A stretch of 64,000 bases of DNA, from the NCBI GenBank assembly GCA_030950585.1, contig JAUZRG010000051.1:607-64606 (forward strand), in the 5' to 3' direction. Origin of the DNA: Mariprofundaceae bacterium (GTDB lineage Bacteria; Pseudomonadota; Zetaproteobacteria; Mariprofundales; Mariprofundaceae). How positions within the stretch are numbered: the first letter of the stretch is position 1; each line of letters opens with the position of its first letter. Shown one piece after another: positions 1 through 64,000 of the stretch. Made by a program: the position numbers and the translations under genes. A model generated the notes under the pieces. The model ran no database searches. It was given only the letters and a program-made list of their open reading frames with translations, and was not told where the DNA came from.

Positions 1-953
1 TTAGGCAACTGACTTTTTGCAAAAACCTGCTCAAATTCTTGACGTGCTAAAGTACCAACACCTTCACCATGAAAGCGATCCACAACCATTGCAGCTAATT
101 TCTTTTTCGCTTCCATAGGATGTATCGCTTGCACTTCTTCTAAATTAACATCACTAAGTAGTTCATAGTACTTCCACATCAACTCATCAGAAACAGACAT
201 TAATTTGCCAAATTGCTCAATAGATGTTTCGTCGATGCCAATATAATTATTGAGCGATTTAGACATTTTATTCACACCGTCTAAACCTTCGAGTAGAGGC
301 ATCGTCAACACAACTTGAGGAGGCATACCTTCAGATTCTTGCAACTGCCGTCCCATCAACAAATTAAACTTCTGATCATTACCACCCAATTCAATATCAG
401 CCTGCAATGCAACCGAATCATAACCCTGAATCAAAGGGTATAAAAACTCATGAATAGCAATAGATTTCCCGCCTTTATATCGCTTCTCAAAATCATCACG
501 TTCTAACATTCTGGCAACGGTGGTACGAGCGGCTAATTGTATTAAATCAGCTGCACTCATATCACTTAACCACTTCGAGTTAAAACACACTTCTGTTTTA
601 TCAGGATCCAATACTTTAAACACTTGTTTTTTATAGGTTTCAGCATTCTCAAGGACTTGTGATTTCGTTAAAGGAGGTCGTGTTTCATTTTTTCCTGTCG
701 GATCTCCAATCATGCCTGTAAAATCGCCAATGAGAAAAAAAACTTGATGACCACATTGTTGAAATTGCCTTAGTTTTTCCAATAAAACGGTATGGCCTAG
801 ATGCAAATCAGGAGCAGTAGGATCAAAACCAGCTTTGACACGTAAAGGCCGATCTTCTTTTACAGCTAAAGCTAACTTAGCTTCTAACCCACCCTTAGGC
901 AGAATTTCTAATGCTCCCCGAGAAAGAAGTGCAACTTGCTTCTCAATATCCAT
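1..953 (-). CDS. tyrS: Tyrosyl-tRNA synthetase, N-terminal ~317 codons (3' end runs off the window edge)
   Basis: Own minus-strand translation from the ATG at 953..951 gives [18 protein letters not shown]... It has the class I HIGH motif (PDLHLGH, near nt 810) and the KMSKS motif (NKMSKSL, near nt 260). There is no in-frame stop before nt 1, so it is absent from the ORF track. Its ATG overlaps the stop of the upstream ORF. Confidence 0.9.
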
Positions 954-3538
954 TATTGAACCACCTTCTGAACCACTACTTGAATACCAGCAATATCCCC
1001 CTGACGATGTTCAGCCCCAGGCCAAACAGGAAAAATCTGCGCAGGAGAAACGCCTTTGTATCGAAGTAAGCGTTCTATTCTTTTTTGTGTATAGTCTATA
1101 TGTTGTTTTAACTCAGTCGTTAAGGCTTGATTTCCTAACTGAGGCTGTAAAATCACAGTTGCACGACGATCTTGCACCAAAACTTGTGCTACTTCTTTTA
1201 AACGTAATCGCTCATTGAAGGACAGCTGATCTTTTTTACTGTCTTCATGCAAACGAATTGCATGCTCCATCAGTGTTTTACGCACGACAGTATGCACACT
1301 GGAAACTTCATCTAATGTCATTTTTATACGTTCCAGAATAGATTGCCCAATAATATCTTGGCTTAACACATATTCATCTGGAATTTTTAACGGAACTTCT
1401 AACTGCCAAACATCATCCTTACTCATGCGTTGAATAATTTCTTTTAAATTAAAGCCAAGTAGACGAATAAAAGGGTCATAGCTAAAGGTACCAGAAGCAA
1501 AAATGGGTCGTTCTAACGCAAGACGTAAATTTCCGTGATACTCTTTTCTCACAGTATCACGATAAATATGCAAAAAAGCAGAGGCTCGCCCCTGTATCAA
1601 TTGAGGGATTCCTGAAAATTGTAGCCATTCATTCAGAAAAAATGGCACGACATCATCCAGCCTTACCTTAATATCAAAACGAGGCTGCTCCACAAAAGGG
1701 GAGACTGTGCCTGAGATAAGCAGATTTTCCTTAGCTATCAAACCTTCCAGCTTCAATTGCATCTGATCATGACCACCTTCGTTTTCTAAATGGATAGTCA
1801 CATCACTCAACCAAGTTGCATCTCGACGAGCAACACTCACACTACCACCCGACATATCAACAGAACCTAACTTCCAATGCTGCCAATCATACGAACTTTT
1901 TTTAGCTAAAAGATATATTGGCTCTGCAATTGGCGATAGTGCAAACTGATAATGCCAATCCTTCACTTGAATGCGACGAATAACCTGATGATCAAGACCG
2001 ATCCCCAACTGTTCCACATCTATATCTAACAATGAGGCTTGCCATTGATGGCCTGAATGCAGTATCTGTAAATCATTTACCTGCAAGCCGCCACTTAAAC
2101 GCACCTTATGATCCGTTGCTTTAAGCTTCATTTTCAGATCAACACGCCCCTGAAGTTCAGTACGACCTTTCTTATCTGTATACCAAACTTGAGATAATAA
2201 AGGTCTAAACTGAGGTAGAGGAGCTTTTTGAACATCAATCGAAGCAACTAATAATGGTTTAACCACATTCCAAGAGCCATCAACCGACCACTCACCTTCC
2301 GCAGACTCATGTGTGACATCAAAATGTAAGACATCATCTTTAAAAGACCCCTTACCCGAGAAAGTCGGTAATGTGACCTTTCCCTCAGGCAGCTGCGCAA
2401 GCAGTGTCAATTCATTAACATCAATAAAATTAACTTCACTTGCACGCTTCACCTCAGCTAGTAACGACTGTGGTTCTGAAAAGACATCAGGAGTCACCGT
2501 TAAGTGAGCCTGATTTAACCAAATCTTAGAGCTACCCACGAACGCATTCGATAATGTTAACTGCTCAGTTCGAACCGAGGAAAAAAACCATTTATTGTTT
2601 TGCGTATCATGAAGTTCAAGTTGCGCGAGTGTTAAATCATCGCTTTTTAATAAAAAATATTTCCCTTCCTCTTTCCATTCAACATGAAATAGCCCAGTAA
2701 TCCGACCGTTTGTTACTTTTCTACCTAAAAAAGGGGGTACATAGTTAATAAAAGGTGATATCTGGAAGTTTGCACTATCAAAAGCAATTTTCCACTTACC
2801 TTTTTGGTGTTCTCCTTCAATTTTTAAAACCCCTGAATCACCTTCAAGCTTTCCATAAAAAGATGACCCATCAGAAACATCATCAACCGACTTCCAATGC
2901 AATTGACCATTGCTTTTAAAGGTTAATATTTTATCGAAATCAAAGGGTACCAAAAGATTTGAAATATCCGTATTATGCCAACGTAAACTTAAGGAAGAAA
3001 AGTGATCATCAACCCAAAGCCCTTCCAACCAACATTTTCCAGAACCCATAGAAAAAGAAGCTTTAAGCTTTTTCTCTTTTGTCTTTAACGTTACAACGCT
3101 TAAATCCACATCTTGTAACCATGTCTTTTTTGCAAGGTAGACTTCAGCCTGTTCTAACTTAAGTTGTGATACCTTGGGCAATAAAAAAGAAATATCTTTA
3201 ACTAGAAACATAGGCTTATTATCAGGTAAAGCCACTTGTAAACCTTTAAAAACAATGGACTTTAATTGCTCTGTATCCACATGGTCAAGCTGTACTTGTA
3301 CCTGTGTGGCATTGAAACGAATCTTCTTCCAATTAAAGTTTAATTTTTTAAGATTGAGTTGATCTCGTAAAACATGATATGAATGACTTTTAACTTGGGC
3401 ATGATTATTTTCCAACCACTGAGAAAGGTACGTCTCAACTTGTGCATCAGCCTCTTTTTCGACCTGAATATCCAAATAAAAAAGACTGAACATACATAGA
3501 ATAATCGTAACAATATAAATTTTCCAGCGATAAATCAC
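953..3538 (-). CDS. Large (861 aa) N-terminally membrane-anchored protein of unknown function; possibly AsmA/DUF748-like
   Basis: Uninterrupted 861-codon ORF with one N-terminal hydrophobic helix ([16 protein letters not shown]) and a long beta-rich body with no catalytic motif I recognise. Its start overlaps the rnfG stop by 4 nt and its stop overlaps the tyrS ATG. The family assignment is a guess from overall architecture. Confidence 0.6.
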
Positions 3539-4161
3539 TGCGTGGAAGCAATTTTAGCCTGTTCTGACAAGGCTTTCTTTTGCAATGCTTTTTGATTTTT
3601 TTGAAAAACAACCAGTGCACGTTGAACCGCATGCACCACCGCTCGTGGTGTAATGGTCGCTCCCGTGAACTGATCAAAATCACCGCCATCTTTTTTTACG
3701 TTCCAATGTGTTGACACCAGATCTTTGCCCGCGAAGGCATTAAGCCACACCTGATCATCCACAATACCATCACCTAAACCGGGAGTTTCTCGATGCTCAA
3801 TCACACGCATAGCCACAAGCTTAGCAAACACATCCACAGCAACAATCATATGAATTTTTCCTGCATAACCATCAGGTGCGACTATTTGCCAAGCCAAAGC
3901 TTGCAGCTCGCCTTTCTGATTAAAAGCAGGGTAAAAACGTGTCGGTTTATCTGATAATGTATAGTCAAAAGAATCTTGCATGGCATCATTATCATGTATT
4001 GGCAAAACTTGGCCAAGCAAAGTCAACATCGCAGCTTTTCTTGCCTCTTGAATGGGGGCACGCGTTAATTGTTCTGTAAAACCCAAGGCCAAAGTCGCCA
4101 CTGTTGCAACGGCGACAAGTGCAAATATCATTTTTCGCACTTCTTTAGAATCAATTTCCAT
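3535..4161 (-). CDS. rnfG: Rnf/Rsx electron transport complex subunit G (FMN-binding)
   Basis: 208 aa with an N-terminal TM helix and an FMN-attachment-type motif (FTGATITPRAV). It sits directly after rnfD. The start could be the internal Met at ~4131. Confidence 0.85.
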   Translation of the reverse strand: MEIDSKEVRKMIFALVAVATVATLALGFTEQLTRAPIQEARKAAMLTLLGQVLPIHDNDAMQDSFDYTLSDKPTRFYPAFNQKGELQALAWQIVAPDGYAGKIHMIVAVDVFAKLVAMRVIEHRETPGLGDGIVDDQVWLNAFAGKDLVSTHWNVKKDGGDFDQFTGATITPRAVVHAVQRALVVFQKNQKALQKKALSEQAKIASTQ

Positions 4162-4192
4162 ACGAACTCCTGATCATAAGTAAGCTTTCACT

Positions 4193-5227
4193 TTAACGTC
4201 CGTACACACGAGGCCGACAGTAATGATCAATCAAAGGAACAGCACAGTTCATCACCACGACAGCAAACATCGCCCCTTCAGGGTAGTTGGCATAAGTCCT
4301 GATACACCATGTGATCACACCGCAACCGATACCAAAAACAAGTTGACCAATAGGGGTCACTGGTGATGTCACAGGATCTGTTGCCATAAAAAAGGCACAT
4401 AAAACCAAGCCACCTGCCAACACATGAAAAAGAGCGGGCGCATATCTATCAGGTTCAATCAAGTTAAAAACCGTGGCCAATAAAGCAACCGTTAAAATAT
4501 AAGCAGTAGGAATATGCCAGCTAATTAGGTTTCGACCCAACAACAAAGCAGCTCCCAACAAAATAGCGAGCACAGAAGTTTCACCTAAGCTCCCCGCTTC
4601 TAAGCCGATAAAAGCTTGCCACGGTTGGTATTGATAACTGGCCAAAGCCTCGCTCACTGTTTGCTGTTGTGTGAGGGCGGTCTTAACATGACCTAAGGGT
4701 GTGGCCATGCTCACTGCATCAAAAGCACTTGCTGAAACACCTGTAAAAAAGACCTGCCAACAAGCACTAAAATCATAAAAGTTAATAGCAGCTTGCTCTA
4801 ATGGCATAGGAATTGCCCATGATGTCATATAAACAGGAAATGAAATCAATAAAATGATGCGTGCCGTTAGTGCGGGGTTAAAAGGGTTATAGCCTAAACC
4901 ACCGTAAAGCTGTTTTCCTAAGACAATAGCTAAAGCTGAACCTAAAATAGCCATCCACCAAGGAACTAAAACTGGTAAGACTAAGCCGACAAATAAACCC
5001 GTTAAAGCCGCCGAACCATCTAAAAGCGAACGTTTACGTCGATCCATGAGCTTCAAACAAATATATTCGCTCAGCACACTACTTAGAATACAGCATGTTA
5101 AAACCAAGCATGCCAACCAACCAAAAAGATAAACACTCATAAACGTTGCTGGCATTAAGGCAAGGATCACCGTCAACATTTGCTTACGAATGCTATCACC
5201 ACCATGGATATGAGGAGAACTAAACAT
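4193..5227 (-). CDS. rnfD: Rnf/Rsx electron transport complex subunit D
   Basis: 344-aa polytopic membrane protein with the conserved FMATDPVTSP segment typical of RnfD/NqrB. It lies between rnfC and rnfG. Confidence 0.9.
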   Translation of the reverse strand: MFSSPHIHGGDSIRKQMLTVILALMPATFMSVYLFGWLACLVLTCCILSSVLSEYICLKLMDRRKRSLLDGSAALTGLFVGLVLPVLVPWWMAILGSALAIVLGKQLYGGLGYNPFNPALTARIILLISFPVYMTSWAIPMPLEQAAINFYDFSACWQVFFTGVSASAFDAVSMATPLGHVKTALTQQQTVSEALASYQYQPWQAFIGLEAGSLGETSVLAILLGAALLLGRNLISWHIPTAYILTVALLATVFNLIEPDRYAPALFHVLAGGLVLCAFFMATDPVTSPVTPIGQLVFGIGCGVITWCIRTYANYPEGAMFAVVVMNCAVPLIDHYCRPRVYGR

Positions 5228-6696
5228 TATTTTTCTTCCAATGCTTTCTGTTTTGCCAAGACTTTGGCTCTTCGTGCTGCTCTAGCTTCTTTTTCTTTTT
5301 CAATACGCTGTAAATGTGCTTCAGAGCGTTGACGAGACTCTTCTGAAAATTTTTGTTCACGCGCTTGCTGTGCAACCATGCCTTTGGCATAACGAAAGTG
5401 CTGAACCAAGGGAATATGAGAAGGGCACACATAAGAGCAACATCCACATTCAATACAATCAAATAAATGATAAGCTTGTGCGCGTTCGGTATCGTCATGT
5501 TTGCAATGCGATGCAAGTTCATTAGGAACCAACTTCACAGGACACACTTGAACGCAGTGACCACAATGAATACAAGGATCTGGTTGTTCATGTGATTTTT
5601 CAAATTCTGCCGTATGCCAAGCCAAAAGCCCTGTGGTCGACTTCACCGCAGGAACATGCAAATTAGGCAGAAGCTCACCCATCATCGGCCCACCATGAAT
5701 CACTTTCACTTCGCTTAAGTCAGTTAAGCCATGTTGTGATAAAATAAAGCTTAAATCTGTACCAATACGAACCAAACTATTTCCGCGCCGTGGCGTTTGA
5801 GGACCGCTGATTGTCACCACACGCTCAGTTAATGACTTACCCAAAACGACAGCATCATAAATACTTTTAACCGTCCCAATATTTTGGCATAACACACCAA
5901 TATGCAAGGGTAGTTTACCCGCAGGAACTTCTTTTCCTGTGACCACTTGTATGAGCTGTTTCTCACCACCTTGGGGGTAACGTGTGGGTAAGATTCTCAC
6001 TTCCATATCTTGGGAAAAATCTGCAATACACTGCTGAATATTCAGTGCTGCATCAGGCTTATTGCTTTCAATTGCAATAATACCCTTCTTCGCTCCCACC
6101 ACATGCATGAGAATATCTAAACCTTCCACGATCTGTTGGCCGTGCTCCAGCATGAGGCGATGGTCATTGGTTAACCACGGCTCACATTCAACACCATTTA
6201 AAATAACGGTATGCACAGGAAATTCATCATCTCGACGATGCTTGATAAAGGCAGGAAAGCCCGCGCCACCCAAACCTGTAATCCCAGCCATGCGAACTTG
6301 CTCACGAATCAATACGGGATCGATGTTTCTATAGTCTGCCAAACAAGGCATTTTTTTTTCTTCATCCAAACCATCAGCTTCAATAAATAAGCTCAACATG
6401 CCTAAGCCCGAAGGATGAGGAATTGGGTTATCAGCAATTTTTCTTACAATACCAGAGGTTGGTGCGTGAATCGGCGCATGCACATAAGCTTGGCTACGTG
6501 CCACTTTTTGCCCACGCAACACACGATCACCCACCGCTACTAAAGGCACACATTCCTGACCAATATGCTGCTTCATGGGTAAAATATATTGCTCGCTTAA
6601 AGCTAAGCGTTGAATCGGACAGTTGGCTGTTTCCTTCCATTCAACAGGTTGAATACCCCCGTGAAATTTTGCACGAAACCGATCAAAAAGATTCAT
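5227..6696 (-). CDS. rnfC: Rnf/Rsx electron transport complex subunit C (2x[4Fe-4S], NADH/FMN-binding)
   Basis: 489 aa with two ferredoxin motifs (CIHCGHCVQVCP and CIECGCCSYVCP), a GLGGAGFP nucleotide-binding segment and a Lys/Glu-rich tail. Confidence 0.92.
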   Translation of the reverse strand: MNLFDRFRAKFHGGIQPVEWKETANCPIQRLALSEQYILPMKQHIGQECVPLVAVGDRVLRGQKVARSQAYVHAPIHAPTSGIVRKIADNPIPHPSGLGMLSLFIEADGLDEEKKMPCLADYRNIDPVLIREQVRMAGITGLGGAGFPAFIKHRRDDEFPVHTVILNGVECEPWLTNDHRLMLEHGQQIVEGLDILMHVVGAKKGIIAIESNKPDAALNIQQCIADFSQDMEVRILPTRYPQGGEKQLIQVVTGKEVPAGKLPLHIGVLCQNIGTVKSIYDAVVLGKSLTERVVTISGPQTPRRGNSLVRIGTDLSFILSQHGLTDLSEVKVIHGGPMMGELLPNLHVPAVKSTTGLLAWHTAEFEKSHEQPDPCIHCGHCVQVCPVKLVPNELASHCKHDDTERAQAYHLFDCIECGCCSYVCPSHIPLVQHFRYAKGMVAQQAREQKFSEESRQRSEAHLQRIEKEKEARAARRAKVLAKQKALEEK

Positions 6697-7268
6697 GTTT
6701 CTACCTTACCTCCACGCTTTTGCCTTGTTTTATTCGGACGAACGGCGCGCCAGCTCCACTGAGCCAACTGCTTAGGTGGCTCAACCATATCAATACAATC
6801 CACAGGGCAAGGTTCAACACATAAATCACAACCTGTGCACTGATCCGCAATCACGGTATGGAACTGTTTCGCAGCACCAACAATCGCATCCACAGGGCAT
6901 GCTTTAATGCAAAGCGTACAACCAATACATTCATCTTCACGAATCACAGCCAAACGAGGCCCAAGGTCTTCTGCATCCATTTGGGAAGCTTCCACACCCA
7001 TTAAGTCGGCAATCTTTTTCATAGTACGATCACCACCAGGGACGCACTGATTGACTTCGGCTTCCCCCTTCACAACGGCAGTTGCATAAGGGCGGCAACC
7101 AGGAAAACTGCACTGTCCACACTGTGTTTGTGGCAACAAATCATTGACACTTTCAACCAGAGGATCGCCCTCAACATGAAACTTTTTAGAGGCATACGCC
7201 AACACACCCGCAATAACCAAAGCCATGCAGGCGACCACGACAGCAGCAATCAACACATCAACTATCAC
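6693..7268 (-). CDS. rnfB: Rnf/Rsx electron transport complex subunit B (polyferredoxin)
   Basis: 191 aa with an N-terminal TM helix, a CGQCSFPGC cluster, then CIGCTLCIKACP and CTGCDLCVEPCP motifs. It overlaps rnfC by 4 nt. Confidence 0.9.
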   Translation of the reverse strand: MIVDVLIAAVVVACMALVIAGVLAYASKKFHVEGDPLVESVNDLLPQTQCGQCSFPGCRPYATAVVKGEAEVNQCVPGGDRTMKKIADLMGVEASQMDAEDLGPRLAVIREDECIGCTLCIKACPVDAIVGAAKQFHTVIADQCTGCDLCVEPCPVDCIDMVEPPKQLAQWSWRAVRPNKTRQKRGGKVET

Positions 7269-7849
7269 TAAACTTTCACCAATCCTGTAAAGCCAATAAA
7301 AGCTAACGACATAATACCAGCTGTTAATAACGAAATAGCGGAACCCCTAAAAGTTGCAGGTACAGGCGCGCGATCGACACGTTCACGTAAGCCTGCAAAT
7401 AGAATCAAAACCAAGGCAAAACCCAACGCAGCACTAAAGCCATAAAAAACCGAAGTCATAAAATCATGTTCTTTCTTAATATTCAGTAAAGCCACGCCAA
7501 GAACTGCACAATTCGTTGTAATTAAAGGTAAAAATATACCTAGTGCTTGATAAAGAAGAGGACTGTTTTTATGAATTAACATCTCAACGAACTGAACCAG
7601 TGCAGCAATCATCAAGATAAAGGTCAGAGTTTGTAGGTATTCCATATCCAATGGTTGCAAAATATATTGATTCACCAACCAAGAGGCTGTCGAGGCCAAT
7701 GTCATCACAAAAAGAACAGCGAAAGACATACCAACAGCTGTCTCCACTTTATTGGATACACCAAGAAAAGGACAAATACCTAAAAACTGTCCTAGAACAT
7801 AATTATTAACTAGAACGGTAGAAACTAGAATCAACATCACTTCTGTCAT
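7268..7849 (-). CDS. rnfA: Rnf/Rsx electron transport complex subunit A
   Basis: Polytopic membrane protein. [28 protein letters not shown]... and ...[14 protein letters not shown] match the RnfA/RsxA pattern. The start was moved to the ATG at 7849 because it aligns with RsxA N-termini; the ORF-track start at 7885 adds 12 residues that are not conserved. Confidence 0.9.
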
Positions 7850-7956
7850 CGGCGAAGTATAAGCAGTGCAATCAAGATGATACAATAATTGACAAAAACA
7901 CTAGGTCTTTATCAAACTTCGTTTTCATCTAAAATTGAATACAAAGAGAGAGCCTT

Positions 7957-9024
7957 ATGATTGTTGAACAACAGGTCTTAGACGCACTTCGCGTTATTAT
8001 TGATCCCGATCTAAATCAAAACATCGTGGAGTTAGGTTTTGTAAAAGACATCTGCATCGAAAAAGAAAAGGTGAGCTGCACCATTGAACTCACCACACCA
8101 GCTTGCCCCATCAAAGAGCAGTTTCGCCAACAAGCGCATGATCTTCTCATCGCACTTCCTAACATCAGTCATGTTAATATCAATATGACTGCACAAGTAC
8201 GCCAAGCACCATCAAAAAAAGCCATTCAGGGTATCAAAAATATCATTGCAGTTGCTTCAGGAAAAGGTGGTGTTGGTAAATCCACCACAGCAGTCAACAC
8301 AGCCATCGCATTGGCGCAAACAGGCGCGAAAGTGGGACTACTTGATGCTGATATTTACGGGCCATCCATACCGCATATGATGGGGCTTCAACATGAAAAA
8401 CCAAGCACTTCAGAAAAACAGTTACAGCCACTGCACAACTACGGCATTGCCACCATGTCCATCGGTTATCTTGTGGATGAATCTGATGCCATGATTTGGC
8501 GTGGCCCTATGGTCTCAGGTGCAGTCATGCAACTTATTCAAGATGTTGCATGGGGCGAATTGGACTACCTCATCATCGATTTACCACCTGGAACAGGGGA
8601 TATTCACCTCACATTGGTGCAAAAAATCCCTTTGTCAGCTGCCTTGATTGTCACAACACCACAAAAAATTGCTTTACTGGATTGCGCCAGAGGCATCGCC
8701 ATGTTTAATAAAGTTAAAGTACCAGTATTGGGTATTGTTGAAAACATGAGCGAATTTATTTGCCCTCACTGCAACAAAGGAAGTCATATTTTCTCTTCAA
8801 AGGGTGCTGAAGAACTTGCAAAACAACATCAAGTTTCAATTTTAGGCCACATTCCACTTGACCTTAAGATAAGAGAAAGCAGCGACAATGGCATACCCAT
8901 TACCGCGCAAGATCCTCATGCAAGTCAAAGTAAAATCTACCAAAGTATTGCTGGAAAAGCCGCATCAGTACTAAGCACCATTCATGCAAAAAAAGCACGC
9001 CAAATTCCTATTATCAGTGTGTAA
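7957..9024 (+). CDS. apbC: Fe-S cluster carrier ATPase Mrp/ApbC (DUF59 + P-loop NTPase)
   Basis: 355 aa with an N-terminal DUF59-like segment (VIIDPDLNQNIVELGFV), a deviant Walker A (SGKGGVGKST) and a CPHC motif. Confidence 0.9.
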   Translation: MIVEQQVLDALRVIIDPDLNQNIVELGFVKDICIEKEKVSCTIELTTPACPIKEQFRQQAHDLLIALPNISHVNINMTAQVRQAPSKKAIQGIKNIIAVASGKGGVGKSTTAVNTAIALAQTGAKVGLLDADIYGPSIPHMMGLQHEKPSTSEKQLQPLHNYGIATMSIGYLVDESDAMIWRGPMVSGAVMQLIQDVAWGELDYLIIDLPPGTGDIHLTLVQKIPLSAALIVTTPQKIALLDCARGIAMFNKVKVPVLGIVENMSEFICPHCNKGSHIFSSKGAEELAKQHQVSILGHIPLDLKIRESSDNGIPITAQDPHASQSKIYQSIAGKAASVLSTIHAKKARQIPIISV

Positions 9025-9091
9025 TACCAGAAAAAGTGACGAAACATCATAGCTAGGCTAAAATATGTTTCGTATACTTCATCTTTAAGGA

Positions 9092-10681
9092 ATGGATACT
9101 GCTATGAAACATAATGTTAAACACCTTATCCAAAGGATAAAACTACTCAATGAAATCGGTCTTTCCTTATCGACTGAACGGGATCATGCCTCTCTCATGG
9201 AGAAAATTTTGCTGGGTGCCAAGGAAATCACCCATGCAGATGCAGGGACCTTATACATCTTAACACCTGAGAGAACATTAGAATTTGTTGTAGTTCATAC
9301 AACAAGCCTCAATTACCATATGGGCGGCACCAGCCCTAAGCCCGTTAGTTTTGCTGCTATCCCATTGGAAAAAGAAAATGGTGAAGCTAACGATACTTTA
9401 GTCGCTGTTTATACGGCTCTTTATGGTAAAACAGTTAATGTTGAAGATGTCGGAGAAAACAAGCAGTTTGATTTTTCTGGTGCCCACGCCTTTGACAAGA
9501 AAACGGGTTATACTTCTGTATCTTTTTTGAGCATTCCGATGGTGAACCATGAAGGCGATATTATCGGTGTTCTTCAGCTTTTAAATGCTCAAAACAATGA
9601 CAATCAGATCATTGCTTTTGATCATGAAAGTCAGCAGTTTACAGAGTCACTAGCATCCCAAGCAGCGATAGCTTTAAGCAATAAATATTTAATCGAAGAA
9701 ATGCGAGAGCTTTTTGAATCTTTTATCCGTCTAATGGCTAAAGCCATTGATGAAAAGTCACCACACACTGGAGAACATTGCCGTCGTGTTCCCAAGTTAA
9801 CACTGATGCTGGCTGATGCCGCAACAAAAAGTGACTTATTACCTGACTTCTCACTAGATGAAAAAGAACGTTATGAACTTGAGATTTCAAGTTGGCTTCA
9901 TGACTGTGGGAAAGTCACCTCACCTGTTCACATCATTGAAAAATCAAAGAAACTACAAACCATCTTTGATCGCATTCAACTTGTGGAGCAACGCTTCGAG
10001 CTCATAAAGCGCGATACTGAAATTCAATATTTAAAAGCATGTATTGACACACCACATCAGCAAGCAGAGCTCAAAGAAATATGGATAAACACAACAAAAC
10101 AACAAGAAAGCGACTTTTGTTTTTTAAAAACATGCAATACAGGTAGTGAATACACCACACCAGAGACAATCCAAAGAATTCAACATATTGCCCAAAGATG
10201 GCAATGGACGAACAACCAAGGTCAACAACAAACCATTCTGACAAAGGATGAGGTCAAAAATTTAAGTATCGTAAAAGGAACGCTCACAACAGAAGAGCGC
10301 CAACTGATGAATAACCACATTAATGTGACCATTGAAATGTTAGAGTCTTTACCTTTTCCTAAACATTTAAAGCGGGTGGCTCAATATGCAGGCGCGCACC
10401 ATGAACGCGTAGATGGCAAAGGCTTTCCATATGGACTCAAAGGAGAGACTTTTCCAATTCCTTCTCGCATCATGGCTATCGCAGATGTTTTTGAGGCTTT
10501 AACTTCAAGTGACCGACCTTATAAGAAAGCGATGCCGCTTTCAAAGTCAATTGAAATCCTTACTTCTATGGCGTCTACAGGACATATCGATCCAAATATT
10601 TTTCAAGTGTTCATGCAAGAGAAGGTCTATCTGGAATATGCACATGCTTACCTTGATACCGAACAGATTGATATTGATTAA
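9092..10681 (+). CDS. GAF-domain HD-GYP phosphodiesterase (cyclic-di-GMP type)
   Basis: 529 aa with an N-terminal GAF-like region, an HD motif (WLHDCGKV) and an HHERVDGKGFPYGL (HD-GYP) signature. Confidence 0.85.
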   Translation: MDTAMKHNVKHLIQRIKLLNEIGLSLSTERDHASLMEKILLGAKEITHADAGTLYILTPERTLEFVVVHTTSLNYHMGGTSPKPVSFAAIPLEKENGEANDTLVAVYTALYGKTVNVEDVGENKQFDFSGAHAFDKKTGYTSVSFLSIPMVNHEGDIIGVLQLLNAQNNDNQIIAFDHESQQFTESLASQAAIALSNKYLIEEMRELFESFIRLMAKAIDEKSPHTGEHCRRVPKLTLMLADAATKSDLLPDFSLDEKERYELEISSWLHDCGKVTSPVHIIEKSKKLQTIFDRIQLVEQRFELIKRDTEIQYLKACIDTPHQQAELKEIWINTTKQQESDFCFLKTCNTGSEYTTPETIQRIQHIAQRWQWTNNQGQQQTILTKDEVKNLSIVKGTLTTEERQLMNNHINVTIEMLESLPFPKHLKRVAQYAGAHHERVDGKGFPYGLKGETFPIPSRIMAIADVFEALTSSDRPYKKAMPLSKSIEILTSMASTGHIDPNIFQVFMQEKVYLEYAHAYLDTEQIDID

Positions 10682-10718
10682 ATCAGCCTCGCATTCCACG
10701 CCCGCACAGGAGATTAAC

Positions 10719-10871
10719 ATGGTACCACAACTAAAATTATTCATCGCATTATTATTCATCGCATTCATCGCAATCTCACCAACAATGGCTAGCAGCCATA
10801 TGATCACACATAGTGATGATAGCAGCTCTTCTGATGAAAGTAGCTCAGGAGAAGATAACGACTCTCACTAA
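10719..10871 (+). CDS. Small secreted acidic Ser/Asp-rich peptide (50 aa precursor)
   Basis: The ATG at 10719 follows an AGGAGA Shine-Dalgarno at 10709..10714. The N-terminus is signal-peptide-like (MVPQLKLFIALLFIAFIAISPTMA) and the mature part is SSHMITHSDDSSSSDESSSGEDNDSH. An intrinsic terminator lies 17 nt downstream. In the ORF track it is the 3' part of 10509..10871. Confidence 0.55.
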   Translation: MVPQLKLFIALLFIAFIAISPTMASSHMITHSDDSSSSDESSSGEDNDSH

Positions 10872-10887
10872 TACACACATCAACCCA

Positions 10888-10919
10888 CAAAAAAAGGGTG
10901 CCAAAACGGCACCCTTTTT
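10888..10919. terminator. Bidirectional intrinsic terminator between the small peptide gene and prk
   Basis: The GGGTGCC / GGCACCC stem (10896..10914) has an A-run on its left and a T-run on its right. It sits between convergent genes. Confidence 0.75.
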
Positions 10920-10935
10920 CTTATAAAGCTAGAAC

Positions 10936-11826
10936 TTAGCTCTTTTTATCTTCCATCAGACGATGAATAATAGGATTCAAAATCAATTCCATTGCAAACA
11001 ACATTTTCGTTGCAGGAACAACGATTGTGTTCGGACGAGACATGAATGAATTGGGCATCATTGAAAGAAAATATGGGAAATCAACATTCCACTTTGCAGG
11101 GTCTCTAAAGTGAATCACAAGTAAACTTTCATCTGGTGTTGGCACATCACGTGCAATAAATGGGTTTGATGTATCAACCAAAGGTACACGTTGAAAGTTA
11201 ATATCAGCATGTGTGAATTGTGGTGTGATATGATGAACATAATCATTCATCCGTTGCAAAATCGTATCAACAACAACTTCTGACGCATAGCCACGCATTT
11301 GTGTATCACGGTGAATTTTTTGAATCCATTCTAAGTTCACAACAGGCACGATACCAATCAATAAATCCGTGTGCTTTGCAACATTAATATTGGCATCAGC
11401 ATCAGTATCCTTTGGAACATAACCACCGTGTAGGCCTTCATAAAATAATAAATCAGAACCTTCAGGGATATTTTTCCATGGTGTAAAGGTACCAGCAGGT
11501 TGCTTAAAAGGTATGCCTTCTTCATCACTATGAATATACAAACGACGTTCACCGCTGCCTGTTTTACCGTATTCTTCAAATAAACCAGCTAATTTATCCA
11601 ACCTATTCGCTTTATCAGAAAAATGGCTAAGGCGTTCATCGCGTGCTTCAAATTCTTTAGCAGCTACCTTAAAACCAGCACGATCAAATCGATGAAAACT
11701 ATCGCCTTCCACCACAGCTGGTATCAGATGTTCACGACGAAAAATATGTTCAAAGGCAACTTTAGCCGTACTCGTTCCTGCTCCTGAAGAGCCTGTAATC
11801 GAAATAATAGGATGCTTTTTTGACAT
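10936..11826 (-). CDS. prk: Phosphoribulokinase
   Basis: 296 aa. The N-terminus MSKKHPIISITGSSGAGTST (P-loop) and overall length match bacterial PRK (PrkB/CbbP type). Confidence 0.88.
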   Translation of the reverse strand: MSKKHPIISITGSSGAGTSTAKVAFEHIFRREHLIPAVVEGDSFHRFDRAGFKVAAKEFEARDERLSHFSDKANRLDKLAGLFEEYGKTGSGERRLYIHSDEEGIPFKQPAGTFTPWKNIPEGSDLLFYEGLHGGYVPKDTDADANINVAKHTDLLIGIVPVVNLEWIQKIHRDTQMRGYASEVVVDTILQRMNDYVHHITPQFTHADINFQRVPLVDTSNPFIARDVPTPDESLLVIHFRDPAKWNVDFPYFLSMMPNSFMSRPNTIVVPATKMLFAMELILNPIIHRLMEDKKS

Positions 11827-11875
11827 TTATTCCTCCATTAACAGGTATTGAACCTGCATTTGTATAAAACATACT

Positions 11876-12454
11876 TTAAAAAAATTGTGCGTAGATCACA
11901 AGGCCTGCAAACAAAAGACAGCCGCCACCCAATGAATAAAGCGTTAGCTTGCGAAATATAGGAACTTGTAGACCAATAATCACACCACTAATCAAAATGA
12001 ATAAAAAGACAATCGATGCGGAAATAGCAAAGATATCAAAGATATCACCACCCTTCCCTTTATGTAAACGCATAAAACGATTATACCAACTTGGGGTTTT
12101 TACCGTTAACACCGCATGCAACCCACCCTTAGAAGAAGGGCGAAGTGTCGCACGGTGATTCTTACCGCTCCAAGTAAACTTATAAGAGTTCCGTTTACGA
12201 TCACTTTTTAATTTTGCTTTACCTAAAGGCTCATTAATACCTAACTTAGCCAGCTCAACACGTGTGACGGATTTTAAAAGTTTATAGTCACGGTGCAATG
12301 GTTTTTCAACCTGAATTCGGTATTCCGTAGAATATGAACTCGGTTTATAATTCCACGTATAAAGAGCTCCTGTGATAAAAAACATCACAGCAATGGCCAG
12401 CGTAAGACCCGCCATGATCAAGTGTAACTTGACCAAAAGTTGTCGATTAAACAT
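11876..12454 (-). CDS. Membrane protein, PepSY-associated-TM-like
   Basis: 192 aa with an N-terminal TM helix, a basic soluble middle and C-terminal TM helices after RLHKGKGG. The family call is tentative. Confidence 0.5.
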   Translation of the reverse strand: MFNRQLLVKLHLIMAGLTLAIAVMFFITGALYTWNYKPSSYSTEYRIQVEKPLHRDYKLLKSVTRVELAKLGINEPLGKAKLKSDRKRNSYKFTWSGKNHRATLRPSSKGGLHAVLTVKTPSWYNRFMRLHKGKGGDIFDIFAISASIVFLFILISGVIIGLQVPIFRKLTLYSLGGGCLLFAGLVIYAQFF

Positions 12455-12482
12455 TTATTTTTACTACCTTTCTTTTTAAAAT

Positions 12483-13592
12483 TTACTTATTCTTTAATGT
12501 TTTAAGCCTTTTTTGTAGGCGCGTTGCACGGCCAAGGCTAGAGTTATATTCTTTATTCTCTGGCATCAAATGCACAGCAACCTGCCAATGGCTCACGGCA
12601 CTGCCAAGCTTTTCTTGTAAAAAGGCCTGACGGCCAAGCTCATAAGCTTGCTGTGCTAAAGCCTGACGTTTCTTTAAAATAAGCGCTAAATACCCAGCAG
12701 AGTCGCCACCCTGTTTTTGAAAAAGGTCAGCGGCTTGTTTGGCTTTTATCCATTCTTCTTTTTGAATATAAGATTCAATCATCTCAGACGTAACGATTGG
12801 TTTTTTTGTTTTAGCTGGCGCACGCTTTGTGACTCGTGTTCTTGCTGCTTTTGCACCAGGTAGGCGCACACCTTCGTGTATGGCTTTTTTAATTCGTACT
12901 AATAATTGCTTAGCATGAGCATCATTCTTGGCGTTAAAACGAGCGTAGGAAACCATTTCAGCATAGGCAGCCTCAGGATAACCTTCTTTCAAAAAACTTT
13001 CAGCTTGTTTTATCGAATACTCACTATGATTTTTAATCCGATCTTCGATGCGTTGTTGATGCTGCTGAAAAACTTCATCATTTTTTGCCAGTCCTTTGGG
13101 CGCTGTTGCATAAAATGCCAATGTTTTTTTCAATGAATCATCTTCCGCACTTCGTTTCTTCAATAAACTATTTAACAGGTTCTGATGTACTTTTGTTTGC
13201 ATTAACACAGCACTTTTTTCTAAAGCACTATCACCAAGAGCAAGTTCTGATGCATGGATATAGGCATCATAAGCTTCCTGCCAACGTCCTTGCCAACGCG
13301 CTTCTTTGGCTTCTTTTTTCTTTGCTTTCAATTCTTTTATACGACGAGGCTCTACCTTTTTCTTAAGCAAAATCATCGCTTCTGAATATTGCACGTGGGT
13401 ATTTTTCATCGCATATAAGGCATCCCTAGCACGCATCACATCGCCACTTTTTAAATAAGTTTGCGCTCGCACATACAAGTCTTTCTCAAGCGATTTTGTA
13501 TGCTTTTTTGTCCCTCCGCCCGAACACGCGATGAGTGTCGAACTTAGCAAAATAAGCATAACCCACTTTAATCCATAACTAACTTTACGCAT
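12483..13592 (-). CDS. Lipoprotein with TPR-like helical repeats
   Basis: 369 aa with a signal peptide and lipobox (LIAC|SGG). It is Lys/Ala-rich and helical, with TPR-like A..Y...A spacing. Confidence 0.6.
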   Translation of the reverse strand: MRKVSYGLKWVMLILLSSTLIACSGGGTKKHTKSLEKDLYVRAQTYLKSGDVMRARDALYAMKNTHVQYSEAMILLKKKVEPRRIKELKAKKKEAKEARWQGRWQEAYDAYIHASELALGDSALEKSAVLMQTKVHQNLLNSLLKKRSAEDDSLKKTLAFYATAPKGLAKNDEVFQQHQQRIEDRIKNHSEYSIKQAESFLKEGYPEAAYAEMVSYARFNAKNDAHAKQLLVRIKKAIHEGVRLPGAKAARTRVTKRAPAKTKKPIVTSEMIESYIQKEEWIKAKQAADLFQKQGGDSAGYLALILKKRQALAQQAYELGRQAFLQEKLGSAVSHWQVAVHLMPENKEYNSSLGRATRLQKRLKTLKNK

Positions 13593-13611
13593 GACTAATC
13601 CCCATTATCAT

Positions 13612-15036
13612 TTATTTCTGTAGAGCTAATTTCACAGCATGATCTATCTCAGCCAGCAAAGCATCATTCATACAAAGCACACCACACTCCAAAGGCTCTT
13701 TAACACCTTTCACTTGCTGTAGCCCAATGCTCCGAAACTCAAAATCATCACCTAACGCATCAAACATACCTTGATGTAAGGCAACTTCACCACCAGCCCC
13801 TAGACCACCCATGCGTGAAGCAACATTCACAGGATTACCAATCAAAGTATACTCTAAGCGCTCAGCAGCACCAATATTACCCACAATGGATTTTCCTGAA
13901 TTGATGCCAACCCGAAAAGAAATCGTTGTGCCATCTGGGCGAGGCAGAGCCATTTGCCGTGACGCTTCGCACATTGCCAAGGCAGCCAACGCACAATTTC
14001 GTTCATGACTTTTATGTTTTTTCGGGTGATTAAACACAGCCATGACAGCATCGCCAATATATTTATCTACCACACCATCATAATGATCAATAATACGATG
14101 AAAAGCCTCAAAATGTTGATTTAAAACACGAATAACTTGCTCAGTCGAAACCGTTTCAGAATAAGATGTGAAACTTACCATATCTGCAAATAAAATGGAG
14201 ACATCTTGATGATGACTGTCTGTATTAAATTTTCCACCTTCAAACACATCTTCAATTAACTTTGGATTCAGGTAACGGCCAAACACAGTGCGAATTCTTT
14301 CTCTGTTTTTAAGTTCCGTCACCATGCGGTTAAATTGCTCTGTGGCATCGGATACCTCATTGTTTCCACTAACGATTAACTGAATATCATAATCGCCTGC
14401 AGAAACTTTCTCTGAAGCTTCAGAAATAGCTTCAATCGGTCGACTCATGCGACCCGTCATCCAATACACAAAAAGACTAAAGACAAGCACAATACTGGCT
14501 GTTATCCAAAACATCTTTGATTGCAAATCATCGGCTATAGATTCCCATTCCGCATCGGAATATTGCACCGCAATGACACCTAAGTGCGTATCTGCATAAA
14601 CAATGTTACTCGCAAACCAAAGACTGTCCTTTAAATTGACCACATCCTTATCTTCATGAGAAACCAAAGTAACCACTTTTTTTTCTTCGCTAGAACGGCC
14701 TTCTAAAGGTCGATAACTACGAAATTCTTCAGCTGAATCAACGAGCTGAACTTCTTGAACTGATGGTGTGCTGTTGGTAAAATCACTCAACAGTTTATCA
14801 ATATCAATACCACTTTCTGTCGATAATAGATGAAGTTTTAACTCATCGGCTAAACGCTGAACCTGTGTTTGAGCTTGCTTAGATTGTGTGGCTAACCAAG
14901 CATCGTGTTGAATACTCATAATCACAAAAAAGACAAAAGAGACAGCTGCAATGACGACAGAGGCCACAAAGGCTGTCCATTGTAAACGAATAGGAAATCT
15001 TATTTTTTTCTTGAGGATCTTCATTTCTTGGCTCAT
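13612..15036 (-). CDS. Membrane-bound class III adenylate/guanylate cyclase with HAMP domain
   Basis: 474 aa with two TM helices flanking a ~150-aa periplasmic region, a HAMP segment (RMSRPIEAISEASEKVSAGDY) and a cyclase core (ILFADMVSFT ... GDAVMAVF ... RVGINSGKSIVGNIG). Confidence 0.85.
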   Translation of the reverse strand: MSQEMKILKKKIRFPIRLQWTAFVASVVIAAVSFVFFVIMSIQHDAWLATQSKQAQTQVQRLADELKLHLLSTESGIDIDKLLSDFTNSTPSVQEVQLVDSAEEFRSYRPLEGRSSEEKKVVTLVSHEDKDVVNLKDSLWFASNIVYADTHLGVIAVQYSDAEWESIADDLQSKMFWITASIVLVFSLFVYWMTGRMSRPIEAISEASEKVSAGDYDIQLIVSGNNEVSDATEQFNRMVTELKNRERIRTVFGRYLNPKLIEDVFEGGKFNTDSHHQDVSILFADMVSFTSYSETVSTEQVIRVLNQHFEAFHRIIDHYDGVVDKYIGDAVMAVFNHPKKHKSHERNCALAALAMCEASRQMALPRPDGTTISFRVGINSGKSIVGNIGAAERLEYTLIGNPVNVASRMGGLGAGGEVALHQGMFDALGDDFEFRSIGLQQVKGVKEPLECGVLCMNDALLAEIDHAVKLALQK

Positions 15037-15117
15037 AGGACGGGCATCTTAGCAAAACAAATCTAAAAAGGGTAGCGAGCTTGCAACCCGCTCATCCAAA
15101 GGCAACATTCAAGTCCT

Positions 15118-15732
15118 ATGTTTGAATTCATCACACACACTTTACAAGAATACCCTGATGCCATGCTTGAGCAAGAGGCCAGAGTACAAGCTATTTTGCA
15201 CCATCAAAAAGATCCTTGTCTCATTTTTAGTCAACATCCCGCTTGCTATACCCTAGGCACATCAGGTCATATGGATGATGTATTAAAAACTGAACCTTGT
15301 GGTCAAAGCATCCCTGTTTACAAAACAGGGCGTGGTGGTGAAGTCACCTATCATGGCCCTGGCCAACTCATGGTTTATGTGCTGGCTGATTTGCGAAAAA
15401 AACAAGATTTACATCAACATATTTGGAACCTTGAAGAGCTGATCATTCAAAGCTTACAGCACTTCTCAATTCAAGCACAACGAAACTCTCGTGGCATTGG
15501 TGTGTGGGTGGGTGACAATAAAATAGCTGCTGTGGGTGTGCGCTGCCGTCGCTGGGTCACTTGGCATGGTGTTGCCCTCAATATATCGCCAGACTTATCC
15601 CACTATCAAGGTATCGTTGCTTGTGGCATGCAAGACAATCCTGTCACCTCAATGGAAAAACAAGGTCTGACAGTACAACGCGAAACATTAGAGAAGGTTC
15701 TTCAACAACACTGCTTAAGCCTATTTAGCTAA
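15118..15732 (+). CDS. lipB: Octanoyl-[ACP]:protein N-octanoyltransferase
   Basis: 204 aa with RGGEVTYHGPGQL and KIAAVGVR motifs typical of LipB. Confidence 0.88.
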   Translation: MFEFITHTLQEYPDAMLEQEARVQAILHHQKDPCLIFSQHPACYTLGTSGHMDDVLKTEPCGQSIPVYKTGRGGEVTYHGPGQLMVYVLADLRKKQDLHQHIWNLEELIIQSLQHFSIQAQRNSRGIGVWVGDNKIAAVGVRCRRWVTWHGVALNISPDLSHYQGIVACGMQDNPVTSMEKQGLTVQRETLEKVLQQHCLSLFS

Positions 15733-17288
15733 GCGCGTTTGAAACGAAACAAGGGTTCACCCATCCAGTGAGCGATACAAGCATAGAGACCACAACCTCC
15801 ACCAACCATCAGACCAAGCCACAAACCTTGATATAAAACACCTTGCAATGGAAATGACCACAACATTTCAACAAGCAGCAAATAAACAATCATCGGCACC
15901 ACTGCAAGCACCGCTTTCAACATACGCTGCAATGCCTGCACACCAAAAAGCTTCCCATGCCTGTTTTGTAAAAAGTGAATCAACAATAAGACATTGATTA
16001 ACGATGATAAGGATGTTGCCAATGCCAAACCAAGGTGTTGCATGGATTCCAATAAAATCAATGCAAAACCAATATTTGCTCCCACGCTAATCACCGCAAA
16101 CCGTGTTGGCGCTTTGGCCTCATGCTGTGCATAACAAGCTGTTGCCAATATCTTCACCCAGCAAAAACACAATAAGCCCACCGCATACATCAACAATGTT
16201 TGAGTTGTTGCAATCGTATCCCTATGTGAAAACGCACCATGTTCAAACAATGTCATCACCACAGGCTCTGCCAATAAAAAAATACCCACCATTGCAGGGA
16301 TGCAAATCCAACTTAACCAAACCAGACCATGCCTCAAGTCAGATAAGGCCTTTTCCTTTTGGCCAGCAGCAAAATGTGAAGATAACGCAGGGAGTAATGC
16401 GGTGCCCATCGCAATACCAAACAAGCCCAAAGGCAATTGCACAATACGATCAGCATAATATAAATAAGAAACAGCCCCCACAGGCAAAAGGGTTGCCAGT
16501 GCCGTCCCTATCAAAATATTAATTTGTACCGCAGAAGTACCCAGCACAGCAGGAAAGAACAAACGCATGGTACGCGCAATGGCAGGAAGACGAAAATTCA
16601 AACGAGGTCTTGGCACCCAACCAATGGCTTTCAAAGCTGGAAACTGCACAGCCAACTGCATCACACCACCCAACAAAACACCCCATGCCAAAGCCAAGGC
16701 AGGGCTTTCCATCATCGGAGCAAAACAGACTGCACCGATAATCATACCTACATTTAATAAAACAGGGGTTGCCGCTGGCACTGCAAATTTACGATAAGCA
16801 TTTAACACCGCCCAAGCCATGGCTGTTAAGGAAATTAAAGCCAGATAAGGAAACATCCAACGCGCTAACGTCAGTGTTTGTTGCCAACGGTTTGGCTCAT
16901 CGGCAAATCCCGGTGCAAAAGCCAATAATAACCAAGGCATCAACAACATACCTAAAACTGTAAACACCAACAAACTCAACAACAATAAGCCTGCCATAGC
17001 ATTTAGATATTGGTGAACTTCTTCTTCACCTTTTTCTTTTTGCTCAGCCAAAACAGGAACCAGCGCCACCGTAAAACTACCTTCTGCAAAAATCCTGCGA
17101 AAAAAATTAGGCAATTTAAAGGCTACAAAAAAGGCATCTGCAAGCATCCCTGCACCTAAAACGCGAGCAATTAAGACATCACGAACAAAGCCCAGAACAC
17201 GAGAAAGAAGCGTCCATATGCCTACCGTACTCACGCGCTTTAAGAGTTGTTGATTTGACTTATCTTGCTGATCACCCACAATGCCCAC
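15729..17288 (-). CDS. murJ: Lipid II flippase MurJ/MviN
   Basis: 519-aa polytopic protein with the [20 protein letters not shown]-terminal signature. It uses a non-ATG (GTG) start, and the exact start codon is uncertain. Confidence 0.88.
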
Positions 17289-17340
17289 CTTTTTAAAAGA
17301 ACCAAGTCTAACGCTATTTGCGAAAGGAGGTGATTTTTTT

Positions 17341-17556
17341 ATGCCTGGAATTAGAGTCCATGCTGATGAATCAGTAGAATTAGCCCTAAAACGTTTTCGT
17401 AAACAGGTTGAGAAAGGTGGTGTTATTAGTGAATGCCGCCGTCGTGAAGCTTATGAAAAGCCATCGGTCAAATCAAAACGCAAAAGTGCTGCAGCTCGCA
17501 AACGTTTAATGAAACGTTTACGCCGTGTACGTGCGCGTGAAGCTAGAGAATATTAA
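17341..17556 (+). CDS. rpsU: 30S ribosomal protein S21
   Basis: 71 aa ([28 protein letters not shown]...) with AAAGGAGG upstream. It is the internal start of the ORF-track entry 17281..17556. Confidence 0.93.
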
Positions 17557-17590
17557 ACTAAATCGTTTAACGGTTTAATTTAATCCTTAA

Positions 17591-17623
17591 TAAGGGGCAG
17601 GTTTTCCTGTCCCTTATTTTTTT
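17591..17623 (+). terminator. Intrinsic terminator after rpsU
   Basis: TAAGGGGCAGG-TTTT-CCTGTCCCTTA hairpin followed by a T7 run. Confidence 0.8.
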
Positions 17624-17667
17624 AACACGATATAATAATAAGATCTTTTGTAAAAACAGGACACATT

Positions 17668-18108
17668 ATGCTAACGCAAACCCTTATCAATGATATGAAA
17701 GCTGCCATGAAAAAGCGCGATAAAGTCGCTCTGAATGCCATCCGTATGTTGCGTGCTGCAATCAAAGACTATGAAATCGCTCAAGGCAAAGATGCAGATG
17801 ATCAAGCCGTCATCTCGCTCATTTCTAAACAAGCCAAAAAACACAAAGAAGCCATCATACAATTTTCTGAAGCGGGTCGTGATGAACTGGCACAAAAAGA
17901 AGAACAAGAATTAAAAACTTTAGAAGTTTATTTACCCAAGCAACTTTCAAGTGAAGAAATACAAAGCATGGTCACGCAAGTGGTTTCTGAAATAAGTGCG
18001 CAAGGTATGAAAGACATGGGTAATGTCATGCAAAAGATTCGGCCTATGGTTGTTGGAAAAGCGGATATGTCGTTGTTATCGGATATTGTTAAAAAAGCAT
18101 TGCAATAA
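17668..18108 (+). CDS. yqeY: GatB/YqeY domain protein
   Basis: 146 aa. LINDMKAAMKKRDKVALNAIRMLRAAIK is the typical YqeY N-terminus, and the position after rpsU is the usual one. Confidence 0.85.
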   Translation: MLTQTLINDMKAAMKKRDKVALNAIRMLRAAIKDYEIAQGKDADDQAVISLISKQAKKHKEAIIQFSEAGRDELAQKEEQELKTLEVYLPKQLSSEEIQSMVTQVVSEISAQGMKDMGNVMQKIRPMVVGKADMSLLSDIVKKALQ

Positions 18109-18143
18109 ACATCTAAAAAAACACTAAACCCTGCTCAGAAAAC

Positions 18144-19211
18144 CTAAGTTTTATCTGGAAATAATTGAGATGATTTTTCCATGTGAGCTTCGCCTATTTC
18201 TTTTAGAAAGCTACTGAGCGGTGCATAATCTTGGACAATTTCTGTGAATTCATCCAAAGAAATCATGACCATCTCACAATCATCTGCGGTGATTAACTTC
18301 AGTCGATGCTCATCGTTTTTTTCCATCATCATATCAGCAACCAAGTCATCGACATGGTAATAATCAATAATATGAGTGTCATGATGTTGATCGGCAACTT
18401 CTATGCGCACAGAACCTTTTGTTAATACACTGACGCTTGGCACACCTTCGTCATCTAAAACTTGCGTTGAAGGCACATGCAGCCATGAAGATTTTTCTGC
18501 AATACGACGACGAAGCTCATAAGGCAGTCGACGCAAAATATCATTGCCTGAAAAATGACGCATTCGACAACGAACATCGACTTCTTTTTCTAATGATTTT
18601 TCAAGCTCAGGGTGTGACTGAAACAAGGACTCAACGTGTGAACGTGAGAGTTCAAGCAACTGACATGTTTGATTGGCCATCACATCAGCACTGCGCGGAT
18701 TTCTCGAGAAAAAAGCCATTTCTCCCACCACATCACCACAGCGCAATAAGCTTAAAAAGAAAGGTTCTTCGTCTCCTGATTCTGATGCAAAAACAGACAG
18801 CTCACCACCCAAAAGAACATACATACTATCGCCATGATCACCTTGACGAAACAAGTAATCACCTTTGCCTAGAGAGCAATACTTTAGCTTTGTAACTAGT
18901 TGATCTAACAAAGATTCTTGTGCAAAATCAAGAAAGGTACTGAAATGGTCAGGCACACTATCCGAAGCTTCTTTTTCCACCATCAACGGGTATTGTTCTT
19001 CCAACGTCCTTGCTTGCTCTACTTCGCCAGTGTTAAGTAAAATAGAATGCAATCGCCGTAAGCACTGCAATGCTTTTGTGCGCTTCTCTAGTTTCCACAA
19101 GGTCTCGCCATATCGTCTTAAAAAACGCACGTCATCTGGAAAAACTTCCAATAAAGAAGCATACATGGACTCTGTTTGTAACAAGACATCATATTGCTGT
19201 GAATGTTTCAT
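18144..19211 (-). CDS. Cyclic-nucleotide-binding domain protein (helical N-terminal region + CNB domain(s), no recognisable output domain)
   Basis: 355 aa. The CNB phosphate-binding cassette GEMAFFSRNPRSADV is preceded by LFRQGDHGDSMYVLLGG. The C-terminal half looks like a second, degenerate CNB fold. Confidence 0.7.
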   Translation of the reverse strand: MKHSQQYDVLLQTESMYASLLEVFPDDVRFLRRYGETLWKLEKRTKALQCLRRLHSILLNTGEVEQARTLEEQYPLMVEKEASDSVPDHFSTFLDFAQESLLDQLVTKLKYCSLGKGDYLFRQGDHGDSMYVLLGGELSVFASESGDEEPFFLSLLRCGDVVGEMAFFSRNPRSADVMANQTCQLLELSRSHVESLFQSHPELEKSLEKEVDVRCRMRHFSGNDILRRLPYELRRRIAEKSSWLHVPSTQVLDDEGVPSVSVLTKGSVRIEVADQHHDTHIIDYYHVDDLVADMMMEKNDEHRLKLITADDCEMVMISLDEFTEIVQDYAPLSSFLKEIGEAHMEKSSQLFPDKT

Positions 19212-19232
19212 GTAGTGCTTTGCTCCTATGAC

Positions 19233-20294
19233 TTACAGACAACTGGCTCTATGACGAAGTAAATGATCAGCAAGAACCAATGCCAACATAGCCTCCAAAA
19301 TAGGTACGCCTCGAATACCAACACAAGGATCGTGCCGACCCTTGGTTTGCACCATGGTTTCATGACCATGAATATCCATCGTATGGCGAGGAATTAAAAT
19401 AGATGATGTTGGTTTAAAACCAACGCGAGCATGAATGGTATCGCCATTAGAAATACCACCTAAAACACCACCTGCATGGTTACTACTAAAACCACTTTTA
19501 AAAAGCTCATCACCAAACTCAGAGCCCTTTGCATTAACACAGTCAAAGCCATCACCAATTTCAACCGCTTTCACAGCTTGTACAGACATCATGGCTTTTG
19601 CAATATCAGCATCCAAACGATCAAAAACGGGTTCACCCAAACCAGGCATCACACCAGTGGCTTGAACCACAACAGCTGCACCAATAGAATCCCCTGTCTT
19701 ACGCAACTTATCCATATAATCAGCCATTTCTTGCGCTGCTTCTGCATCAGGACAAAAGAAGGGATTATTGGTAATTTCATCACGATCAAATCGTTTGGGA
19801 TCACAGCGAATAGGGCCAAGTTGATCCACCCATCCAACAATTTGAATACCAAAATGATGAAGTAACTTCAGCGCAACGCCACCAGCCGCAACACGCATGG
19901 CCGTTTCACGCGCACTGGCTCGGCCACCACCACGATAGTCTCGACGATGATATTTTTTAAAGAAAGTATAATCTGCATGACCAGGGCGAAATTTATCTTT
20001 TATCTCGCCATAATCTTTACTGCGCTGATCTTCATTGCGAATAAGTAATGCGATTGGTGTTCCTGTCGTTTTACCTTCAAACACCCCAGAAAGAATTTCA
20101 ACAGTGTCCGATTCTCGACGTTGTGTTGTATAACGAGACTGACCCGGTTTACGACGATCCAGAAAAGGCTGCAAATCAGCTTCCGATAATGATAGTCCTG
20201 CGGGACAACCTTCCACAACGGCCGTCAATGCAGGACCATGAGACTCTCCTGCCGTTGCAACACGAAATAATTGCCCAAATGAACTTCCTGACAT
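19233..20294 (-). CDS. aroC: Chorismate synthase
   Basis: 353 aa with [14 protein letters not shown] and GRHDPCV motifs. Confidence 0.93.
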
Positions 20295-21076
20295 CAGCTT
20301 GCTCCAGGATCACCAGCACCAACATTGAAACCAGCATCCACATAATGAACTTCACCGCTCACACCTGAAGCCATATCAGATAAGAGATATAACGTGGAAT
20401 TACCTACTTCACGTTGCGTCACATTGCGATTCAACATAGATCCGCGCGCACTTTTTTCCATCAAACGGCTAAATTCGCCCACAGCAGAAGCAGCCAGCGT
20501 TCTAATGGGCCCAGCAGAAATAGCATTCACACGAATACCATCTTCACCTAAATCGGCAGCTAGATAGCGTGTTGCAGATTCTAAAGCAGCCTTTGCAACG
20601 CCCATCACACTATAGTTTGGCACAGCACGCATAGAACCAAGATAAGACATAGTCACAAGGCTTCCACCGGGTTTCATCAAACCTTTCGCTCGGTTTGCAA
20701 CCGCCACAAAAGAATAGGCTGAAATATTTAATGCCAATTGAAAGTCATCACGGGTCGTGTCTGAAAAACGACCACGTAACGCATCTTTATTGGCAAATGC
20801 AATGGAGTGAACCACGAAATCAACCTCACCCCAATGCTCTTTTACTTTATCGAAGAACTGATCTATTTGTGCATCATCACTAACATCTAAAGGTTCAATA
20901 AATGTGCTATTAAGTGATTCTGCCAAAGGTCGAACACGCTTTTCAAGCGCGTCACCTACATAGGAGAATCCCAACTCAGCCCCCGCTTCATGGCAAGCCT
21001 GAGCGACACCCCAAGCAATGGACTTGGCATTTGCCACACCGAGAATCAAGCCTTTTTTACCTGTTAATATGCCCAC
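20294..21076 (-). CDS. fabI: Enoyl-[ACP] reductase (NADH), FabI
   Basis: 260 aa. [20 protein letters not shown] is the FabI N-terminus, with [10 protein letters not shown] active-site spacing. Confidence 0.92.
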
Positions 21077-21269
21077 AATACATCCCCTTAAAGCTTTAAA
21101 AAACGTGAATTAACCATTATGACAATGATCTGCTTACTGTTGTGTGTTTATTATATTTCATATCAGTTATCTGATTGAATCGCTGGAATATATAAACATT
21201 TACATAGAAGTACAAACACTGGCATAGCCCCATCGCTAGACGCAGCAGCTCTGAAGTTAAAAGCCTTCG

Positions 21270-22004
21270 TTACCCACATGACAAAATGATTGCTTGTACA
21301 GCAGCCATTAGAGCAGGTCCTGCGGTCTCTGTGCGCATAATACGTGCACCAAAAGCCAAGCGTTCACAGCTAAGATCTTCCAGTATCGCAATGTCACTTA
21401 AACTCCAACCACCTTCAGGGCCAATACATAAGGTCACCGTTTCACCTGCAACAACACATGCTTGAAACTGTGCCCACTGCTCAACACCTGCCTCTGGGTG
21501 CAAAATAAACCCTTTCCCCTGTATATCTACTTGATTAAGACGAGAACGCCAACACACCTCAGGCACCAACACACGTTGGCTTTGCTCCGAAGCTTCCACA
21601 ACAATTTTTTGCCAACGATCCATGCGCTGTTCAAGTTTATTGGTATTTAATTTTAATGCACTTCTTTCACTATTGGATACTTGAATACTTGCAACGCCAA
21701 GTTCAGTGGTCTTTTGCAACATTGTTTCAATGCGATCACTGCGGTTAGAACATTGAATCAAATGTACCCCAACACTCAACTCAGTCTCTACTTCCAAACA
21801 ACTTTTCACCGTACAACCAGCTTCGGCTTTATGCAGACGATGCAGTTCCGCTTCATACTCAGCACCATCACCATTAAAAAGGGTGATACAATCACCTACA
21901 GACAGACGCATCACTGTGCGTAAATAATGTGCTTGCTCACTATCTAAAATAACTTGTTGATTTTTTTTAAGATCTTGTAAAACGAAAAGACGATGACGTG
22001 ACAT
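21270..22004 (-). CDS. rsmE: 16S rRNA (uracil1498-N3)-methyltransferase
   Basis: 244 aa. The RsmE pattern is present: HYLRTVMRL, a PUA-like N-terminus and a C-terminal GPEGGWS SPOUT motif. Confidence 0.85.
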   Translation of the reverse strand: MSRHRLFVLQDLKKNQQVILDSEQAHYLRTVMRLSVGDCITLFNGDGAEYEAELHRLHKAEAGCTVKSCLEVETELSVGVHLIQCSNRSDRIETMLQKTTELGVASIQVSNSERSALKLNTNKLEQRMDRWQKIVVEASEQSQRVLVPEVCWRSRLNQVDIQGKGFILHPEAGVEQWAQFQACVVAGETVTLCIGPEGGWSLSDIAILEDLSCERLAFGARIMRTETAGPALMAAVQAIILSCG

Positions 22005-22035
22005 ATTGAAAATGTATTTTTTTTACTTCAAAACA

Positions 22036-22309
22036 TCAATATTTTATTTTAAAATCCTGACATTCATCGGCTAAACACTGTTCTTCCTGAACAGACGTGA
22101 CTTCTGCTAAGGCAGGCCCTTGTGAAGCCAAGTGTGCATCCTTTTCATTGATAGCACATCACCCACCAAAAAAACTTGTACACAACCATCATCACAGTTA
22201 CGTATCCAACCATATTGAGGCCTAGTTCAATCGCCTTTTGCTTTGTTTCATAACGAAAGCAAACACCTTGAACCACACCAGAGATACGAAACTGACGATA
22301 AGTAAGCAC
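22036..22309 (-). pseudogene. acyP: Acylphosphatase gene disrupted by two 1-nt frameshifts
   Basis: Three reading frames together give a complete acylphosphatase. Frame A is (GTG)LTYRQFRISGVVQGVCFRYETKQKAIELGLN. Frame B is YGWIRNCDDGCVQVFLVGDVLSMKRMHTWLHKG. Frame C is PALAEVTSVQEEQCLADECQDFKIKY*. The shifts are near 22215..22225 and near 22110 (GGGCC where GGGCCC is needed). The ORF track shows only 22145..22399, which has a nonsense tail. Confidence 0.6.
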
Positions 22310-22310
22310 G

Positions 22311-22634
22311 CTAAAGCTTATCTTGTGAGTGGCATACTTCGCTAAAATCATATGCAGGTATTTCATAAGGGTGCGCACGGTGTAAAGCACGCCGAACATC
22401 CAGGATTCGCTCTTCTCTTACCAAGATTTCAATGCGGTACTCATCCACCATTTCCAGTTTTCCCACATGCCCAATGGCTGGATTACTGCCTTTTTCTGGC
22501 TTAAATTGCCCAACACCTAAGACTTGCCAGCAACACTGCGTATAACCATCATACTCACCAGCTCCCGTTGCAAACAAAGCATACTTCACAATTTCCAAAT
22601 GAGACTTAGGCACATAAACACAAAATTTGTACAT
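22311..22634 (-). CDS. Stand-alone YqfO/NIF3 insert-domain-like protein (PII-like fold)
   Basis: 107 aa. YKFCVYVPKSHLEIVKYALFATGAGEYDGYTQCCW...GQFKP..GSNPAIGHVGKLEMVDEYRIEILV...HPYEIPAYD follows the pattern of the domain inserted in YqfO/YbgI (NIF3) proteins. Confidence 0.6.
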   Translation of the reverse strand: MYKFCVYVPKSHLEIVKYALFATGAGEYDGYTQCCWQVLGVGQFKPEKGSNPAIGHVGKLEMVDEYRIEILVREERILDVRRALHRAHPYEIPAYDFSEVCHSQDKL

Positions 22635-22637
22635 AAA

Positions 22638-23567
22638 TCACACCTTTAATTCTTTAGTTTGTTGCAAACCACGCATAAAATCTTGCACAGCCATCACACG
22701 CTTACCTTCAGGCTGAACCTGCGTAACACGATAAGTAGAATCCAAACACCCCACATCAAAGGTGTTTTTTTCGAGTAAAACATCACCGCAATTTAGATTA
22801 CTGTTTTGCGCAATAACCTCACCTGAGATGATTTTCAACCACTTACCTTGCAACATGGTTCTTGCACCCGGCTTGGGCGTAAAGGTTCGCACTTGACGAC
22901 CCACCAAGGTGGCACTTTTTTGCCAATCAATAATCCGCTCATCATTTGTGATTTTATGAGCATAAGAAGTGCCCTCATCTGGTTGTGGCTCGGCAATAAG
23001 CGTCGCATCAACAATGTCTTTCAAGCTCTCCACTAAAAGCTCAGCTCCTTGGTTCATCAGCGTGTCACGTAAAGATACTGTCGTCGTATCTGTTTCAATG
23101 GGAACCACACAACGACTATATACTGCACCCGTATCCAAGCCTTGATCCATCGCCATCACACAAACACCCGTTTCGGCATCTCCTGCCAACAAAGCCCTTT
23201 CAATAGGAGCTGCGCCACGCCAACGAGGCAGCAATGATGCATGTAAATTGACCGCGCCAAATGTCGCCGCAGTCAACCAACTTTCAGGTAAGATCAGACC
23301 GTAAGCGACCACAATCAAGACATCCGCTTTCTTTTGTTGCAGCCAAAGCAAACTTTCTTCATCTTGCTTTAAAGATAATGGGGTGATGACATCAATCTGA
23401 TGCTTTAAGGCATATGACTTCACTGCCGATGCCTGCATTTTCATCCCACGCCTTGCCTTTGTGTCGGCGCGAGATACCACACCGACAAGCTCAATACCTT
23501 CCGATTGATGTAGTGCTTCCAAACAAGGAAGAACCATTGCGGGTGTTCCAGCGAAGATAACTTTCAA
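22638..23567 (-). CDS. fmt: Methionyl-tRNA formyltransferase
   Basis: 309 aa with MKVIFAGTP and NLHASLLPRWRGAAPI motifs. It overlaps def by 4 nt. Confidence 0.93.
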   Translation of the reverse strand: MKVIFAGTPAMVLPCLEALHQSEGIELVGVVSRADTKARRGMKMQASAVKSYALKHQIDVITPLSLKQDEESLLWLQQKKADVLIVVAYGLILPESWLTAATFGAVNLHASLLPRWRGAAPIERALLAGDAETGVCVMAMDQGLDTGAVYSRCVVPIETDTTTVSLRDTLMNQGAELLVESLKDIVDATLIAEPQPDEGTSYAHKITNDERIIDWQKSATLVGRQVRTFTPKPGARTMLQGKWLKIISGEVIAQNSNLNCGDVLLEKNTFDVGCLDSTYRVTQVQPEGKRVMAVQDFMRGLQQTKELKV

Positions 23568-24085
23568 GATTCATCCTCCTGCATTTTCTTAATCCGCCTC
23601 ACCACCATTTTTCGCTTTAAAACAGACAAATGATCAATAAAAATTTTACCATCAAGGTGGTCAAACTCATGCTGTAAAGCGACAGCCTGAAAGCCTTCAA
23701 AGTGACTTTCATGGGATTGCCCTTCTAGGTCCACCCAACGCACTTTAATGGATGTTGCACGCTGCACATTTTCATAAACCTTAGGTAATGAAAGACAACC
23801 TTCCTCACCCTTTTCAGAGCCAGAACGGGCGATGATTTCTGGATTAATCCAAACATGCAGCTCACGCTCAGAGTCTTCTTCTTTGCGCCACGCAATATCT
23901 GTTACAGCCACACGTTTAGCCACACCAATTTGAGTGGCCGCCAAGCCAACACCAGGTGCGGCATACATGGTCTGAGCTAAATCCTCGATAAGCGCATGAA
24001 TGTCACTGGAAATAGGCAAGCTTACTTCACTTGCAACTTCACGTAGTTTTTTATTGGGAAATGTTAAAATGTCACGAATAGTCAT
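23564..24085 (-). CDS. def: Peptide deformylase
   Basis: 173 aa with the GVGLAATQ, EGCLS and HEFDH metal-site motifs. Confidence 0.95.
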   Translation of the reverse strand: MTIRDILTFPNKKLREVASEVSLPISSDIHALIEDLAQTMYAAPGVGLAATQIGVAKRVAVTDIAWRKEEDSERELHVWINPEIIARSGSEKGEEGCLSLPKVYENVQRATSIKVRWVDLEGQSHESHFEGFQAVALQHEFDHLDGKIFIDHLSVLKRKMVVRRIKKMQEDES

Positions 24086-24127
24086 AAGGCAAGTAGCGTA
24101 GCCAACATCATAAAGATGTCCAGCTGA

Positions 24128-25135
24128 CTACACCAAAGGACAGCGTGACTGTGCATCCCAAAGCCTATCTTTCTTTACCAAACCATGCTCAATATGTTGC
24201 CATGCAGCATAAGCAATCATCGCTGCATTGTCTGTGCAGTGTTGCCCCGCAGCAAAACAAACAGACACATCATGCTCACTTGCTTGGGCTATCATGCGTT
24301 CACGCAGGTAAAGATTCGCAGCCACACCACCCGCCACCCATAAATGAGAGACTTGCTCTTCTACACAAGCACGAAGACTTTTTTTCACTAGCACATCAAC
24401 AATAGCTGCCTGTAAACTAGCCGCTAAATCATTTTTCCATTGTTGATCTTGTTGTTGAATATCCGTACCACGAACTTTATACATCAATGCTGTTTTTAGG
24501 CCTGAAAAACTGAAGTGTAGGTTTTTTTTATGAAGCATCGGACGAGGTAAATCAAAGCGTTTGGGATCACCCTGCTCTGCCATTTTTGCAATCACAGGCC
24601 CGCCTGGATAAGGCAAACCCAACAAACGCGCGCACTTATCAAAGCACTCTCCTGCCGCATCATCCAAGCTTTGCCCCAACAAACGATACTGACCCACAGC
24701 ATCCACAGCCACCAATAAGGTATGCCCACCCGACACCAATAAAGTCACACAAGGTAACTGCAACGGCTGCATGATCCCTGGTGACAACAAGTGACCTTCA
24801 AGATGATTAATAGGAATAACAGGACAGCCATATACCACCCCCATCGCCTTGGCATAGCTAACACCCACCAATAAAGCACCCATCAAACCAGGGCCATGTG
24901 TTACGGCAATGGCATCAGGAAAAGAACTTAAGCCAGCTTCCTTTAATGTTTGATCTACCAATGCTGGTAAAAATTTTAAATGCTCACGAGAAGCCACTTC
25001 AGGCACAATGCCACCAAAACGATTATGTGTTTCTATTTGTGAATAAATCTTTTCACCCAAAACACAGCCAGATACGCTATCGTAAATAGCCGTGGCACTT
25101 TCATCACAAGATGTTTCAATCCCTAAAATATACAT
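24128..25135 (-). CDS. tsaD: tRNA N6-adenosine threonylcarbamoyltransferase
   Basis: 335 aa with ILGIETSCDES and the LEGH/VSGGHT signature. Confidence 0.93.
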   Translation of the reverse strand: MYILGIETSCDESATAIYDSVSGCVLGEKIYSQIETHNRFGGIVPEVASREHLKFLPALVDQTLKEAGLSSFPDAIAVTHGPGLMGALLVGVSYAKAMGVVYGCPVIPINHLEGHLLSPGIMQPLQLPCVTLLVSGGHTLLVAVDAVGQYRLLGQSLDDAAGECFDKCARLLGLPYPGGPVIAKMAEQGDPKRFDLPRPMLHKKNLHFSFSGLKTALMYKVRGTDIQQQDQQWKNDLAASLQAAIVDVLVKKSLRACVEEQVSHLWVAGGVAANLYLRERMIAQASEHDVSVCFAAGQHCTDNAAMIAYAAWQHIEHGLVKKDRLWDAQSRCPLV

Positions 25136-25348
25136 AACAACCTTTGAATGACCTTCTCTTAGAAGGTCTTTTTATAAAGAAATATAATGCTTAAGCATGC
25201 TCATGAATATAAGTGCAAAGATGCAAACAAAAATGAATCCAGAAGAAGAGTCAAGCATCATTCTTTCTTTTTACAAAAGAAGCTTAAAAAAACTTCATTT
25301 TACTCTATACGCAAAGAAAGCAATACTACGCCAAACTGGAGGGTGCGC

Positions 25349-26083
25349 ATGCCATCAATTATATTTCTTTTGTTAATTTTTTTCACCTTTTCGACAGAGG
25401 CTGTATCCGAAGAACTCACAACAGATAACTATGTTCAACCCATGCAAGAAACAGAGACTTACACCCAAACAATAGATGACGCTTATACTCAAACAGCAGA
25501 TGATGACACTCAGATGACAGATGATCCATACGCGCAAGGCACAGATAGCTACATCCAAGCAGGTGCCGCTGAAGATCAGTATGCACAAAACAACGCAGCC
25601 GTTGAAGAAGATCACGAGGAAGATGTCGCCACACAGCATCTTACCACAGCACCTAAAGTCGATTTAAAAACTCTCAGAGACCCGTTTATTTCTTATTTTG
25701 ATAAAGCGCGTCAAGAACAATTAGAAAAAATACGGACGAGAGAACGCATGGCTAAAGCAGCATCGACAGAGCTTGACCCCGAAGTCAGTAATCACATCAA
25801 TGCACAGCTTATTCGTCCTCATGATCCACTCGAAGAATTTGACCTTAGCACGCTCAAGCTCGTCGCCATTATGGAAGTCGGGCGAGAACGCATTGCCATG
25901 ATTGAGAATTCAAAAAAAATAGGGTTCACGGTTCGTGTCGGTGAATACATGGGAACACATAATGGCCGTATCACGCATATTACAGATGATAGCATCATCA
26001 TATTAGAGACAGTATTAAGTCCTGCTGAAGAGCTTGTTGTGGAAGAAACAACCTTGGTTCTTCACTCTGATGCGAATGAATAA
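25349..26083 (+). CDS. Secreted PilP-like protein with an acidic Tyr/Gln-repeat linker
   Basis: The ATG at 25349 follows GGAGGG. The protein has a signal peptide (MPSIIFLLLIFFTFSTEAVS) and six x-Y-x-Q repeats in a D/E/T/Q-rich region. It also has RDPF and a C-terminal beta domain (LKLVAIMEVGRERIAMIENSKKIGFTVRVGEYMGTHNGRITHITDDSIIILE) that resembles pilus assembly protein PilP. Confidence 0.55.
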   Translation: MPSIIFLLLIFFTFSTEAVSEELTTDNYVQPMQETETYTQTIDDAYTQTADDDTQMTDDPYAQGTDSYIQAGAAEDQYAQNNAAVEEDHEEDVATQHLTTAPKVDLKTLRDPFISYFDKARQEQLEKIRTRERMAKAASTELDPEVSNHINAQLIRPHDPLEEFDLSTLKLVAIMEVGRERIAMIENSKKIGFTVRVGEYMGTHNGRITHITDDSIIILETVLSPAEELVVEETTLVLHSDANE

Positions 26084-26705
26084 ACATATCCAAACGATTT
26101 TTCACACTTTTCAACAACAAAACCCTGAACCAAAAACAGAGTTAATCTATCATAATGTATTTGAACTTTTGATTTCAGTTATTCTATCAGCACAAGCCAC
26201 TGATATTAGTGTGAATAAAGCGACGAAAGCCTTATATAAAATTGCATCAACACCAAAGCAAATGCTGTCGTTAGGAGAAGAACCGCTTAAAAAGCACATT
26301 TCTTCTATTGGCCTTTACCATAGTAAAGCCAAATACATCATCCAAACCAGCCAACGTTTAATTGAACACTTTTCAAGTCAGGTACCCAGTAATAGCACGG
26401 ACTTACAAAGCTTGGCTGGTGTGGGTCAAAAAACGGCTAACGTGGTCTTGAATGTTTTTTTTAATCAACCGACCATGGCTGTAGATACCCATGTTTTTCG
26501 TGTTTCCAACCGAATGAACTTAGCACAAGGCACAACACCGCAGGCCGTCGAAAAAGGTTTGTTAAAAAACATTCCCGACACTTACCTGCTGCATGCACAT
26601 CACTGGCTTATTCTGCATGGTCGCTATGTGTGTAAAGCGCGCGATCCTCAATGCTTAAACTGCCCTGTTTCACAATATTGTGATTGGAAAAAAATTAGTC
26701 AGTGA
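26076..26705 (+). CDS. nth: Endonuclease III
   Basis: MNKHIQTIF...ELLISVILSAQATD, a HhH-GPD segment (LAGVGQKTANVV) and a C-terminal C-X6-C-X2-C-X5-C Fe-S cluster loop (CKARDPQCLNCPVSQYC). The start was chosen by N-terminal similarity to E. coli Nth; it overlaps the preceding gene by 8 nt. Confidence 0.9.
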   Translation: MNKHIQTIFHTFQQQNPEPKTELIYHNVFELLISVILSAQATDISVNKATKALYKIASTPKQMLSLGEEPLKKHISSIGLYHSKAKYIIQTSQRLIEHFSSQVPSNSTDLQSLAGVGQKTANVVLNVFFNQPTMAVDTHVFRVSNRMNLAQGTTPQAVEKGLLKNIPDTYLLHAHHWLILHGRYVCKARDPQCLNCPVSQYCDWKKISQ

Positions 26706-27181
26706 CCACAACCTTCTTCACCATGCACATGGCCATGTGTCACTTCTTCTTCAGTTGCATCACGAATCGCGATAACTTCCACATCAAAATGGAGTGTTTT
26801 ACCTGCCAAAGGGTGATTCGCATCAATACTAATATGCGTCTCATCCACTGCGATCACTTCAACAAGGTCAACGCCATCTTGAGTTTCTGCTTCAAAACGC
26901 ATTCCAACTTCAATCTCACCATCAAATTCAAACTTATTACGTTCGATCTTTTCAAGTAGTTCTTCAGAGCGTTCGCCATAACCATCTTTAGGAGGAAGGG
27001 TAACCACAACACGGTCGCCAGCGGTTTTTTCTTCGAGCACTTCTTCTAAGCCTGGCACTAAGATTCCCAAGCCATGAATATAGTCTAAAGGTTCACCATC
27101 ACGTGATGAATCAATCACAGCATCATCAGAGCCCGTTAAGGTATAATGAATAGTGACGGCTTTGTGTTTTGATATTTGCAT
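26699..27181 (-). CDS. slyD: FKBP-type peptidyl-prolyl isomerase SlyD-like
   Basis: 160 aa with an FKBP core interrupted by an IF (insert-in-flap) domain, an HPLAGKTLHF motif and a short His/Cys-rich tail (THGHVHGEEGCGH). Confidence 0.85.
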   Translation of the reverse strand: MQISKHKAVTIHYTLTGSDDAVIDSSRDGEPLDYIHGLGILVPGLEEVLEEKTAGDRVVVTLPPKDGYGERSEELLEKIERNKFEFDGEIEVGMRFEAETQDGVDLVEVIAVDETHISIDANHPLAGKTLHFDVEVIAIRDATEEEVTHGHVHGEEGCGH

Positions 27182-27291
27182 TGATAACCTCTGTGTAAAA
27201 AAGGCGAACTATTCCTATGAATTTCATAGAATACAATCAACAAAGTACACAGATGATACCCACAAAAGACTTAGGCTGATTTACCTACCTA

Positions 27292-28176
27292 ATGAATCCT
27301 GCCACTATTCTGCCCACTATGACTGCAACTATTCTTGATGGTAAAACCCTCTCCCAACGTCTACGTCAACACATGTGTGATGACGTAGACCACATATCAC
27401 CACAATACGGTCGCCTTCCCGGTTTAGCCGTTATTTTAGTCGGCGATGACCCTGCATCCGAAATTTATGTCAACAGCAAGAAGAAAGCCTGTGAAGCCGT
27501 AGGCATTCATTCTTTTTCGCATGAACACGATGACCAGATTAGCCAACAAGATTTATTAGCGTTAATCGAATCATTAAACCAAGATGACCGTGTCGATGGT
27601 ATTTTAGTTCAATTACCATTACCAAAGCACATTGATTCTGAAACCATTTTAGAAAGCATCCTTCCTCATAAAGATGTCGATGGCTTTCATCCTTACAACA
27701 TCGGACGACTAGCGGTTCGCCTACCTGGCTTACGCTCATGCACCCCTTATGGTTGTATGAAATTGTTAGAAGAAACTGGTGTGGACTTACATGGCAAGCA
27801 TGCAGTGATTGTCGGTGCTTCTAATATTGTGGGTAGACCCATGAGTCTTGAGTTATTACTTGCAGGTGCCACAACGACCGTGTGCCACCGCTTTACCAAA
27901 AACCTTGAAGCTCACATTCGACAAGCTGATATTGTTGTCGCTGCTGCGGGTAAACAAGGCCTGATTGATGGCGAATGGATCAAAGAAGGTGCCATTGTAT
28001 TGGACGTGGGTATTCATCGCCAAAGCAATGGCAAGCTATGTGGTGATGTGGACTTTGAAAAAGCATCGCAACGTGCAGGATGGATTTCACCCGTCCCTGG
28101 CGGCGTTGGCCCCATGACCATTACCATGTTATTACACAATACCATTACCGCTTATAAACAGCATCTTGGAGATTAG
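27292..28176 (+). CDS. folD: Bifunctional methylenetetrahydrofolate dehydrogenase/cyclohydrolase
   Basis: ILDGKTLSQ..., [10 protein letters not shown], a VQLPLP motif and [10 protein letters not shown]. The start may be the Met at 27319 (MTATILDGK). Confidence 0.92.
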
Positions 28177-29269
28177 TTTGGAACTCAAAAACACCGCACT
28201 ACACGCACAACATCTTGAATTAGGTGGCAAGATGGTTCCCTTCGCAGGTTTTTCAATGCCTGTTCAATACACATTAGGTGCATTAAAAGAATATCACTGT
28301 GTTCGTGCTGAAGATAGCTGTGGTATCTTTGACATTAGTCATATGGGACAAGTTCGCGTGACTGGCCCTGATGCTTTGGCTTTTTTACAGTTTTTCAGCA
28401 CCAATGACGTGAGCCAACTCAAGGATGGCCAAGTGCAATATGCCGCTCTTTTGGACGAGAATGCGGGTTTTATTGATGATATCACCGTATATCGTATCAA
28501 CGCGACGCACTATTATTTATGCATTAATGCAGCCAATACCGACAAAGATGTCGCTCACCTACAAGAACATGCTCAAGCATTTAATGTCACAGTCATAGAT
28601 GAATCACCACAAACAGCACTACTCGCCCTGCAAGGCGCAACAGCACAAGCATTATTACAAGCGATTTGCCAAGAAAACCTTGCCGATATCGCTTATTATC
28701 GCTTTGCTGAAGTCAGTCTACTCGGCCAAAAAGCCTTGATTTCACGGACAGGCTATACAGGTGAGGATGGTTTTGAACTCTACCTTCCAAACCAAGATGC
28801 GGCTGCCGTTTGGTCAAACTTAGTCACCGCTGGAGCAATTCCGATTGGTTTAGCTGCACGCGATATGCTGCGCACCGAAATGGGTTATGCCCTTTATGGT
28901 CATGAAATTCATGCCGATATTACCCCTGTGGAAGCAGGTCTGATGTGGATTTGTAAACTGGATAAAGGAAACTTCATGGGTCGTGATGCTTTAATCACAC
29001 GCAAAGAAAACGGTAAACAATGGCAAAAAGTTGCCCTCAAACTTGAAGGACGTGGTATTCCTCGTGAACACTACGCCGTCTTTGCCAATGATGAACAAGT
29101 CGGTGAAGTTACATCTGGTTTATTCTCCCCCCTAGCAGGTGGTGGTGTCGCTTTAGCTTATGTGAAACCAGAACAAGCCGATGCAGTCTTGAACATTGAT
29201 ATCCGTGGCCGAAAAATACCAACCACACGCACAAAAACACCCTTCGTACGTAGCTGTGTCAAAAAATAA
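28166..29269 (+). CDS. gcvT: Glycine cleavage system aminomethyltransferase (T protein)
   Basis: 367 aa. [26 protein letters not shown] aligns with GcvT N-termini. It needs a non-ATG start: TTG at 28166 (11-nt overlap with folD) or TTG at 28178. Confidence 0.9.
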
Positions 29270-29305
29270 TTTTTATTTACAACCTTTTAATTTAGAGAGA
29301 TACTT

Positions 29306-29686
29306 ATGAGCATTCCAACCGATTTAAAATACACCAAAGACCACGAGTGGGTACGCCTTGAAGGCGAAACGGCAATATTTGGTATTAGCCAACATGCCCA
29401 AGAAGCCTTAGGTGACATCGTTTTTGTCGAGCTTCCTGAGCTAGAAACCAAGCTCGATGCAGGTGAAGCCATTGCCGTTGTTGAGTCCGTCAAAGCGGTT
29501 TCTGATGTATACGTACCTGTCACAGGTGAAGTGATTAAAATCAATGAATTATTAGAAGAAACACCTGAGCTTGTGAACAATGATTCTTATGGACAAGGCT
29601 GGATTGCTAAGCTGAAAGTCAGTGCCGATATGGATACCTCTAGCTTGATGGATGCGACTGCATACCAAGCTTTTCTTGATCAATAA
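29306..29686 (+). CDS. gcvH: Glycine cleavage system H protein
   Basis: 126 aa with the lipoyl-lysine motif ESVKAVSDVY. Confidence 0.95.
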   Translation: MSIPTDLKYTKDHEWVRLEGETAIFGISQHAQEALGDIVFVELPELETKLDAGEAIAVVESVKAVSDVYVPVTGEVIKINELLEETPELVNNDSYGQGWIAKLKVSADMDTSSLMDATAYQAFLDQ

Positions 29687-29688
29687 AG

Positions 29689-31014
29689 ATGCGTTTTCTT
29701 CCTCATACTGATGCTGACCGTTCGGACATGCTGGCTCAAATGGGCATGCAATCCATGCAAGAGCTGTTTGCCGATATTCCTGAAAACTTTCATATTGAAC
29801 AAGGCTCGCTTTCCTTAGCCAAGGCTAAAAGTGAAGTTGATATTCTTCGTACCTTCAAAGCAGCTGCCAACAAAAACAGTGATGCACAACAGAACCGTTG
29901 TTTTTTAGGTGCGGGAACCTATCACCATGCCATTCCAGCAGCGGTGGATTACATTATTTCTCGTGGTGAGTTTTTAACAGCTTACACCCCTTATCAACCT
30001 GAAATATCCCAAGGAACCCTGCAAGCTCTTTTTGAATTTCAAACCATTATTGCGCGTTTACTGGGCATGGAAGTTGCCAATGCCTCCTTGTATGACGCAG
30101 CCACAGCTGTAGCTGAAGCCGCTTTAATGGCGAGACGCATCACAAGACGCAAAGATGTGATTTTAGCGGGCAACATCAACCCTCGTTACAGCAAGGTTTG
30201 TGATAATTACCTGTCTTATTTAGATGGGGACTGTCATCACGTTTCTGATTTTGAGCAACTCACAAGTCAACTCGACAAGAAGATTTCCTGTGTAATCATT
30301 CAAAATCCTGACTTTTATGGCCGTGTGCAAGATTTGCACACCTTACGTGAACAATGTTCACAGCATGGCATTTTGCTGGTTGTATGCTTTGGTGACATTA
30401 GTGCCTATGGTTTAATCGCCCCACCGGGTGAATATGGTGCTGATATTGCCGTGGGTTCAGGTCAAAGCCTTGGTATTCCGATGGGTTATGGTGGCCCTCA
30501 CCTTGGTTTGCTCAGCTGCAAGAAAAAATACCTGCGCCAAATCCCTGGTCGCTTATGTGGTATGACGCAAGACAACCAAGGTCGTCGCGCTTTTACCCTC
30601 ACTTTATCCACCCGTGAACAACATATCCGCAGAGAGAAAGCCACCTCTAACATCTGCACCAATCAAGGCTTAATGTGTACGGCTGCCGCCAGCTATATGA
30701 GCCTGATGGGAGATGCTGGCTTAGAACAAGTGGCCAAACGAAGTGCAGCCGCTCTTCAACGTCTCACCCAAGGTTTACCCCCGCACATTCTGGCTGATGA
30801 GGGTGTTCATTATAATGAAACAGTGTTGCACTTTCCTTCACAGCAAGAACGAGACGACTTCTTAGCACGCGCACAACAAGTAAACATCTTTGCGGGCATT
30901 CCACTCGAACGCATAAAAAGCACTGCTTCTAAAGCTGCCTTGCTTGTTGCCACCACTGAAATGATCGAAGCAAACGATATTGATGATTATCTACAGCTAC
31001 TGGGAGGCCAATAA
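29689..31014 (+). CDS. gcvPA: Glycine dehydrogenase (decarboxylating) subunit 1
   Basis: 441 aa. The N-terminal-half P-protein pattern is present (YTPYQPEISQGTLQALFEFQT). Confidence 0.92.
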   Translation: MRFLPHTDADRSDMLAQMGMQSMQELFADIPENFHIEQGSLSLAKAKSEVDILRTFKAAANKNSDAQQNRCFLGAGTYHHAIPAAVDYIISRGEFLTAYTPYQPEISQGTLQALFEFQTIIARLLGMEVANASLYDAATAVAEAALMARRITRRKDVILAGNINPRYSKVCDNYLSYLDGDCHHVSDFEQLTSQLDKKISCVIIQNPDFYGRVQDLHTLREQCSQHGILLVVCFGDISAYGLIAPPGEYGADIAVGSGQSLGIPMGYGGPHLGLLSCKKKYLRQIPGRLCGMTQDNQGRRAFTLTLSTREQHIRREKATSNICTNQGLMCTAAASYMSLMGDAGLEQVAKRSAAALQRLTQGLPPHILADEGVHYNETVLHFPSQQERDDFLARAQQVNIFAGIPLERIKSTASKAALLVATTEMIEANDIDDYLQLLGGQ

Positions 31015-32486
31015 TGTTTTCAGGTACGACAGGTATTCAGCATGAAGAAGCCCTCATTTTTGAACGCGAACACCACAACGCAAGTAGTATTCAATTACCT
31101 GGTGTGGAAGCTGAGTTAAGCAGTGAATTACTCGCTTTTCAACGTCAAAAATCAGCTCACATTCCCAATTTATCCGAACCAGAAACGGTGCGTCACTTTG
31201 TGCGTATGAGTCAATGGAATCATGGTATTGAAACAGGTTTTTACCCGCTTGGTTCTTGCACCATGAAACACAACCCTCGGATCAATGAACAAATCGCGCG
31301 CCTTGATGGCTTTGCCCATATTCATCCCGAACAAGCCGATGAAAGTGTGCAAGGCACATTGCAAATCATGCACCAGCTAAGCCAAGATTTAGGTGAGATT
31401 AGTGGTTTCGCCCATGTCAGCTTACAGCCCGCAGCAGGTGCGCATGGTGAATTGACTGGCTTAATGATGATTCGTGCTTGCATGGATGAACGCAAGCAAA
31501 CACAAAGGCGTGTGGTACTTGTCCCTGACTCAGCGCATGGCACAAACCCTGCTTCTGCGGCTCTATGTGGTATGCGTACCATTGAAATTCCTTCAGCATC
31601 CAATGGTCGTATTGACCTTGAAATTCTTGCTACTTATCTCAATGATGAAGTTGCGGCCTTTATGATCACCAACCCAAATACCACGGGTATGTTTGAAAGC
31701 GATATTCAACGTATTTGTGATATGGTGCATGAGGCAGGTGCTTTGGTTTATGGTGACGGTGCTAACCTCAATGCATTGGTGGGCATGGCTCGCCCTGGTG
31801 ATATGGGCATTGACTGCTTACACATCAATGTTCACAAAACCTTTGCCACGCCACATGGTGGTGGTGGCCCTGGCGCTGGACCGATTGCCGTGAACGATAC
31901 CCTTGCAGCCTTTCTTCCCGTTCCGCGCATCATCAAAACAGAAGATGAGCATTATCATTTGCAATATGAAGCTACGCAAAGCATTGGTTCGATGCTGGGA
32001 AGTATGGGACAAGTCGGTGTTTTATTGCGTGCCAGTGCTTATATTGCTGCCTTTGGTCGAGATAAGTTGCATATGATTGCTCAAGATGCCGTCTTAAATG
32101 CCAATTATGTTTTATCACGCCTAAAAGATCATTATGACGTGCCTTTTGCAGGCTTATGTAAACACGAATGCCTGCTCACCGATGCCAAGCAACAAGAATA
32201 TGGCATCAAAACATTAGATATTGCCAAGTATCTGATTGATTTAGGTATGCATCCGATGACCGTGTATTTTCCATTGATTGTACAAGGTGCGATGCTCATC
32301 GAGCCCACAGAAACAGAATCTAAACAAACCTTAGATGACTTCTGTGATGCTATGATTGACATTGCACGCATGGCAAAAGAAGAGCCAGAACCACTTCATC
32401 AAGCACCTCAGAAGCCCATCAGAACACGCTTAGATGAAGTTCAAGCTGCACGTAAACCTGTGTTAGTTTGGCCTGAAGAAGCCTAA
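31014..32486 (+). CDS. gcvPB: Glycine dehydrogenase (decarboxylating) subunit 2
   Basis: 490 aa with the PLP-lysine region NVHKTFATPHGGGGPGAGP. It overlaps gcvPA by 1 nt. Confidence 0.92.
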   Translation: MFSGTTGIQHEEALIFEREHHNASSIQLPGVEAELSSELLAFQRQKSAHIPNLSEPETVRHFVRMSQWNHGIETGFYPLGSCTMKHNPRINEQIARLDGFAHIHPEQADESVQGTLQIMHQLSQDLGEISGFAHVSLQPAAGAHGELTGLMMIRACMDERKQTQRRVVLVPDSAHGTNPASAALCGMRTIEIPSASNGRIDLEILATYLNDEVAAFMITNPNTTGMFESDIQRICDMVHEAGALVYGDGANLNALVGMARPGDMGIDCLHINVHKTFATPHGGGGPGAGPIAVNDTLAAFLPVPRIIKTEDEHYHLQYEATQSIGSMLGSMGQVGVLLRASAYIAAFGRDKLHMIAQDAVLNANYVLSRLKDHYDVPFAGLCKHECLLTDAKQQEYGIKTLDIAKYLIDLGMHPMTVYFPLIVQGAMLIEPTETESKQTLDDFCDAMIDIARMAKEEPEPLHQAPQKPIRTRLDEVQAARKPVLVWPEEA

Positions 32487-32524
32487 AAAACAAAGGAGCT
32501 TGCATGCAAGCTCCTTTATTTTTA
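32486..32524. terminator. Bidirectional intrinsic terminator between gcvPB and lgt
   Basis: The perfect palindrome AAAGGAGCTTGCA/TGCAAGCTCCTTT is flanked by an A-run and a T-run. It sits between convergent genes. Confidence 0.8.
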
Positions 32525-32529
32525 ATCAT

Positions 32530-33321
32530 TTAAGCAGCTTGTGCTCGCTGCTTCATCCACCATAACCACATAAAGCCACCCACAAACATCGCAGCCGACA
32601 GTTGCATACCCATCGTCACGAATGAGAACAAGAAACCCAACTGTTCATCTGGCTCACGAAAGAACTCACAAAAAATACGTGCGACCGCATAACCGATTAA
32701 AAAGACACCAAAGCGACTGCCTTCAGGCCATTTAAAGTGGCGTGTAAACCAAAGCAGGACAAACAAAGCAATGCCTTCTAAGGCAAGTTCATACAACTGA
32801 CTTGGATGACGTGGCAGCTGATCGACATGCTCAAACACCATCGCCCATGGCACATCTGTGGCACGTCCCCACAATTCACCATTGATAAAATTACCCAAGC
32901 GACCCAAGGCCAAACCCAAGGGCGCAACAATAAAAATCACATCCAATAATTTAAAAAAGGGTAAGCCATGCCTTTTACAATAATACCAACCTGCAATCAC
33001 AGGCCCAATCATACCGCCATGAAAAGACATACCGCCTTGCCAAATATACAAGACTTCAAGGGGGTGGGCTAAATAGTACTCTGTTTGATAAAACAGCACA
33101 TAGGCCAAACGACCCCCGACGATCACACCTAAAATCAATGTGGTAAATAAGCCTTCAAAATGCTCTGAACTCACATCTTTCTGCCATAGGCCTTGCTCAA
33201 TCAACTGTCTTTTACTTAGCCAGTTGACCAATAAAAAGCCAAAGACATACATTAAACCATACCAATGTATACTTAGTGGACCTAACTGTAGTGCAACGGG
33301 ATCAATAGTTGGATATATCAT
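32530..33321 (-). CDS. lgt: Prolipoprotein diacylglyceryl transferase
   Basis: 263 aa. IDPVALQLGPLSIHWYGLMY is the Lgt N-terminus, and the HPSQLYE motif is present. Confidence 0.93.
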   Translation of the reverse strand: MIYPTIDPVALQLGPLSIHWYGLMYVFGFLLVNWLSKRQLIEQGLWQKDVSSEHFEGLFTTLILGVIVGGRLAYVLFYQTEYYLAHPLEVLYIWQGGMSFHGGMIGPVIAGWYYCKRHGLPFFKLLDVIFIVAPLGLALGRLGNFINGELWGRATDVPWAMVFEHVDQLPRHPSQLYELALEGIALFVLLWFTRHFKWPEGSRFGVFLIGYAVARIFCEFFREPDEQLGFLFSFVTMGMQLSAAMFVGGFMWLWWMKQRAQAA

Positions 33322-33439
33322 ATGGCGACATACTCATACCTTGCTAAAAGGCAGTCAAACATTTTTAATAAGCCTCATTTTCTCACACTATGGGGTATAT
33401 AATTTAATGCATCTTTTCTTTTCAGCATTTTTTTGGTTC

Positions 33440-35203
33440 ATGGATAAAACACAAAAAATCATTGGTTTTTTTATTCTTTTTGCTTTTTTATCTTATCTTG
33501 CCGTTCTACTTTTCATGGTCGTTGGTCACCGTGTACAAGTTGAGCCAGGCTCACTGCTTCGCTTAGAATTTGATGGCAATTTAGTGGAGCAACAGCAAAT
33601 ACCCAGCCTAACAGAACTGATTCAACATGATCCTCGTAAAAGCAGCACCTCACTCAAAGATATCATACAAAGCATTGAACTTGCGAGTAAAGACCCCAAT
33701 ATCAAAGCGATTTACCTTAACACCTCAAACATGAGCTACGCCTCTCTATCGAAGCTCCAAGAGATCAAAAGAGCCTTACAAGGCTTTAAAGATGAAGGTA
33801 AGAAGATCTTTGCAGCTGCAAACTATTATTCACAATCATCCTACTACCTTGCCACTTCAGCTGATGAAATCTTTCTACATCCAATGGGTTCAATATCCTT
33901 GCATGGTTTTTCTGTTTATCAGAACTACTTCAAAGAAGCTTTAGAGAAAATCAACGTTGATGTCGAGATCTTTCGTGCAGGAAACTTTAAATCCTATGCC
34001 GAGCCATTTTCCAGAACAAAAATGTCGGATGAGGCCAAGGAAGCCAACACTCAGTGGTTAAAAGTTCTATGGAAAAGTTACAAAGAAGGCATTGCCACAT
34101 CACGAAATATTGATGAAAGTGACCTCCAAAACATTTTAGACCATCCTGCACAGTACCTTAAATTGCACGGTGGTGACTTTGCCAAACAAGCGATCAGCAT
34201 TAATTTAGTCGATAGCTTGGCAGACCAGTCCGAAGTAGAAGATGCCATTGCTCATTATATCGGCGATCAATACCCCTCCATCACCCATCATGATTACTTG
34301 CTTAGCTTTGCAAAACCAGAGTATCAACAACCACAAGCCATTGCTGTCATCATTGCCAGTGGCAGCATCCAAAGAGAATCCAGTAATGGGCAACATATTG
34401 TTGCCAAAAAGCTCATTAAACAGTTAAAAGAAGCTGGTGATAACGAAGCGGTGCAGGCCATTGTGTTGCGTCTTGATACACCGGGAGGCAGTGCCTTAGC
34501 TTCCGAATTGATTCGTAAAGAAGTCGAAAGAATCAACAAACATACACCTATTTATATTTCAATGAGTAGCCTTGCTGCTTCAGGAGGGTACTGGATTTCG
34601 GCAGCTGCAACTCAAGTATGGGCGAGTCCAACCACCTTAACGGGTTCTATTGGTGTGATTGGTATGATGCCTAATTTTCACAATAGTTTGAAAAAGATCG
34701 GTATCAATACCGATGGTATTGGCACCACACGCATTGCAGGGGCAGGCCGACCAGATATGCCAATCAATGCAGAAATGAGCCGTGTTTTTCAAATGTCTGT
34801 TAACCATACCTATCAAAAATTTATAAATATCGTTGCAACGGGCAGACAATTAAACCCTGAATATGTATCAAAAGTTGCTCAAGGTCGTGTTTGGAGTGGC
34901 TTGGATGCGAAGAAACTTGGTCTTGTGGATGAACTAGGTGACTTTCATGATGTTGTTTTAGCTATTGCCGAGCAATATATCGGCAAAGATAGTGACTATG
35001 ACCTCATCTACATTGAAGAAAAACTTGATTTTCAACAACAACTTGCACAACAAGTCCTCGGAAATGCCGATAGTATCATTCAAGTAGAGCAACCTTTTTC
35101 ATGGGTTGAACAAGCCTTACAACAATATATTTCTTCTGACTTACTCAACTTACTTCAAGATCCACAAGGCATCTACAGTTACTGCGAAATCACCGCACCT
35201 TAA
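33440..35203 (+). CDS. sppA: Signal peptide peptidase SppA, 67K type (two S49 domains)
   Basis: The start is set at the ATG at 33440 (MDKTQKIIGFFILFAF..., TM anchor); 33407 is an alternative. Tandem S49 domains are present, and the second carries SSLAASGGYW (catalytic Ser). The ORF-track 5' extension overlaps lgt. Confidence 0.88.
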   Translation: MDKTQKIIGFFILFAFLSYLAVLLFMVVGHRVQVEPGSLLRLEFDGNLVEQQQIPSLTELIQHDPRKSSTSLKDIIQSIELASKDPNIKAIYLNTSNMSYASLSKLQEIKRALQGFKDEGKKIFAAANYYSQSSYYLATSADEIFLHPMGSISLHGFSVYQNYFKEALEKINVDVEIFRAGNFKSYAEPFSRTKMSDEAKEANTQWLKVLWKSYKEGIATSRNIDESDLQNILDHPAQYLKLHGGDFAKQAISINLVDSLADQSEVEDAIAHYIGDQYPSITHHDYLLSFAKPEYQQPQAIAVIIASGSIQRESSNGQHIVAKKLIKQLKEAGDNEAVQAIVLRLDTPGGSALASELIRKEVERINKHTPIYISMSSLAASGGYWISAAATQVWASPTTLTGSIGVIGMMPNFHNSLKKIGINTDGIGTTRIAGAGRPDMPINAEMSRVFQMSVNHTYQKFINIVATGRQLNPEYVSKVAQGRVWSGLDAKKLGLVDELGDFHDVVLAIAEQYIGKDSDYDLIYIEEKLDFQQQLAQQVLGNADSIIQVEQPFSWVEQALQQYISSDLLNLLQDPQGIYSYCEITAP

Positions 35204-35238
35204 GTTCATCAAGGGGTGAGATGAAACACAATATCACC

Positions 35239-35961
35239 CTACTTTAATCGCTGTAACATCTCTTTAACCCCTACTTCAGCCTGATCTAATTGTGTTTCAT
35301 TTTGAGAGCTCAAACAGATTCTGCCATTCGCGCCTTGCCCACATAAAATAGGATAAGACCCCATCTCAACTTCAGAAAATTGGGTAGCCAGTTTCTCTAA
35401 GGCTTCTGCAAACTGGCTCTCTGCAAACGTCACTTCAATTTCTCGTCGCATAAAAGGCTGACCACCAAATAAGTGGCTGATACTTTCAAATTGAGAATCA
35501 AAAATCTGTGGAACACCCGCTAATACATAAACATTTTCAATGCAGGCACCCGGTGCAATGGTTTTGTCACAGAGCAAAGGTTTTGCGCCGCGAGGCAACC
35601 GACACATGCGACGGCGACCATCATTTAACACTTCGGAACGTTCATTATAATAAGATTGCATATACGCAAGGCTAGACTCATGCTCATCAAGAGACACAGC
35701 AAAAGCATCTGCCACTGCCTGCATGGTGATGTCATCATGGGTAGGTCCAATCCCACCACTACAAATCACGGCATCATATTGCATCCGAAAGCGATTTAAT
35801 GTTTCGATAATTTGTAAGCGATCATCCGCAATAACCGCTATTTCAGATAAGCGGCAACCACATTTAAAAAGCTGCTGAGCACACTGCCAAGCATTTAATT
35901 CATGGGTTCTACCTGAAAGAATTTCATTCCCAATCACAAGAATAGCGCAATTTTGATACAT
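35239..35961 (-). CDS. CinA-N-terminal-like / MoaB-MogA-type molybdopterin-binding domain protein
   Basis: 240 aa with ILVIGNEILSGRT and SGGIGPTHDDIT motifs from the MoCF-binding fold. Confidence 0.75.
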   Translation of the reverse strand: MYQNCAILVIGNEILSGRTHELNAWQCAQQLFKCGCRLSEIAVIADDRLQIIETLNRFRMQYDAVICSGGIGPTHDDITMQAVADAFAVSLDEHESSLAYMQSYYNERSEVLNDGRRRMCRLPRGAKPLLCDKTIAPGACIENVYVLAGVPQIFDSQFESISHLFGGQPFMRREIEVTFAESQFAEALEKLATQFSEVEMGSYPILCGQGANGRICLSSQNETQLDQAEVGVKEMLQRLK

Positions 35962-36355
35962 GCAACCCCCTTTGATAAAAGATCAACCATGCTATGGTTC
36001 GCCGCATGAATAAAGCATCAACCTTCTTTTTAACAAAAATAAAAAGCAAATAGATGTATTATAAGGAGCTTTAGTAACACAATTTTTCATTTTCATTGCC
36101 ACAAATTTAGCCATTCATCTCATTATATATTTTAAAGTAAATGGCCAAACGTGCTGTTGGTGCACAAATCATTGAAAAATGCATCGAGCTCAAGAAGAGC
36201 AATGAGAACTAAAGCTTCAGTCAATTAATGATGATCCACCCTTTCTTGAAGATAGAATCAAAAAATGACAATCATCCAATTAAGTAAAAAACGACATCTT
36301 ATCGTTGATAAATAAACAAATTTATACAACTATAAGCATTCAAATAAAAAAAAGC

Positions 36356-36385
36356 TTGTCAAGCCAGGTTTATTTCAGTAGAAAT
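36356..36385 (+). promoter_or_regulatory. Candidate sigma70 promoter for rpmE-rplU-rpmA
   Basis: TTGTCA (36356..36361), a 17-nt spacer, then TAGAAA(T), with an A-rich UP-like stretch just upstream. This is only a pattern match. Confidence 0.3.
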
Positions 36386-36418
36386 CGCCGCCTTTTCGAG
36401 TAATGGGAGTTATGAGCC

Positions 36419-36640
36419 GTGAAAACTGGCATTCATCCAGAATACAAAGTGTCCACTGTAGCATGCAGTTGTGGCCATACATTTCAAACACAATCTACCG
36501 CAGGTGACATCCGCGTGGAAATCTGCTCGGCCTGTCATCCATTTTATACAGGCAAGCAGAAAATCATCGATACTGAGGGACGTGTAGAACGTTTCTATAA
36601 AAAGTATGGACAAGCACCCGCCACAAAGTCTGAGGGCTAA
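36419..36640 (+). CDS. rpmE: 50S ribosomal protein L31 (Zn-ribbon type)
   Basis: 73 aa ([10 protein letters not shown]...) with CSCGH and [10 protein letters not shown] motifs. It has a GTG start and GGGAG 9 nt upstream. Confidence 0.92.
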
Positions 36641-36643
36641 GAT

Positions 36644-36952
36644 ATGTACGCAGTAATTAAAACTGGCGGCAAACAGTACCGCGTCAGCGAAGGTGATATC
36701 TTTCGTGTCGAGAAACTGGATGCTAGCACAGGTGATACAATCACCTTTGATCAAATTTTGATGGTTGGCGAAGGTGCCGACATCAAACTAGGCGATGATA
36801 CAGGTTCCGCTACTGTATCTGCTATTGTGACTGACCAAGGTCGTGACAAAAAGGTTGTCGTTTTCAAAAAACGTCGTCGCAAACACTATCAGCGCACTCA
36901 AGGACATCGTCAGTCTTATACTGCTGTCCGCATCACGTCGATTCAAGCTTAA
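36644..36952 (+). CDS. rplU: 50S ribosomal protein L21
   Basis: 102 aa, [18 protein letters not shown]... Confidence 0.95.
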
Positions 36953-36963
36953 GGAGTTAGGTC

Positions 36964-37209
36964 ATGGCACATAAAAAAGCAGGTGGCTCATCCAGGAACG
37001 GACGCGATTCCAACTCCAAACGTCTGGGTGTTAAAAAATATGGCGGTGAAACTGTGATTGCTGGCAACATTATTGTTCGCCAACGCGGCACAAAGATTCG
37101 CCCTGGTAAAAATATCGGCTGTGGTAAAGATTACACTTTATTTGCATTAACCGATGGCAATGTTGAGTTCTTTAAACATGCAGGACGTACAACCGTTCGC
37201 GTCGTTTAA
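36964..37209 (+). CDS. rpmA: 50S ribosomal protein L27
   Basis: 81 aa, [24 protein letters not shown]... Confidence 0.95.
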
Positions 37210-37232
37210 TTTAACTTTTTCTTTACCTTTTA

Positions 37233-37266
37233 AAGGGATGTCTAAGCTTAGACATCCCTTTTTCTT
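37233..37266 (+). terminator. Intrinsic terminator after rpmA
   Basis: AAGGGATGTCTA-AGCT-TAGACATCCCTT hairpin followed by a T-run. Confidence 0.8.
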
Positions 37267-37411
37267 TTAGGCTTAAAAAGATAAGCCCGACTGTTTTAGT
37301 TGGTTTTATATTGCCGAGCACGTCCATCTATGAAAAGATGCGTGACCTCAATGAAGAATCGCATGAAATAAAGTCATATAAAGCCTTTATTTTCAAAGAA
37401 AGGAGATACGA

Positions 37412-37585
37412 ATGAATATTGATCAACATTTAAAAGTAGCACAATGGCATATTGAACAAGCACGTATGCATGCAGAAAGCGGTGACCACAAATGTGGATG
37501 CCCAATTAATCCACACGACAAAAAAGCGATTGATGCTGTCGAAGCTGGCAACATTCAACCTGAAGACACTTGCTCAGTTGGCTAA
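37412..37585 (+). CDS. Small (57 aa) Cys/His-containing protein, unknown function
   Basis: This ORF is below the 60-aa cutoff of the ORF track. My own translation is MNIDQHLKVAQWHIEQARMHAESGDHKCGCPINPHDKKAIDAVEAGNIQPEDTCSVG*. AAAGGAGA lies 5-6 nt upstream of the ATG, and a perfect terminator hairpin starts 34 nt after the stop. Confidence 0.5.
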   Translation: MNIDQHLKVAQWHIEQARMHAESGDHKCGCPINPHDKKAIDAVEAGNIQPEDTCSVG

Positions 37586-37618
37586 TTAAACTAAACTAAG
37601 TGTAACAACGCTTATTGA

Positions 37619-37648
37619 AACCATATGACATGTCATATGGTTTTTTTT
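37619..37648 (+). terminator. Intrinsic terminator after the 57-aa ORF
   Basis: AACCATATGACA/TGTCATATGGTT palindrome followed by a T8 run. Confidence 0.8.
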
Positions 37649-37664
37649 ATGAAAGGAGTTTATC

Positions 37665-38228
37665 ATGTTTATTTTCAAAAATCATAAGGTATCAATCATA
37701 ACAGGTTTTGTTTTAAGTTTTATCCTCATTGCCATCGCTGCTGTTAGTGGCGGTAATCTTCCAGATCACTTTGATATGGCGCGCTGGATGCATTTCATGG
37801 CAGGCATTGTTTGGATTGGCCTTCTTTATTATTTTAATTTTGTTCAAGTTCCATCCTTTCCTCATGTCAGTGCTGAGACTAAAAAAGACTTGTTTCAAGA
37901 AAATGGTCTTGTGTTACGCGCACTGTGGTGGTTTCGTTGGGGTGCGATGTTCACCTTGATTTCAGGCCTTGCTTTAATGGGAGCGATGGGAGCTTCTGCT
38001 GGTATGGATATTCGTATCGGCGCTCTGTTTGGCATCATTATGTGGGCAAATGTTTGGTTTGTGATCTGGCCTGCACAAAGAAAGATTGTGGGTGTCGTCG
38101 AAGCAAGTGCAGATGAAAAAGCAAGTGCTGCCAAACGCGCACTGATTGCTTCGCGTCTGAATGTGATCTTATCTATTCCATTATTGCTTTTTATGGCATC
38201 TTCAGCACATTTTCCTATTTTCAATTAA
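37665..38228 (+). CDS. Integral membrane protein resembling the membrane domain of urate hydroxylase PuuD-type proteins
   Basis: 187 aa with about 4 TM helices. The RWMHFMAGIVWIGLLYYFNFVQ motif resembles the PuuD/CopD-like His-containing helix. There is no cytochrome c CXXCH motif. The family call is tentative. Confidence 0.5.
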   Translation: MFIFKNHKVSIITGFVLSFILIAIAAVSGGNLPDHFDMARWMHFMAGIVWIGLLYYFNFVQVPSFPHVSAETKKDLFQENGLVLRALWWFRWGAMFTLISGLALMGAMGASAGMDIRIGALFGIIMWANVWFVIWPAQRKIVGVVEASADEKASAAKRALIASRLNVILSIPLLLFMASSAHFPIFN

Positions 38229-38326
38229 ACTCAAATACCCAGAGACGTTGCATGCAGCGTCTCTACTAGCAAGATAAAAAGCATCATGTACACTACGCCT
38301 CTTTGTTTTTAATCTAGGGAGACTTC

Positions 38327-39406
38327 ATGTATCGCAATATTTTATTCTTTTGCTTGTCATTTTTATTATCTTTCCACGCGCTAGCAGCACGCGCACCAGC
38401 AGCTGACGCGCTTTATCCCATCACTGCTGTGATTGCCGATCCAAATGCTATCGAGGTTTACCCATCCATCGCGGGTGAACACCTTGTGTATAGCTTACGC
38501 GATCTCAATGAATACAGTGTCGTGCAAGTCAACAAAAACACGCTTAAACAAACAAAAACTATTGCTGCGATGCAACCCCATGAAGCCATTCGTTTTGGTC
38601 GCGCCTTAAGCAATGGCCAAATTTTATATACCAGTAACCGCATGGGTCCCGTTTCTATTTGGTTACGCAATACAGTCGGTGAATCTCATACCCTTATTGG
38701 CAACAGCAACACCTTTAATGGTGGTTTAATCCCACTAAATCCATCCATATCTAATGATGGTCATGTTTCAGCCTTTGACACCACCTTACAAAAAACACGA
38801 CGTGCCATTATTCTCAATGATTATGATGATGGTTTTCTTAATATTGAACTTCTCGGTCAAACGTGGCGCCACTATCATTCTGACATGTTTCGCTACAAAC
38901 AAGGCTATAAACCCACTGAAGTTGGCACCAAAAACAAATTCAGAGCACCACATATTTTCATCGTAGACCGTCAAAAGTCGACCACAACCATGTTGCCAAA
39001 CGCACAGAACCCAATGATTTCACCTAATGGTGAGCAAATGATTTTTACCCGTGATACAGGTGGAAATTACGACTTATGGATTCAAAACATTGATGGCAGT
39101 CAACAACAACGCTTAACAGACTCCCCTTTTGGTGAATTTGAAGCAGCGTGGAGCCCTGATGGTCGCAAAATTGCTTTTGTCTCGAATAAAGATGCTGCTG
39201 GTGATGTTCGACTAACGTCTATTTATGTGATGGATTTACAAAGTAAGCAGATGATTCAGCTTACCAATTCGCCACGAGCAACCGATGGCGGCCCTACATG
39301 GAAAGACAATCAAACCATTCTTTTTCACTCCAATCGTGATTTAGAACATTGGCAAAGTGACACGATGAAGGATTGGAACATCTGGTCTGTTCAGGTTCCT
39401 CAATAA
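38327..39406 (+). CDS. Periplasmic TolB-like beta-propeller (PD40 repeat) protein
   Basis: 359 aa with a signal peptide (FLLSFHALA|ARA) and repeated PD40 motifs (SPNGEQMIFTRD..., WSPDGRKIAFVSNKD..., GGPTWKDNQTILFHSNRD). Confidence 0.75.
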   Translation: MYRNILFFCLSFLLSFHALAARAPAADALYPITAVIADPNAIEVYPSIAGEHLVYSLRDLNEYSVVQVNKNTLKQTKTIAAMQPHEAIRFGRALSNGQILYTSNRMGPVSIWLRNTVGESHTLIGNSNTFNGGLIPLNPSISNDGHVSAFDTTLQKTRRAIILNDYDDGFLNIELLGQTWRHYHSDMFRYKQGYKPTEVGTKNKFRAPHIFIVDRQKSTTTMLPNAQNPMISPNGEQMIFTRDTGGNYDLWIQNIDGSQQQRLTDSPFGEFEAAWSPDGRKIAFVSNKDAAGDVRLTSIYVMDLQSKQMIQLTNSPRATDGGPTWKDNQTILFHSNRDLEHWQSDTMKDWNIWSVQVPQ

Positions 39407-39477
39407 TACATTGATTTTCAATCTCAAACTAGCAACACAAACTGTTTACATATTTTAACTCCGAAGGTTTTTTACTT

Positions 39478-40872
39478 ATGACTGTTAAAACACGTTTTGC
39501 ACCCTCACCCACAGGTATGCTTCACATTGGTGGCGCACGCACAGCCCTTTATGCTTGGCTACATGCCCGCCACCACGGTGGGCAGTTTGTATTGCGTATC
39601 GAAGATACGGATAAAGAGCGCTCCACCGATGAAGCCACCCAAGTGATTTTAGATGGTTTAAAGTGGCTGGGTCTCAATTGGGATGAAGCGCCAACTTTTC
39701 AGGCTGAACGCATTGAAAAACACAAACAAGCGGTGCAACAACTCATCAACAATGATTTGGCTTATCGCTGTTATTGCAGCAGAGAAGAATTGGATGATAT
39801 GCGCGAAGCACAGCGTGCTGCTGGTCAAAAGCCCATGTACGATGGTCGGTGCCGACACCGTCATGACGAAAAAACAGATCAGCCTTTTGTGATTCGTTTT
39901 CGTTCACCCACTGATGGAGAAACCATCGTCGATGACCAAGTTCTCGGTGCTGTGCATTTTCAAAATAAAGAGATTGATGATCTTATTCTCATGCGTAGCG
40001 ATGGTTCACCCACATACAACCTTGCTGTGGTCGTTGATGATGCTGATATGGGTATTAGTCACGTTATTCGTGGCTCAGACCACCTGAACAACACCCCACG
40101 TCAAATTCAACTTTATCAAGCTTTAAACCTAACCATCCCCACCTTTGCACACATTCCGTTAATTCATGGTGCTGACGGTGCTAAAATGTCCAAACGTCAT
40201 GGTGCAGTGGCGATCACAGACTATAAAAAACAAGGTTATCTCCCTGATGCCGTCGTCAATTACTTGGTACGCCTTGGTTGGTCACATGGTGATGAAGAAA
40301 TCTTTTCTCGCCAACAACTCATTGAACTGTTTGATGTTGCTCAGGTTGGTAAATCAGCCTCTCGTTTTGATACGCAAAAATTAGACTGGCTCAACGCTCA
40401 CTATTTACATACAAGTTCTGCTAATGCGCTTTGTGATGTGGTTCAAGAGCAACTCGACTTCAGCACAAGTACTGGCCCGGAACTCACACAGGTCATTGCC
40501 GCACTGCAAGAACGATCTAAAAACATCTTGGATCTTGCCGCACAAGCGACCATGTTTTATCAAGCGCCTGCAAGCTATGATGCCAAAGCGGTTAAAAAGA
40601 ACTTTAAAGAAGGCACGACAGCATTCGTTGAAAGCTATATCGAACAAGCTCAGCGTCTGCCTGAATGGGAAAAAGAAGCCCTGCATCAACTCATTTCAAC
40701 GACATGTGAAAAGTTTGAAATTAAAATGGGCAAGCTTGCGCAACCTTTGCGCATCTTATTGGCAGGTGTACCTGTGTCACCGCCCATTGATTTAACACTT
40801 TCACTGTTGGGCAGAGAAGAAAGCCTGCAACGTCTCAAACAAGGCTTAGCACAGCTCAGCAACGCATCTTAA
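39478..40872 (+). CDS. gltX: Glutamyl-tRNA synthetase
   Basis: 464 aa with RFAPSPTGMLHIGGARTAL (HIGH) and KMSKRHG motifs. Confidence 0.95.
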   Translation: MTVKTRFAPSPTGMLHIGGARTALYAWLHARHHGGQFVLRIEDTDKERSTDEATQVILDGLKWLGLNWDEAPTFQAERIEKHKQAVQQLINNDLAYRCYCSREELDDMREAQRAAGQKPMYDGRCRHRHDEKTDQPFVIRFRSPTDGETIVDDQVLGAVHFQNKEIDDLILMRSDGSPTYNLAVVVDDADMGISHVIRGSDHLNNTPRQIQLYQALNLTIPTFAHIPLIHGADGAKMSKRHGAVAITDYKKQGYLPDAVVNYLVRLGWSHGDEEIFSRQQLIELFDVAQVGKSASRFDTQKLDWLNAHYLHTSSANALCDVVQEQLDFSTSTGPELTQVIAALQERSKNILDLAAQATMFYQAPASYDAKAVKKNFKEGTTAFVESYIEQAQRLPEWEKEALHQLISTTCEKFEIKMGKLAQPLRILLAGVPVSPPIDLTLSLLGREESLQRLKQGLAQLSNAS

Positions 40873-40881
40873 GTTCAGCAC

Positions 40882-40913
40882 CCCCCGAGATAAACCTCGG
40901 GGGATTAATTTTT
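40882..40913. terminator. Intrinsic terminator shared by gltX and the convergent YD-repeat gene
   Basis: CCCCCGAG-ATAAAC-CTCGGGGG hairpin followed by ATTAATTTTT. Confidence 0.7.
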
Positions 40914-40960
40914 AAAACATACTTTTCATGAGATACTCTCATGGCAATAACAGCTTGATA

Positions 40961-42644
40961 TCAAAAATTAAAATCAACACCTGCGGGCTTCACAAGACCA
41001 AGCAGTGATTGAAACATTTGTGTCACCTTTAAAGCTATTCTACTGTCGTTATCACCATCACTTTTCACCGATGTAATCTCACCCGCATCATCATATTCAA
41101 CATCAATACCACCCACATCCTTCATCTGAATATGACTTGGTTTACCTAACTGATTATAACGAAAACGCATCACTCGCTCTTTTTCTATCATTTGAATGAT
41201 TCGCCCCTGATCAGCAGAGCCTTCTTTGCCATACAACAAGTCAACACGCTTTCCTAAGTGGTTCTCAGCATGGCTTAAGTGACCTTGTGCATTATAAGCA
41301 AAAGCAGACCATGTCGAAGCCCCATCATTCCAATGCTTATCCACACGACTAATATGATGATGGATGGCATCATAGCTAATGTTTATAGTGGTCGAAGGTG
41401 TTATTTTTTCAATGAAACGCTCACTGTCAGGAGCATAACGAAAATGTGTGACATAGCCCTCTCGCTCGATGCGCAAAGGCAAACCTGATCGAGTCAACTC
41501 TGTTTTGGTCGTCACACCCTGCTGACGAAATTCTCGATGTGTCAACCAAGAGTGACCTCCATTCAATGACTTAAACCAGAAACGAAGTTGCTGTTCCGTT
41601 TTAAGCCCCCGATAAGTCTTTCTTTTAACTTCAACATCCCATGATTGATCACCCGTATAAGTAAACACACGTTGCACACGGTTTTGATCCACAGTCGCCA
41701 CCACAAGCTGTGAATCAGATTCATAACGAATCGTTTCACGTGAAACAAAAGGTGATGACTGAACGGCGATCAAGCGAGCTTGATCATCATACCAATAATT
41801 AAAACCCTTTTTTTTTTGCATTTCGACTATAGAGCAACACAGCTCTATCACCGTAAATATAATAACTTTCTTGAGAGTTTTGAGAAGAGATAAGATCAAC
41901 TCGCCCTTGCCTATTCAAGCTCAACTGTAGCCCATGACCTGCTTTATCTTCAATGCGAATAGCATCCAAATCATAACTGAGTTGTAAGAATGACTTATCC
42001 TTGTGCCAAAGACGAAATAATCGACCTTGGGAATCAAAATCATGGGTTAAAATTCCATTGACAGTATGACGGTAACCCCAAGGCATCGCTTTTAAATCAT
42101 GACAAGCGCAACCATGAGTCTCCCACTTCTGAGAATCTGTCGTCACAAAATCATAAGCCATACCCAAGCCCACAGCATGCTGCCACTGCTCTAAACGCTC
42201 AGAAGCATGCTCACGCAAAGACTGATACCATTTATCACTTTTTTTACTTTGATTGTCTTGCATAAAAGATCGTATTGTTGCAACGGATTGTGATGCCATC
42301 TTTCCCTGATCAGATCCACGCTGGAACCATGTGGCTTTGCCATGACCACTTTCTTGTAACACGATCGCATCTGGCATAAACGTCAGTTGTGTTTCAAATG
42401 TTGAGCCCCAACCAAGACCAAACCAACCCACATAAGAACTGTTTGAACGATAATAACGTGATAGTGAGATATTTAATGAATCAAGCCTGACAACATCTTG
42501 ATACTGTTTTTGATAAGAACCTGTTTTTAAATCGACTTCTGCCCATGCGCTCATGGCATTCATCGTTACAAAAAAGAATAAAACCAAACATAAAATAAAA
42601 TCACATGATTTTGAACATAAGCCATACTGCCAGTATCGCATCAC
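40961..42644 (-). pseudogene. Secreted YD/RHS-repeat protein, reading frame broken at an A10 tract (two ORFs of 281 and 312 aa in the track); possibly phase-variable
   Basis: The N-terminal ORF has a signal peptide (..MSAWA|EV) and the typical YD-shell start (VDLKTGSY...LSRYYRSNS...GLGWGSTFE). The C-terminal ORF carries YD-type repeats (FRYAPDSERF, FAYNAQGHLSH, FRYNQLGKP, VEYDDAGEITSV). Removing one A from the tract joins them in frame as ...YIYGDRAVLLYSRNAKKKGFNYWYDDQARLIAV..., giving ~560 aa. Confidence 0.7.
41808..41817 (-). repeat. Homopolymeric A10 (coding strand) tract at the frameshift point of the YD-repeat gene
   Basis: I counted ten consecutive T on the plus strand (41808..41817). 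Both overlapping ORFs read Lys-Lys-Lys-Gly-Phe across it in different frames. Confidence 0.9.
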
Positions 42645-42674
42645 AGACCTCTCTGACTCACACCTAAAAATATA

Positions 42675-45041
42675 TCATAGTCCCGTTAAAGCACCCCGAA
42701 CCACCCAACTAAAGTTATCAATTTCAAAAGGTTTCTTCACAATGGTTTCGGCACAGCCTAAGCCGTTATCAAGCGAATCTTCTTCATGATAACCTGTAAT
42801 AAAAACAATTTTTACATTAGACTGACATTCACGAATCGCTTTTGCAGCTCCCACACCACCCAAGCCTGGCATGACAACATCTAAAACGACCAAATCAATC
42901 TCACTTTCTCTGGCCATAAATATTTCAACAGCCTCTTGACCATCTTTTGCTGTGATCACACGATACCCCATCAACTCCAAAGCATCGCAAGTCATTTCAC
43001 GCACGACTGCTTCATCATCAGCAATTAGAACTGTTTCTCCCTGACCTTCTGCTAAAGCCTGTTTTATTGGTTTTTCTTCCACTTGAGTTGGTGCATGCAA
43101 CAAAGGTAAATAAGCATGAAATGTGGAACCCACACCCAGCTCACTCTCCACATTGATATAACCACGGTGTGACTTCACAGCACCATACACCATTGATAAA
43201 CCCAGTCCTGTTCCTTTATGACCTTTGGAAGTAAAGAAAGGTTCAAATATCTTTTTAATATTATCCGTCTTCATGCCACAGCCATTATCTTGAATGCTTA
43301 AATGTGCAAACACACCAGCAATAGCCCCGCGATTTTTTTGTAGAAAATTCTGATCAGCTTCATAAGTCTCAAGGCAGACCTTAATACTAGGTTGATCCAC
43401 ACCTGTTAACGCATCTCGTGCATTAATAATTAAGTTAAGTAACATTTGTTGAAGCAGGGTCATATCACCTGTAACCGATAGTGATTCATGACAAATATCA
43501 TACATTAAATCAATTTTTTCAGGTACCGACGTTTTATGTAAATTCAACGTTTCTTTAATTAAAGCATTCAAAAATACTGGTTTCATATCAACAATGCCTT
43601 TACGTGAAAAGGTGAGCATTTGCTGAATGGTTTGCGCTGCACGCGAACTTAATGCTTCAAGCTGCACAAGGTGATCCATCACATCTTGTGACTTACTCGC
43701 CTTAATCTTGGCCATGTACATATGACCATTCATCCCCGCTAAAACATTATTAAATTCATGTGCAATACCACCAACCATAGCGCCAACAGCTTCCATTTTT
43801 TGCGCTTGCATAAAACTTTCTTCTAACTTGGTATGTTCGGTAATATCATGAATGGTGCCAATCAGTTGTAAAATATTGCCTTGAGAACTCGTATGAACTT
43901 CTGTTTGCTCATGAACAATGCGCTCATCACCATTGGACAGAACAACACGCAAAACAGTATTCGTTGCCTTCCCAGCCCTTAAGCTGTTCATAATATGATC
44001 TAATTTTCCTATATCTTCAGGGTGAATAAACTGGCGACACAAGGCAATCGAAGGTTTTATTGAATCAGGATTGCTATCTAAAATATGAAACAACTCATCT
44101 GAGAAATAGATATCATCATCTGAGATATTCCACTCCCAACCACCTAAATGAGAAATATGCTGTGCTTTTTCAAGACGGAGCTTCACCTTACGCAAAGTCG
44201 TTTCTATTTTTTGAGCATTGTTAATTTCTGATAAAATCGCGCAATAATGCGTTAATCTTTTTTTCTGATTGTAGATACCGCTAATATGCGCCCAGACATT
44301 GTAATCTTCTCCAGACTTGCGTCTAAACAATAACTCACCTTGCCATTCACCTTGTTCAATTAAGGCAGCAAATAACAACTCATGTTTTTTCACATCACTA
44401 TACTCAGACGTAAAATCAATAATCTCGTGGCCTAAAACGTCGTTTTCACTCAAGCCACTTAACTGAGAAAAGGCAGGGTTAATGCGTTCAACTACACCTT
44501 TTTCATCTGTGATCACCACGCTTTCGTGTGTGTCATGAATGGCTTGATCGGCCAAAATAAGCTGAGACTCCGCGCTTTCACGCAAAGCAACCTCTCGTGT
44601 TAACTTCAAATTATTGACTTCTAATTTCTTATTGTGATATTTTAGTGCTTGATGTGTGCGATAAAGATCAACAAATATATCAACCTTAGATATTAAAATC
44701 TGCGGCTGAATAGGCTTCATCACATAATCAACAGCACCGCTTGCATAAGCCTTTACTTCCATCGAACCTTCACGATCAAATGCCGTTAAAAAAACAATCG
44801 GGATACGTTGACAACTTTCTTTTGACTTTAAGAGCTGAACGGTTTCAAAACCATCTAAACCGGGCATTTGAACATCCATTAGAATCACTGCAAAATCTTG
44901 ATCTTTTAATAAAATTTCAAGAGCAGCCTCGCCAGATGAAGCACAAACCAATTCACGATCATCGGCCTCAAGCAATGGCTCCAGAGCCAATAAATTCGCT
45001 TCTATATCATCAACAAGAAGAATTTTAATCGGTTGATTCAT
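42675..45041 (-). CDS. Hybrid sensor histidine kinase: REC - coiled coil - PAS - PAS - HisKA - HATPase - REC
   Basis: 788 aa. The N-terminal receiver has ILLVDD...LMDVQMPGLDG...LTA. The H-box is GIAHEFNNVL, with N/G boxes NLIINARDA, DNGCGM and GTGLGLS. The C-terminal receiver has VLIADDE...VLDVVMPGLGG. Confidence 0.88.
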   Translation of the reverse strand: MNQPIKILLVDDIEANLLALEPLLEADDRELVCASSGEAALEILLKDQDFAVILMDVQMPGLDGFETVQLLKSKESCQRIPIVFLTAFDREGSMEVKAYASGAVDYVMKPIQPQILISKVDIFVDLYRTHQALKYHNKKLEVNNLKLTREVALRESAESQLILADQAIHDTHESVVITDEKGVVERINPAFSQLSGLSENDVLGHEIIDFTSEYSDVKKHELLFAALIEQGEWQGELLFRRKSGEDYNVWAHISGIYNQKKRLTHYCAILSEINNAQKIETTLRKVKLRLEKAQHISHLGGWEWNISDDDIYFSDELFHILDSNPDSIKPSIALCRQFIHPEDIGKLDHIMNSLRAGKATNTVLRVVLSNGDERIVHEQTEVHTSSQGNILQLIGTIHDITEHTKLEESFMQAQKMEAVGAMVGGIAHEFNNVLAGMNGHMYMAKIKASKSQDVMDHLVQLEALSSRAAQTIQQMLTFSRKGIVDMKPVFLNALIKETLNLHKTSVPEKIDLMYDICHESLSVTGDMTLLQQMLLNLIINARDALTGVDQPSIKVCLETYEADQNFLQKNRGAIAGVFAHLSIQDNGCGMKTDNIKKIFEPFFTSKGHKGTGLGLSMVYGAVKSHRGYINVESELGVGSTFHAYLPLLHAPTQVEEKPIKQALAEGQGETVLIADDEAVVREMTCDALELMGYRVITAKDGQEAVEIFMARESEIDLVVLDVVMPGLGGVGAAKAIRECQSNVKIVFITGYHEEDSLDNGLGCAETIVKKPFEIDNFSWVVRGALTGL

Positions 45042-45163
45042 CTTTTATTCTCCACGGCATTATGCCAGATATGCGATACCATCATTAAAACTAAACACAC
45101 CAATGGTTTCAACTCAAGGCCACGACTATGGCTTGATCTCTATTTTTTTCAAAAACATCATAC

Positions 45164-45739
45164 TTATGTTAAAAATAAATGCTGTATAAAATCATTCGTT
45201 TTCATGTTTTTTGCTGTCGGAACGCACTGAATAGCTGCTTCAGGCATAAAAGGAAAAGCTGCCTCACTAGGGTCTTCCACCAAACAAACGCCTCCTAGAC
45301 GCTCAATATATGCCAAACCTTCTGAGCCATCACAACCCATCCCCGTTAACACCATCCCAATCAAACGACATTGAAACACATCTGCAGCTGATTCAAATAA
45401 AATATTAATAGAAGGTCGACAACTATGTACCAGCTCATCTTGAGATAAGGACATCATCGTGGAGGATTCAATCATCAAGTGATAATCAGCAGGAGCGATA
45501 TAAACATGGCCAGCAAGAATACTCATTTTATCTTCTGCCTCTAACAATGGTAATGGGCAAATATCAGACAAAACATCACATAAATAATGCTTACCATCCG
45601 CTTTTTGATGCACCACTATAAAAATAGGGCAAGGGCAACTTTGAGGTAATTGTGACAAAAACTTTAACAGAAAATCAATACCACCTGCCGAAGCGCCGAT
45701 CACAATCGCATCAATATGACGGTATGGGGGTGCAAACAT
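45164..45739 (-). CDS. cheB: CheB-type protein-glutamate methylesterase, catalytic domain only (no receiver domain)
   Basis: 191 aa. GASAGG (Ser nucleophile), VVHQ (His) and LTGMGCDG (Asp) are spaced as in the CheB catalytic domain. No REC domain is present. Confidence 0.8.
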   Translation of the reverse strand: MFAPPYRHIDAIVIGASAGGIDFLLKFLSQLPQSCPCPIFIVVHQKADGKHYLCDVLSDICPLPLLEAEDKMSILAGHVYIAPADYHLMIESSTMMSLSQDELVHSCRPSINILFESAADVFQCRLIGMVLTGMGCDGSEGLAYIERLGGVCLVEDPSEAAFPFMPEAAIQCVPTAKNMKTNDFIQHLFLT

Positions 45740-45741
45740 AC

Positions 45742-46545
45742 TTAATTGCTCTTTCGATAAATGCGATGTTGTGCATTAAAAGCCTGAAAATGACCTTGAA
45801 GATGAACACTTTCTTTTTGACCCACAGCCAATAAACCTAAAGGACGTAAACTTTGATGCATTAAGCCCAATACTTTCGTTTTTAGTTCTGTATTAAAGTA
45901 AATCATCACATTACGACACAAGATAATTTCAAACTCTTGAAAAGGACCATCCGTTGCTAAATTATGATTACAAAAAGTTATTTTATCTTTCAAGCTGGGT
46001 TTGAAAATAACATTACCATAACGAGCAACATAATATTCTGAAAAATCTTCACAGCCCCCTGCTGCATGATAATTATGAATCGCACTTTTTATATGAGACA
46101 ATGGGTATATCCCTTCACGGGCAATTTTTAATGCTTTTTCATTAATATCGGTTGCATAAATACGCGCACGATCAAGCAAACCTGCTTCCAATAAAAGAAT
46201 AGCCAATGAATAAACTTCTTCACCTGTGGAACAACCTGCATGCCAAATATTAAATAGAGGGAAAGTATGCAAAACAGGAATTACTTCTTGGCGAAGCACA
46301 CGATAAAATTCAGCATCGCGAAACATCTCAGTCACATACACGGAAATATCTAATAAAAGCTGATCCATCGCTTCAGCATGATGTAAAACACGGTCTTGCA
46401 ATAACGAGATCGTTTCAAGCTTATGAATCATCATATGCCTTTTAATGCGTCGTTTAATAGATGCGCGCGCGTAATCTCTAAAGTCATGCCCATACTTTTG
46501 ATAAATGCCTTCCAACAATAATGTTAATTCAATATCCTCAATCAC
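45742..46545 (-). CDS. cheR: CheR-type protein-glutamate O-methyltransferase
   Basis: 267 aa with an N-terminal helical CheR domain (YGHDFRDYARASIKRRI), a SAM-binding region (IWHAGCSTGEEVYSLAILL) and ILCRNVMIYF. A 2-nt gap separates it from cheB. Confidence 0.85.
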   Translation of the reverse strand: MIEDIELTLLLEGIYQKYGHDFRDYARASIKRRIKRHMMIHKLETISLLQDRVLHHAEAMDQLLLDISVYVTEMFRDAEFYRVLRQEVIPVLHTFPLFNIWHAGCSTGEEVYSLAILLLEAGLLDRARIYATDINEKALKIAREGIYPLSHIKSAIHNYHAAGGCEDFSEYYVARYGNVIFKPSLKDKITFCNHNLATDGPFQEFEIILCRNVMIYFNTELKTKVLGLMHQSLRPLGLLAVGQKESVHLQGHFQAFNAQHRIYRKSN

Positions 46546-46603
46546 AATATATATCCAAATATTTCTCGTTGCATATTAAACCTACTCTCATCAATGAAAG
46601 ACA

Positions 46604-49600
46604 TTAATCATGCAGCCAAACACGCATCAAAGAAATCAATTTATCCGTATCAATGGGTTTGGTAATATAATCTGATGCACCCGCAGCGATACACTGCTCA
46701 CGATCCCCTTTCATGGCTTTGGCTGTCAATGCAATCACAGGTAAATTTTGATGTGCTTTTATCTTCCTTATTTCTCTGGTGGCAGTATGACCATCCATTT
46801 CTGGCATCATCACATCCATCAATACCAATGAGATTTTATCGGCATGCCTTTCTAAAACAGACAAGGCTTCCAAGCCATTTCTTGCTGTATGAATAATCAA
46901 CTCATGACCTTCTAAATAACTAGAAAGAGAGTATATATTACGAATATCATCATCAACCAACAAAACAACGTTACCTGCCAACGTCACTTCTTGTTCTCGC
47001 ACATGATTAATCAAACTTTGCCTGTCTTTTGACATATCCTCTTCTAATTGGTGTAAGAACAAGCTTGTTTCAGCCAAAAGTCGATCTGGAGAATATGAGC
47101 CTTTCACAATAATGCTTTTTGACATCCCTTGTAATCGCTCAACTTCGTCAACATTTAAATCTTTGCCTGTATGCACAATGATAGGCAACACATGACCTTG
47201 ATTAATATGACCTTCTTCTTGCGCAATCACTTCTAACACTTGCTCTCCACTCATATCAGGCAAACTCAAATCAAGAACCATGCAATCAACATGGACTTGC
47301 CTTAGAATATCTAAAGCTTCCTGCCCTGTAGAAGCTGTTAATAACTCCACGTTATTTGAAGCCAACAACTGACTCATCGCATCCTGTTGGACGGGGTCAT
47401 CTTCAGCAATGAGTAAACGGCAAATATCTTTTTCAAGAAAAGCACTGATCTCATTAATCGTATGATCCAAACGACTTTTATCCGCAGGCTTATGTACAAA
47501 AGAAAGCGCACCAGCATTAAGCACGCGCTGTTCAGATTCTTCATCCATACAAGAAATAATATGCACAGGAATATGCTTTAATTTAGGATGTTGTTTTAAA
47601 CGATCCAAAACACTCATGCCGTCTAAAATAGGCAGTTGTAAATCAAGCAAGATCGCATCAGGCACATATTGATGTGCTAACGACAATGCATGATCACCAC
47701 GCATCGCATTGATGGCTTTAAAGCCATGTTCTCGTACCAATGTTTGTAAGATTTCTGAAAAGGTTTCATCATCTTCAATAATTTGAATCGTTCGATCACT
47801 GCTGGTGATGCTATCGCGGTCATCAGCCATTGGGTTAGGAATTGCATCCTGTGTGCTAACGTCGTGATCCAATACCTCTATCTCTTGTATAGGCTGTATT
47901 TTCGTTATGATACTTTTCTTTCTTGTATGAGGTATTTTCTTTTCTTCAGGCTCATCTATGCCACAGCTAATTGGAATCACTAAACTAAAAGAACTTCCTA
48001 CTCCTTGCTCACTTTGAACAGAAATACCCCCACCCAATAAGCTTGAAAGTTCACGACAAATGGATAAACCCAAGCCAGTTCCTCCGTACTTACGACTTGT
48101 GGAACCATCTTCTTGCTGAAAGGCTTCAAAAATATCATTAAGCTTCTTCTGTGCAATGCCAGCCCCCGAATCAGTCACCGTAAAACATATTTGCTCTGCA
48201 TCACATACCTCGACCTTAAGGCTAACCTCACCAGTGCTTGTAAATTTAAAGGCATTAGAAAGTAGGTTTTTAAGCACTTGTTTCACACGCATACTGTCAC
48301 TAAATATCATTTCTGGTGCTGTATCAGCAAGCTCAACCACAAACATCACATGATTACCTTCTGCCACATGAGAAAAATCACGTTGCATCGCATCGGTTAA
48401 ATCACGTAAAGGAAAACGATGTGGATCCAAAACCATTTTGCCCGCTTCAACCTTAGCCAAATCAAGAATATCATTAATTAAAGCCAATAAATCGATACCT
48501 GAACCATAAATGGTTTGTGCAAATTTCACTTGCTTTTCGCTTAAATTATTGCCTTTATTCTTAGCCAGCATATCTGAAAGAATAAGCAAACTATTCAGAG
48601 GTGTGCGTAACTCATGTGACATATTGGATAAGAAATCTGATTTATACTGACTTGCTCGTTCTAACTCAGCGGCTTTGATTGATAGCGACTGGGTTGATTC
48701 CGCTAAACCTTTTCGCTGTTCTTCCACCATTTTATTTTTGGCAAGCAACTCATCATTATTCAGACGCAATTCTTCTTCTTGCGCATGCAGCTCTTCTGTT
48801 AATGCCCGAGACTCTTCCAATAATTTTTCCGTACTCCACGCTTGCTGCACAGACTGCAAAGCCATGCCTAAAATAGGCGATAACTGCTTCAGCATCTTCT
48901 CTTGAATCGGGCTAAGTCCATGCACACTTGCCAACTCAATCACACCAATTAATGCTGTATCTGCTAACAATGGTACTTCTATCAGAAGTTGAGGTGCGAC
49001 CTTACCTAAAGAGGACTGAATATAAAGATAACCACTGGGAAGCTCCTCAGTCATAATCATTTTCTTTTCAAGCGCACACTGCCCTGTCAAACCCTCGCCC
49101 AGTTTAATCGTCTGAGCCAAGTCATGCCCCGAACAAGCATAGTGACTTTGAAAGGCAAGCCAATTTAATTCTTCTTCCCAAAGATAAAAAGAAGCATAAC
49201 TAACCCCCAGCATCGGTGGTAAAACTTGCATGATCATCGTTGCAATAGGCTTGATTTCTTTTTGGCCTTGTAGGTTTAAACTAATTTCAGCCAAACATGA
49301 TTTTAACCAATCTTGCTCTTCTGCATTGGCCGTGCTTTCACGCAAGGACTGTGTCATATGCAAAAGCGAACGTCTTAATTCATCTTTATCATGTTGAACA
49401 TGAATCTCAACATTGTAATTTCCACGTGCAACCTCTGCTGCCATAGCCGATAAAGATTGTAAGGTTTGGTTCATCTGCAATAAAGACTGACCCAAAGCAT
49501 CCGACTCCCCGCAAACATCAAGCCCATGACTAAAATCACCCTGAGCAATCCGTATCGACTGATCAATGGTGTGCTGCATACTTCGGTCTAGTTTACGGCC

Positions 49601-51094
49601 TGCTTCTATCAGGTCTGTAATCTCATCATCACCACGGTAAAAAATACGATCATGCCCAACTTCACCTTGAGAGAGTAATTTTAGCTGTGTGGTTACTTCT
49701 CTCATCGGTTGCATCAAACGACGTGCAAACCAAGTGCCCACAATCAAAGCAATAAAAATAAAAACACTGACCGTTATCATAATATATTGCTTAAAACTGA
49801 GTTCAAAGGAGCGCACAGCAGCAAAGGCTTCTTTAGCATCCACTTCACTCACCAACACCCAGTTAAGATTGGGAATATTTAAGGGGGTGTATGCAGCAAG
49901 CACAGAGACGTTGCGATAATCTTCATATTCACCAACACTAACCTCTCCTTTAAAGGCTGCCTTTGTGGCAGGTGTGTCGACCAAAAGATAGCCGATCACA
50001 TCATGATGCGACTGAATGTTTTTAAGCGTTTTTTCTGGCACACCTGCTTGAGCCAAATGGTTTAAAAACAATGTTTCATCTTCAGAATGAAAGCGTGAAG
50101 AAGAGCGCATGGTTAAATCACTGCCCACAAGGTAACTTTCACCAGTCTGACCTCCACCTGCTTTTTCCCAATTGAAGTTATTGGTCATCACCCGATTAAT
50201 TTCACTAATCGGTATCTGTACTACCAAAACACCAAGAAAAGTCCCTTCATGTTCAATAGCTGCTGATAGAAAGATGGATTGAGCTTCATAAGATGGCGTA
50301 TATCGTGCCATATCAGTCAAGCCAACCTCTTTGTTTCCATGCAGCTGCATCGCACTACGATAAGCTTGTGCCAAACCAGTATTTGCCCAAGGACCGCCTT
50401 TCAAACGTGTACCAAAATCAACCTCTTTAAACACGGAGTAAATCACACGGCCTTCTGTGGGTTCGATCAAAAACAAGTCATAATAACCCATGTATTGTTG
50501 AATTTGCCTAAGGTGAAAATGATATTTTTCATGTGCTTTTTTGTGTTCGCTATGCTGCAGAGGCTCGGTATGGATATTATCCACACCATTTAATTTATCT
50601 TTTTGCCCCAAAGGATTTTTATTGGCAATATAATCATACTGCAACACGGTGGCACTATCATCCATCGTACCTAAGATTTTTGAAATCTGATAAGGCTTAG
50701 TCGTCGGATTTTTTTTAATGTATTGCCAACTAAAATCTTGCTTATAATATTTTTCAACAGCTTGGTGCATCTCACTGAGGTTTTCTAACGACTTTAGCTC
50801 ATGCTTGGCTTTCTTCTCTGCCTCAATAAAGGTCGTCATCGCTTCAATCACCATTAAACTATTGGCTAAACTCAAGAGTTGCTTGCTAATACCATGAAAA
50901 TAATCTTCTATTTCCATTGTTTTTGCACTGCGAGTTGCCTCTAGCTGTGAAAAAGCCATTTCACGTGCCATCTTATCAGCAGAAGATGAAGCCAAAAAGT
51001 ACGTTAAAATACCTGATGATAATACGGCGAAAATGGTTAATCCAATCATCACGACACGTAGCTTGAGGCTCAAATTAAAACGCATCTGCATCAC
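46604..51094 (-). CDS. Giant hybrid sensor histidine kinase: double-Cache-like periplasmic domain - HAMP array - GAF - coiled coil - HisKA - HATPase - 3x REC
   Basis: 1496 aa. Two TM helices bracket a ~400-aa periplasmic domain of the kind usually found in MCPs (Cache-like). HAMP follows TM2 (RRLMQPMREVTTQL). GAF has GEGLTGQCALEKK. The H-box is SNMSHELRTPLNS, with N/G boxes LSNAFKFT, DSGAGI and GGTGLGLSI. The three receivers have IIEDDE..LLDLQLPILDG, LIAEDD..VLDLSLPDMSG and LLVDDD..LMDVMMPEMDG. Confidence 0.88.
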   Translation of the reverse strand: MMQMRFNLSLKLRVVMIGLTIFAVLSSGILTYFLASSSADKMAREMAFSQLEATRSAKTMEIEDYFHGISKQLLSLANSLMVIEAMTTFIEAEKKAKHELKSLENLSEMHQAVEKYYKQDFSWQYIKKNPTTKPYQISKILGTMDDSATVLQYDYIANKNPLGQKDKLNGVDNIHTEPLQHSEHKKAHEKYHFHLRQIQQYMGYYDLFLIEPTEGRVIYSVFKEVDFGTRLKGGPWANTGLAQAYRSAMQLHGNKEVGLTDMARYTPSYEAQSIFLSAAIEHEGTFLGVLVVQIPISEINRVMTNNFNWEKAGGGQTGESYLVGSDLTMRSSSRFHSEDETLFLNHLAQAGVPEKTLKNIQSHHDVIGYLLVDTPATKAAFKGEVSVGEYEDYRNVSVLAAYTPLNIPNLNWVLVSEVDAKEAFAAVRSFELSFKQYIMITVSVFIFIALIVGTWFARRLMQPMREVTTQLKLLSQGEVGHDRIFYRGDDEITDLIEAGRKLDRSMQHTIDQSIRIAQGDFSHGLDVCGESDALGQSLLQMNQTLQSLSAMAAEVARGNYNVEIHVQHDKDELRRSLLHMTQSLRESTANAEEQDWLKSCLAEISLNLQGQKEIKPIATMIMQVLPPMLGVSYASFYLWEEELNWLAFQSHYACSGHDLAQTIKLGEGLTGQCALEKKMIMTEELPSGYLYIQSSLGKVAPQLLIEVPLLADTALIGVIELASVHGLSPIQEKMLKQLSPILGMALQSVQQAWSTEKLLEESRALTEELHAQEEELRLNNDELLAKNKMVEEQRKGLAESTQSLSIKAAELERASQYKSDFLSNMSHELRTPLNSLLILSDMLAKNKGNNLSEKQVKFAQTIYGSGIDLLALINDILDLAKVEAGKMVLDPHRFPLRDLTDAMQRDFSHVAEGNHVMFVVELADTAPEMIFSDSMRVKQVLKNLLSNAFKFTSTGEVSLKVEVCDAEQICFTVTDSGAGIAQKKLNDIFEAFQQEDGSTSRKYGGTGLGLSICRELSSLLGGGISVQSEQGVGSSFSLVIPISCGIDEPEEKKIPHTRKKSIITKIQPIQEIEVLDHDVSTQDAIPNPMADDRDSITSSDRTIQIIEDDETFSEILQTLVREHGFKAINAMRGDHALSLAHQYVPDAILLDLQLPILDGMSVLDRLKQHPKLKHIPVHIISCMDEESEQRVLNAGALSFVHKPADKSRLDHTINEISAFLEKDICRLLIAEDDPVQQDAMSQLLASNNVELLTASTGQEALDILRQVHVDCMVLDLSLPDMSGEQVLEVIAQEEGHINQGHVLPIIVHTGKDLNVDEVERLQGMSKSIIVKGSYSPDRLLAETSLFLHQLEEDMSKDRQSLINHVREQEVTLAGNVVLLVDDDIRNIYSLSSYLEGHELIIHTARNGLEALSVLERHADKISLVLMDVMMPEMDGHTATREIRKIKAHQNLPVIALTAKAMKGDREQCIAAGASDYITKPIDTDKLISLMRVWLHD

Positions 51095-51212
51095 AACTCC
51101 TTAAAAAGGATTAAAGTCTGTTAAACATAAAGTTCGGATGCAAGCGTAGTCATCTAAAAGGTATCCTAATGACACAGTGGCAAGCACAAATATTTCCTTA
51201 TATTGCAAAGGC

Positions 51213-53426
51213 TTACTTTCGAACCGTTCTCCAAACACCATGCCATTCTAAAGAGGAGCGCGTGGATAAGTCATCGCAACGCTTTGCCATATGAATAGCC
51301 ACAATATCTTCAAACTGCTCACCGCCACTGCGAAAGATCACCGCAGCTTCTTTAAAATAACCCAAACGATACAACCTTAAAGCCGAAGCATAAGAGACAA
51401 GCATCGGCTCCCAGTAATCATAAGAATGTTTATCTCCAAGCAGTTCATAGACCTTAATTGACTCTGTCTTGCCCACCAGAATGACCGTATCAACTTCTCT
51501 GCAAGTAAATTCATGACCCACTTCTTGCCATGTCGATTCGCCAATCATGCGTTGGCTACCATATTGTTTATTCAAAGATTCAAGCCGAGATGCTGTATTG
51601 CCTGCATCCCCCATAAAGGTGTAATGCAATCGATGTGCAGAGCCAATATTACCCACAACCATCCGTCCTGAGTTAATGCCAACCCGAATACTAAGCGGAC
51701 AATTAATATCGCTAAAGACATTGCGAGCTTTGTATAAAGCCTGCTGAATATCTAAGGCGGCCTTGCAGGCTCTCTCTGCATGATCGTCGTCATGAATAGG
51801 CGCGCCAAATAAAACAATGAGCCCATCGCCAGTCAAACGATCAATGGTGCCTTTATGCTTAAAGATCACAGGTGTTGCTTCTTGAAAAAATAAATTAATA
51901 TAACGCACAGTATCCTGAGGAGATAACATTTCTGAAATGGCTGTAAAACCGGCAACATCCACAAACATCACAGACATATTTCTTTCATCACCACCCAATT
52001 CAGTGAGCTGATGATGATCCATCACATCGGTCACTACAGCGGGATCAATAAAGGATTCAAAAGTATGGCGTAAACGAAGACGTTGTTTTAATTCTGCACC
52101 ATAATTCATGATTGTAAGCACGACAAAGCAACTGATCAACGTAAAAACAGGCAAAACGATATAAATGACCATGCCGTATTGAAAAGAAACATAAGCCATC
52201 AGTAAAATAAGACTAAACATCAGGGTAGATAACATGCCAAAATAACGCCTAACTAAAACATGACCAAAAAAAGCATATAAAACAGCAATCAATGTGATCA
52301 ATAAAAACTCAAGCAAACGCTGAGGAGTAGCATGCTTGAGCACTTGATCATTTAAGATATTCGCAATGATATTCGCTTGTATTTCAACAGTTGAGACTTG
52401 TTTATGATAGGGAGTTTGATAACGAGGCTCCAAGCCCTTCGCCGTCAAACCAAGTAAAACCAATTTACCTTCAAAATCTTGACGGCTTGTCTTACCAGAT
52501 AAAACATCCCTCGCTGAAATGACTTGAAAGGTTTCAGGCTCTGAATAAAATAAAATACGAAACAAGCCTTCTGAGCTTGTCGTCACAATATTTTCTGCAA
52601 TATGTATATCAATATGACCCGTTCGCACCTCGGCTTTTAACACAGCATACCCTTGCCAATGCTGCAAAGCCGCCAGAGCCAAGGGTGATAATAAATAACC
52701 TTGATAATTAAGCATTAAGGGTATTTCTCGCACCTTTGTCAAAGCATCGGGCATTAAACGAATGAACCCGCTATATGCACCATTGACGGTCTCTGAATAT
52801 TCATTTTTTTTGATGCTATGAACCTTGCCAACATTCATCAAAGACCAATCAGCGGCATCAATGCCTTGATAAGCATTGGCAAGAATGAGATCTAACTGAT
52901 CATTGCGATAAAAATCATTGAAAAAGAAAGCATCATTTGCATCCACTTGATAGCCCATGACCGTGGGTGTACTCGCTAAGACTTGTAATAAATAACGATC
53001 TTCTTTTGCGTATTTTTCTAAACTCTGCAAGATAATAGGAACATTTAAGTTCTTTTGTTTAAACCAAGAGATAGCATTTTTCAACACATTCTCTTCAGAA
53101 CTTGAAAATAAAAATGACGTGGCAATCGTGCGTGCTTTTTGCCTCGATATAGTATCTAAAAGACGAGCAACTTTATGACTAGGCCACGGCCAAGACCCCT
53201 CTTCTTGCAAAGAGTCATAATCAATCGCAACAATCACGATAGGATTGTTTTTTGGTTTTTGAATGGTGCTTAGTTGAAAGTAGTAGTCAATAATACTTGT
53301 TTCAGCACGTTGAATAAGTTTTGGTTGCACCCAAAAAAAAACGAGAAAAATGCCGTAAACAAGACCAACACCTATAAAATTTCGATCATGAAATAAAGAA
53401 TACATACACCCCTCAAGAATGAGCAT
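51213..53426 (-). CDS. CHASE2-domain membrane adenylate/guanylate cyclase (class III) with C-terminal helical (TPR-like) extension
   Basis: 737 aa. The CHASE2 signature is IVIVAIDYDSLQEEGSWPWP. TM helices follow, then a cyclase core (VMFVDVAGFT...GDGLIVLFGAP...RVGINSGRMVVGNIG). The start could be the Met at 53405. Confidence 0.85.
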   Translation of the reverse strand: MLILEGCMYSLFHDRNFIGVGLVYGIFLVFFWVQPKLIQRAETSIIDYYFQLSTIQKPKNNPIVIVAIDYDSLQEEGSWPWPSHKVARLLDTISRQKARTIATSFLFSSSEENVLKNAISWFKQKNLNVPIILQSLEKYAKEDRYLLQVLASTPTVMGYQVDANDAFFFNDFYRNDQLDLILANAYQGIDAADWSLMNVGKVHSIKKNEYSETVNGAYSGFIRLMPDALTKVREIPLMLNYQGYLLSPLALAALQHWQGYAVLKAEVRTGHIDIHIAENIVTTSSEGLFRILFYSEPETFQVISARDVLSGKTSRQDFEGKLVLLGLTAKGLEPRYQTPYHKQVSTVEIQANIIANILNDQVLKHATPQRLLEFLLITLIAVLYAFFGHVLVRRYFGMLSTLMFSLILLMAYVSFQYGMVIYIVLPVFTLISCFVVLTIMNYGAELKQRLRLRHTFESFIDPAVVTDVMDHHQLTELGGDERNMSVMFVDVAGFTAISEMLSPQDTVRYINLFFQEATPVIFKHKGTIDRLTGDGLIVLFGAPIHDDDHAERACKAALDIQQALYKARNVFSDINCPLSIRVGINSGRMVVGNIGSAHRLHYTFMGDAGNTASRLESLNKQYGSQRMIGESTWQEVGHEFTCREVDTVILVGKTESIKVYELLGDKHSYDYWEPMLVSYASALRLYRLGYFKEAAVIFRSGGEQFEDIVAIHMAKRCDDLSTRSSLEWHGVWRTVRK

Positions 53427-53465
53427 AGGCTAACCTTACACCACTCATCGCATACTTAAACGATG

Positions 53466-53502
53466 ATAGAAGCAAAGGGGGGGAGAACCCCTTTGCTTCT
53501 AT
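53466..53502 (-). terminator. Perfect 15-bp hairpin immediately downstream of rpoC (candidate terminator, weak U-tract)
   Basis: ATAGAAGCAAAGGGG-GGGAGAA-CCCCTTTGCTTCTAT lies 11 nt after the rpoC stop. On the minus strand it is followed only by a short GTTT. Confidence 0.55.
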
Positions 53503-53512
53503 AGTGACAATA

Positions 53513-56500
53513 TTACAGTGTTTTTTCGTTATGTGCCCGTTGTGCATAACCTGTTCCAGCTGGTAACAACCTTCCTAGGATCACATTTTCTTTTAAGCCT
53601 TTGAGCCAATCAATTTTTCCTGCAAGAGAAGCTTCTGTCAAAACACGTGTGGTTTCTTGGAAAGAAGCAGCAGAAATAAAGGAATCGGTACTCAAGGATG
53701 ACTTCGTGATACCAAGCAAAATAGGACGGAAGGCAACAGGTGCCTTTTCTTGCTCTGCTAAAGTACGGTTAAGCATAATCACATCTTTACGCTCAACTTG
53801 TTCACCAGCAATATAAGTCGATGCACCCGGATCAAGAATAATGACCTTACGCATCATTTGACGAACAATCACTTCGATATGTTTGTCGTTAATCTTAACA
53901 CCTTGCAAACGATACACTTCTTGAACTTCATCAATTAAGTATTTTGCCAACGCTTCAATACCAAGTACGGCCAAAATATCTTGTGGTGCAGGAGAACCTT
54001 CCATCAAACGGTCACCACGACGGACTTTATCACCTTCTTGCACAATAATTTGACTGCTCTTAGGAATTTGATACTCAAGTTGATCGCTACCATCATCAGG
54101 ATTAACGTGAACCCGACGCTTACCACGAATATCCTTACCAAAAGTGATATAGCCATCTTTTGCTGAGATAAAACTTAGGTTTTTAGGTTTGCGTGCTTCA
54201 AATAATTCAACAACACGAGGCAAGCCACCTGTAATATCTTTTGTTTTAGATGTTTCACGTGGAATACGAGCTAAAATATCACCCGCTTTCACATGTTCAC
54301 CATTTTCAATGTTTAAGATAGCACCTGGTGATAAGAAGTAACGTGCTGGCGCATTGGTACGAGCCAAAATAAGTGGGTCGCCTTCAGGATTAGATGGATC
54401 AACAATCTGAACCTGTGGTTGCAAGCTCTTCTTCGCATCACTGTTTTGAATCACAATATGACTACTTAGACCAGTCACTTCATCTACTTTTTCAAGAAGT
54501 GTCGCGCCTTCAACAAGATCTAAATAACGCACTTGTCCACTCACTTCAGCAATAAATGGCATCGTATAAGGATCCCAATCTGCCAAAGTTTGGCCCGCTT
54601 TAATTTGATCGCCACTTTCAACTCTCAAGCGTGCACCATAAGGAATACGGTTACGTTCACGTTCTTTATGTTGACTGTCTTGAACGATGATTTCTGTATG
54701 ACGGTTAATTACAACCCGAATACCATCCAAATCATTCACCGTAATTTCATGCTCAATGGTCACAGAACCACTAAACTTACTATCTAAGCTTGCTTGTTCT
54801 GCTGAGCGCGATGCGGTTCCGCCGACATGGAATGTTCTCATGGTAAGCTGTGTACCCGGCTCACCAATTGATTGTGCAGCAATAACGCCAACAGCTTCAC
54901 CAATACTTACTGGCGATGCATGGGCAAGATCACGGCCATAACAAGCGGCACAAGTACCTTCTCTGGCTTCACAAGTTAACACAGAACGAATCTTAACGGT
55001 TTCAACATCATTTTCTTCTAGTATCTTAACTAACTCTTCGTTTAGCATCGCACCAGAAGGAATGATTTCATCACCACTAATCGGATGGAATGCAGCTTCA
55101 GTCAACACACGACCAAGCACACGCTCGGCTAAGGGTTCAACAACTTCACCACCCTCAGTCAACGCACTAATCGTGATACCATCTTCAGTGCCACAATCTA
55201 ATTCACGAACGATGCAATCTTGTGCTACATCCACAAGACGACGGGTCAAATAACCTGAGTTTGCTGTTTTCAGTGCCGTATCTGCCAAGCCTTTACGCGC
55301 ACCATGTGTGGAGATAAAGTATTGTAAAACGGTTAAGCCTTCACGGAAGTTTGCAGTAATAGGCGTTTCAATAATGGAACCATCTGGCTTAGCCATCAAA
55401 CCACGCATACCCGCTAACTGACGAATTTGCTGCGCAGAACCACGAGCGCCCGAATCAGCCATCATATACACAGGGTTAAAGCTTTTACTTTTCTCGATTT
55501 CACCTGTTTCAGACTCAAGCGTATCGTAGGATAAGTTATCCATCATCGATTTTGCCACTTTTTCTGTGGTGTGTGTCCATAGATCGATCACTTTATTATA
55601 ACGTTCGCCACTCGTAATCAAACCATCAGCGTATTGTTTTTTAACACCCTTAACTTCATCTTCAGTTTGACTCACAAGGAACTGTTTATCGTCTGGAATG
55701 ACAACATCATCAAGGCAAAAAGATGCACCTGAAAGCGTTGCATAAGTATAGCCCATCAATTTAAGACGATCAGCAAGTAGAACAGTGGCCTTATTGCCTG
55801 CTTTCATATAACAATCTTCAATTAAATCTGCGACTGTTTTCTTGGTTAACTCACAGTTAATACGGTCAAAAATTAATTCTTCTGGTAAGACACTGGAAAG
55901 AATCGCACGGCCGACTGTAGTTTTTTCACGTTTACCATTAATACGGCAAGTAATACGTGCATGTAAGTTTAATTTTTTAGCATCGAAAGCACGTAACACT
56001 TCATCAGAAGAGGTGAACACCATGCCTTCCCCTTGCTGAAAAGGACGCTCACGGGTCATATAATAAAGACCCAAAACAATATCCTGTGTCGGAACAATCA
56101 CAGGCTTACCTGTAGAAGGTGACAACACATTATTAGAGGCCAACATTAAGGCACGCACTTCGGTTTGAGCTTCAACACTCAAAGGAACATGCACAGCCAT
56201 TTGATCACCATCAAAATCAGCATTGAATGCTGTACAGATCAATGGATGCAATTGAATCGCTTTACCTTCAACCAAGATAGGTTCAAAACCTTGAATACCA
56301 AGGCGATGCAAGGTTGGCGCACGGTTCAACATAATGGGATGTTGATTAATCACTTCCGCAAGAATATCCCATACTTCGGTTATTTCTTGCTCAACTAATT
56401 TTTTAGCAGCCTTAATGGTCGATGCCAAACCACGTGCTTCAAGTCTATTATAAATAAAGGGTTTGAATAATTCCAAAGCCATTTTTTTAGGTAAACCACA

Positions 56501-57595
56501 TTGATGTAGTTTTAATTCAGGACCAACCACAATCACAGAACGACCTGAGTAATCCACACGTTTACCCAACAAGTTTTGACGGAAACGACCTTGCTTGCCT
56601 TTAATGATGTCTGAAAGTGACTTCAATGGGCGACGGTTATTACCTGTAATCGGTTTGCTGCGACGGTCATTATCAAACAACGCATCCACAGCTTCTTGCA
56701 ACATACGTTTTTCATTGCGTGTGATGATTTCAGGTGCATTCAATTCAATCAAACGCTTCAAACGGTTGTTTCTGTTGATCACACGACGATAAAGGTCATT
56801 GAGATCACTGGTTGCAAAACGACCACCATCAAGAGGCACAAGCGGACGCAACTCTGGAGGTAATACAGGCACAACATTAAGCACCATCCATTCAGGACGG
56901 TTACCTGAACCAATCATGGATTCAACAGTTTTTAAACGCTTGGTTAACTTAGAAAGACGAGTCTCTGCTTTTGTCGCTGAAATTTGCGCACGCAAGTTTT
57001 GACTAATTTCAACCAAATCAATGTCTTTAAGCATCTCTTGTAATGCTTCAGCACCCATGCCCACACGAAACTCTTCGCCGTACTCATCAAAGGCTTCCAT
57101 GTATTCATCTTCAGTCATAATTTGGTATTCATCCAAACTACTTAGACCGGGATCAAGCACAACATAGGATTCAAAATATAAAACACGTTCAAGTTCTTTT
57201 AATGTTTTATCCAACAACAAACCAATACGTGAAGGTAAGCTTTTTAAGAACCAGATATGAGCAACAGGTGCGGCAAGATCAATATGCCCCATGCGCTCAC
57301 GACGAACATTTGAGAGAATAACTTCAACACTACACTTTTCACACACAACACCACGGTGCTTTAAGCGTTTGTATTTACCACACAAGCACTCGTAATCTTT
57401 AATAGGGCCAAATATTTTTGCACAAAACAAACCATCACGTTCTGGTTTAAATGTTCTGTAGTTAATGGTTTCAGGCTTCTTAACCTCGCCATAAGACCAC
57501 GAGCGAATTTTTTCAGGACTGGCTAGCCCAATGCGTAAACCATCAAAGTGCTCAACATTCTTAGGCTTGCGAAATAGATTCAAAATATCTTGCAT
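53513..57595 (-). CDS. rpoC: DNA-directed RNA polymerase subunit beta'
   Basis: The start is set at [33 protein letters not shown] (ATG 57595), 4 nt after the rpoB stop and with AAGGAAGAGG upstream. NADFDGD and other universal motifs are present. The ORF-track 5' extension overlaps rpoB. Confidence 0.97.
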
Positions 57596-57599
57596 TTGA

Positions 57600-60500
57600 T
57601 TAGTCCTCTTCCTTAGCTGCTCTATGGGGTTCAATTTCAATGGCAAGTGCGTTAATTTCCTTAGTCATCACATTGAATGATTCTGGAATACCAGCTTGGA
57701 AAGTCATATCGCCACTAACAATGGATTCATACACACGGGTACGACCTACCACGTCATCTGATTTCACAGTCAACATTTCTTGTAGGGTATAAGCAGCACC
57801 ATAAGCTTCAAGTGCCCACACTTCCATTTCACCAAAACGCTGCCCACCAAATTGTGCTTTACCACCTAATGGTTGTTGGGTTACCAGTGAGTAAGGTCCT
57901 GTAGAACGTGCATGAATTTTTTCATCAACCAAATGATGAAGTTTCAAGATATACATATAACCAATGGTTACTGGCGTATCAAAAGCTTCACCTGTTTTAC
58001 CATCAAACAAGGTTACTTGCCCTGATTCAGGTAAACCAGCCATGGTCAACATCTCACGAAGTTGCACTTCTTTCACGCCATTAAAGGCTGCTGAACCGAT
58101 CGGAACACCACCAACAAGGTTACCCGCAAGCTCACGGATTTCTTTGTCTGTTTTGCCCTTAACACCAGCAACACTGCTATCATCACCTTTGTAGATTTCT
58201 AAAAGAAATTTACGAATTTTTGCGGCAGTGGCTTTTTGCGTGATCATGGCCTCAATGCGATGACCCAAACCTTTAGCTGCAAAACCAGAGTGAATTTCAA
58301 AAATTTGTCCAATGTTCATCCGCGAAGGAACACCCAACGGATTCAAGATAATATCAACAGGTGTGCCAGCTTCGGTGAAAGGCATATCTTCTTCTGGTAC
58401 AATAACAGAGATAACACCTTTGTTACCATGACGACCAGCCATTTTATCGCCTGGTTGAAGCTTACGCTTCACAGCAACAAAGACTTTCACAATTTTAATG
58501 ACACCCGGAGAAAGTTCAGAACCTTCACGAACTTTTGCTACTTTCTCTTCAAAGCGAGCTTCAAGATCACCACGTTCTTTTTCCATACTTTCTAAAATAT
58601 CATCAATGCGAGCATGAACGTCAGCGTCTTCGACTTCGATACGACGCAATTCTTTCATACGCAGACCTGAGATATAATCTTCAGTAATCAAATCGCCTGG
58701 GCGTAAACTGGCAGCTTGGGCAACGGTATGACCAATAAACATTTTTCTTAAACGTTCTTGGGTATTACCTTCAAGAATACGACGTTCTTCTTCTTTATCG
58801 CGATAAAGCTGTTCAATAGCACTTTCTTCAATTTGCTGTGCACGCGTGTCTTTCTTATCGCCACGGCGTGTAAAGACTTGAACATCAATAACCACACCTT
58901 CATTACTTGGTTTAACACGTAATGATGAGTCACGAACATCCGTTGCTTTTTCACCGAAGATCGCTCTTAAAAGTTTTTCTTCAGGTGATAGTTGGCTTTC
59001 ACCTTTAGGGGTGATCTTACCGACTAGAATATCGCCAGCCTTAACTTCAGAACCAATTTCCACGATACCACACAAATCAAGGTGACTTAATGCTTCTTCG
59101 CTGACATTGGGAATATCTCGGGTAATTTCTTCGTCACCTAGTTTAGTTTGACGCGCCACGGCTTCAAACTCTTCAATGTGAACAGAAGTATAAACATCAT
59201 CACGCACAACTTTTTCAGAGATAATAATCGCATCTTCAAAGTTGTAACCACGCCAAGGCATCAATGCCACCAAGGCATTACGGCCAAGCGCAAGTTCACC
59301 CATATCTGTTGAAGGACCATCTGCAATAATGGTTCCACGTTCAACATATTCACCCACTTTCACAAGTGGACGCTGGTTAAAGCATGTATTTTGATTCGAG
59401 CGCAAATATTTATACAAACGATAAATATCAACACCTGTTGTACCTTGAACTTGCTCGTCTTCATCCACACGGATAACGATACGACTACTATCAACACGCT
59501 CAATAATACCCGCACGTTTTGCAGCAATAACCACGCCCGAGTCATGAGCAACAGCAGCTTCCATGCCTGTACCCACAAGTGGTTTTTCAGAGCGCAACAA
59601 TGGCACAGCTTGACGCATCATGTTTGATCCCATCAAGGCCCTGTTTGCATCATCGTGCTCAAGAAAAGGAATCAAACCAGAAGAAACAGAAATCACCTGT
59701 GAAGGCGATACATCCATATAATCTATTTCTTTAGGACCAACCAATAAGAATTCACCGTTTTGACGACATTGGTTGGTATCAGAAATAATCTTACCATCTT
59801 TTGCTACGCCCACATTTGCTTGCGCAATGATATGTTCAGCTTCTTGAATCGCAGATAGATACTGAACTTCTGAGGTCACAACACCACCGACCACTTTACG
59901 GTAAGGGGTTTCAATAAAGCCAAAGTCATTCACTTTTGCATAACAAGCCAAAGAGTTAATCAAACCAATATTTGGACCTTCCGGTGTTTCAATCGGACAC
60001 ATACGACCATAATGGGTAGGATGAACATCGCGCACTTCAAAGCCAGCACGTTCACGAGAGAGACCACCAGGGCCTAAGGCAGAAAGACGACGTTTATGCG
60101 TCACTTCTGAAAGTGGGTTGGTTTGATCCATAAATTGTGATAATTGAGAAGAACCAAAGAACTCTTTAATCGAAGCGATCAAAGGCTTGGCATTCACAAT
60201 ATCAGAAGGCATCATTTCTGAAATATCACCATTACTTAAACGTTCACGAACAGCTCTTTCCATACGGATTAAACCAATGCGAACTTGGTTTTCAAGCAAT
60301 TCACCAACAGAACGAACACGACGGTTACCTAAATGATCAATATCATCAACTTCGCCAATCACATCACGTAAATTAAGTAATTTTTCTAAACTGATTAAAA
60401 TATCTTCGTTGCGAAGTGTATCGTGCGTCAAAGGAACAGCATCGTTAGAGATACCCAAACGACTATTCAACTTCATACGGCCAACACGAGACAAGTTATA

Positions 60501-61700
60501 ACGGCCGGGATCAAAGAACATAGACTCAAAAAGGTTCTTTGCAGTTTCAACGGCTGGTGGCTCACCAGGACGCATCATGCGATAAATTTCAACTTGCGCT
60601 TCTTCTTTACTTTGGATGCTATCCAAACGAAGGGTATTCGATAACCAAGGGCCAGAAAGAAAACTATCAATAAACAAGCAGTCAAAAGTCTCAATGCCAG
60701 CTGTTTCTAGCGCATCTAAAGCTTCTTCTGTTATTTCTTCATTGAGTTCAAGCAGCTCTTCATCATTGCAAAACATCGGCTCAGAAATAGCTTCTCCGAT
60801 GACAGCTTCGCGTGGAATATCCAACCACTCTACACCAGACTTCACGATACGGCGAATAATCATTGGTGTATATTTTTTGCCTTCAGCAACCATCTTCTTG
60901 CCATCAATGACCACGTCATAGCTGGCTCTACTTTCTGCAAAAGTAGCTGCATCAAAACGAACTTGCATACCGTTTACACCAAAGCGATACGTACGCTTCT
61001 TATAAAAACGGTTTAAAATTTCTTGTTCTGTTAAGCCCATCGCTTTTAGTAAAACACCAACAAGCATTTTTCGACGTAAATCAATACGGAAAAACACTTT
61101 GTCTTTAGCATCAAACTCAAAGTCTAACCATGAACCACGGTAAGGAATAATACGTGCTTTAAATAGGAATTTACCTGAACTGTGTGACTTCCCACGATCA
61201 TGATCAAAAAAGACACCTGGAGAACGATGCATTTGAGAAACAATCACACGTTGGGTACCATTAATAACGAAAGAACCAAAGTCAGTCATCAAAGGTAATT
61301 CACCCATGTAGACGACTTGGTCACGAACTTCACGAACTTTACGTTTATCAGGGTTGCGTGAATTACTACCTTCTTCAAAAATCTTAAGGCGTAATTTCAC
61401 TTTAATCGGCACTGCGTAAGTCATATCTCGACGACGACACTCATCGAGGTCGTAACGAGGCGGGCTGTATTCTAAGGATACAAAGTTAAGCTCTGCACAA
61501 CCACCATAATCACGTATCGGAAATGATTTAGAAAAAACTTCTGATAAGCGTGAGTCATTAATCTGAGTAAGGCCAGAACCTATGCCTGTAAACTCATGAT
61601 ATGAGCTTGTTTGCAATTGAAGCATATTGGGCATGGAAGCAATTTTTTCATTACTGCCAAAATTTTTGCGATAGCGCTTCTGAGTTCCCTGAGTAGACAT
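57600..61700 (-). CDS. rpoB: DNA-directed RNA polymerase subunit beta
   Basis: 1366 aa with universal RpoB motifs such as [19 protein letters not shown] and NVGQ-type segments. Confidence 0.97.
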
Positions 61701-61727
61701 GTATACCCCATTGTCATATGAATTACA

Positions 61728-61766
61728 GAAAAAAAGGAATCCTCGATAGCATGCTATCGAGGATTC
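61728..61766 (-). terminator. rplL-rpoB intergenic attenuator/terminator hairpin
   Basis: On the minus strand, GAATCCTCGATAGC-AT-GCTATCGAGGATTC is followed by CTTTTTTT. It lies between the rplL stop and the rpoB start, which is where a partial terminator is known in E. coli. Confidence 0.7.
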
Positions 61767-61798
61767 GTGTTGCTTAAAGTACTTTAGTTAGCAAGTAG

Positions 61799-62173
61799 TT
61801 ACTTGATTTCTACGCCAGCGCCTTGCTCTTCCAACTTAGCTTTTACTTCTTCAGCTTCATCTTTACTTACAGCTTCTTTAACTGCTTTAGGTGCGCCATC
61901 TACGACTGCTTTCGCTTCTTTTAGACCTAGGCCTGTGATTTCACGAACAGCTTTGATCACTTTGATTTTCTTGTCGCCTGCAGAAGTTAGAATTACGTCG
62001 AATTCTGTTTGTTCTGCTGCTGCTTCACCGCCGCCAGCTGCTGGTGCTGCCACTGCTACTGCTGCTGCTGCTGAAACGCCGAATTTTTCTTCCAATGCTG
62101 AAACTAGCTCTGAAAGTTCAAGAACTGTCATGCTTTCGATTGCGCTGATTAAGTCGTCTTTTGTTAATGCCAT
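61799..62173 (-). CDS. rplL: 50S ribosomal protein L7/L12
   Basis: 124 aa, [33 protein letters not shown]... with an Ala-rich hinge and AGGAGA upstream of the ATG at 62173. The ORF-track start at 62239 is an upstream extension. Confidence 0.95.
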
Positions 62174-62216
62174 TGTAATGTCTCCTGACAAATGATTTTT
62201 AAAATAGGGATTTAAA

Positions 62217-62735
62217 TTAAACGGATTCTTTTTGATCACGAACAGCGGCTAGCGTACGTACAAATGAAGCTGGAACTTCAGCTAAAGTACGAACAAAACT
62301 GCTGATTGGTGATTGTAGACTGCCAAGAAGTTTAGAAAGTAGAACCTCTTTAGAAGGCAAGCTTGCAAGAGCAGTTACTTCTGCTGGAGCAATACAACGC
62401 CCATCAAGAACGCCACCAAGAACAATAAGTACTTCATTTTTCTTAGCGAAGTCAGAGACAGCTTTTGCCAAGGCTACTGGGTCATTGCCATAAGCAATGG
62501 CAGTAGGACCCGAAAACAAGTGACTTGCTACGGCAAAATCTGTTCCTTCGGCAGCACGACGTGCCAAGGTGTTTTTCACTACTAGCAAAGAACCACCCGT
62601 TTGACGTAAGTCACCACGAAGTTGATTCATCTGATCTACAGTAAGGCCACGATAATGTGTGACTACAGCAGCTTCAGAATTGGACCATGTTTCATGCAAT
62701 TCCTGCGTAAGTTGTTGTTTATCGTTACGATTCAC
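62217..62735 (-). CDS. rplJ: 50S ribosomal protein L10
   Basis: The GTG start at 62735 follows AGGAGG. (V)[39 protein letters not shown] matches L10 N-termini. The ORF-track extension to 62864 covers the leader. Confidence 0.9.
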
Positions 62736-62873
62736 ATCAACCTCCTTTAAAATTCGATCCGCGCACAAAAGCGACTTCCATCTATGTAGGACATTAAGCC
62801 TCACGACACCTACAGTCTTGGACGGATCGTTAGTACCCAGCGGTGATAACACCGCTGGAGTCAAGCCTATAAA
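62736..62873 (-). promoter_or_regulatory. Structured rplJ (L10) leader / rplA-rplJ intergenic region
   Basis: 138 nt containing a 9-bp hairpin (CCAGCGGTG-TTAT-CACCGCTGG), a possible long-range helix (CGATCCG ... CGGATCG) and an inner hairpin (TGTAGG ... CCTACA). The position matches the L10-L12 autoregulatory leader known in E. coli. Confidence 0.45.
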
Positions 62874-63560
62874 TTAGAGACTTGAAATATCAACACGAAC
62901 ACCAGCACCCATTGTACTTGAAAGCACAACAGATTGGACATAACGTCCTTTAGCACCAGGTGGTTTCATGCGGTTTAATTCATCAAGAAGAAAACATAAG
63001 TTTTCATCGAGTTTAGCTTCATCAAAAGAGCGTTTACCAACAGATGCATGGATAATACCATTCTTATCAACACGAACGGCAATTTGCCCTGCTTTAATCT
63101 CAGTGACAGCCTTGGTTACATCCATAGTCACTGTACCTAATTTAGGATTAGGCATTAAACCACGAGGGCCAAGAACACGGCCTAAACGACCGACTTGAGC
63201 CATCATATCAGGTGTTGCAACAACACGATCAAAATCCATGAAGCCATCTTGAACTTTCTTAACTAAGTCAGCATCACCCACGATATCAGCACCAGCTGCT
63301 TTAGCAGCTTCAGCTTTATCGCCTTTTGCAAAGACGGCAACACGAACTGATTTACCTGTACCATTTGGTAAGGAGATACTACCACGAACGATTTGGTCTG
63401 CATGACGTGGATCAACACCAAGCTTTACAGCAACATCAATAGATTCATCAAATTTAGTTTTAGGTTGCTTGTATAATGTTGAAACAACTGCGCTTAGAGC
63501 AACAGGTGCTGCTGGGACTACACTGCGAGCATCGCGCATGCGTTTAGAAATCTTTGCCAT
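62874..63560 (-). CDS. rplA: 50S ribosomal protein L1
   Basis: 228 aa, MAKISKRMR... with [20 protein letters not shown]. Confidence 0.95.
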
Positions 63561-63569
63561 CTTTATCCC

Positions 63570-63998
63570 CTAACCTTCAACATTTAGACCCATAGAACGG
63601 GCTGTGCCTGCAATAATACGAGCTGCTGCTTCAATATCGTAGCTGTTTAAGTCAGCCATTTTTACTTCAGCGATCTCACGCAATTGAGCTTGAGTTACTG
63701 TACCAACTTTTGCTTTGTTAGGCTCAGAACTACCTTTTGTGATACCAGCTGCTTTTTTCAAAAGAATTGAGGCTGGTGGTGTCTTGATGATAAAATCAAA
63801 AGATTTATCTTTATAGACAGAAATCACAACTGGTAAAGGCATACCAACTTCGTGACCTTGGGTCTTGGCATTAAAATCTTTACAAAACTGCATGATATTA
63901 ACGCCAGCTTGACCTAATGCAGGTCCCACTGGTGGGGCTGGGTTTGCTTTACCTGCAGGAACCTGCAGTTTAATTAATTTTTCAGCTATCTTAGCCAT
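63570..63998 (-). CDS. rplK: 50S ribosomal protein L11
   Basis: 142 aa with [31 protein letters not shown]. Confidence 0.95.
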
Positions 63999-64000
63999 AT

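Follow-up and report, generated by a model that had tools for sequence, protein, structure and literature searches.

A Bd0109-like YD-repeat gene split by a one-base frame change at an A10 tract in a Mariprofundaceae genome

A 64,000-nucleotide stretch of contig JAUZRG010000051.1 (positions 607 to 64,606; assembly GCA_030950585.1) from a Mariprofundaceae bacterium, hereafter the window, carries on its minus strand two overlapping open reading frames that meet at a run of ten adenines. In the first-pass annotation, made by a model from the sequence alone, they were taken for one secreted YD/RHS-repeat gene and the run for a possible phase-variable switch. The locus thus raises the questions of whether the two frames are one gene, what kind of protein that gene encodes, and whether its A10 tract is a switch, a recoding site, a mutation or an error of the assembly.

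Two reading frames of one gene

The minus strand at the junction reads ...AGT CGA AAT GCA AAA AAA AAA GGG TTT TAA, with exactly ten A, and the ORF list contains the two frames as first described (42644..41799 and 41899..40961), both reading KKKGF across the plus-strand T10. The latter ORF (312 aa) is the 3′ continuation extended mechanically upstream to a TTG at 41899; in the public record the 3′ ORF has 286 aa and starts from an ATG overlapping the A10 tract, and the 5′ ORF has 280 aa, starts from an ATG at 42641 and is identical to a protein of the public collection (P0007). With one base fewer at the tract a single open frame of 560 aa (~63 kDa) is obtained, the junction peptide of the fused protein being ...NAKKKGFNYWYDDQAR. 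This reading was mimicked with the four-letter word GGGT=G, which has a single in-frame occurrence; the words AAAG=K and GCAA=A also match other in-frame sites and were discarded. Two extra A join the frames as well, by inspection, with one Lys added, and both changes proposed earlier as fusing the ORFs do so. An A9 or A12 tract would therefore be in frame, A9 being the length-conserving form.

Two ways of making use of the halves as deposited were considered and set aside. Independent translation of the 3′ half was judged unlikely, the tract-overlapping ATG having no Shine-Dalgarno-like sequence and the product no signal peptide. A −1 ribosomal frameshift meets a stop 12 codons on, by inspection, and therefore cannot join the halves. 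Runs of nine or more A are not above chance in the window (4 matches against 7.6 ± 3.3 in shuffles); the non-random part is that the A10 run falls at a frame break, while none of the 160 relatives described below has the gene interrupted. The two ORFs belong to a single gene for a putatively secreted YD-repeat protein, which a one-base frame change in the A10 tract has split. The features of the locus are listed in Table 1.

Table 1 Features of the split YD-repeat gene and its surroundings (positions in the window).
Feature	Position	Strand	Description
GC-rich hairpin between convergent gltX and the YD gene	40882..40903		Only clear terminator at the 3′ end
3′ continuation, +1 frame, 279 codons + stop	40961..41807	minus	YD repeats and family-conserved C-terminal helix
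Conserved C-terminal helix and tail (ALKVTQMFQSLLGLVKPAGV)	40976..41047	minus	Most invariant block of the Bd0109-like family
5′ reading frame, 281 aa	41799..42644	minus	Signal-peptide-like N-terminus, DUF6531, helical insert, first YD hairpins; ends ...SRNAKKKGF*
A10 homopolymer (plus-strand T10)	41808..41817	minus	Frame-change site; predicted Lys-Lys-Lys loop between two YD beta-strands
DUF6531 domain, residues 37-100	42345..42536	minus	Pfam PF20148, E 1.4e-11, 45 bits against a cut-off of 24.1
Putative Sec-type signal peptide, residues 1-35 (...MSAWA|EV)	42540..42644	minus	From sequence inspection
Gap after the 788-aa hybrid histidine kinase gene, 30 nt	42645..42674	minus	Purine-rich AGAGAGG before the start codon

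Domain architecture of the fused protein

The N-terminus of the 5′ ORF is plausibly a signal peptide: it is basic, continues into a hydrophobic helix at residues 14-28 and ends with AWA|E, the AF2 model shows a helix with low pLDDT at the same residues 14-28, and the relatives share the layout (...AFA|GVNLKNG). The block recognized at first sight as a YD-shell N-terminus (VDLKTGSY...GLGWGSTFE) corresponds to Pfam DUF6531, matched above the cut-off and found nowhere else in the host genome. A search with HMMs for RHS/YD repeats and toxin domains, suggested in the first-pass annotation as a check, gave a match to TIGR01643 YD_repeat in the 3′ half (20.2 bits, cut-off 15.8), no toxin domain and no Pfam domain beyond DUF6531. 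The Rhs core-end motif DPxGL was also absent from the protein, and no gene lies between the YD gene and the gltX terminator, which bears out the earlier remark that neither a C-terminal toxin domain nor an immunity gene is present.

The YD repeats are further supported by the profile of the family described below, which matches solved Rhs cores in the PDB (E ~1e-22), and by Foldseek (E down to 1.8e-20). The frame junction falls within a canonical YD repeat, where the relatives read Y.Y..(D)L..S.D..GN.Y.Y.YD, and the repeats run across it as was first noted. In the AF2 model of the fused protein (pLDDT 79) the hairpins are continuous over the junction, which lies in the best-predicted region, and the KKK loop occupies residues 275-279 between strands 270-274 and 280-285. 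The C-terminal helix is placed at 533-548 in the model, and the columns A537-V556 are invariant in an alignment of 68 sequences. The product is predicted to be a secreted or periplasmic protein of ~63 kDa consisting of DUF6531, a helical insert, a sheet of YD beta-hairpins and the conserved C-terminal helix.

Relationship to the Bd0109 family

All 160 relatives that were fetched match the fused protein as a single HSP and are encoded by one uninterrupted ORF with a median length of 543 aa; 159 of them span it from residue 45 or earlier to residue 555 or later. An A/T run longer than 8 was found in none of the about 160 relatives (154 in one count). The family profile matches both halves of the split gene (E 1.3e-90 and 2.4e-74), as well as a 550-aa ORF at 97194-98846 of a 3,782,950-bp genome, which is followed by a 101-aa ORF. 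Six published primers for bd0110, bd0111 and the bd0103-bd0108 sRNA (Capeness et al. 2013, PMC3818213) match exactly around the 550-aa ORF, which was identified by sequence as bd0109 of Bdellovibrio bacteriovorus HD100. In a BLASTP comparison the fused protein and the Bd0109 ORF align end to end (residues 21-558 against 4-548, E 6e-38, 24% identity).

A family match is present in 230 of the 251 sampled genomes of Bdellovibrionota, nearly always as one copy, and in 110 of 111 loci the family gene closes the Tad/Flp pilus operon, a median of 60 nt behind a tadB-like gene. In Bdellovibrio, bd0109-bd0119 constitute the TAD operon (PMC5430801), bd0109 could not be deleted and bd0108 has been described as unique to the genus (PMC3818213). 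We assign the split gene to this family as a distant member, that is, to toxin-less YD proteins of roughly 545 aa, and not to the polymorphic toxins. Such membership explains why the protein, noted at first as short for an RHS protein, is short and has neither a toxin nor an immunity gene; the missing toxin module is a trait of the Bd0109 family and not an oddity. The two ORFs, hypothetical in the public record, are accordingly one Bd0109-family gene, which likely corrects a mis-annotation.

Genomic location

The YD gene stands at the tail of a lineage-specific array of c-di-GMP, CheR-CheB and hybrid-kinase genes. The 30-nt gap after the last kinase gene contains no terminator-like site, as had been observed before, and co-transcription with the signaling array is therefore likely. 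No orthologue was detected in 40 relatives of the host lineage or among 132 other species genomes of the class, where the sole match is a remote 328-aa DUF6531-YD protein from a related genus (genome G306); resembling the fused protein only in the DUF6531 region and in weak YD-repeat matches, it was rejected as an orthologue. In the nearest organism (GltX 80% identical) gltX is followed by an integrase and housekeeping genes instead of the signaling array, and the YD gene is absent at the locus. An exact look-up of the neighboring GltX in the public collection gave no match.

RcpC has no match in the host genome, which therefore shows no sign of a tad locus. A third T2SSF-like gene (contig C203) was considered as a tad locus and rejected, because it has type IV pilin-like genes on either side, with dnaG and rpoD close by. 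The YD gene is thus an orphan, without a small partner gene, in a genome of the Mariprofundaceae (Zetaproteobacteria) that shows no tad genes. The Bd0109 family, associated with predators, hence occurs rarely outside Bdellovibrionota and away from Tad pilus genes, and the orphan location is a small clue that a Bd0109-type protein can act, or once acted, independently of the Tad machine.

Origin of the frame change

The out-of-frame 3′ half shows no decay. It keeps 67 of 124 family-conserved residues, compared with 59-62 in the intact relatives P0008 and P0009, and GC by codon position stays of the coding type in both halves.

A sequencing or assembly artefact would mean that the genome truly has A9 and an intact gene, the extra A having entered during library preparation, sequencing or consensus calling. 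Such an error would account equally well for the lack of decay in the perfectly preserved downstream half; moreover, the assembly is a single draft of 212 contigs, each of the two ORFs is seen on one contig only, and ten is the longest homopolymer length in the genome (8 A/T10 runs, none longer), where indel errors are most likely. Against an artefact stands the behavior of the other runs in the genome: there is no excess of frame junctions at the 4212 A/T6, 1551 A/T7, 378 A/T8 and 70 A/T9 runs, the 11 junction candidates inspected at A/T runs of at least 8 left only three true frame breaks, and one further A10 is in frame inside a 1069-aa ORF. The only other gene-internal A10 break in the genome lies in pfaA, with its tract at 55210-55219 of contig C136. 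The tract and the frame change recur in a relative with 67% identity, which is represented by three assemblies from a hydrothermal-vent metagenome, and the A10 at pfaA is therefore read correctly in the present assembly. A second A10 artefact in pfaA, which would have made an assembly error at the YD gene more likely, was considered and rejected on the same grounds. In the first-pass annotation an artefact had been argued against from other A9 runs in frame (rnfC and the CHASE2 cyclase), both of which indeed lie inside long ORFs of the window; the genome-wide scarcity of breaks and the pfaA tract conserved in an independent assembly strengthen that argument, and an artefact at the YD gene is judged unlikely, though it is the likeliest of the alternatives considered. 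The pfaA break can serve as an internal control when homopolymer frameshifts are assessed in draft genomes.

The closest relative reads GCA TCA GGA GAA GGG at the tract, with three codons between Ala and Gly as in the A9 form, which suggests A9 as the ancestral length, and in the nearest homologues, which are 41% and 32% identical, the gene is unsplit and lacks the run. The A10 is probably real and the frame change probably recent.

The explanation preferred here, with a probability of about 0.5, is that the mutation is real and recent, that it arose by slippage at a hot spot of an accessory gene which the cell can do without, and that it left a leaky frameshift allele. The deposited allele would be one base longer in a lysine-coding A run, A10 instead of the in-frame A9 or A12. 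Its main product would be the 281-aa N-terminal fragment (31 kDa) ending in the middle of the beta-sheet. A minor share of full-length protein might come from RNA-polymerase slippage, when a transcript has lost one A or gained two, and from members of the population that have reverted from A10 to A9, so that the locus could flicker. Leakiness of this kind is plausible: an A11 run in Citrobacter rodentium tssM1 gives transcripts with 10 to 15 A (PMC4256274). Slippage at A/T runs yields mostly single insertions (PMC5574713), and with a single insertion translation here would meet a stop 12 codons further on; only a minority of transcripts would therefore be productive. The missing partners suggest that the gene is dispensable, and the tract is probably not an adaptive switch, nothing showing that it evolved as one.

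Programmed recoding would require that the A10 be maintained and that transcriptional or ribosomal slippage produce a short form of 31 kDa and a long form of 63 kDa in a fixed ratio. The conserved pfaA site indicates that slippage decoding operates in the host lineage; both halves are preserved, and the related genus with the naturally short 328-aa DUF6531-YD protein offers a parallel to a short form. An A/T run of at least nine lies exactly at the junction, as at recoding sites of the Thermus dnaX and C. rodentium tssM type, but conservation of run and frame change in diverged orthologues, found for pfaA as the positive control, is missing for the YD gene, whose nearest homologues are the unsplit, run-free ones mentioned above. 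In addition, the shift needed (one A fewer or two more, or +1 on the ribosome) is in the less favored direction at A runs (PMC5574713), and the short form would, by the model, end inside a beta-sheet. Programmed recoding is accordingly very unlikely.

An evolved phase-variable contingency locus, in which heritable and reversible A9/A10 slippage would turn the YD protein on and off under selection, was the reading first proposed for this gene. It stands in that a single gene is split at the A10, with a frame-shifting tract inside the ORF; besides, the protein is predicted to be secreted, its frame is fully preserved beyond the tract, the tract falls in a loop that, according to the model, may tolerate changes of length, and the Bdellovibrio hit locus is a mutational switch for lifestyle, though through bd0108 and not bd0109 (PMC3818213). 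It fails in the marks of contingency loci: the tract is not over-long, neither the window nor the genome shows an enrichment of long tracts, the runs of at least 8 in the genome point to no further candidate for a contingency gene, MutS is intact, and the tract is in the middle of the gene, not near its 5′ end, and absent from the closest relatives. Such a switch is thus quite improbable, yet a shade less so than programmed recoding. Were the tract shown to vary, phase variation would have a rare example in a free-living chemolithotroph; at present the break counts as an ordinary frameshift at a hot spot.

It may be added that the conserved pfaA recoding site allows for a maintained slippery site in a second gene of the genome, an observation that speaks against the preferred explanation of a recent, leaky frameshift. 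The broader proposal that the A10 is maintained, making the Bd0109-like gene a second slippage-dependent gene beside pfaA with either a set short/long ratio or a heritable on/off state, is improbable, though slightly less so than the contingency locus taken by itself. If true, it would mean a Bd0109-type function with a set ratio or an on/off state outside predatory bacteria.

Comparison with known systems

Homopolymer phase variation is known for surface genes of host-adapted bacteria, such as those with poly-G in Neisseria pilC and poly-G/C tracts in Campylobacter, and phase-variable genomes contain numerous over-long tracts, most of them located towards the 5′ end and differing in length from read to read and from strain to strain. 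The YD gene resembles these genes in having a mononucleotide run in the coding region of a secreted protein, where a one-base change toggles the frame, but its genome has neither an excess of long tracts nor a sign of a second such gene.

Transcriptional frameshifting has been described for C. rodentium tssM1 and Yersinia pseudotuberculosis tssM3 (Gueguen et al. 2014, PMC4256274). Likewise, a poly-A run here interrupts the gene of an envelope component, and RNA-polymerase slippage could yield a truncated and a full-length protein. In tssM1, however, the frame at an A11 run is restored by extra A's, the need for both products has been demonstrated and another species has the site as well, whereas the run here is A10, needs one A fewer or two more and is not conserved.

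With T6SS-linked Rhs effectors and the cocoons of Tc BC proteins (PDB 8qjc, 7q97, 4igl) the protein shares the YD-repeat beta-hairpin sheet, but it is half their size and therefore cannot close a shell, and the TM-scores are only 0.15-0.3. It also has no DPxGL motif, C-terminal toxin, immunity gene, or PAAR or VgrG neighbor.

Bd0109 differs from the fused protein in its sequence, with only 24% identity, and in its setting: the gene described here is outside any tad operon and preceded by a hybrid histidine kinase gene, is followed by no small secreted Bd0108-like partner gene but only by the hairpin shared with the convergent gltX, belongs to an iron-oxidizer-type zetaproteobacterium and not to a predator, and is frameshifted, whereas bd0109 could not be deleted. 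The two agree in size and in the order of their parts, from the signal peptide through DUF6531, the helical insert and the YD hairpins to the C-terminal helix, and neither has a toxin domain.

The frame junction at the A10 tract

Read on the minus strand from 42644 to 40961, the junction is ...TAT AGT CGA AAT GCA AAA AAA AAA GGG TTT TAA and contains exactly ten A, in agreement with the first-pass annotation, which had described two overlapping ORFs meeting at such a run. One base fewer at the tract unites both ORFs in an open frame of 560 aa, as had been claimed for the deletion of one A; this reading was mimicked by the four-letter word GGGT=G, which has a single in-frame occurrence. The public collection stores the two pieces separately, as a 280-aa and a 286-aa protein, each on one 65,878-bp contig only. 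Both other A9 runs in the window are in frame inside long ORFs, also as noted before, and A9 matches in the window number 4 compared to 7.6 ± 3.3 in shuffles; a run of such length is, by itself, not beyond chance expectation.

Table. Coordinates of the A10 tract, the two ORFs and the true breaks at homopolymers. C54 and C136 are contigs of the same genome, L178 is a fetched locus.
Feature	Position	Strand	Run	Basis or remark
A10 run of the target YD gene (plus-strand T10), true break 1	41808-41817 (window)	gene on minus strand	A10	sequence
5′ ORF, 281 aa	42644..41799	-		ORF listing
3′ ORF, 312 aa	41899..40961	-		ORF listing; homologous part starts at ...GFNYWYDD
ISAzo13-type transposase (Pfam DDE_Tnp_ISAZ013), true break 2	C54:1050-1058		A9	
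pfaA, true break 3	C136:55210-55219 (L178:1491-1500)		A10	between last ACP and KR domain

Comparison with relatives

The two ORFs were formerly one gene, and the earlier reading of a YD-repeat gene split at the A10 run is right. Four relatives of 541-549 aa, covering 94-97% of the fused protein, came from a word-based search, and scans of genome and metagenome contigs yielded 160 loci with a median ORF length of 543 aa. In each of these, the match to the fused protein is one HSP, which extends from residue 45 or earlier to residue 555 or later in 159 loci. At the junction, the relatives have a canonical YD repeat, Y.Y..(D)L..S.D..GN.Y.Y.YD..HN, the two halves of which come from the two frames of the window: YIYGDRAVLLYSRNAKKK and GFNYWYDDQARLIAV. 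The run itself is absent from the relatives: none of 154 has an A/T run longer than 8 within the gene, and two closer relatives added by an exhaustive HMMER search, P0008 (41% identity) and P0009 (32%), are unsplit, the site reading ...DASGEGSNYWY... and ...EQERLNYWY..., respectively. The P0008 DNA there is GCA TCA GGA GAA GGG, with three codons separating Ala from Gly, the number expected for an A9 version of the window. In the AlphaFold2 model of the fused protein (68 sequences, pLDDT 79), the beta-hairpin array is unbroken. Strands 270-274 and 280-285 are connected by a loop (275-279) formed by the Lys-Lys-Lys stretch, in the region of the protein that is predicted best; as modelled, the 281-aa product would end mid-sheet.

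Protein identity

Domain and structure searches place the protein among YD-repeat proteins, outside the toxins. Pfam assigns DUF6531 to residues 37-100 (E 1.4e-11), the YD repeats are weak by single Pfam models with TIGR01643 above its cut-off, and the family profile matches solved Rhs cores with an E-value of about 1e-22. The top Foldseek ranks are T6SS Rhs cores, teneurins and Tc BC proteins (E to 1.8e-20), which the protein resembles in its YD repeats, with the low TM-scores expected since it is half their size. The DPxGL core-end motif, a further domain in the domain search (including the C-terminal toxin domain for which an HMM check had been proposed) and a downstream gene are all absent, so a polymorphic toxin is ruled out.

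The Bd0109 family

One family match occupies positions 97194-98846 of a single 3,782,950-bp contig. Six primers for bd0110, bd0111 and the sRNA between bd0103 and bd0108 (Capeness et al., PMC3818213) have exact matches in the genes flanking this ORF, and a 101-aa ORF follows it; therefore, it is bd0109 of Bdellovibrio bacteriovorus HD100. Residues 21-558 of the fused window protein can be aligned to it, at 24% identity (E 6e-38). In the literature, Bd0109 is a roughly 65-kDa YD-repeat protein, periplasmic or secreted and bound by the small disordered Bd0108, whose gene is co-transcribed with type IVb (Tad) pilus genes and refractory to deletion, and regulation of pilus extrusion has been proposed as its role. 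The short size and the lack of a toxin and an immunity gene, listed as oddities in the first-pass annotation, are thus genuine and are family traits.

A full-length copy is present in 230 of 251 sampled Bdellovibrionota genomes, nearly always exactly one per genome, and among the matches listed all Bdellovibrionota copies but one are without internal stops. Where there is enough flank, a tadB-like (T2SSF) gene, preceded by TadZ/A-like, secretin and RcpC genes, ends a median 60 nt upstream (110/111 loci), and a response regulator (72/82) and a Lon protease (75/82) are encoded downstream. Small ORFs of 60-101 aa are located 8-18 nt behind the Bd0109-type gene in two Bacteriovoracia loci (L003:1809-2000, L004:7635-7817), the position that Bd0108 has in HD100 (L174; G179:C1:96873-97178); no sequence match to those of L004 was found in the other fetched loci.

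Genomic setting

The genome has 2.52 Mb, 42% GC, 212 contigs and 99% completeness, and the GltX encoded in the window shares 70-72% identity with proteins from Mariprofundus, Mariprofundaceae and Zetaproteobacteria. The target is the only DUF6531 gene of the genome. Searches of the 40 nearest genomes and of the class's 132 other species genomes gave no orthologue; the lone match among the latter, a 328-aa DUF6531 protein, was rejected due to its only remote similarity. This naturally short secreted protein from another Mariprofundaceae genus (L176:1486-2472), with DUF6531 and few YD repeats, lies in a locus with many ambiguous bases. While nearly all of the relatives' loci with enough flank have Tad genes upstream, the target starts 30 nt behind a hybrid kinase gene, in a genome with no RcpC match and with its T2SSF genes in type IV pilus or type II secretion-like clusters. 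Inspection of the 30-nt gap found no terminator, as reported earlier, and the target is probably co-transcribed with the signalling array. With 40.9% GC, the gene has the same composition as the window (41.5%), and any transfer was therefore not recent.

The nearest available organism, from a vent metagenome (GltX 80% identical), has the gene order upstream of gltX in common with the window, L31-L21-L27-187aa-359aa-gltX. There (L189:7396-13395, compared with window 40961-53426), gltX is followed by an integrase, CtpB, an M23 peptidase, rlmH, rsfS and nadD, in place of the 12.5-kb signalling array that includes the YD gene; in the genome of the window those housekeeping genes are on contig C203. 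Therefore, either the array is lineage-specific or the region has been rearranged.

Homopolymers across the genome

The longest A/T runs of the genome have 10 bases (8 runs); there are 70 runs of 9 and 378 of 8. Between lengths 6 and 9, the fraction of runs located where two long frames meet stays flat (1.4-2.9%), as for ordinary gene boundaries. Runs of 8 or more gave 11 junction candidates, and inspection of every one left three true breaks. In the ISAzo13-family transposase, the break cuts a single Pfam domain in two near profile position 100 (...VSVDTKKK / ELIGNLF...), which could be programmed slippage or a dead copy. The sole A10 in frame within a long ORF (C18:3822-3831) belongs to a 1069-aa protein with a long low-complexity stretch rich in Ser/Gly/Thr/Asp.

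One extra A or a -1 shift would join the pieces of the PUFA-synthase gene pfaA, ...HLQGNTQKKN* (last ACP) and KKKLIRLPL... (KR-DH part). In pfaA genes at a greater distance (33-37% identity) the site is uninterrupted, inside open frames of 2105-2261 aa, suggesting a second artefact. This was rejected, as P0157, the closest relative of the KR-DH piece (67% identical), also forms an ORF of its own within long contigs, and its junction (L184:1395-1404; ...CAA AAA AAA AAC TAA TAC GGC TTC CGC TT) has the identical A10, following bases and frame change. Since these agree despite diverged flanks, in three assemblies of a hydrothermal-vent metagenome, the site is real and maintained; it looks like a conserved recoding site, and the assembly calls A10 correctly where this is checkable. 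In another pfaA gene (G022, L180:4450-5170), the matches shift frame from -3 to -1 within tandem ACP repeats, possibly by a frameshift or repeat mis-assembly.

The earlier statement that a sequencing artefact is less likely holds and gains strength: the pfaA control and the flat junction share agree with it, and the artefact odds at the target are lowered, not removed. An assembly error at the target A10 is rather unlikely given that the pfaA A10 of the same assembly matches that of a diverged relative.

Nature of the frame break

The Bdellovibrionota members share 213 columns with a conservation of 90% or more, 89 of them ahead of the junction and 124 behind it; the window protein matches 40 and 67 of these, respectively, and the intact P0008 and P0009 match 38-42 and 59-62. 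The 279-codon continuation has no stop codon and both halves show a coding-type GC pattern over the codon positions, so the break is recent, bypassed or not real; an old pseudogene is ruled out, the out-of-frame half being preserved like the intact relatives.

We favor, with a probability of about 0.5, a frameshift that is real and recent, arose at a mutational hot spot of an orphan accessory gene and is at most leaky. The phase-variable switch proposed by the first-pass annotation is unproven and, as an evolved contingency locus, improbable, as long tracts are not enriched in the window or the genome, no second candidate gene was found among the junction candidates at runs of 8 or more, MutS is intact, and the tract is mid-gene and missing from all relatives. 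Programmed recoding giving two products is more improbable still. Two observations speak for residual expression: transcripts of 10 to 15 A arise from an A11 run in C. rodentium tssM1 (PMC4256274), and the lineage lives with the putative pfaA recoding site. However, most slippage events at A/T runs are single insertions (PMC5574713); one at the target tract leads to a stop after 12 codons, and a -1 ribosomal shift does not rescue the frame either. Productive transcripts of the target would have one A fewer or two more.

Follow-up and report, generated by a model that had tools for sequence, protein, structure and literature searches.

A CheR-CheB pair between two hybrid histidine kinases in a Mariprofundaceae genome: a likely member of the RsbK/CfcA-type kinase cassettes

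Kinases encoded beside CheR-type and CheB-type enzymes

Teaching generally presents methylation-based adaptation as a feature of methyl-accepting chemotaxis protein (MCP) arrays. In Bacillus cereus, the CheR-type enzyme RsbM methylates the S-helix of the kinase RsbK (CHASE3-HAMP-GAF-S-helix-HK-REC), a target located between the GAF domain and the kinase core, and represses signalling (PMC4574943). The same authors refer to "127 RsbK-like sensor kinases in 10 phyla", and S-helix methylation by a CheR-type enzyme has been shown only for this B. cereus pair (PMC4574943); the genomic association of RsbK with CheR had been noted before the present analysis (PMC12848376). The output of the B. cereus system is the PP2C phosphatase RsbY together with sigma B. 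RsbM is an orphan methyltransferase, since no CheB is paired with it in B. cereus, and the RsbK/RsbM precedent is silent on demethylation. Further papers on RsbK-RsbM(-RsbY) reportedly include Chen et al. 2012 and de Been et al. 2010 and 2011, whereas MiST 4.0, the HmrABCX paper and Hamer 2010 do not bear on the question.

Loci containing both enzymes are found in Pseudomonas. The P. putida cfcABCDE genes, the P. alkylphenolica BmsA locus and P. brassicacearum genes 3082-3079 (PMC8175716) all follow the order hybrid kinase, CheR, CheB, REC kinase, which is also the order of the locus described here. The CheR/CheB pair of the P. putida cfc locus has been excluded from chemotaxis, and no role for CfcB or CfcC was found within the literature searched. 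P. putida cfc mutants other than cfcA are stated to keep the crinkly colony phenotype, on the strength of unpublished results of the authors.

Two further arrangements are informative. In CheB-CheR-PAS-histidine kinase fusions, such as Acidiphilium WP_011930530 and Paraburkholderia WP_015004245, a CheB, a CheR, an N-E-E-L coiled coil and a kinase are combined in one polypeptide. KEGG names such proteins "CheB/CheR fusion protein". Phosphotransfer from a hybrid kinase to a REC kinase, with the two genes adjoining in that order, has been demonstrated for LvrA/LvrB and is also reported for KipF/PakF; the text consulted mentions no CheR or CheB with either pair (PMC5863495).

These systems bear on two statements in the original prediction for the present locus. 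That CheR and CheB act only on MCP signalling domains is contradicted, since RsbM methylates RsbK. That similar neighbourhoods lacked a functional study was mistaken, as CfcA, BmsA, P. brassicacearum 3082 and RsbK/RsbM have all been studied. This kind of cassette is widespread and has been described before; the locus is an interesting one, not a new type of system.

A four-gene locus in the Mariprofundaceae window

The window is the entire 64,000-nucleotide stretch of DNA that was analysed. Within it, the locus consists of four minus-strand ORFs in the order HK1-CheR-CheB-HK2, separated by gaps of 58, 2 and 122 nt; a re-check of the ORFs matched the first description of four same-strand genes, and its gap lengths, exactly. 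The features are:

46604..51094, minus strand: HK1, membrane hybrid histidine kinase, 1496 aa (ORF and Pfam); domain order periplasmic dCache-like sensor, HAMP array, GAF, S-helix, HisKA, HATPase, three RECs
49790..50977, minus strand: HK1 periplasmic sensor region, dCache-like, residues ~40-435 (weak dCache_1 match)
49274..49732, minus strand: HK1 HAMP array, residues 455-607 (one Pfam HAMP and two putative repeats found by eye)
48854..49246, minus strand: HK1 GAF domain, residues 617-747 (Pfam GAF_2 and GAF)
48626..48853, minus strand: HK1 S-helix, the coiled-coil linker from GAF to His827, residues 748-823 (AF2 helix and heptad Leu)
48734..48823, minus strand: candidate methyl-accepting segment of HK1, LLEESRALTEELHAQEEELRLNNDELLAKN, residues 758-787 (motif and analogy)
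48614-48616, minus strand: phospho-accepting His827 of HK1 (coordinates computed)
47969..48655, minus strand: HK1 kinase core, HisKA residues 818-885 and HATPase residues 933-1042 (Pfam)
46622..47791, minus strand: three HK1 receiver domains, residues 1102-1215, 1226-1332 and 1376-1491 (Pfam Response_reg)
45742..46545, minus strand: CheR-type SAM-dependent protein-glutamate methyltransferase, 267 aa (Pfam CheR_N and CheR)
45164..45739, minus strand: CheB-type methylesterase/deamidase, catalytic domain only, 191 aa (Pfam CheB_methylest, residues 12-179)
42675..45041, minus strand: HK2, hybrid response regulator/histidine kinase, REC-PAS-PAS-HisKA(weak)-HATPase-REC, 788 aa (Pfam)

In HK1, hydrophobic segments at residues 12-30 and 438-456 flank a periplasmic domain of ~400 aa. 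The architecture first proposed for this protein stands in part: Pfam recognizes the HAMP, GAF-HisKA-HATPase and three REC domains, but the double-Cache sensor is sub-threshold and the HAMP array yields a single Pfam match (residues 455-498). The dCache_1 match covers residues 195-416 and scores 31 bits against a Pfam cut-off of 45, so the sensor is described only as dCache-like. HAMP-like repeats 2 and 3 are suggested by GDFSHGLDVCGESDALGQSLLQM and GNYNVEIHVQHDKDELRRSLLHM in the translation, at approximately residues 506-607. All three receivers retain the equivalents of CheY D12/D13, D57, T/S87 and K109. A single-sequence AF2 model of residues 612-1050 is poor overall (mean pLDDT 44.5) and was used only for the long S-helix, which is predicted as an unbroken helix over residues 729-823, with pLDDT values of 83-90 at ~761-791.

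The N-terminal sensor is variable among these kinases. Pfam returned no CHASE3 match in window HK1. The HK1 homologue in locus L088, which shares 53.5% identity with window HK1 across an alignment of 1213 residues (411-1496 in window HK1), has a sensor with a weak dCache_1 match and HK_sensor_dom_bact. CHASE3 is present in five of eight cassette HK1 sensors sampled, and the rest have 4HB_MCP_1, HAMP arrays or no recognized sensor. As judged from sequence, the sensor module of cassette HK1 proteins is swappable, with CHASE3-GAF as the typical form, as in CfcA, BmsA and RsbK; given this variability, CHASE3 is arguably no defining feature.

The two enzymes retain their catalytic residues. CheR keeps the SAM-binding motifs AGCSTGEE, ATDIN and CRNVMIYF, and its nearest solved structures are 5FTW and 1AF7. 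CheB aligns with the solved structures 3SFT and 1CHD, and its Ser17, His44 and Asp137 do not vary among 32 homologues (alignment A1). As first described, this CheB lacks a receiver domain: Pfam finds CheB_methylest alone, and each of the 120 best homologues is a free-standing protein of ~190-230 aa, the clade as a whole being REC-less. The accompanying remark that activation of CheB normally depends on its REC domain was imprecise, because this domain inhibits the catalytic domain, which is active when isolated. For HK2, the described order of REC-PAS-PAS-HK-REC agrees with Pfam, although HisKA is weak (18.6 bits, under the Pfam cut-off); both of its RECs have the phospho-acceptor residue set intact.

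In NCBIfam, CheR scores 85 bits against an equivalog cut-off of 435, and CheB scores 136 against a subfamily cut-off of 293. HK1 and HK2 match the LvrA and LvrB models so far under the cut-offs that they fall outside those families. Assignment of the locus proteins to a named NCBIfam family was not successful, with only generic, sub-threshold kinase, CheR and CheB matches. A promoter and terminator scan gave counts equal to shuffled expectation and is therefore uninformative on operon structure. A CHASE2 cyclase encoded upstream was considered as a component and is an unlikely member, because L088, a close relative, has no cyclase at the same position.

The likeness of HK1 to RsbK and CfcA is one of architecture rather than of direct sequence comparison. 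As in B. cereus, the gene for a membrane hybrid kinase (sensor-HAMP-GAF-S-helix-HisKA-HATPase-REC) lies beside a CheR-type gene. RsbK combines CHASE3 with a single REC, whereas in HK1 the sensor is dCache-like, a HAMP array follows and there are three RECs, and the window has both a paired CheB and a REC-kinase second tier, neither of which is found in B. cereus. The Pseudomonas loci are closer in gene order. Two sampled Pseudomonas loci (L021 and L069) read [CHASE3-GAF-HK-REC×3][CheR][CheB][REC-HK][REC], and only from architecture do we infer orthology to these loci; their phospho-His residues lie at 503 and 502, respectively, compared with H496 in CfcA. In contrast to the window, Pseudomonas has a fifth gene and a CHASE3 sensor, the latter salt-responsive according to cited work. 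The P. putida output protein CfcR (REC-GGDEF-EAL) also has no counterpart gene in the window, but a similar one is found in the L088 cassette.

Conservation of the cassette and of its coiled coil

The enzyme folds of the locus are those of canonical E. coli adaptation. Unlike the canonical pathway, the locus has no MCP signalling domain, CheA or CheW, its CheB is REC-less, and the proposed substrate helix feeds a DHp kinase directly. Pfam finds no MCPsignal, CheW, Hpt or CheA domain in the four locus proteins or seven neighbours (for MCPsignal in the two kinases, at E≤0.01), and HMMs built from E. coli Tar, CheW and CheA have no match in ORFs of at least 70 aa across the 64-kb window. The reported absence of MCP, CheA, CheW and Hpt near the cluster is upheld by both kinds of search, and no cryptic MCP, CheW or Hpt domain was found in the locus proteins, in those encoded next to them or in any other ORF of the window. 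Besides the locus genes, no further REC or kinase gene is found in the window.

This MCP-free arrangement recurs widely. Synteny was compared in 80 loci from 14 phyla, seeded with CheB family alignment A1. The order in almost all of them is [GAF-HK-REC×3][CheR][CheB][REC-HK], and in 66 of the 80 an intact GAF-HisKA-HATPase-REC×3 gene adjoins CheR-CheB and is followed by a REC kinase; HK1 shares the core order of these 66 (GAF, S-helix, HisKA, HATPase, C-terminal RECs). The HK-CheR-CheB-HK order is thus conserved in loci from 14 phyla, which removes lack of conservation as an objection to the original prediction. Within ±10 kb of the 80 loci (5,167 ORFs), there is one distant MCP-like ORF, no CheW and no CheA-type Hpt. 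A tblastn search against plasmids gave no Bacillus match among the matches listed.

When sampling is seeded with HK1, the core pair is HK1 and the REC kinase, with CheR, with or without CheB, as an optional insert; in almost every related locus a REC-kinase gene comes after HK1, whether CheR/CheB is present or absent. Several variants depart from the usual layout. L002 contains a natural CheB-REC-PAS-PAS-kinase fusion and L102 an ORF with CheR-REC-HisKA. In five Nostoc loci (L049, L062, L063, L077 and L079), CheB is followed by a REC-PAS-kinase with no adjacent HK1, and three of these also have CheR. In L088, a REC-PAS-GGDEF-EAL gene adjoins CheB inside the cassette, which points to c-di-GMP output.

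Analysis of the S-helix suggests where a methyltransferase could act. In HK1, the acidic pairs E767-E768, E774-E775 and D781-E782 are spaced by seven residues, with a Leu every seven. By analogy with RsbK (PMC4574943), we infer that segment 758-787 accepts methyl groups. The E. coli-type MCP and the proposed HK1 substrate share a long coiled coil in which Glu-Glu or Glu-Gln pairs recur every seven residues and the second residue of the pair is conserved. Across the family, this second residue is the better conserved (83-94% Glu at four of five pairs), and at the fifth pair Gln (49%) and Glu (41%) share the position, a mix typical of MCP methylation sites. The motif EEL-x4-EEL is found in 64 of 67 HK1 orthologues. 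Elsewhere it is rare: one of the 91 other kinases has it, as do two of the remaining 4,783 ORFs, and these two are HK1 gene fragments. Its register is strict: counted from the first motif Leu, the phospho-His lies at a spacing of 2 mod 7 in 131/131 family members. The window S-helix is among the shortest, with two EEL and one DEL and a spacing of 58, against a modal spacing of 86.

The number of these motifs is associated with CheR. HK1 proteins encoded beside CheR have on average 3.65 EEL triplets (n=83), as compared to 0.87 in those without CheR (n=23), a roughly fourfold difference. After similar sequences were collapsed, a crude correction for phylogeny, HK1 proteins average 3.81 triplets with CheR (n=32) and 1.71 without it (n=7; Mann-Whitney p=7e-4). 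An exclusive link between the Glu-Glu-Leu motif and kinases beside CheR was considered and rejected: in Streptomyces, Azospirillum and Mesorhizobium, a degenerate form of the same coiled coil is present in HK1 homologues that have no CheR. The motif is therefore partly a family trait, and the claim is reduced to a quantitative association with CheR. In the CheB-CheR-PAS-kinase fusions, 3 to 8 consecutive N-E-E-L heptads are present in four of four examined. There the coiled coil precedes PAS_10, as opposed to its position between GAF and DHp in window HK1, and the fusion CheR is 30-34% identical to window CheR, versus 42-50% for cassette CheRs.

The probable substrate and its possible consequences for signalling

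Taken in aggregate, the conserved MCP-free gene order, the CheR-linked Glu-Glu motif and the RsbK/RsbM precedent (PMC4574943) argue for the proposal that CheR and CheB act on a kinase and not on an MCP. On balance, the locus is likely to be a member of the RsbK/CfcA-type cassette of methylatable hybrid kinases, operating as follows. HK1 would use its dCache-like domain and HAMP array to sense a signal in the periplasm, and GAF may respond to a cytoplasmic ligand. The signal would pass along the continuous heptad S-helix to the DHp helix bearing His827. CheR would methylate solvent-exposed Glu residues of the S-helix, for which E768, E775 and E782, the second of each pair, are candidates, and the REC-less CheB would take the methyl groups off. 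The methylation level may set kinase output, or may set inhibitory docking of HK1's own receivers, as proposed for RsbK. Phosphoryl groups would then move from the HK1 receivers to the N-terminal REC of HK2, as the second tier, and on to an output regulator encoded elsewhere. HK2 is the probable phosphoryl acceptor of HK1; the gene pair is ordered as in LvrA/LvrB and KipF/PakF, and the phospho-acceptors of the window are intact.

If the enzymes instead served a conventional MCP/CheA/CheW array elsewhere in the genome, their place between two kinases would be incidental or co-regulatory. Mariprofundus species are motile and chemotactic, REC-less CheBs acting on MCPs exist, for example in Campylobacter, and the intact catalytic residues and closest solved relatives of the pair, chemotaxis CheR and CheB, fit such a role; the search of the MAG covered the 64-kb window. 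Against this, the order recurs in 14 phyla with chemotaxis partners nearly absent within ±10 kb of the 80 loci, both enzymes score far below the NCBIfam chemotaxis models, and the orthologous P. putida pair is excluded from chemotaxis. The Glu-Glu motif of HK1 is also commoner with CheR and appears in cis in the CheB-CheR fusion kinases. Service to a distant array is very unlikely. A different substrate, either HK2 or an unseen partner such as a downstream response regulator, with HK1 as phosphoryl input only, is somewhat easier to entertain but still unlikely. The CheB fusion in L002, the CheR-REC-HisKA ORF in L102 and the Nostoc loci all connect the enzymes with HK2-type proteins. These proteins, however, are without Glu-Glu heptads (the motif is in one of 91 non-HK1 kinases), and the RsbK/RsbM precedent has no HK2. 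The CheB-HK2 fusion is equally explained by an HK2 receiver that regulates CheB in trans, and read-through or misassembly may account for the fusions.

It is scarcely credible that CheR and CheB play no part in methylation, whether as scaffolds without enzymatic activity or as remnants in decay. The unchanged crinkly phenotype of the other P. putida cfc mutants would fit this reading, but the CheB triad and CheR SAM motifs are invariant or nearly so across phyla, and both ORFs are intact and closely packed, only 2 nt apart. Such deep conservation indicates selection on CheR/CheB function.

Returning to the methylatable kinase cassette, the presence of both enzymes raises a more speculative and rather doubtful possibility: that reversible helix methylation provides true sensory adaptation, or memory, in a two-tier phosphorelay, with CheB gated in trans by the N-terminal REC of HK2. 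If true, this gating would close a feedback loop like that from CheA to CheB, from two-component parts alone. The CheB-REC-PAS-PAS-kinase fusion of L002 and the Glu/Gln-polymorphic S-helix site are hints in this direction. No study showing demethylation, deamidation or adaptation of any such kinase was found within the literature searched.

Experimental support for the cassette covers only the methyltransferase half, in one Gram-positive species. The candidate sites E768, E775 and E782, the strict heptad register, the CheR-linked pairs and the fusion motif now make the question directly testable. Here, chemotaxis-style enzymes accompany ordinary histidine kinases across no fewer than 14 phyla, and in this iron-oxidising Zetaproteobacterium the locus is probably a signalling module of the salt, stress or surface type.

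The hybrid kinase cassette and its surroundings

Four genes occupy the minus strand of the window, separated by intergenic gaps of 58, 2 and 122 nt. In transcription order, these are:

51094..46604, minus strand: HK1, hybrid kinase, 1496 aa
46545..45742, minus strand: CheR, methyltransferase, 267 aa
45739..45164, minus strand: CheB, methylesterase, 191 aa
45041..42675, minus strand: HK2, hybrid kinase, 788 aa

Reading frames and positions are as originally predicted, and a Pfam search of the four proteins bears out their domain content: HAMP, GAF, HisKA, HATPase and three receiver (REC) domains in HK1; CheR_N and CheR in CheR; CheB_methylest alone in CheB; and REC, two PAS, HATPase and REC in HK2, where the HisKA match is weak. 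Two of the features proposed for HK1 stand in part. The periplasmic sensor is "dCache-like" at most (31 bits against a cut-off of 45), and one HAMP of the array is recovered by Pfam, the other two being read by eye from the sequence. CheB retains the catalytic residues Ser17, His44 and Asp137, CheR retains its SAM-binding motifs, and all five receiver domains carry equivalents of CheY D12/D13, D57, T/S87 and K109. Judged by these residues, the enzymes of the cassette look active.

None of the neighbouring genes is chemotaxis-related. A CHASE2 adenylate/guanylate cyclase, then rpoC and rpoB, lie 5' of HK1 on the same strand; a DUF6531 fragment and, on the opposite strand, gltX lie 3' of HK2. 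HMMs seeded with E. coli Tar, CheW and CheA (locus L081) detected no MCP signalling domain, CheW or CheA-type Hpt among window ORFs of at least 70 aa, in agreement with the absence of MCP, CheA, CheW and Hpt noted from the sequence alone. The 64 kb of the window contain no other receiver or kinase gene.

The CHASE2 cyclase (51213-53426, minus strand, 737 aa) lies 118 nt upstream of HK1. The GAF domain of HK1 could be a cyclic-nucleotide sensor coupled to this enzyme; the absence of a cyclase at the equivalent position in L088, a close relative of the cassette from JGI metagenome 3300009408, counts against such coupling. Directly 3' of HK2, an ORF with DUF6531 (41799-42644, minus strand, 281 aa), a domain typical of Rhs/YD-type toxins, overlaps its neighbour (40961-41899, minus strand, 312 aa, no Pfam match) by ~100 nt. 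Together (40961-42644), the two resemble an Rhs-type gene that has been truncated or frameshifted. The rpoC ORF (53513-57646, minus strand), for which a TTG start was called, shares 47 nt with the end of rpoB (57600-61700, minus strand). This overlap is an artefact of automatic ORF calling; the genuine rpoC start is probably further downstream.

Distribution and variation of the cassette

The best 120 homologues of CheB are all stand-alone proteins of ~190-230 aa. A search of species-representative genomes with an alignment of 32 of these returned 80 loci spanning 14 phyla: Bacteroidota, Cyanobacteriota (including Sericytochromatia), Desulfobacterota, Planctomycetota, Verrucomicrobiota, Pseudomonadota (alpha, beta and gamma classes), Fusobacteriota, Bdellovibrionota, Armatimonadota, Acidobacteriota, Actinomycetota, Myxococcota, Nitrospirota and Gemmatimonadota. 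Related loci were annotated with iterated HMMs built for this analysis, with a Pfam cross-check on 15 of their proteins. In 66 loci, an intact sensor-GAF-HisKA-HATPase-REC-REC-REC kinase adjoins CheR and CheB, followed by a REC-(PAS)-HisKA-HATPase(-REC) kinase; departures from this pattern come from contig ends, frameshifts within genes, and five Nostoc loci without an adjoining HK1. Among the 5,167 ORFs of the related loci, there is one MCP-signal match, a distant one in L010, and no HMM match to CheW or CheA-type Hpt. The original prediction held that lack of conservation in related genomes would refute it; this is decisively contradicted, because the gene order recurs across these loci. By this distribution, the cassette is ancient and widespread. 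Its carriers include Pedobacter, Chitinophagaceae and Deinococcus, in which chemotaxis is usually absent.

The independent locus L088, the nearest long relative of the window cassette, has a precomputed Pfam annotation that agrees with the HMM annotation of its cassette. Its CheB is 55% identical to that of the window, and its HK2 orthologue 61% identical. Between these two genes, L088 carries a REC-PAS-GGDEF-EAL gene (10621-12744, plus strand) that resembles P. putida CfcR; the window lacks an equivalent.

Sampling from the HK1 side, using an HK1 alignment and three plasmid loci, shows a core pair: the REC-kinase gene almost always follows HK1, with CheR-CheB or CheR alone as an optional insert between them. 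Among 107 HK1 genes with known neighbours, 76 adjoin CheR and CheB, 7 CheR only, 1 CheB only and 23 neither, counts that are biased because the first locus set was seeded with CheB. The order HK1, CheR, REC-kinase without CheB occurs on Deinococcus deserti plasmid 2 (L084, 144948-152420) and in L092, L104, L140 and L145, a parallel to B. cereus, in which RsbM is an orphan methyltransferase. On a Streptomyces sp. NBC_01558 plasmid (L085, 601147-609246), an HK1-type kinase (HAMP array, GAF, HK, REC) without CheR lies between SigF and SpoIIE/PP2C phosphatase genes, a partner-switching context like that of B. cereus RsbK-RsbY.

The N-terminal sensor of cassette HK1 proteins is swappable. It is CHASE3 in Pseudomonas, Brevundimonas, Chitinophagaceae, Schlesneria and Calothrix; 4HB_MCP_1 in one Nitrospirota genome; and a HAMP array in an Actinomycetota MAG (L050) and the Deinococcus cassette. 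The dCache-like domain and HAMP array of the window HK1, common to L088, are a further variant.

Some loci are rearranged. In Nostoc L049, L062, L063, L077 and L079, CheB is kept and followed by REC-PAS-HK-REC, with CheR also present in L049, L062 and L079; the available upstream sequence (10 kb in four of the five) contains no HK1-type gene. Calothrix L073, unlike these, has HK1. In a Sericytochromatia MAG, a single 814-aa ORF (L002, 8985-11429, plus strand) joins a CheB catalytic domain to REC-PAS-PAS-HisKA-HATPase, in effect CheB joined to HK2, with CheB preceding REC in the reverse of the canonical CheB order. L102 contains an ORF with CheR-REC-HisKA. Either ORF could be a genuine fusion, or could reflect misassembly or read-through.

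A Glu-Glu-Leu repeat in the S-helix of HK1

The coiled-coil linker of HK1 from GAF to the phospho-accepting His827, termed here the S-helix, contains a repeat with the consensus LLEETQRQSEELQtQqEELRVSNEELEEQ...QQxELEQTNxQLEEQ. Its heptad positions are Asn (a), Glu (b), Glu (c), Leu (d) and Ser/Thr (g). The Glu-Glu-Leu (EEL) pattern EEL-x4-EEL is present in 64 of 67 HK1 proteins, as compared to 1 of 91 other kinases, all HK2-type proteins included. It occurs in 2 of 4,783 other ORFs, both pieces of split HK1 genes. The second residue of each Glu pair is the better conserved: Glu accounts for 83-94% at four of five pairs, and the fifth is split between Gln (49%) and Glu (41%). A conserved second residue and Glu/Gln interchange are hallmarks of methylation/deamidation sites in MCPs, where the classical consensus is Glu-Glu-X-X-Ala-Ser/Thr.

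The first motif Leu and the phospho-His are 37, 44, 58, 65, 72, 79, 86, 93, 100 or 121 residues apart. This spacing varies in steps of seven and equals 2 mod 7 in all 131 HK1-type proteins (L001-L168 and the window), which places the motif on a continuous coiled coil running into the DHp helix. The window carries a short version, exactly four heptads (28 residues) fewer than L088. Its candidate methyl-accepting segment is HK1 residues 758-787, LLEESRALTEELHAQEEELRLNNDELLAKN, with the pairs E767-E768, E774-E775 and D781-E782. A single-sequence AlphaFold model of HK1 is poor overall (mean pLDDT 44.5) and contains one continuous helix at residues 729-823, with pLDDT 83-90 across the motif.

The motif is also associated with CheR. 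HK1 proteins average 3.65 EEL triplets with an adjoining CheR (n=83) versus 0.87 without (n=23). With linkers >60% identical collapsed, a crude correction for phylogeny, the values are 3.81 (n=32) versus 1.71 (n=7; p=7e-4). In homologues without CheR, the pairs decay to T/A/K-Glu or Glu-Gln. Four of four CheB-CheR-PAS-kinase fusions (from Acidiphilium, Paraburkholderia and two metagenome loci) contain three to eight consecutive N-E-E-L heptads.

The substrate of CheR/CheB and a proposed mechanism

Judged by architecture and literature, the locus is an RsbK/CfcA-type methylatable hybrid kinase cassette. In B. cereus, the domains of RsbK run CHASE3-HAMP-GAF-S-helix-HK-CA-REC. The S-helix of this kinase is methylated by the CheR-type RsbM, a modification needed to hold sigma B signalling off and proposed to recruit the inhibitory receiver domain (PMC4574943). 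The same authors counted 127 RsbK-like kinases across 10 phyla (PMC4574943); de Been and colleagues are credited with the genomic association of RsbK with CheR (PMC12848376). The idea of a CheR-methylated hybrid kinase is thus already known. In P. putida cfcABCDE, CfcA is a CHASE3/GAF hybrid kinase required for the diguanylate cyclase CfcR, and the CfcD receiver domain is 48% identical to that of CfcR; the crinkly phenotype persists in mutants of the cfc genes other than cfcA (PMC4951495). P. brassicacearum 3082-3079 and P. alkylphenolica BmsA share this gene context (PMC8175716).

With the synteny, the S-helix motif and the RsbK precedent in its favour, the original proposal of a kinase as the CheR/CheB target is probably right. 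Alternatively, the pair might act on a conventional MCP encoded elsewhere in the genome, a reading disfavoured by the conserved synteny, the absence of Che partners from the window and related loci, sub-threshold NCBIfam scores for CheR and CheB, the S-helix motif, and P. putida genetics, by which the orthologous pair is excluded from chemotaxis. That CheR and CheB are inactive remnants is contradicted by their conserved catalytic residues. The fusion ORFs and the Nostoc loci suggest HK2 as a substrate; against this, HK2 lacks the Glu-Glu heptad motif that marks HK1.

Gene content, intact active sites, cassette conservation and, for the motif, its specificity, register and link to CheR are direct observations. 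With HK1 as the substrate, the mechanism would involve: methylation of the position-c glutamates of its S-helix by CheR; demethylation or deamidation of these residues by the REC-less CheB; and a resulting change in the charge and packing of the coiled coil driving the DHp helix, or in the docking of HK1's own receivers. HK1 would then phosphorylate the N-terminal receiver of HK2, which would signal onward. LvrA/LvrB are a demonstrated case of a hybrid kinase passing phosphoryl groups to a REC-kinase, and the same has been reported for KipF/PakF (PMC5863495). By analogy with CfcR and L088, a c-di-GMP enzyme is a plausible output.

Without a receiver domain of its own, CheB is either constitutive or regulated in trans; the fusion in L002 hints that the HK2 receiver domain exerts this control. 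The B. cereus RsbM system has no paired esterase, in contrast to the window cassette. This paired CheB may confer reversibility, or adaptation, on the kinase, and the present analyses supply E768, E775 and E782 as specific candidate sites.
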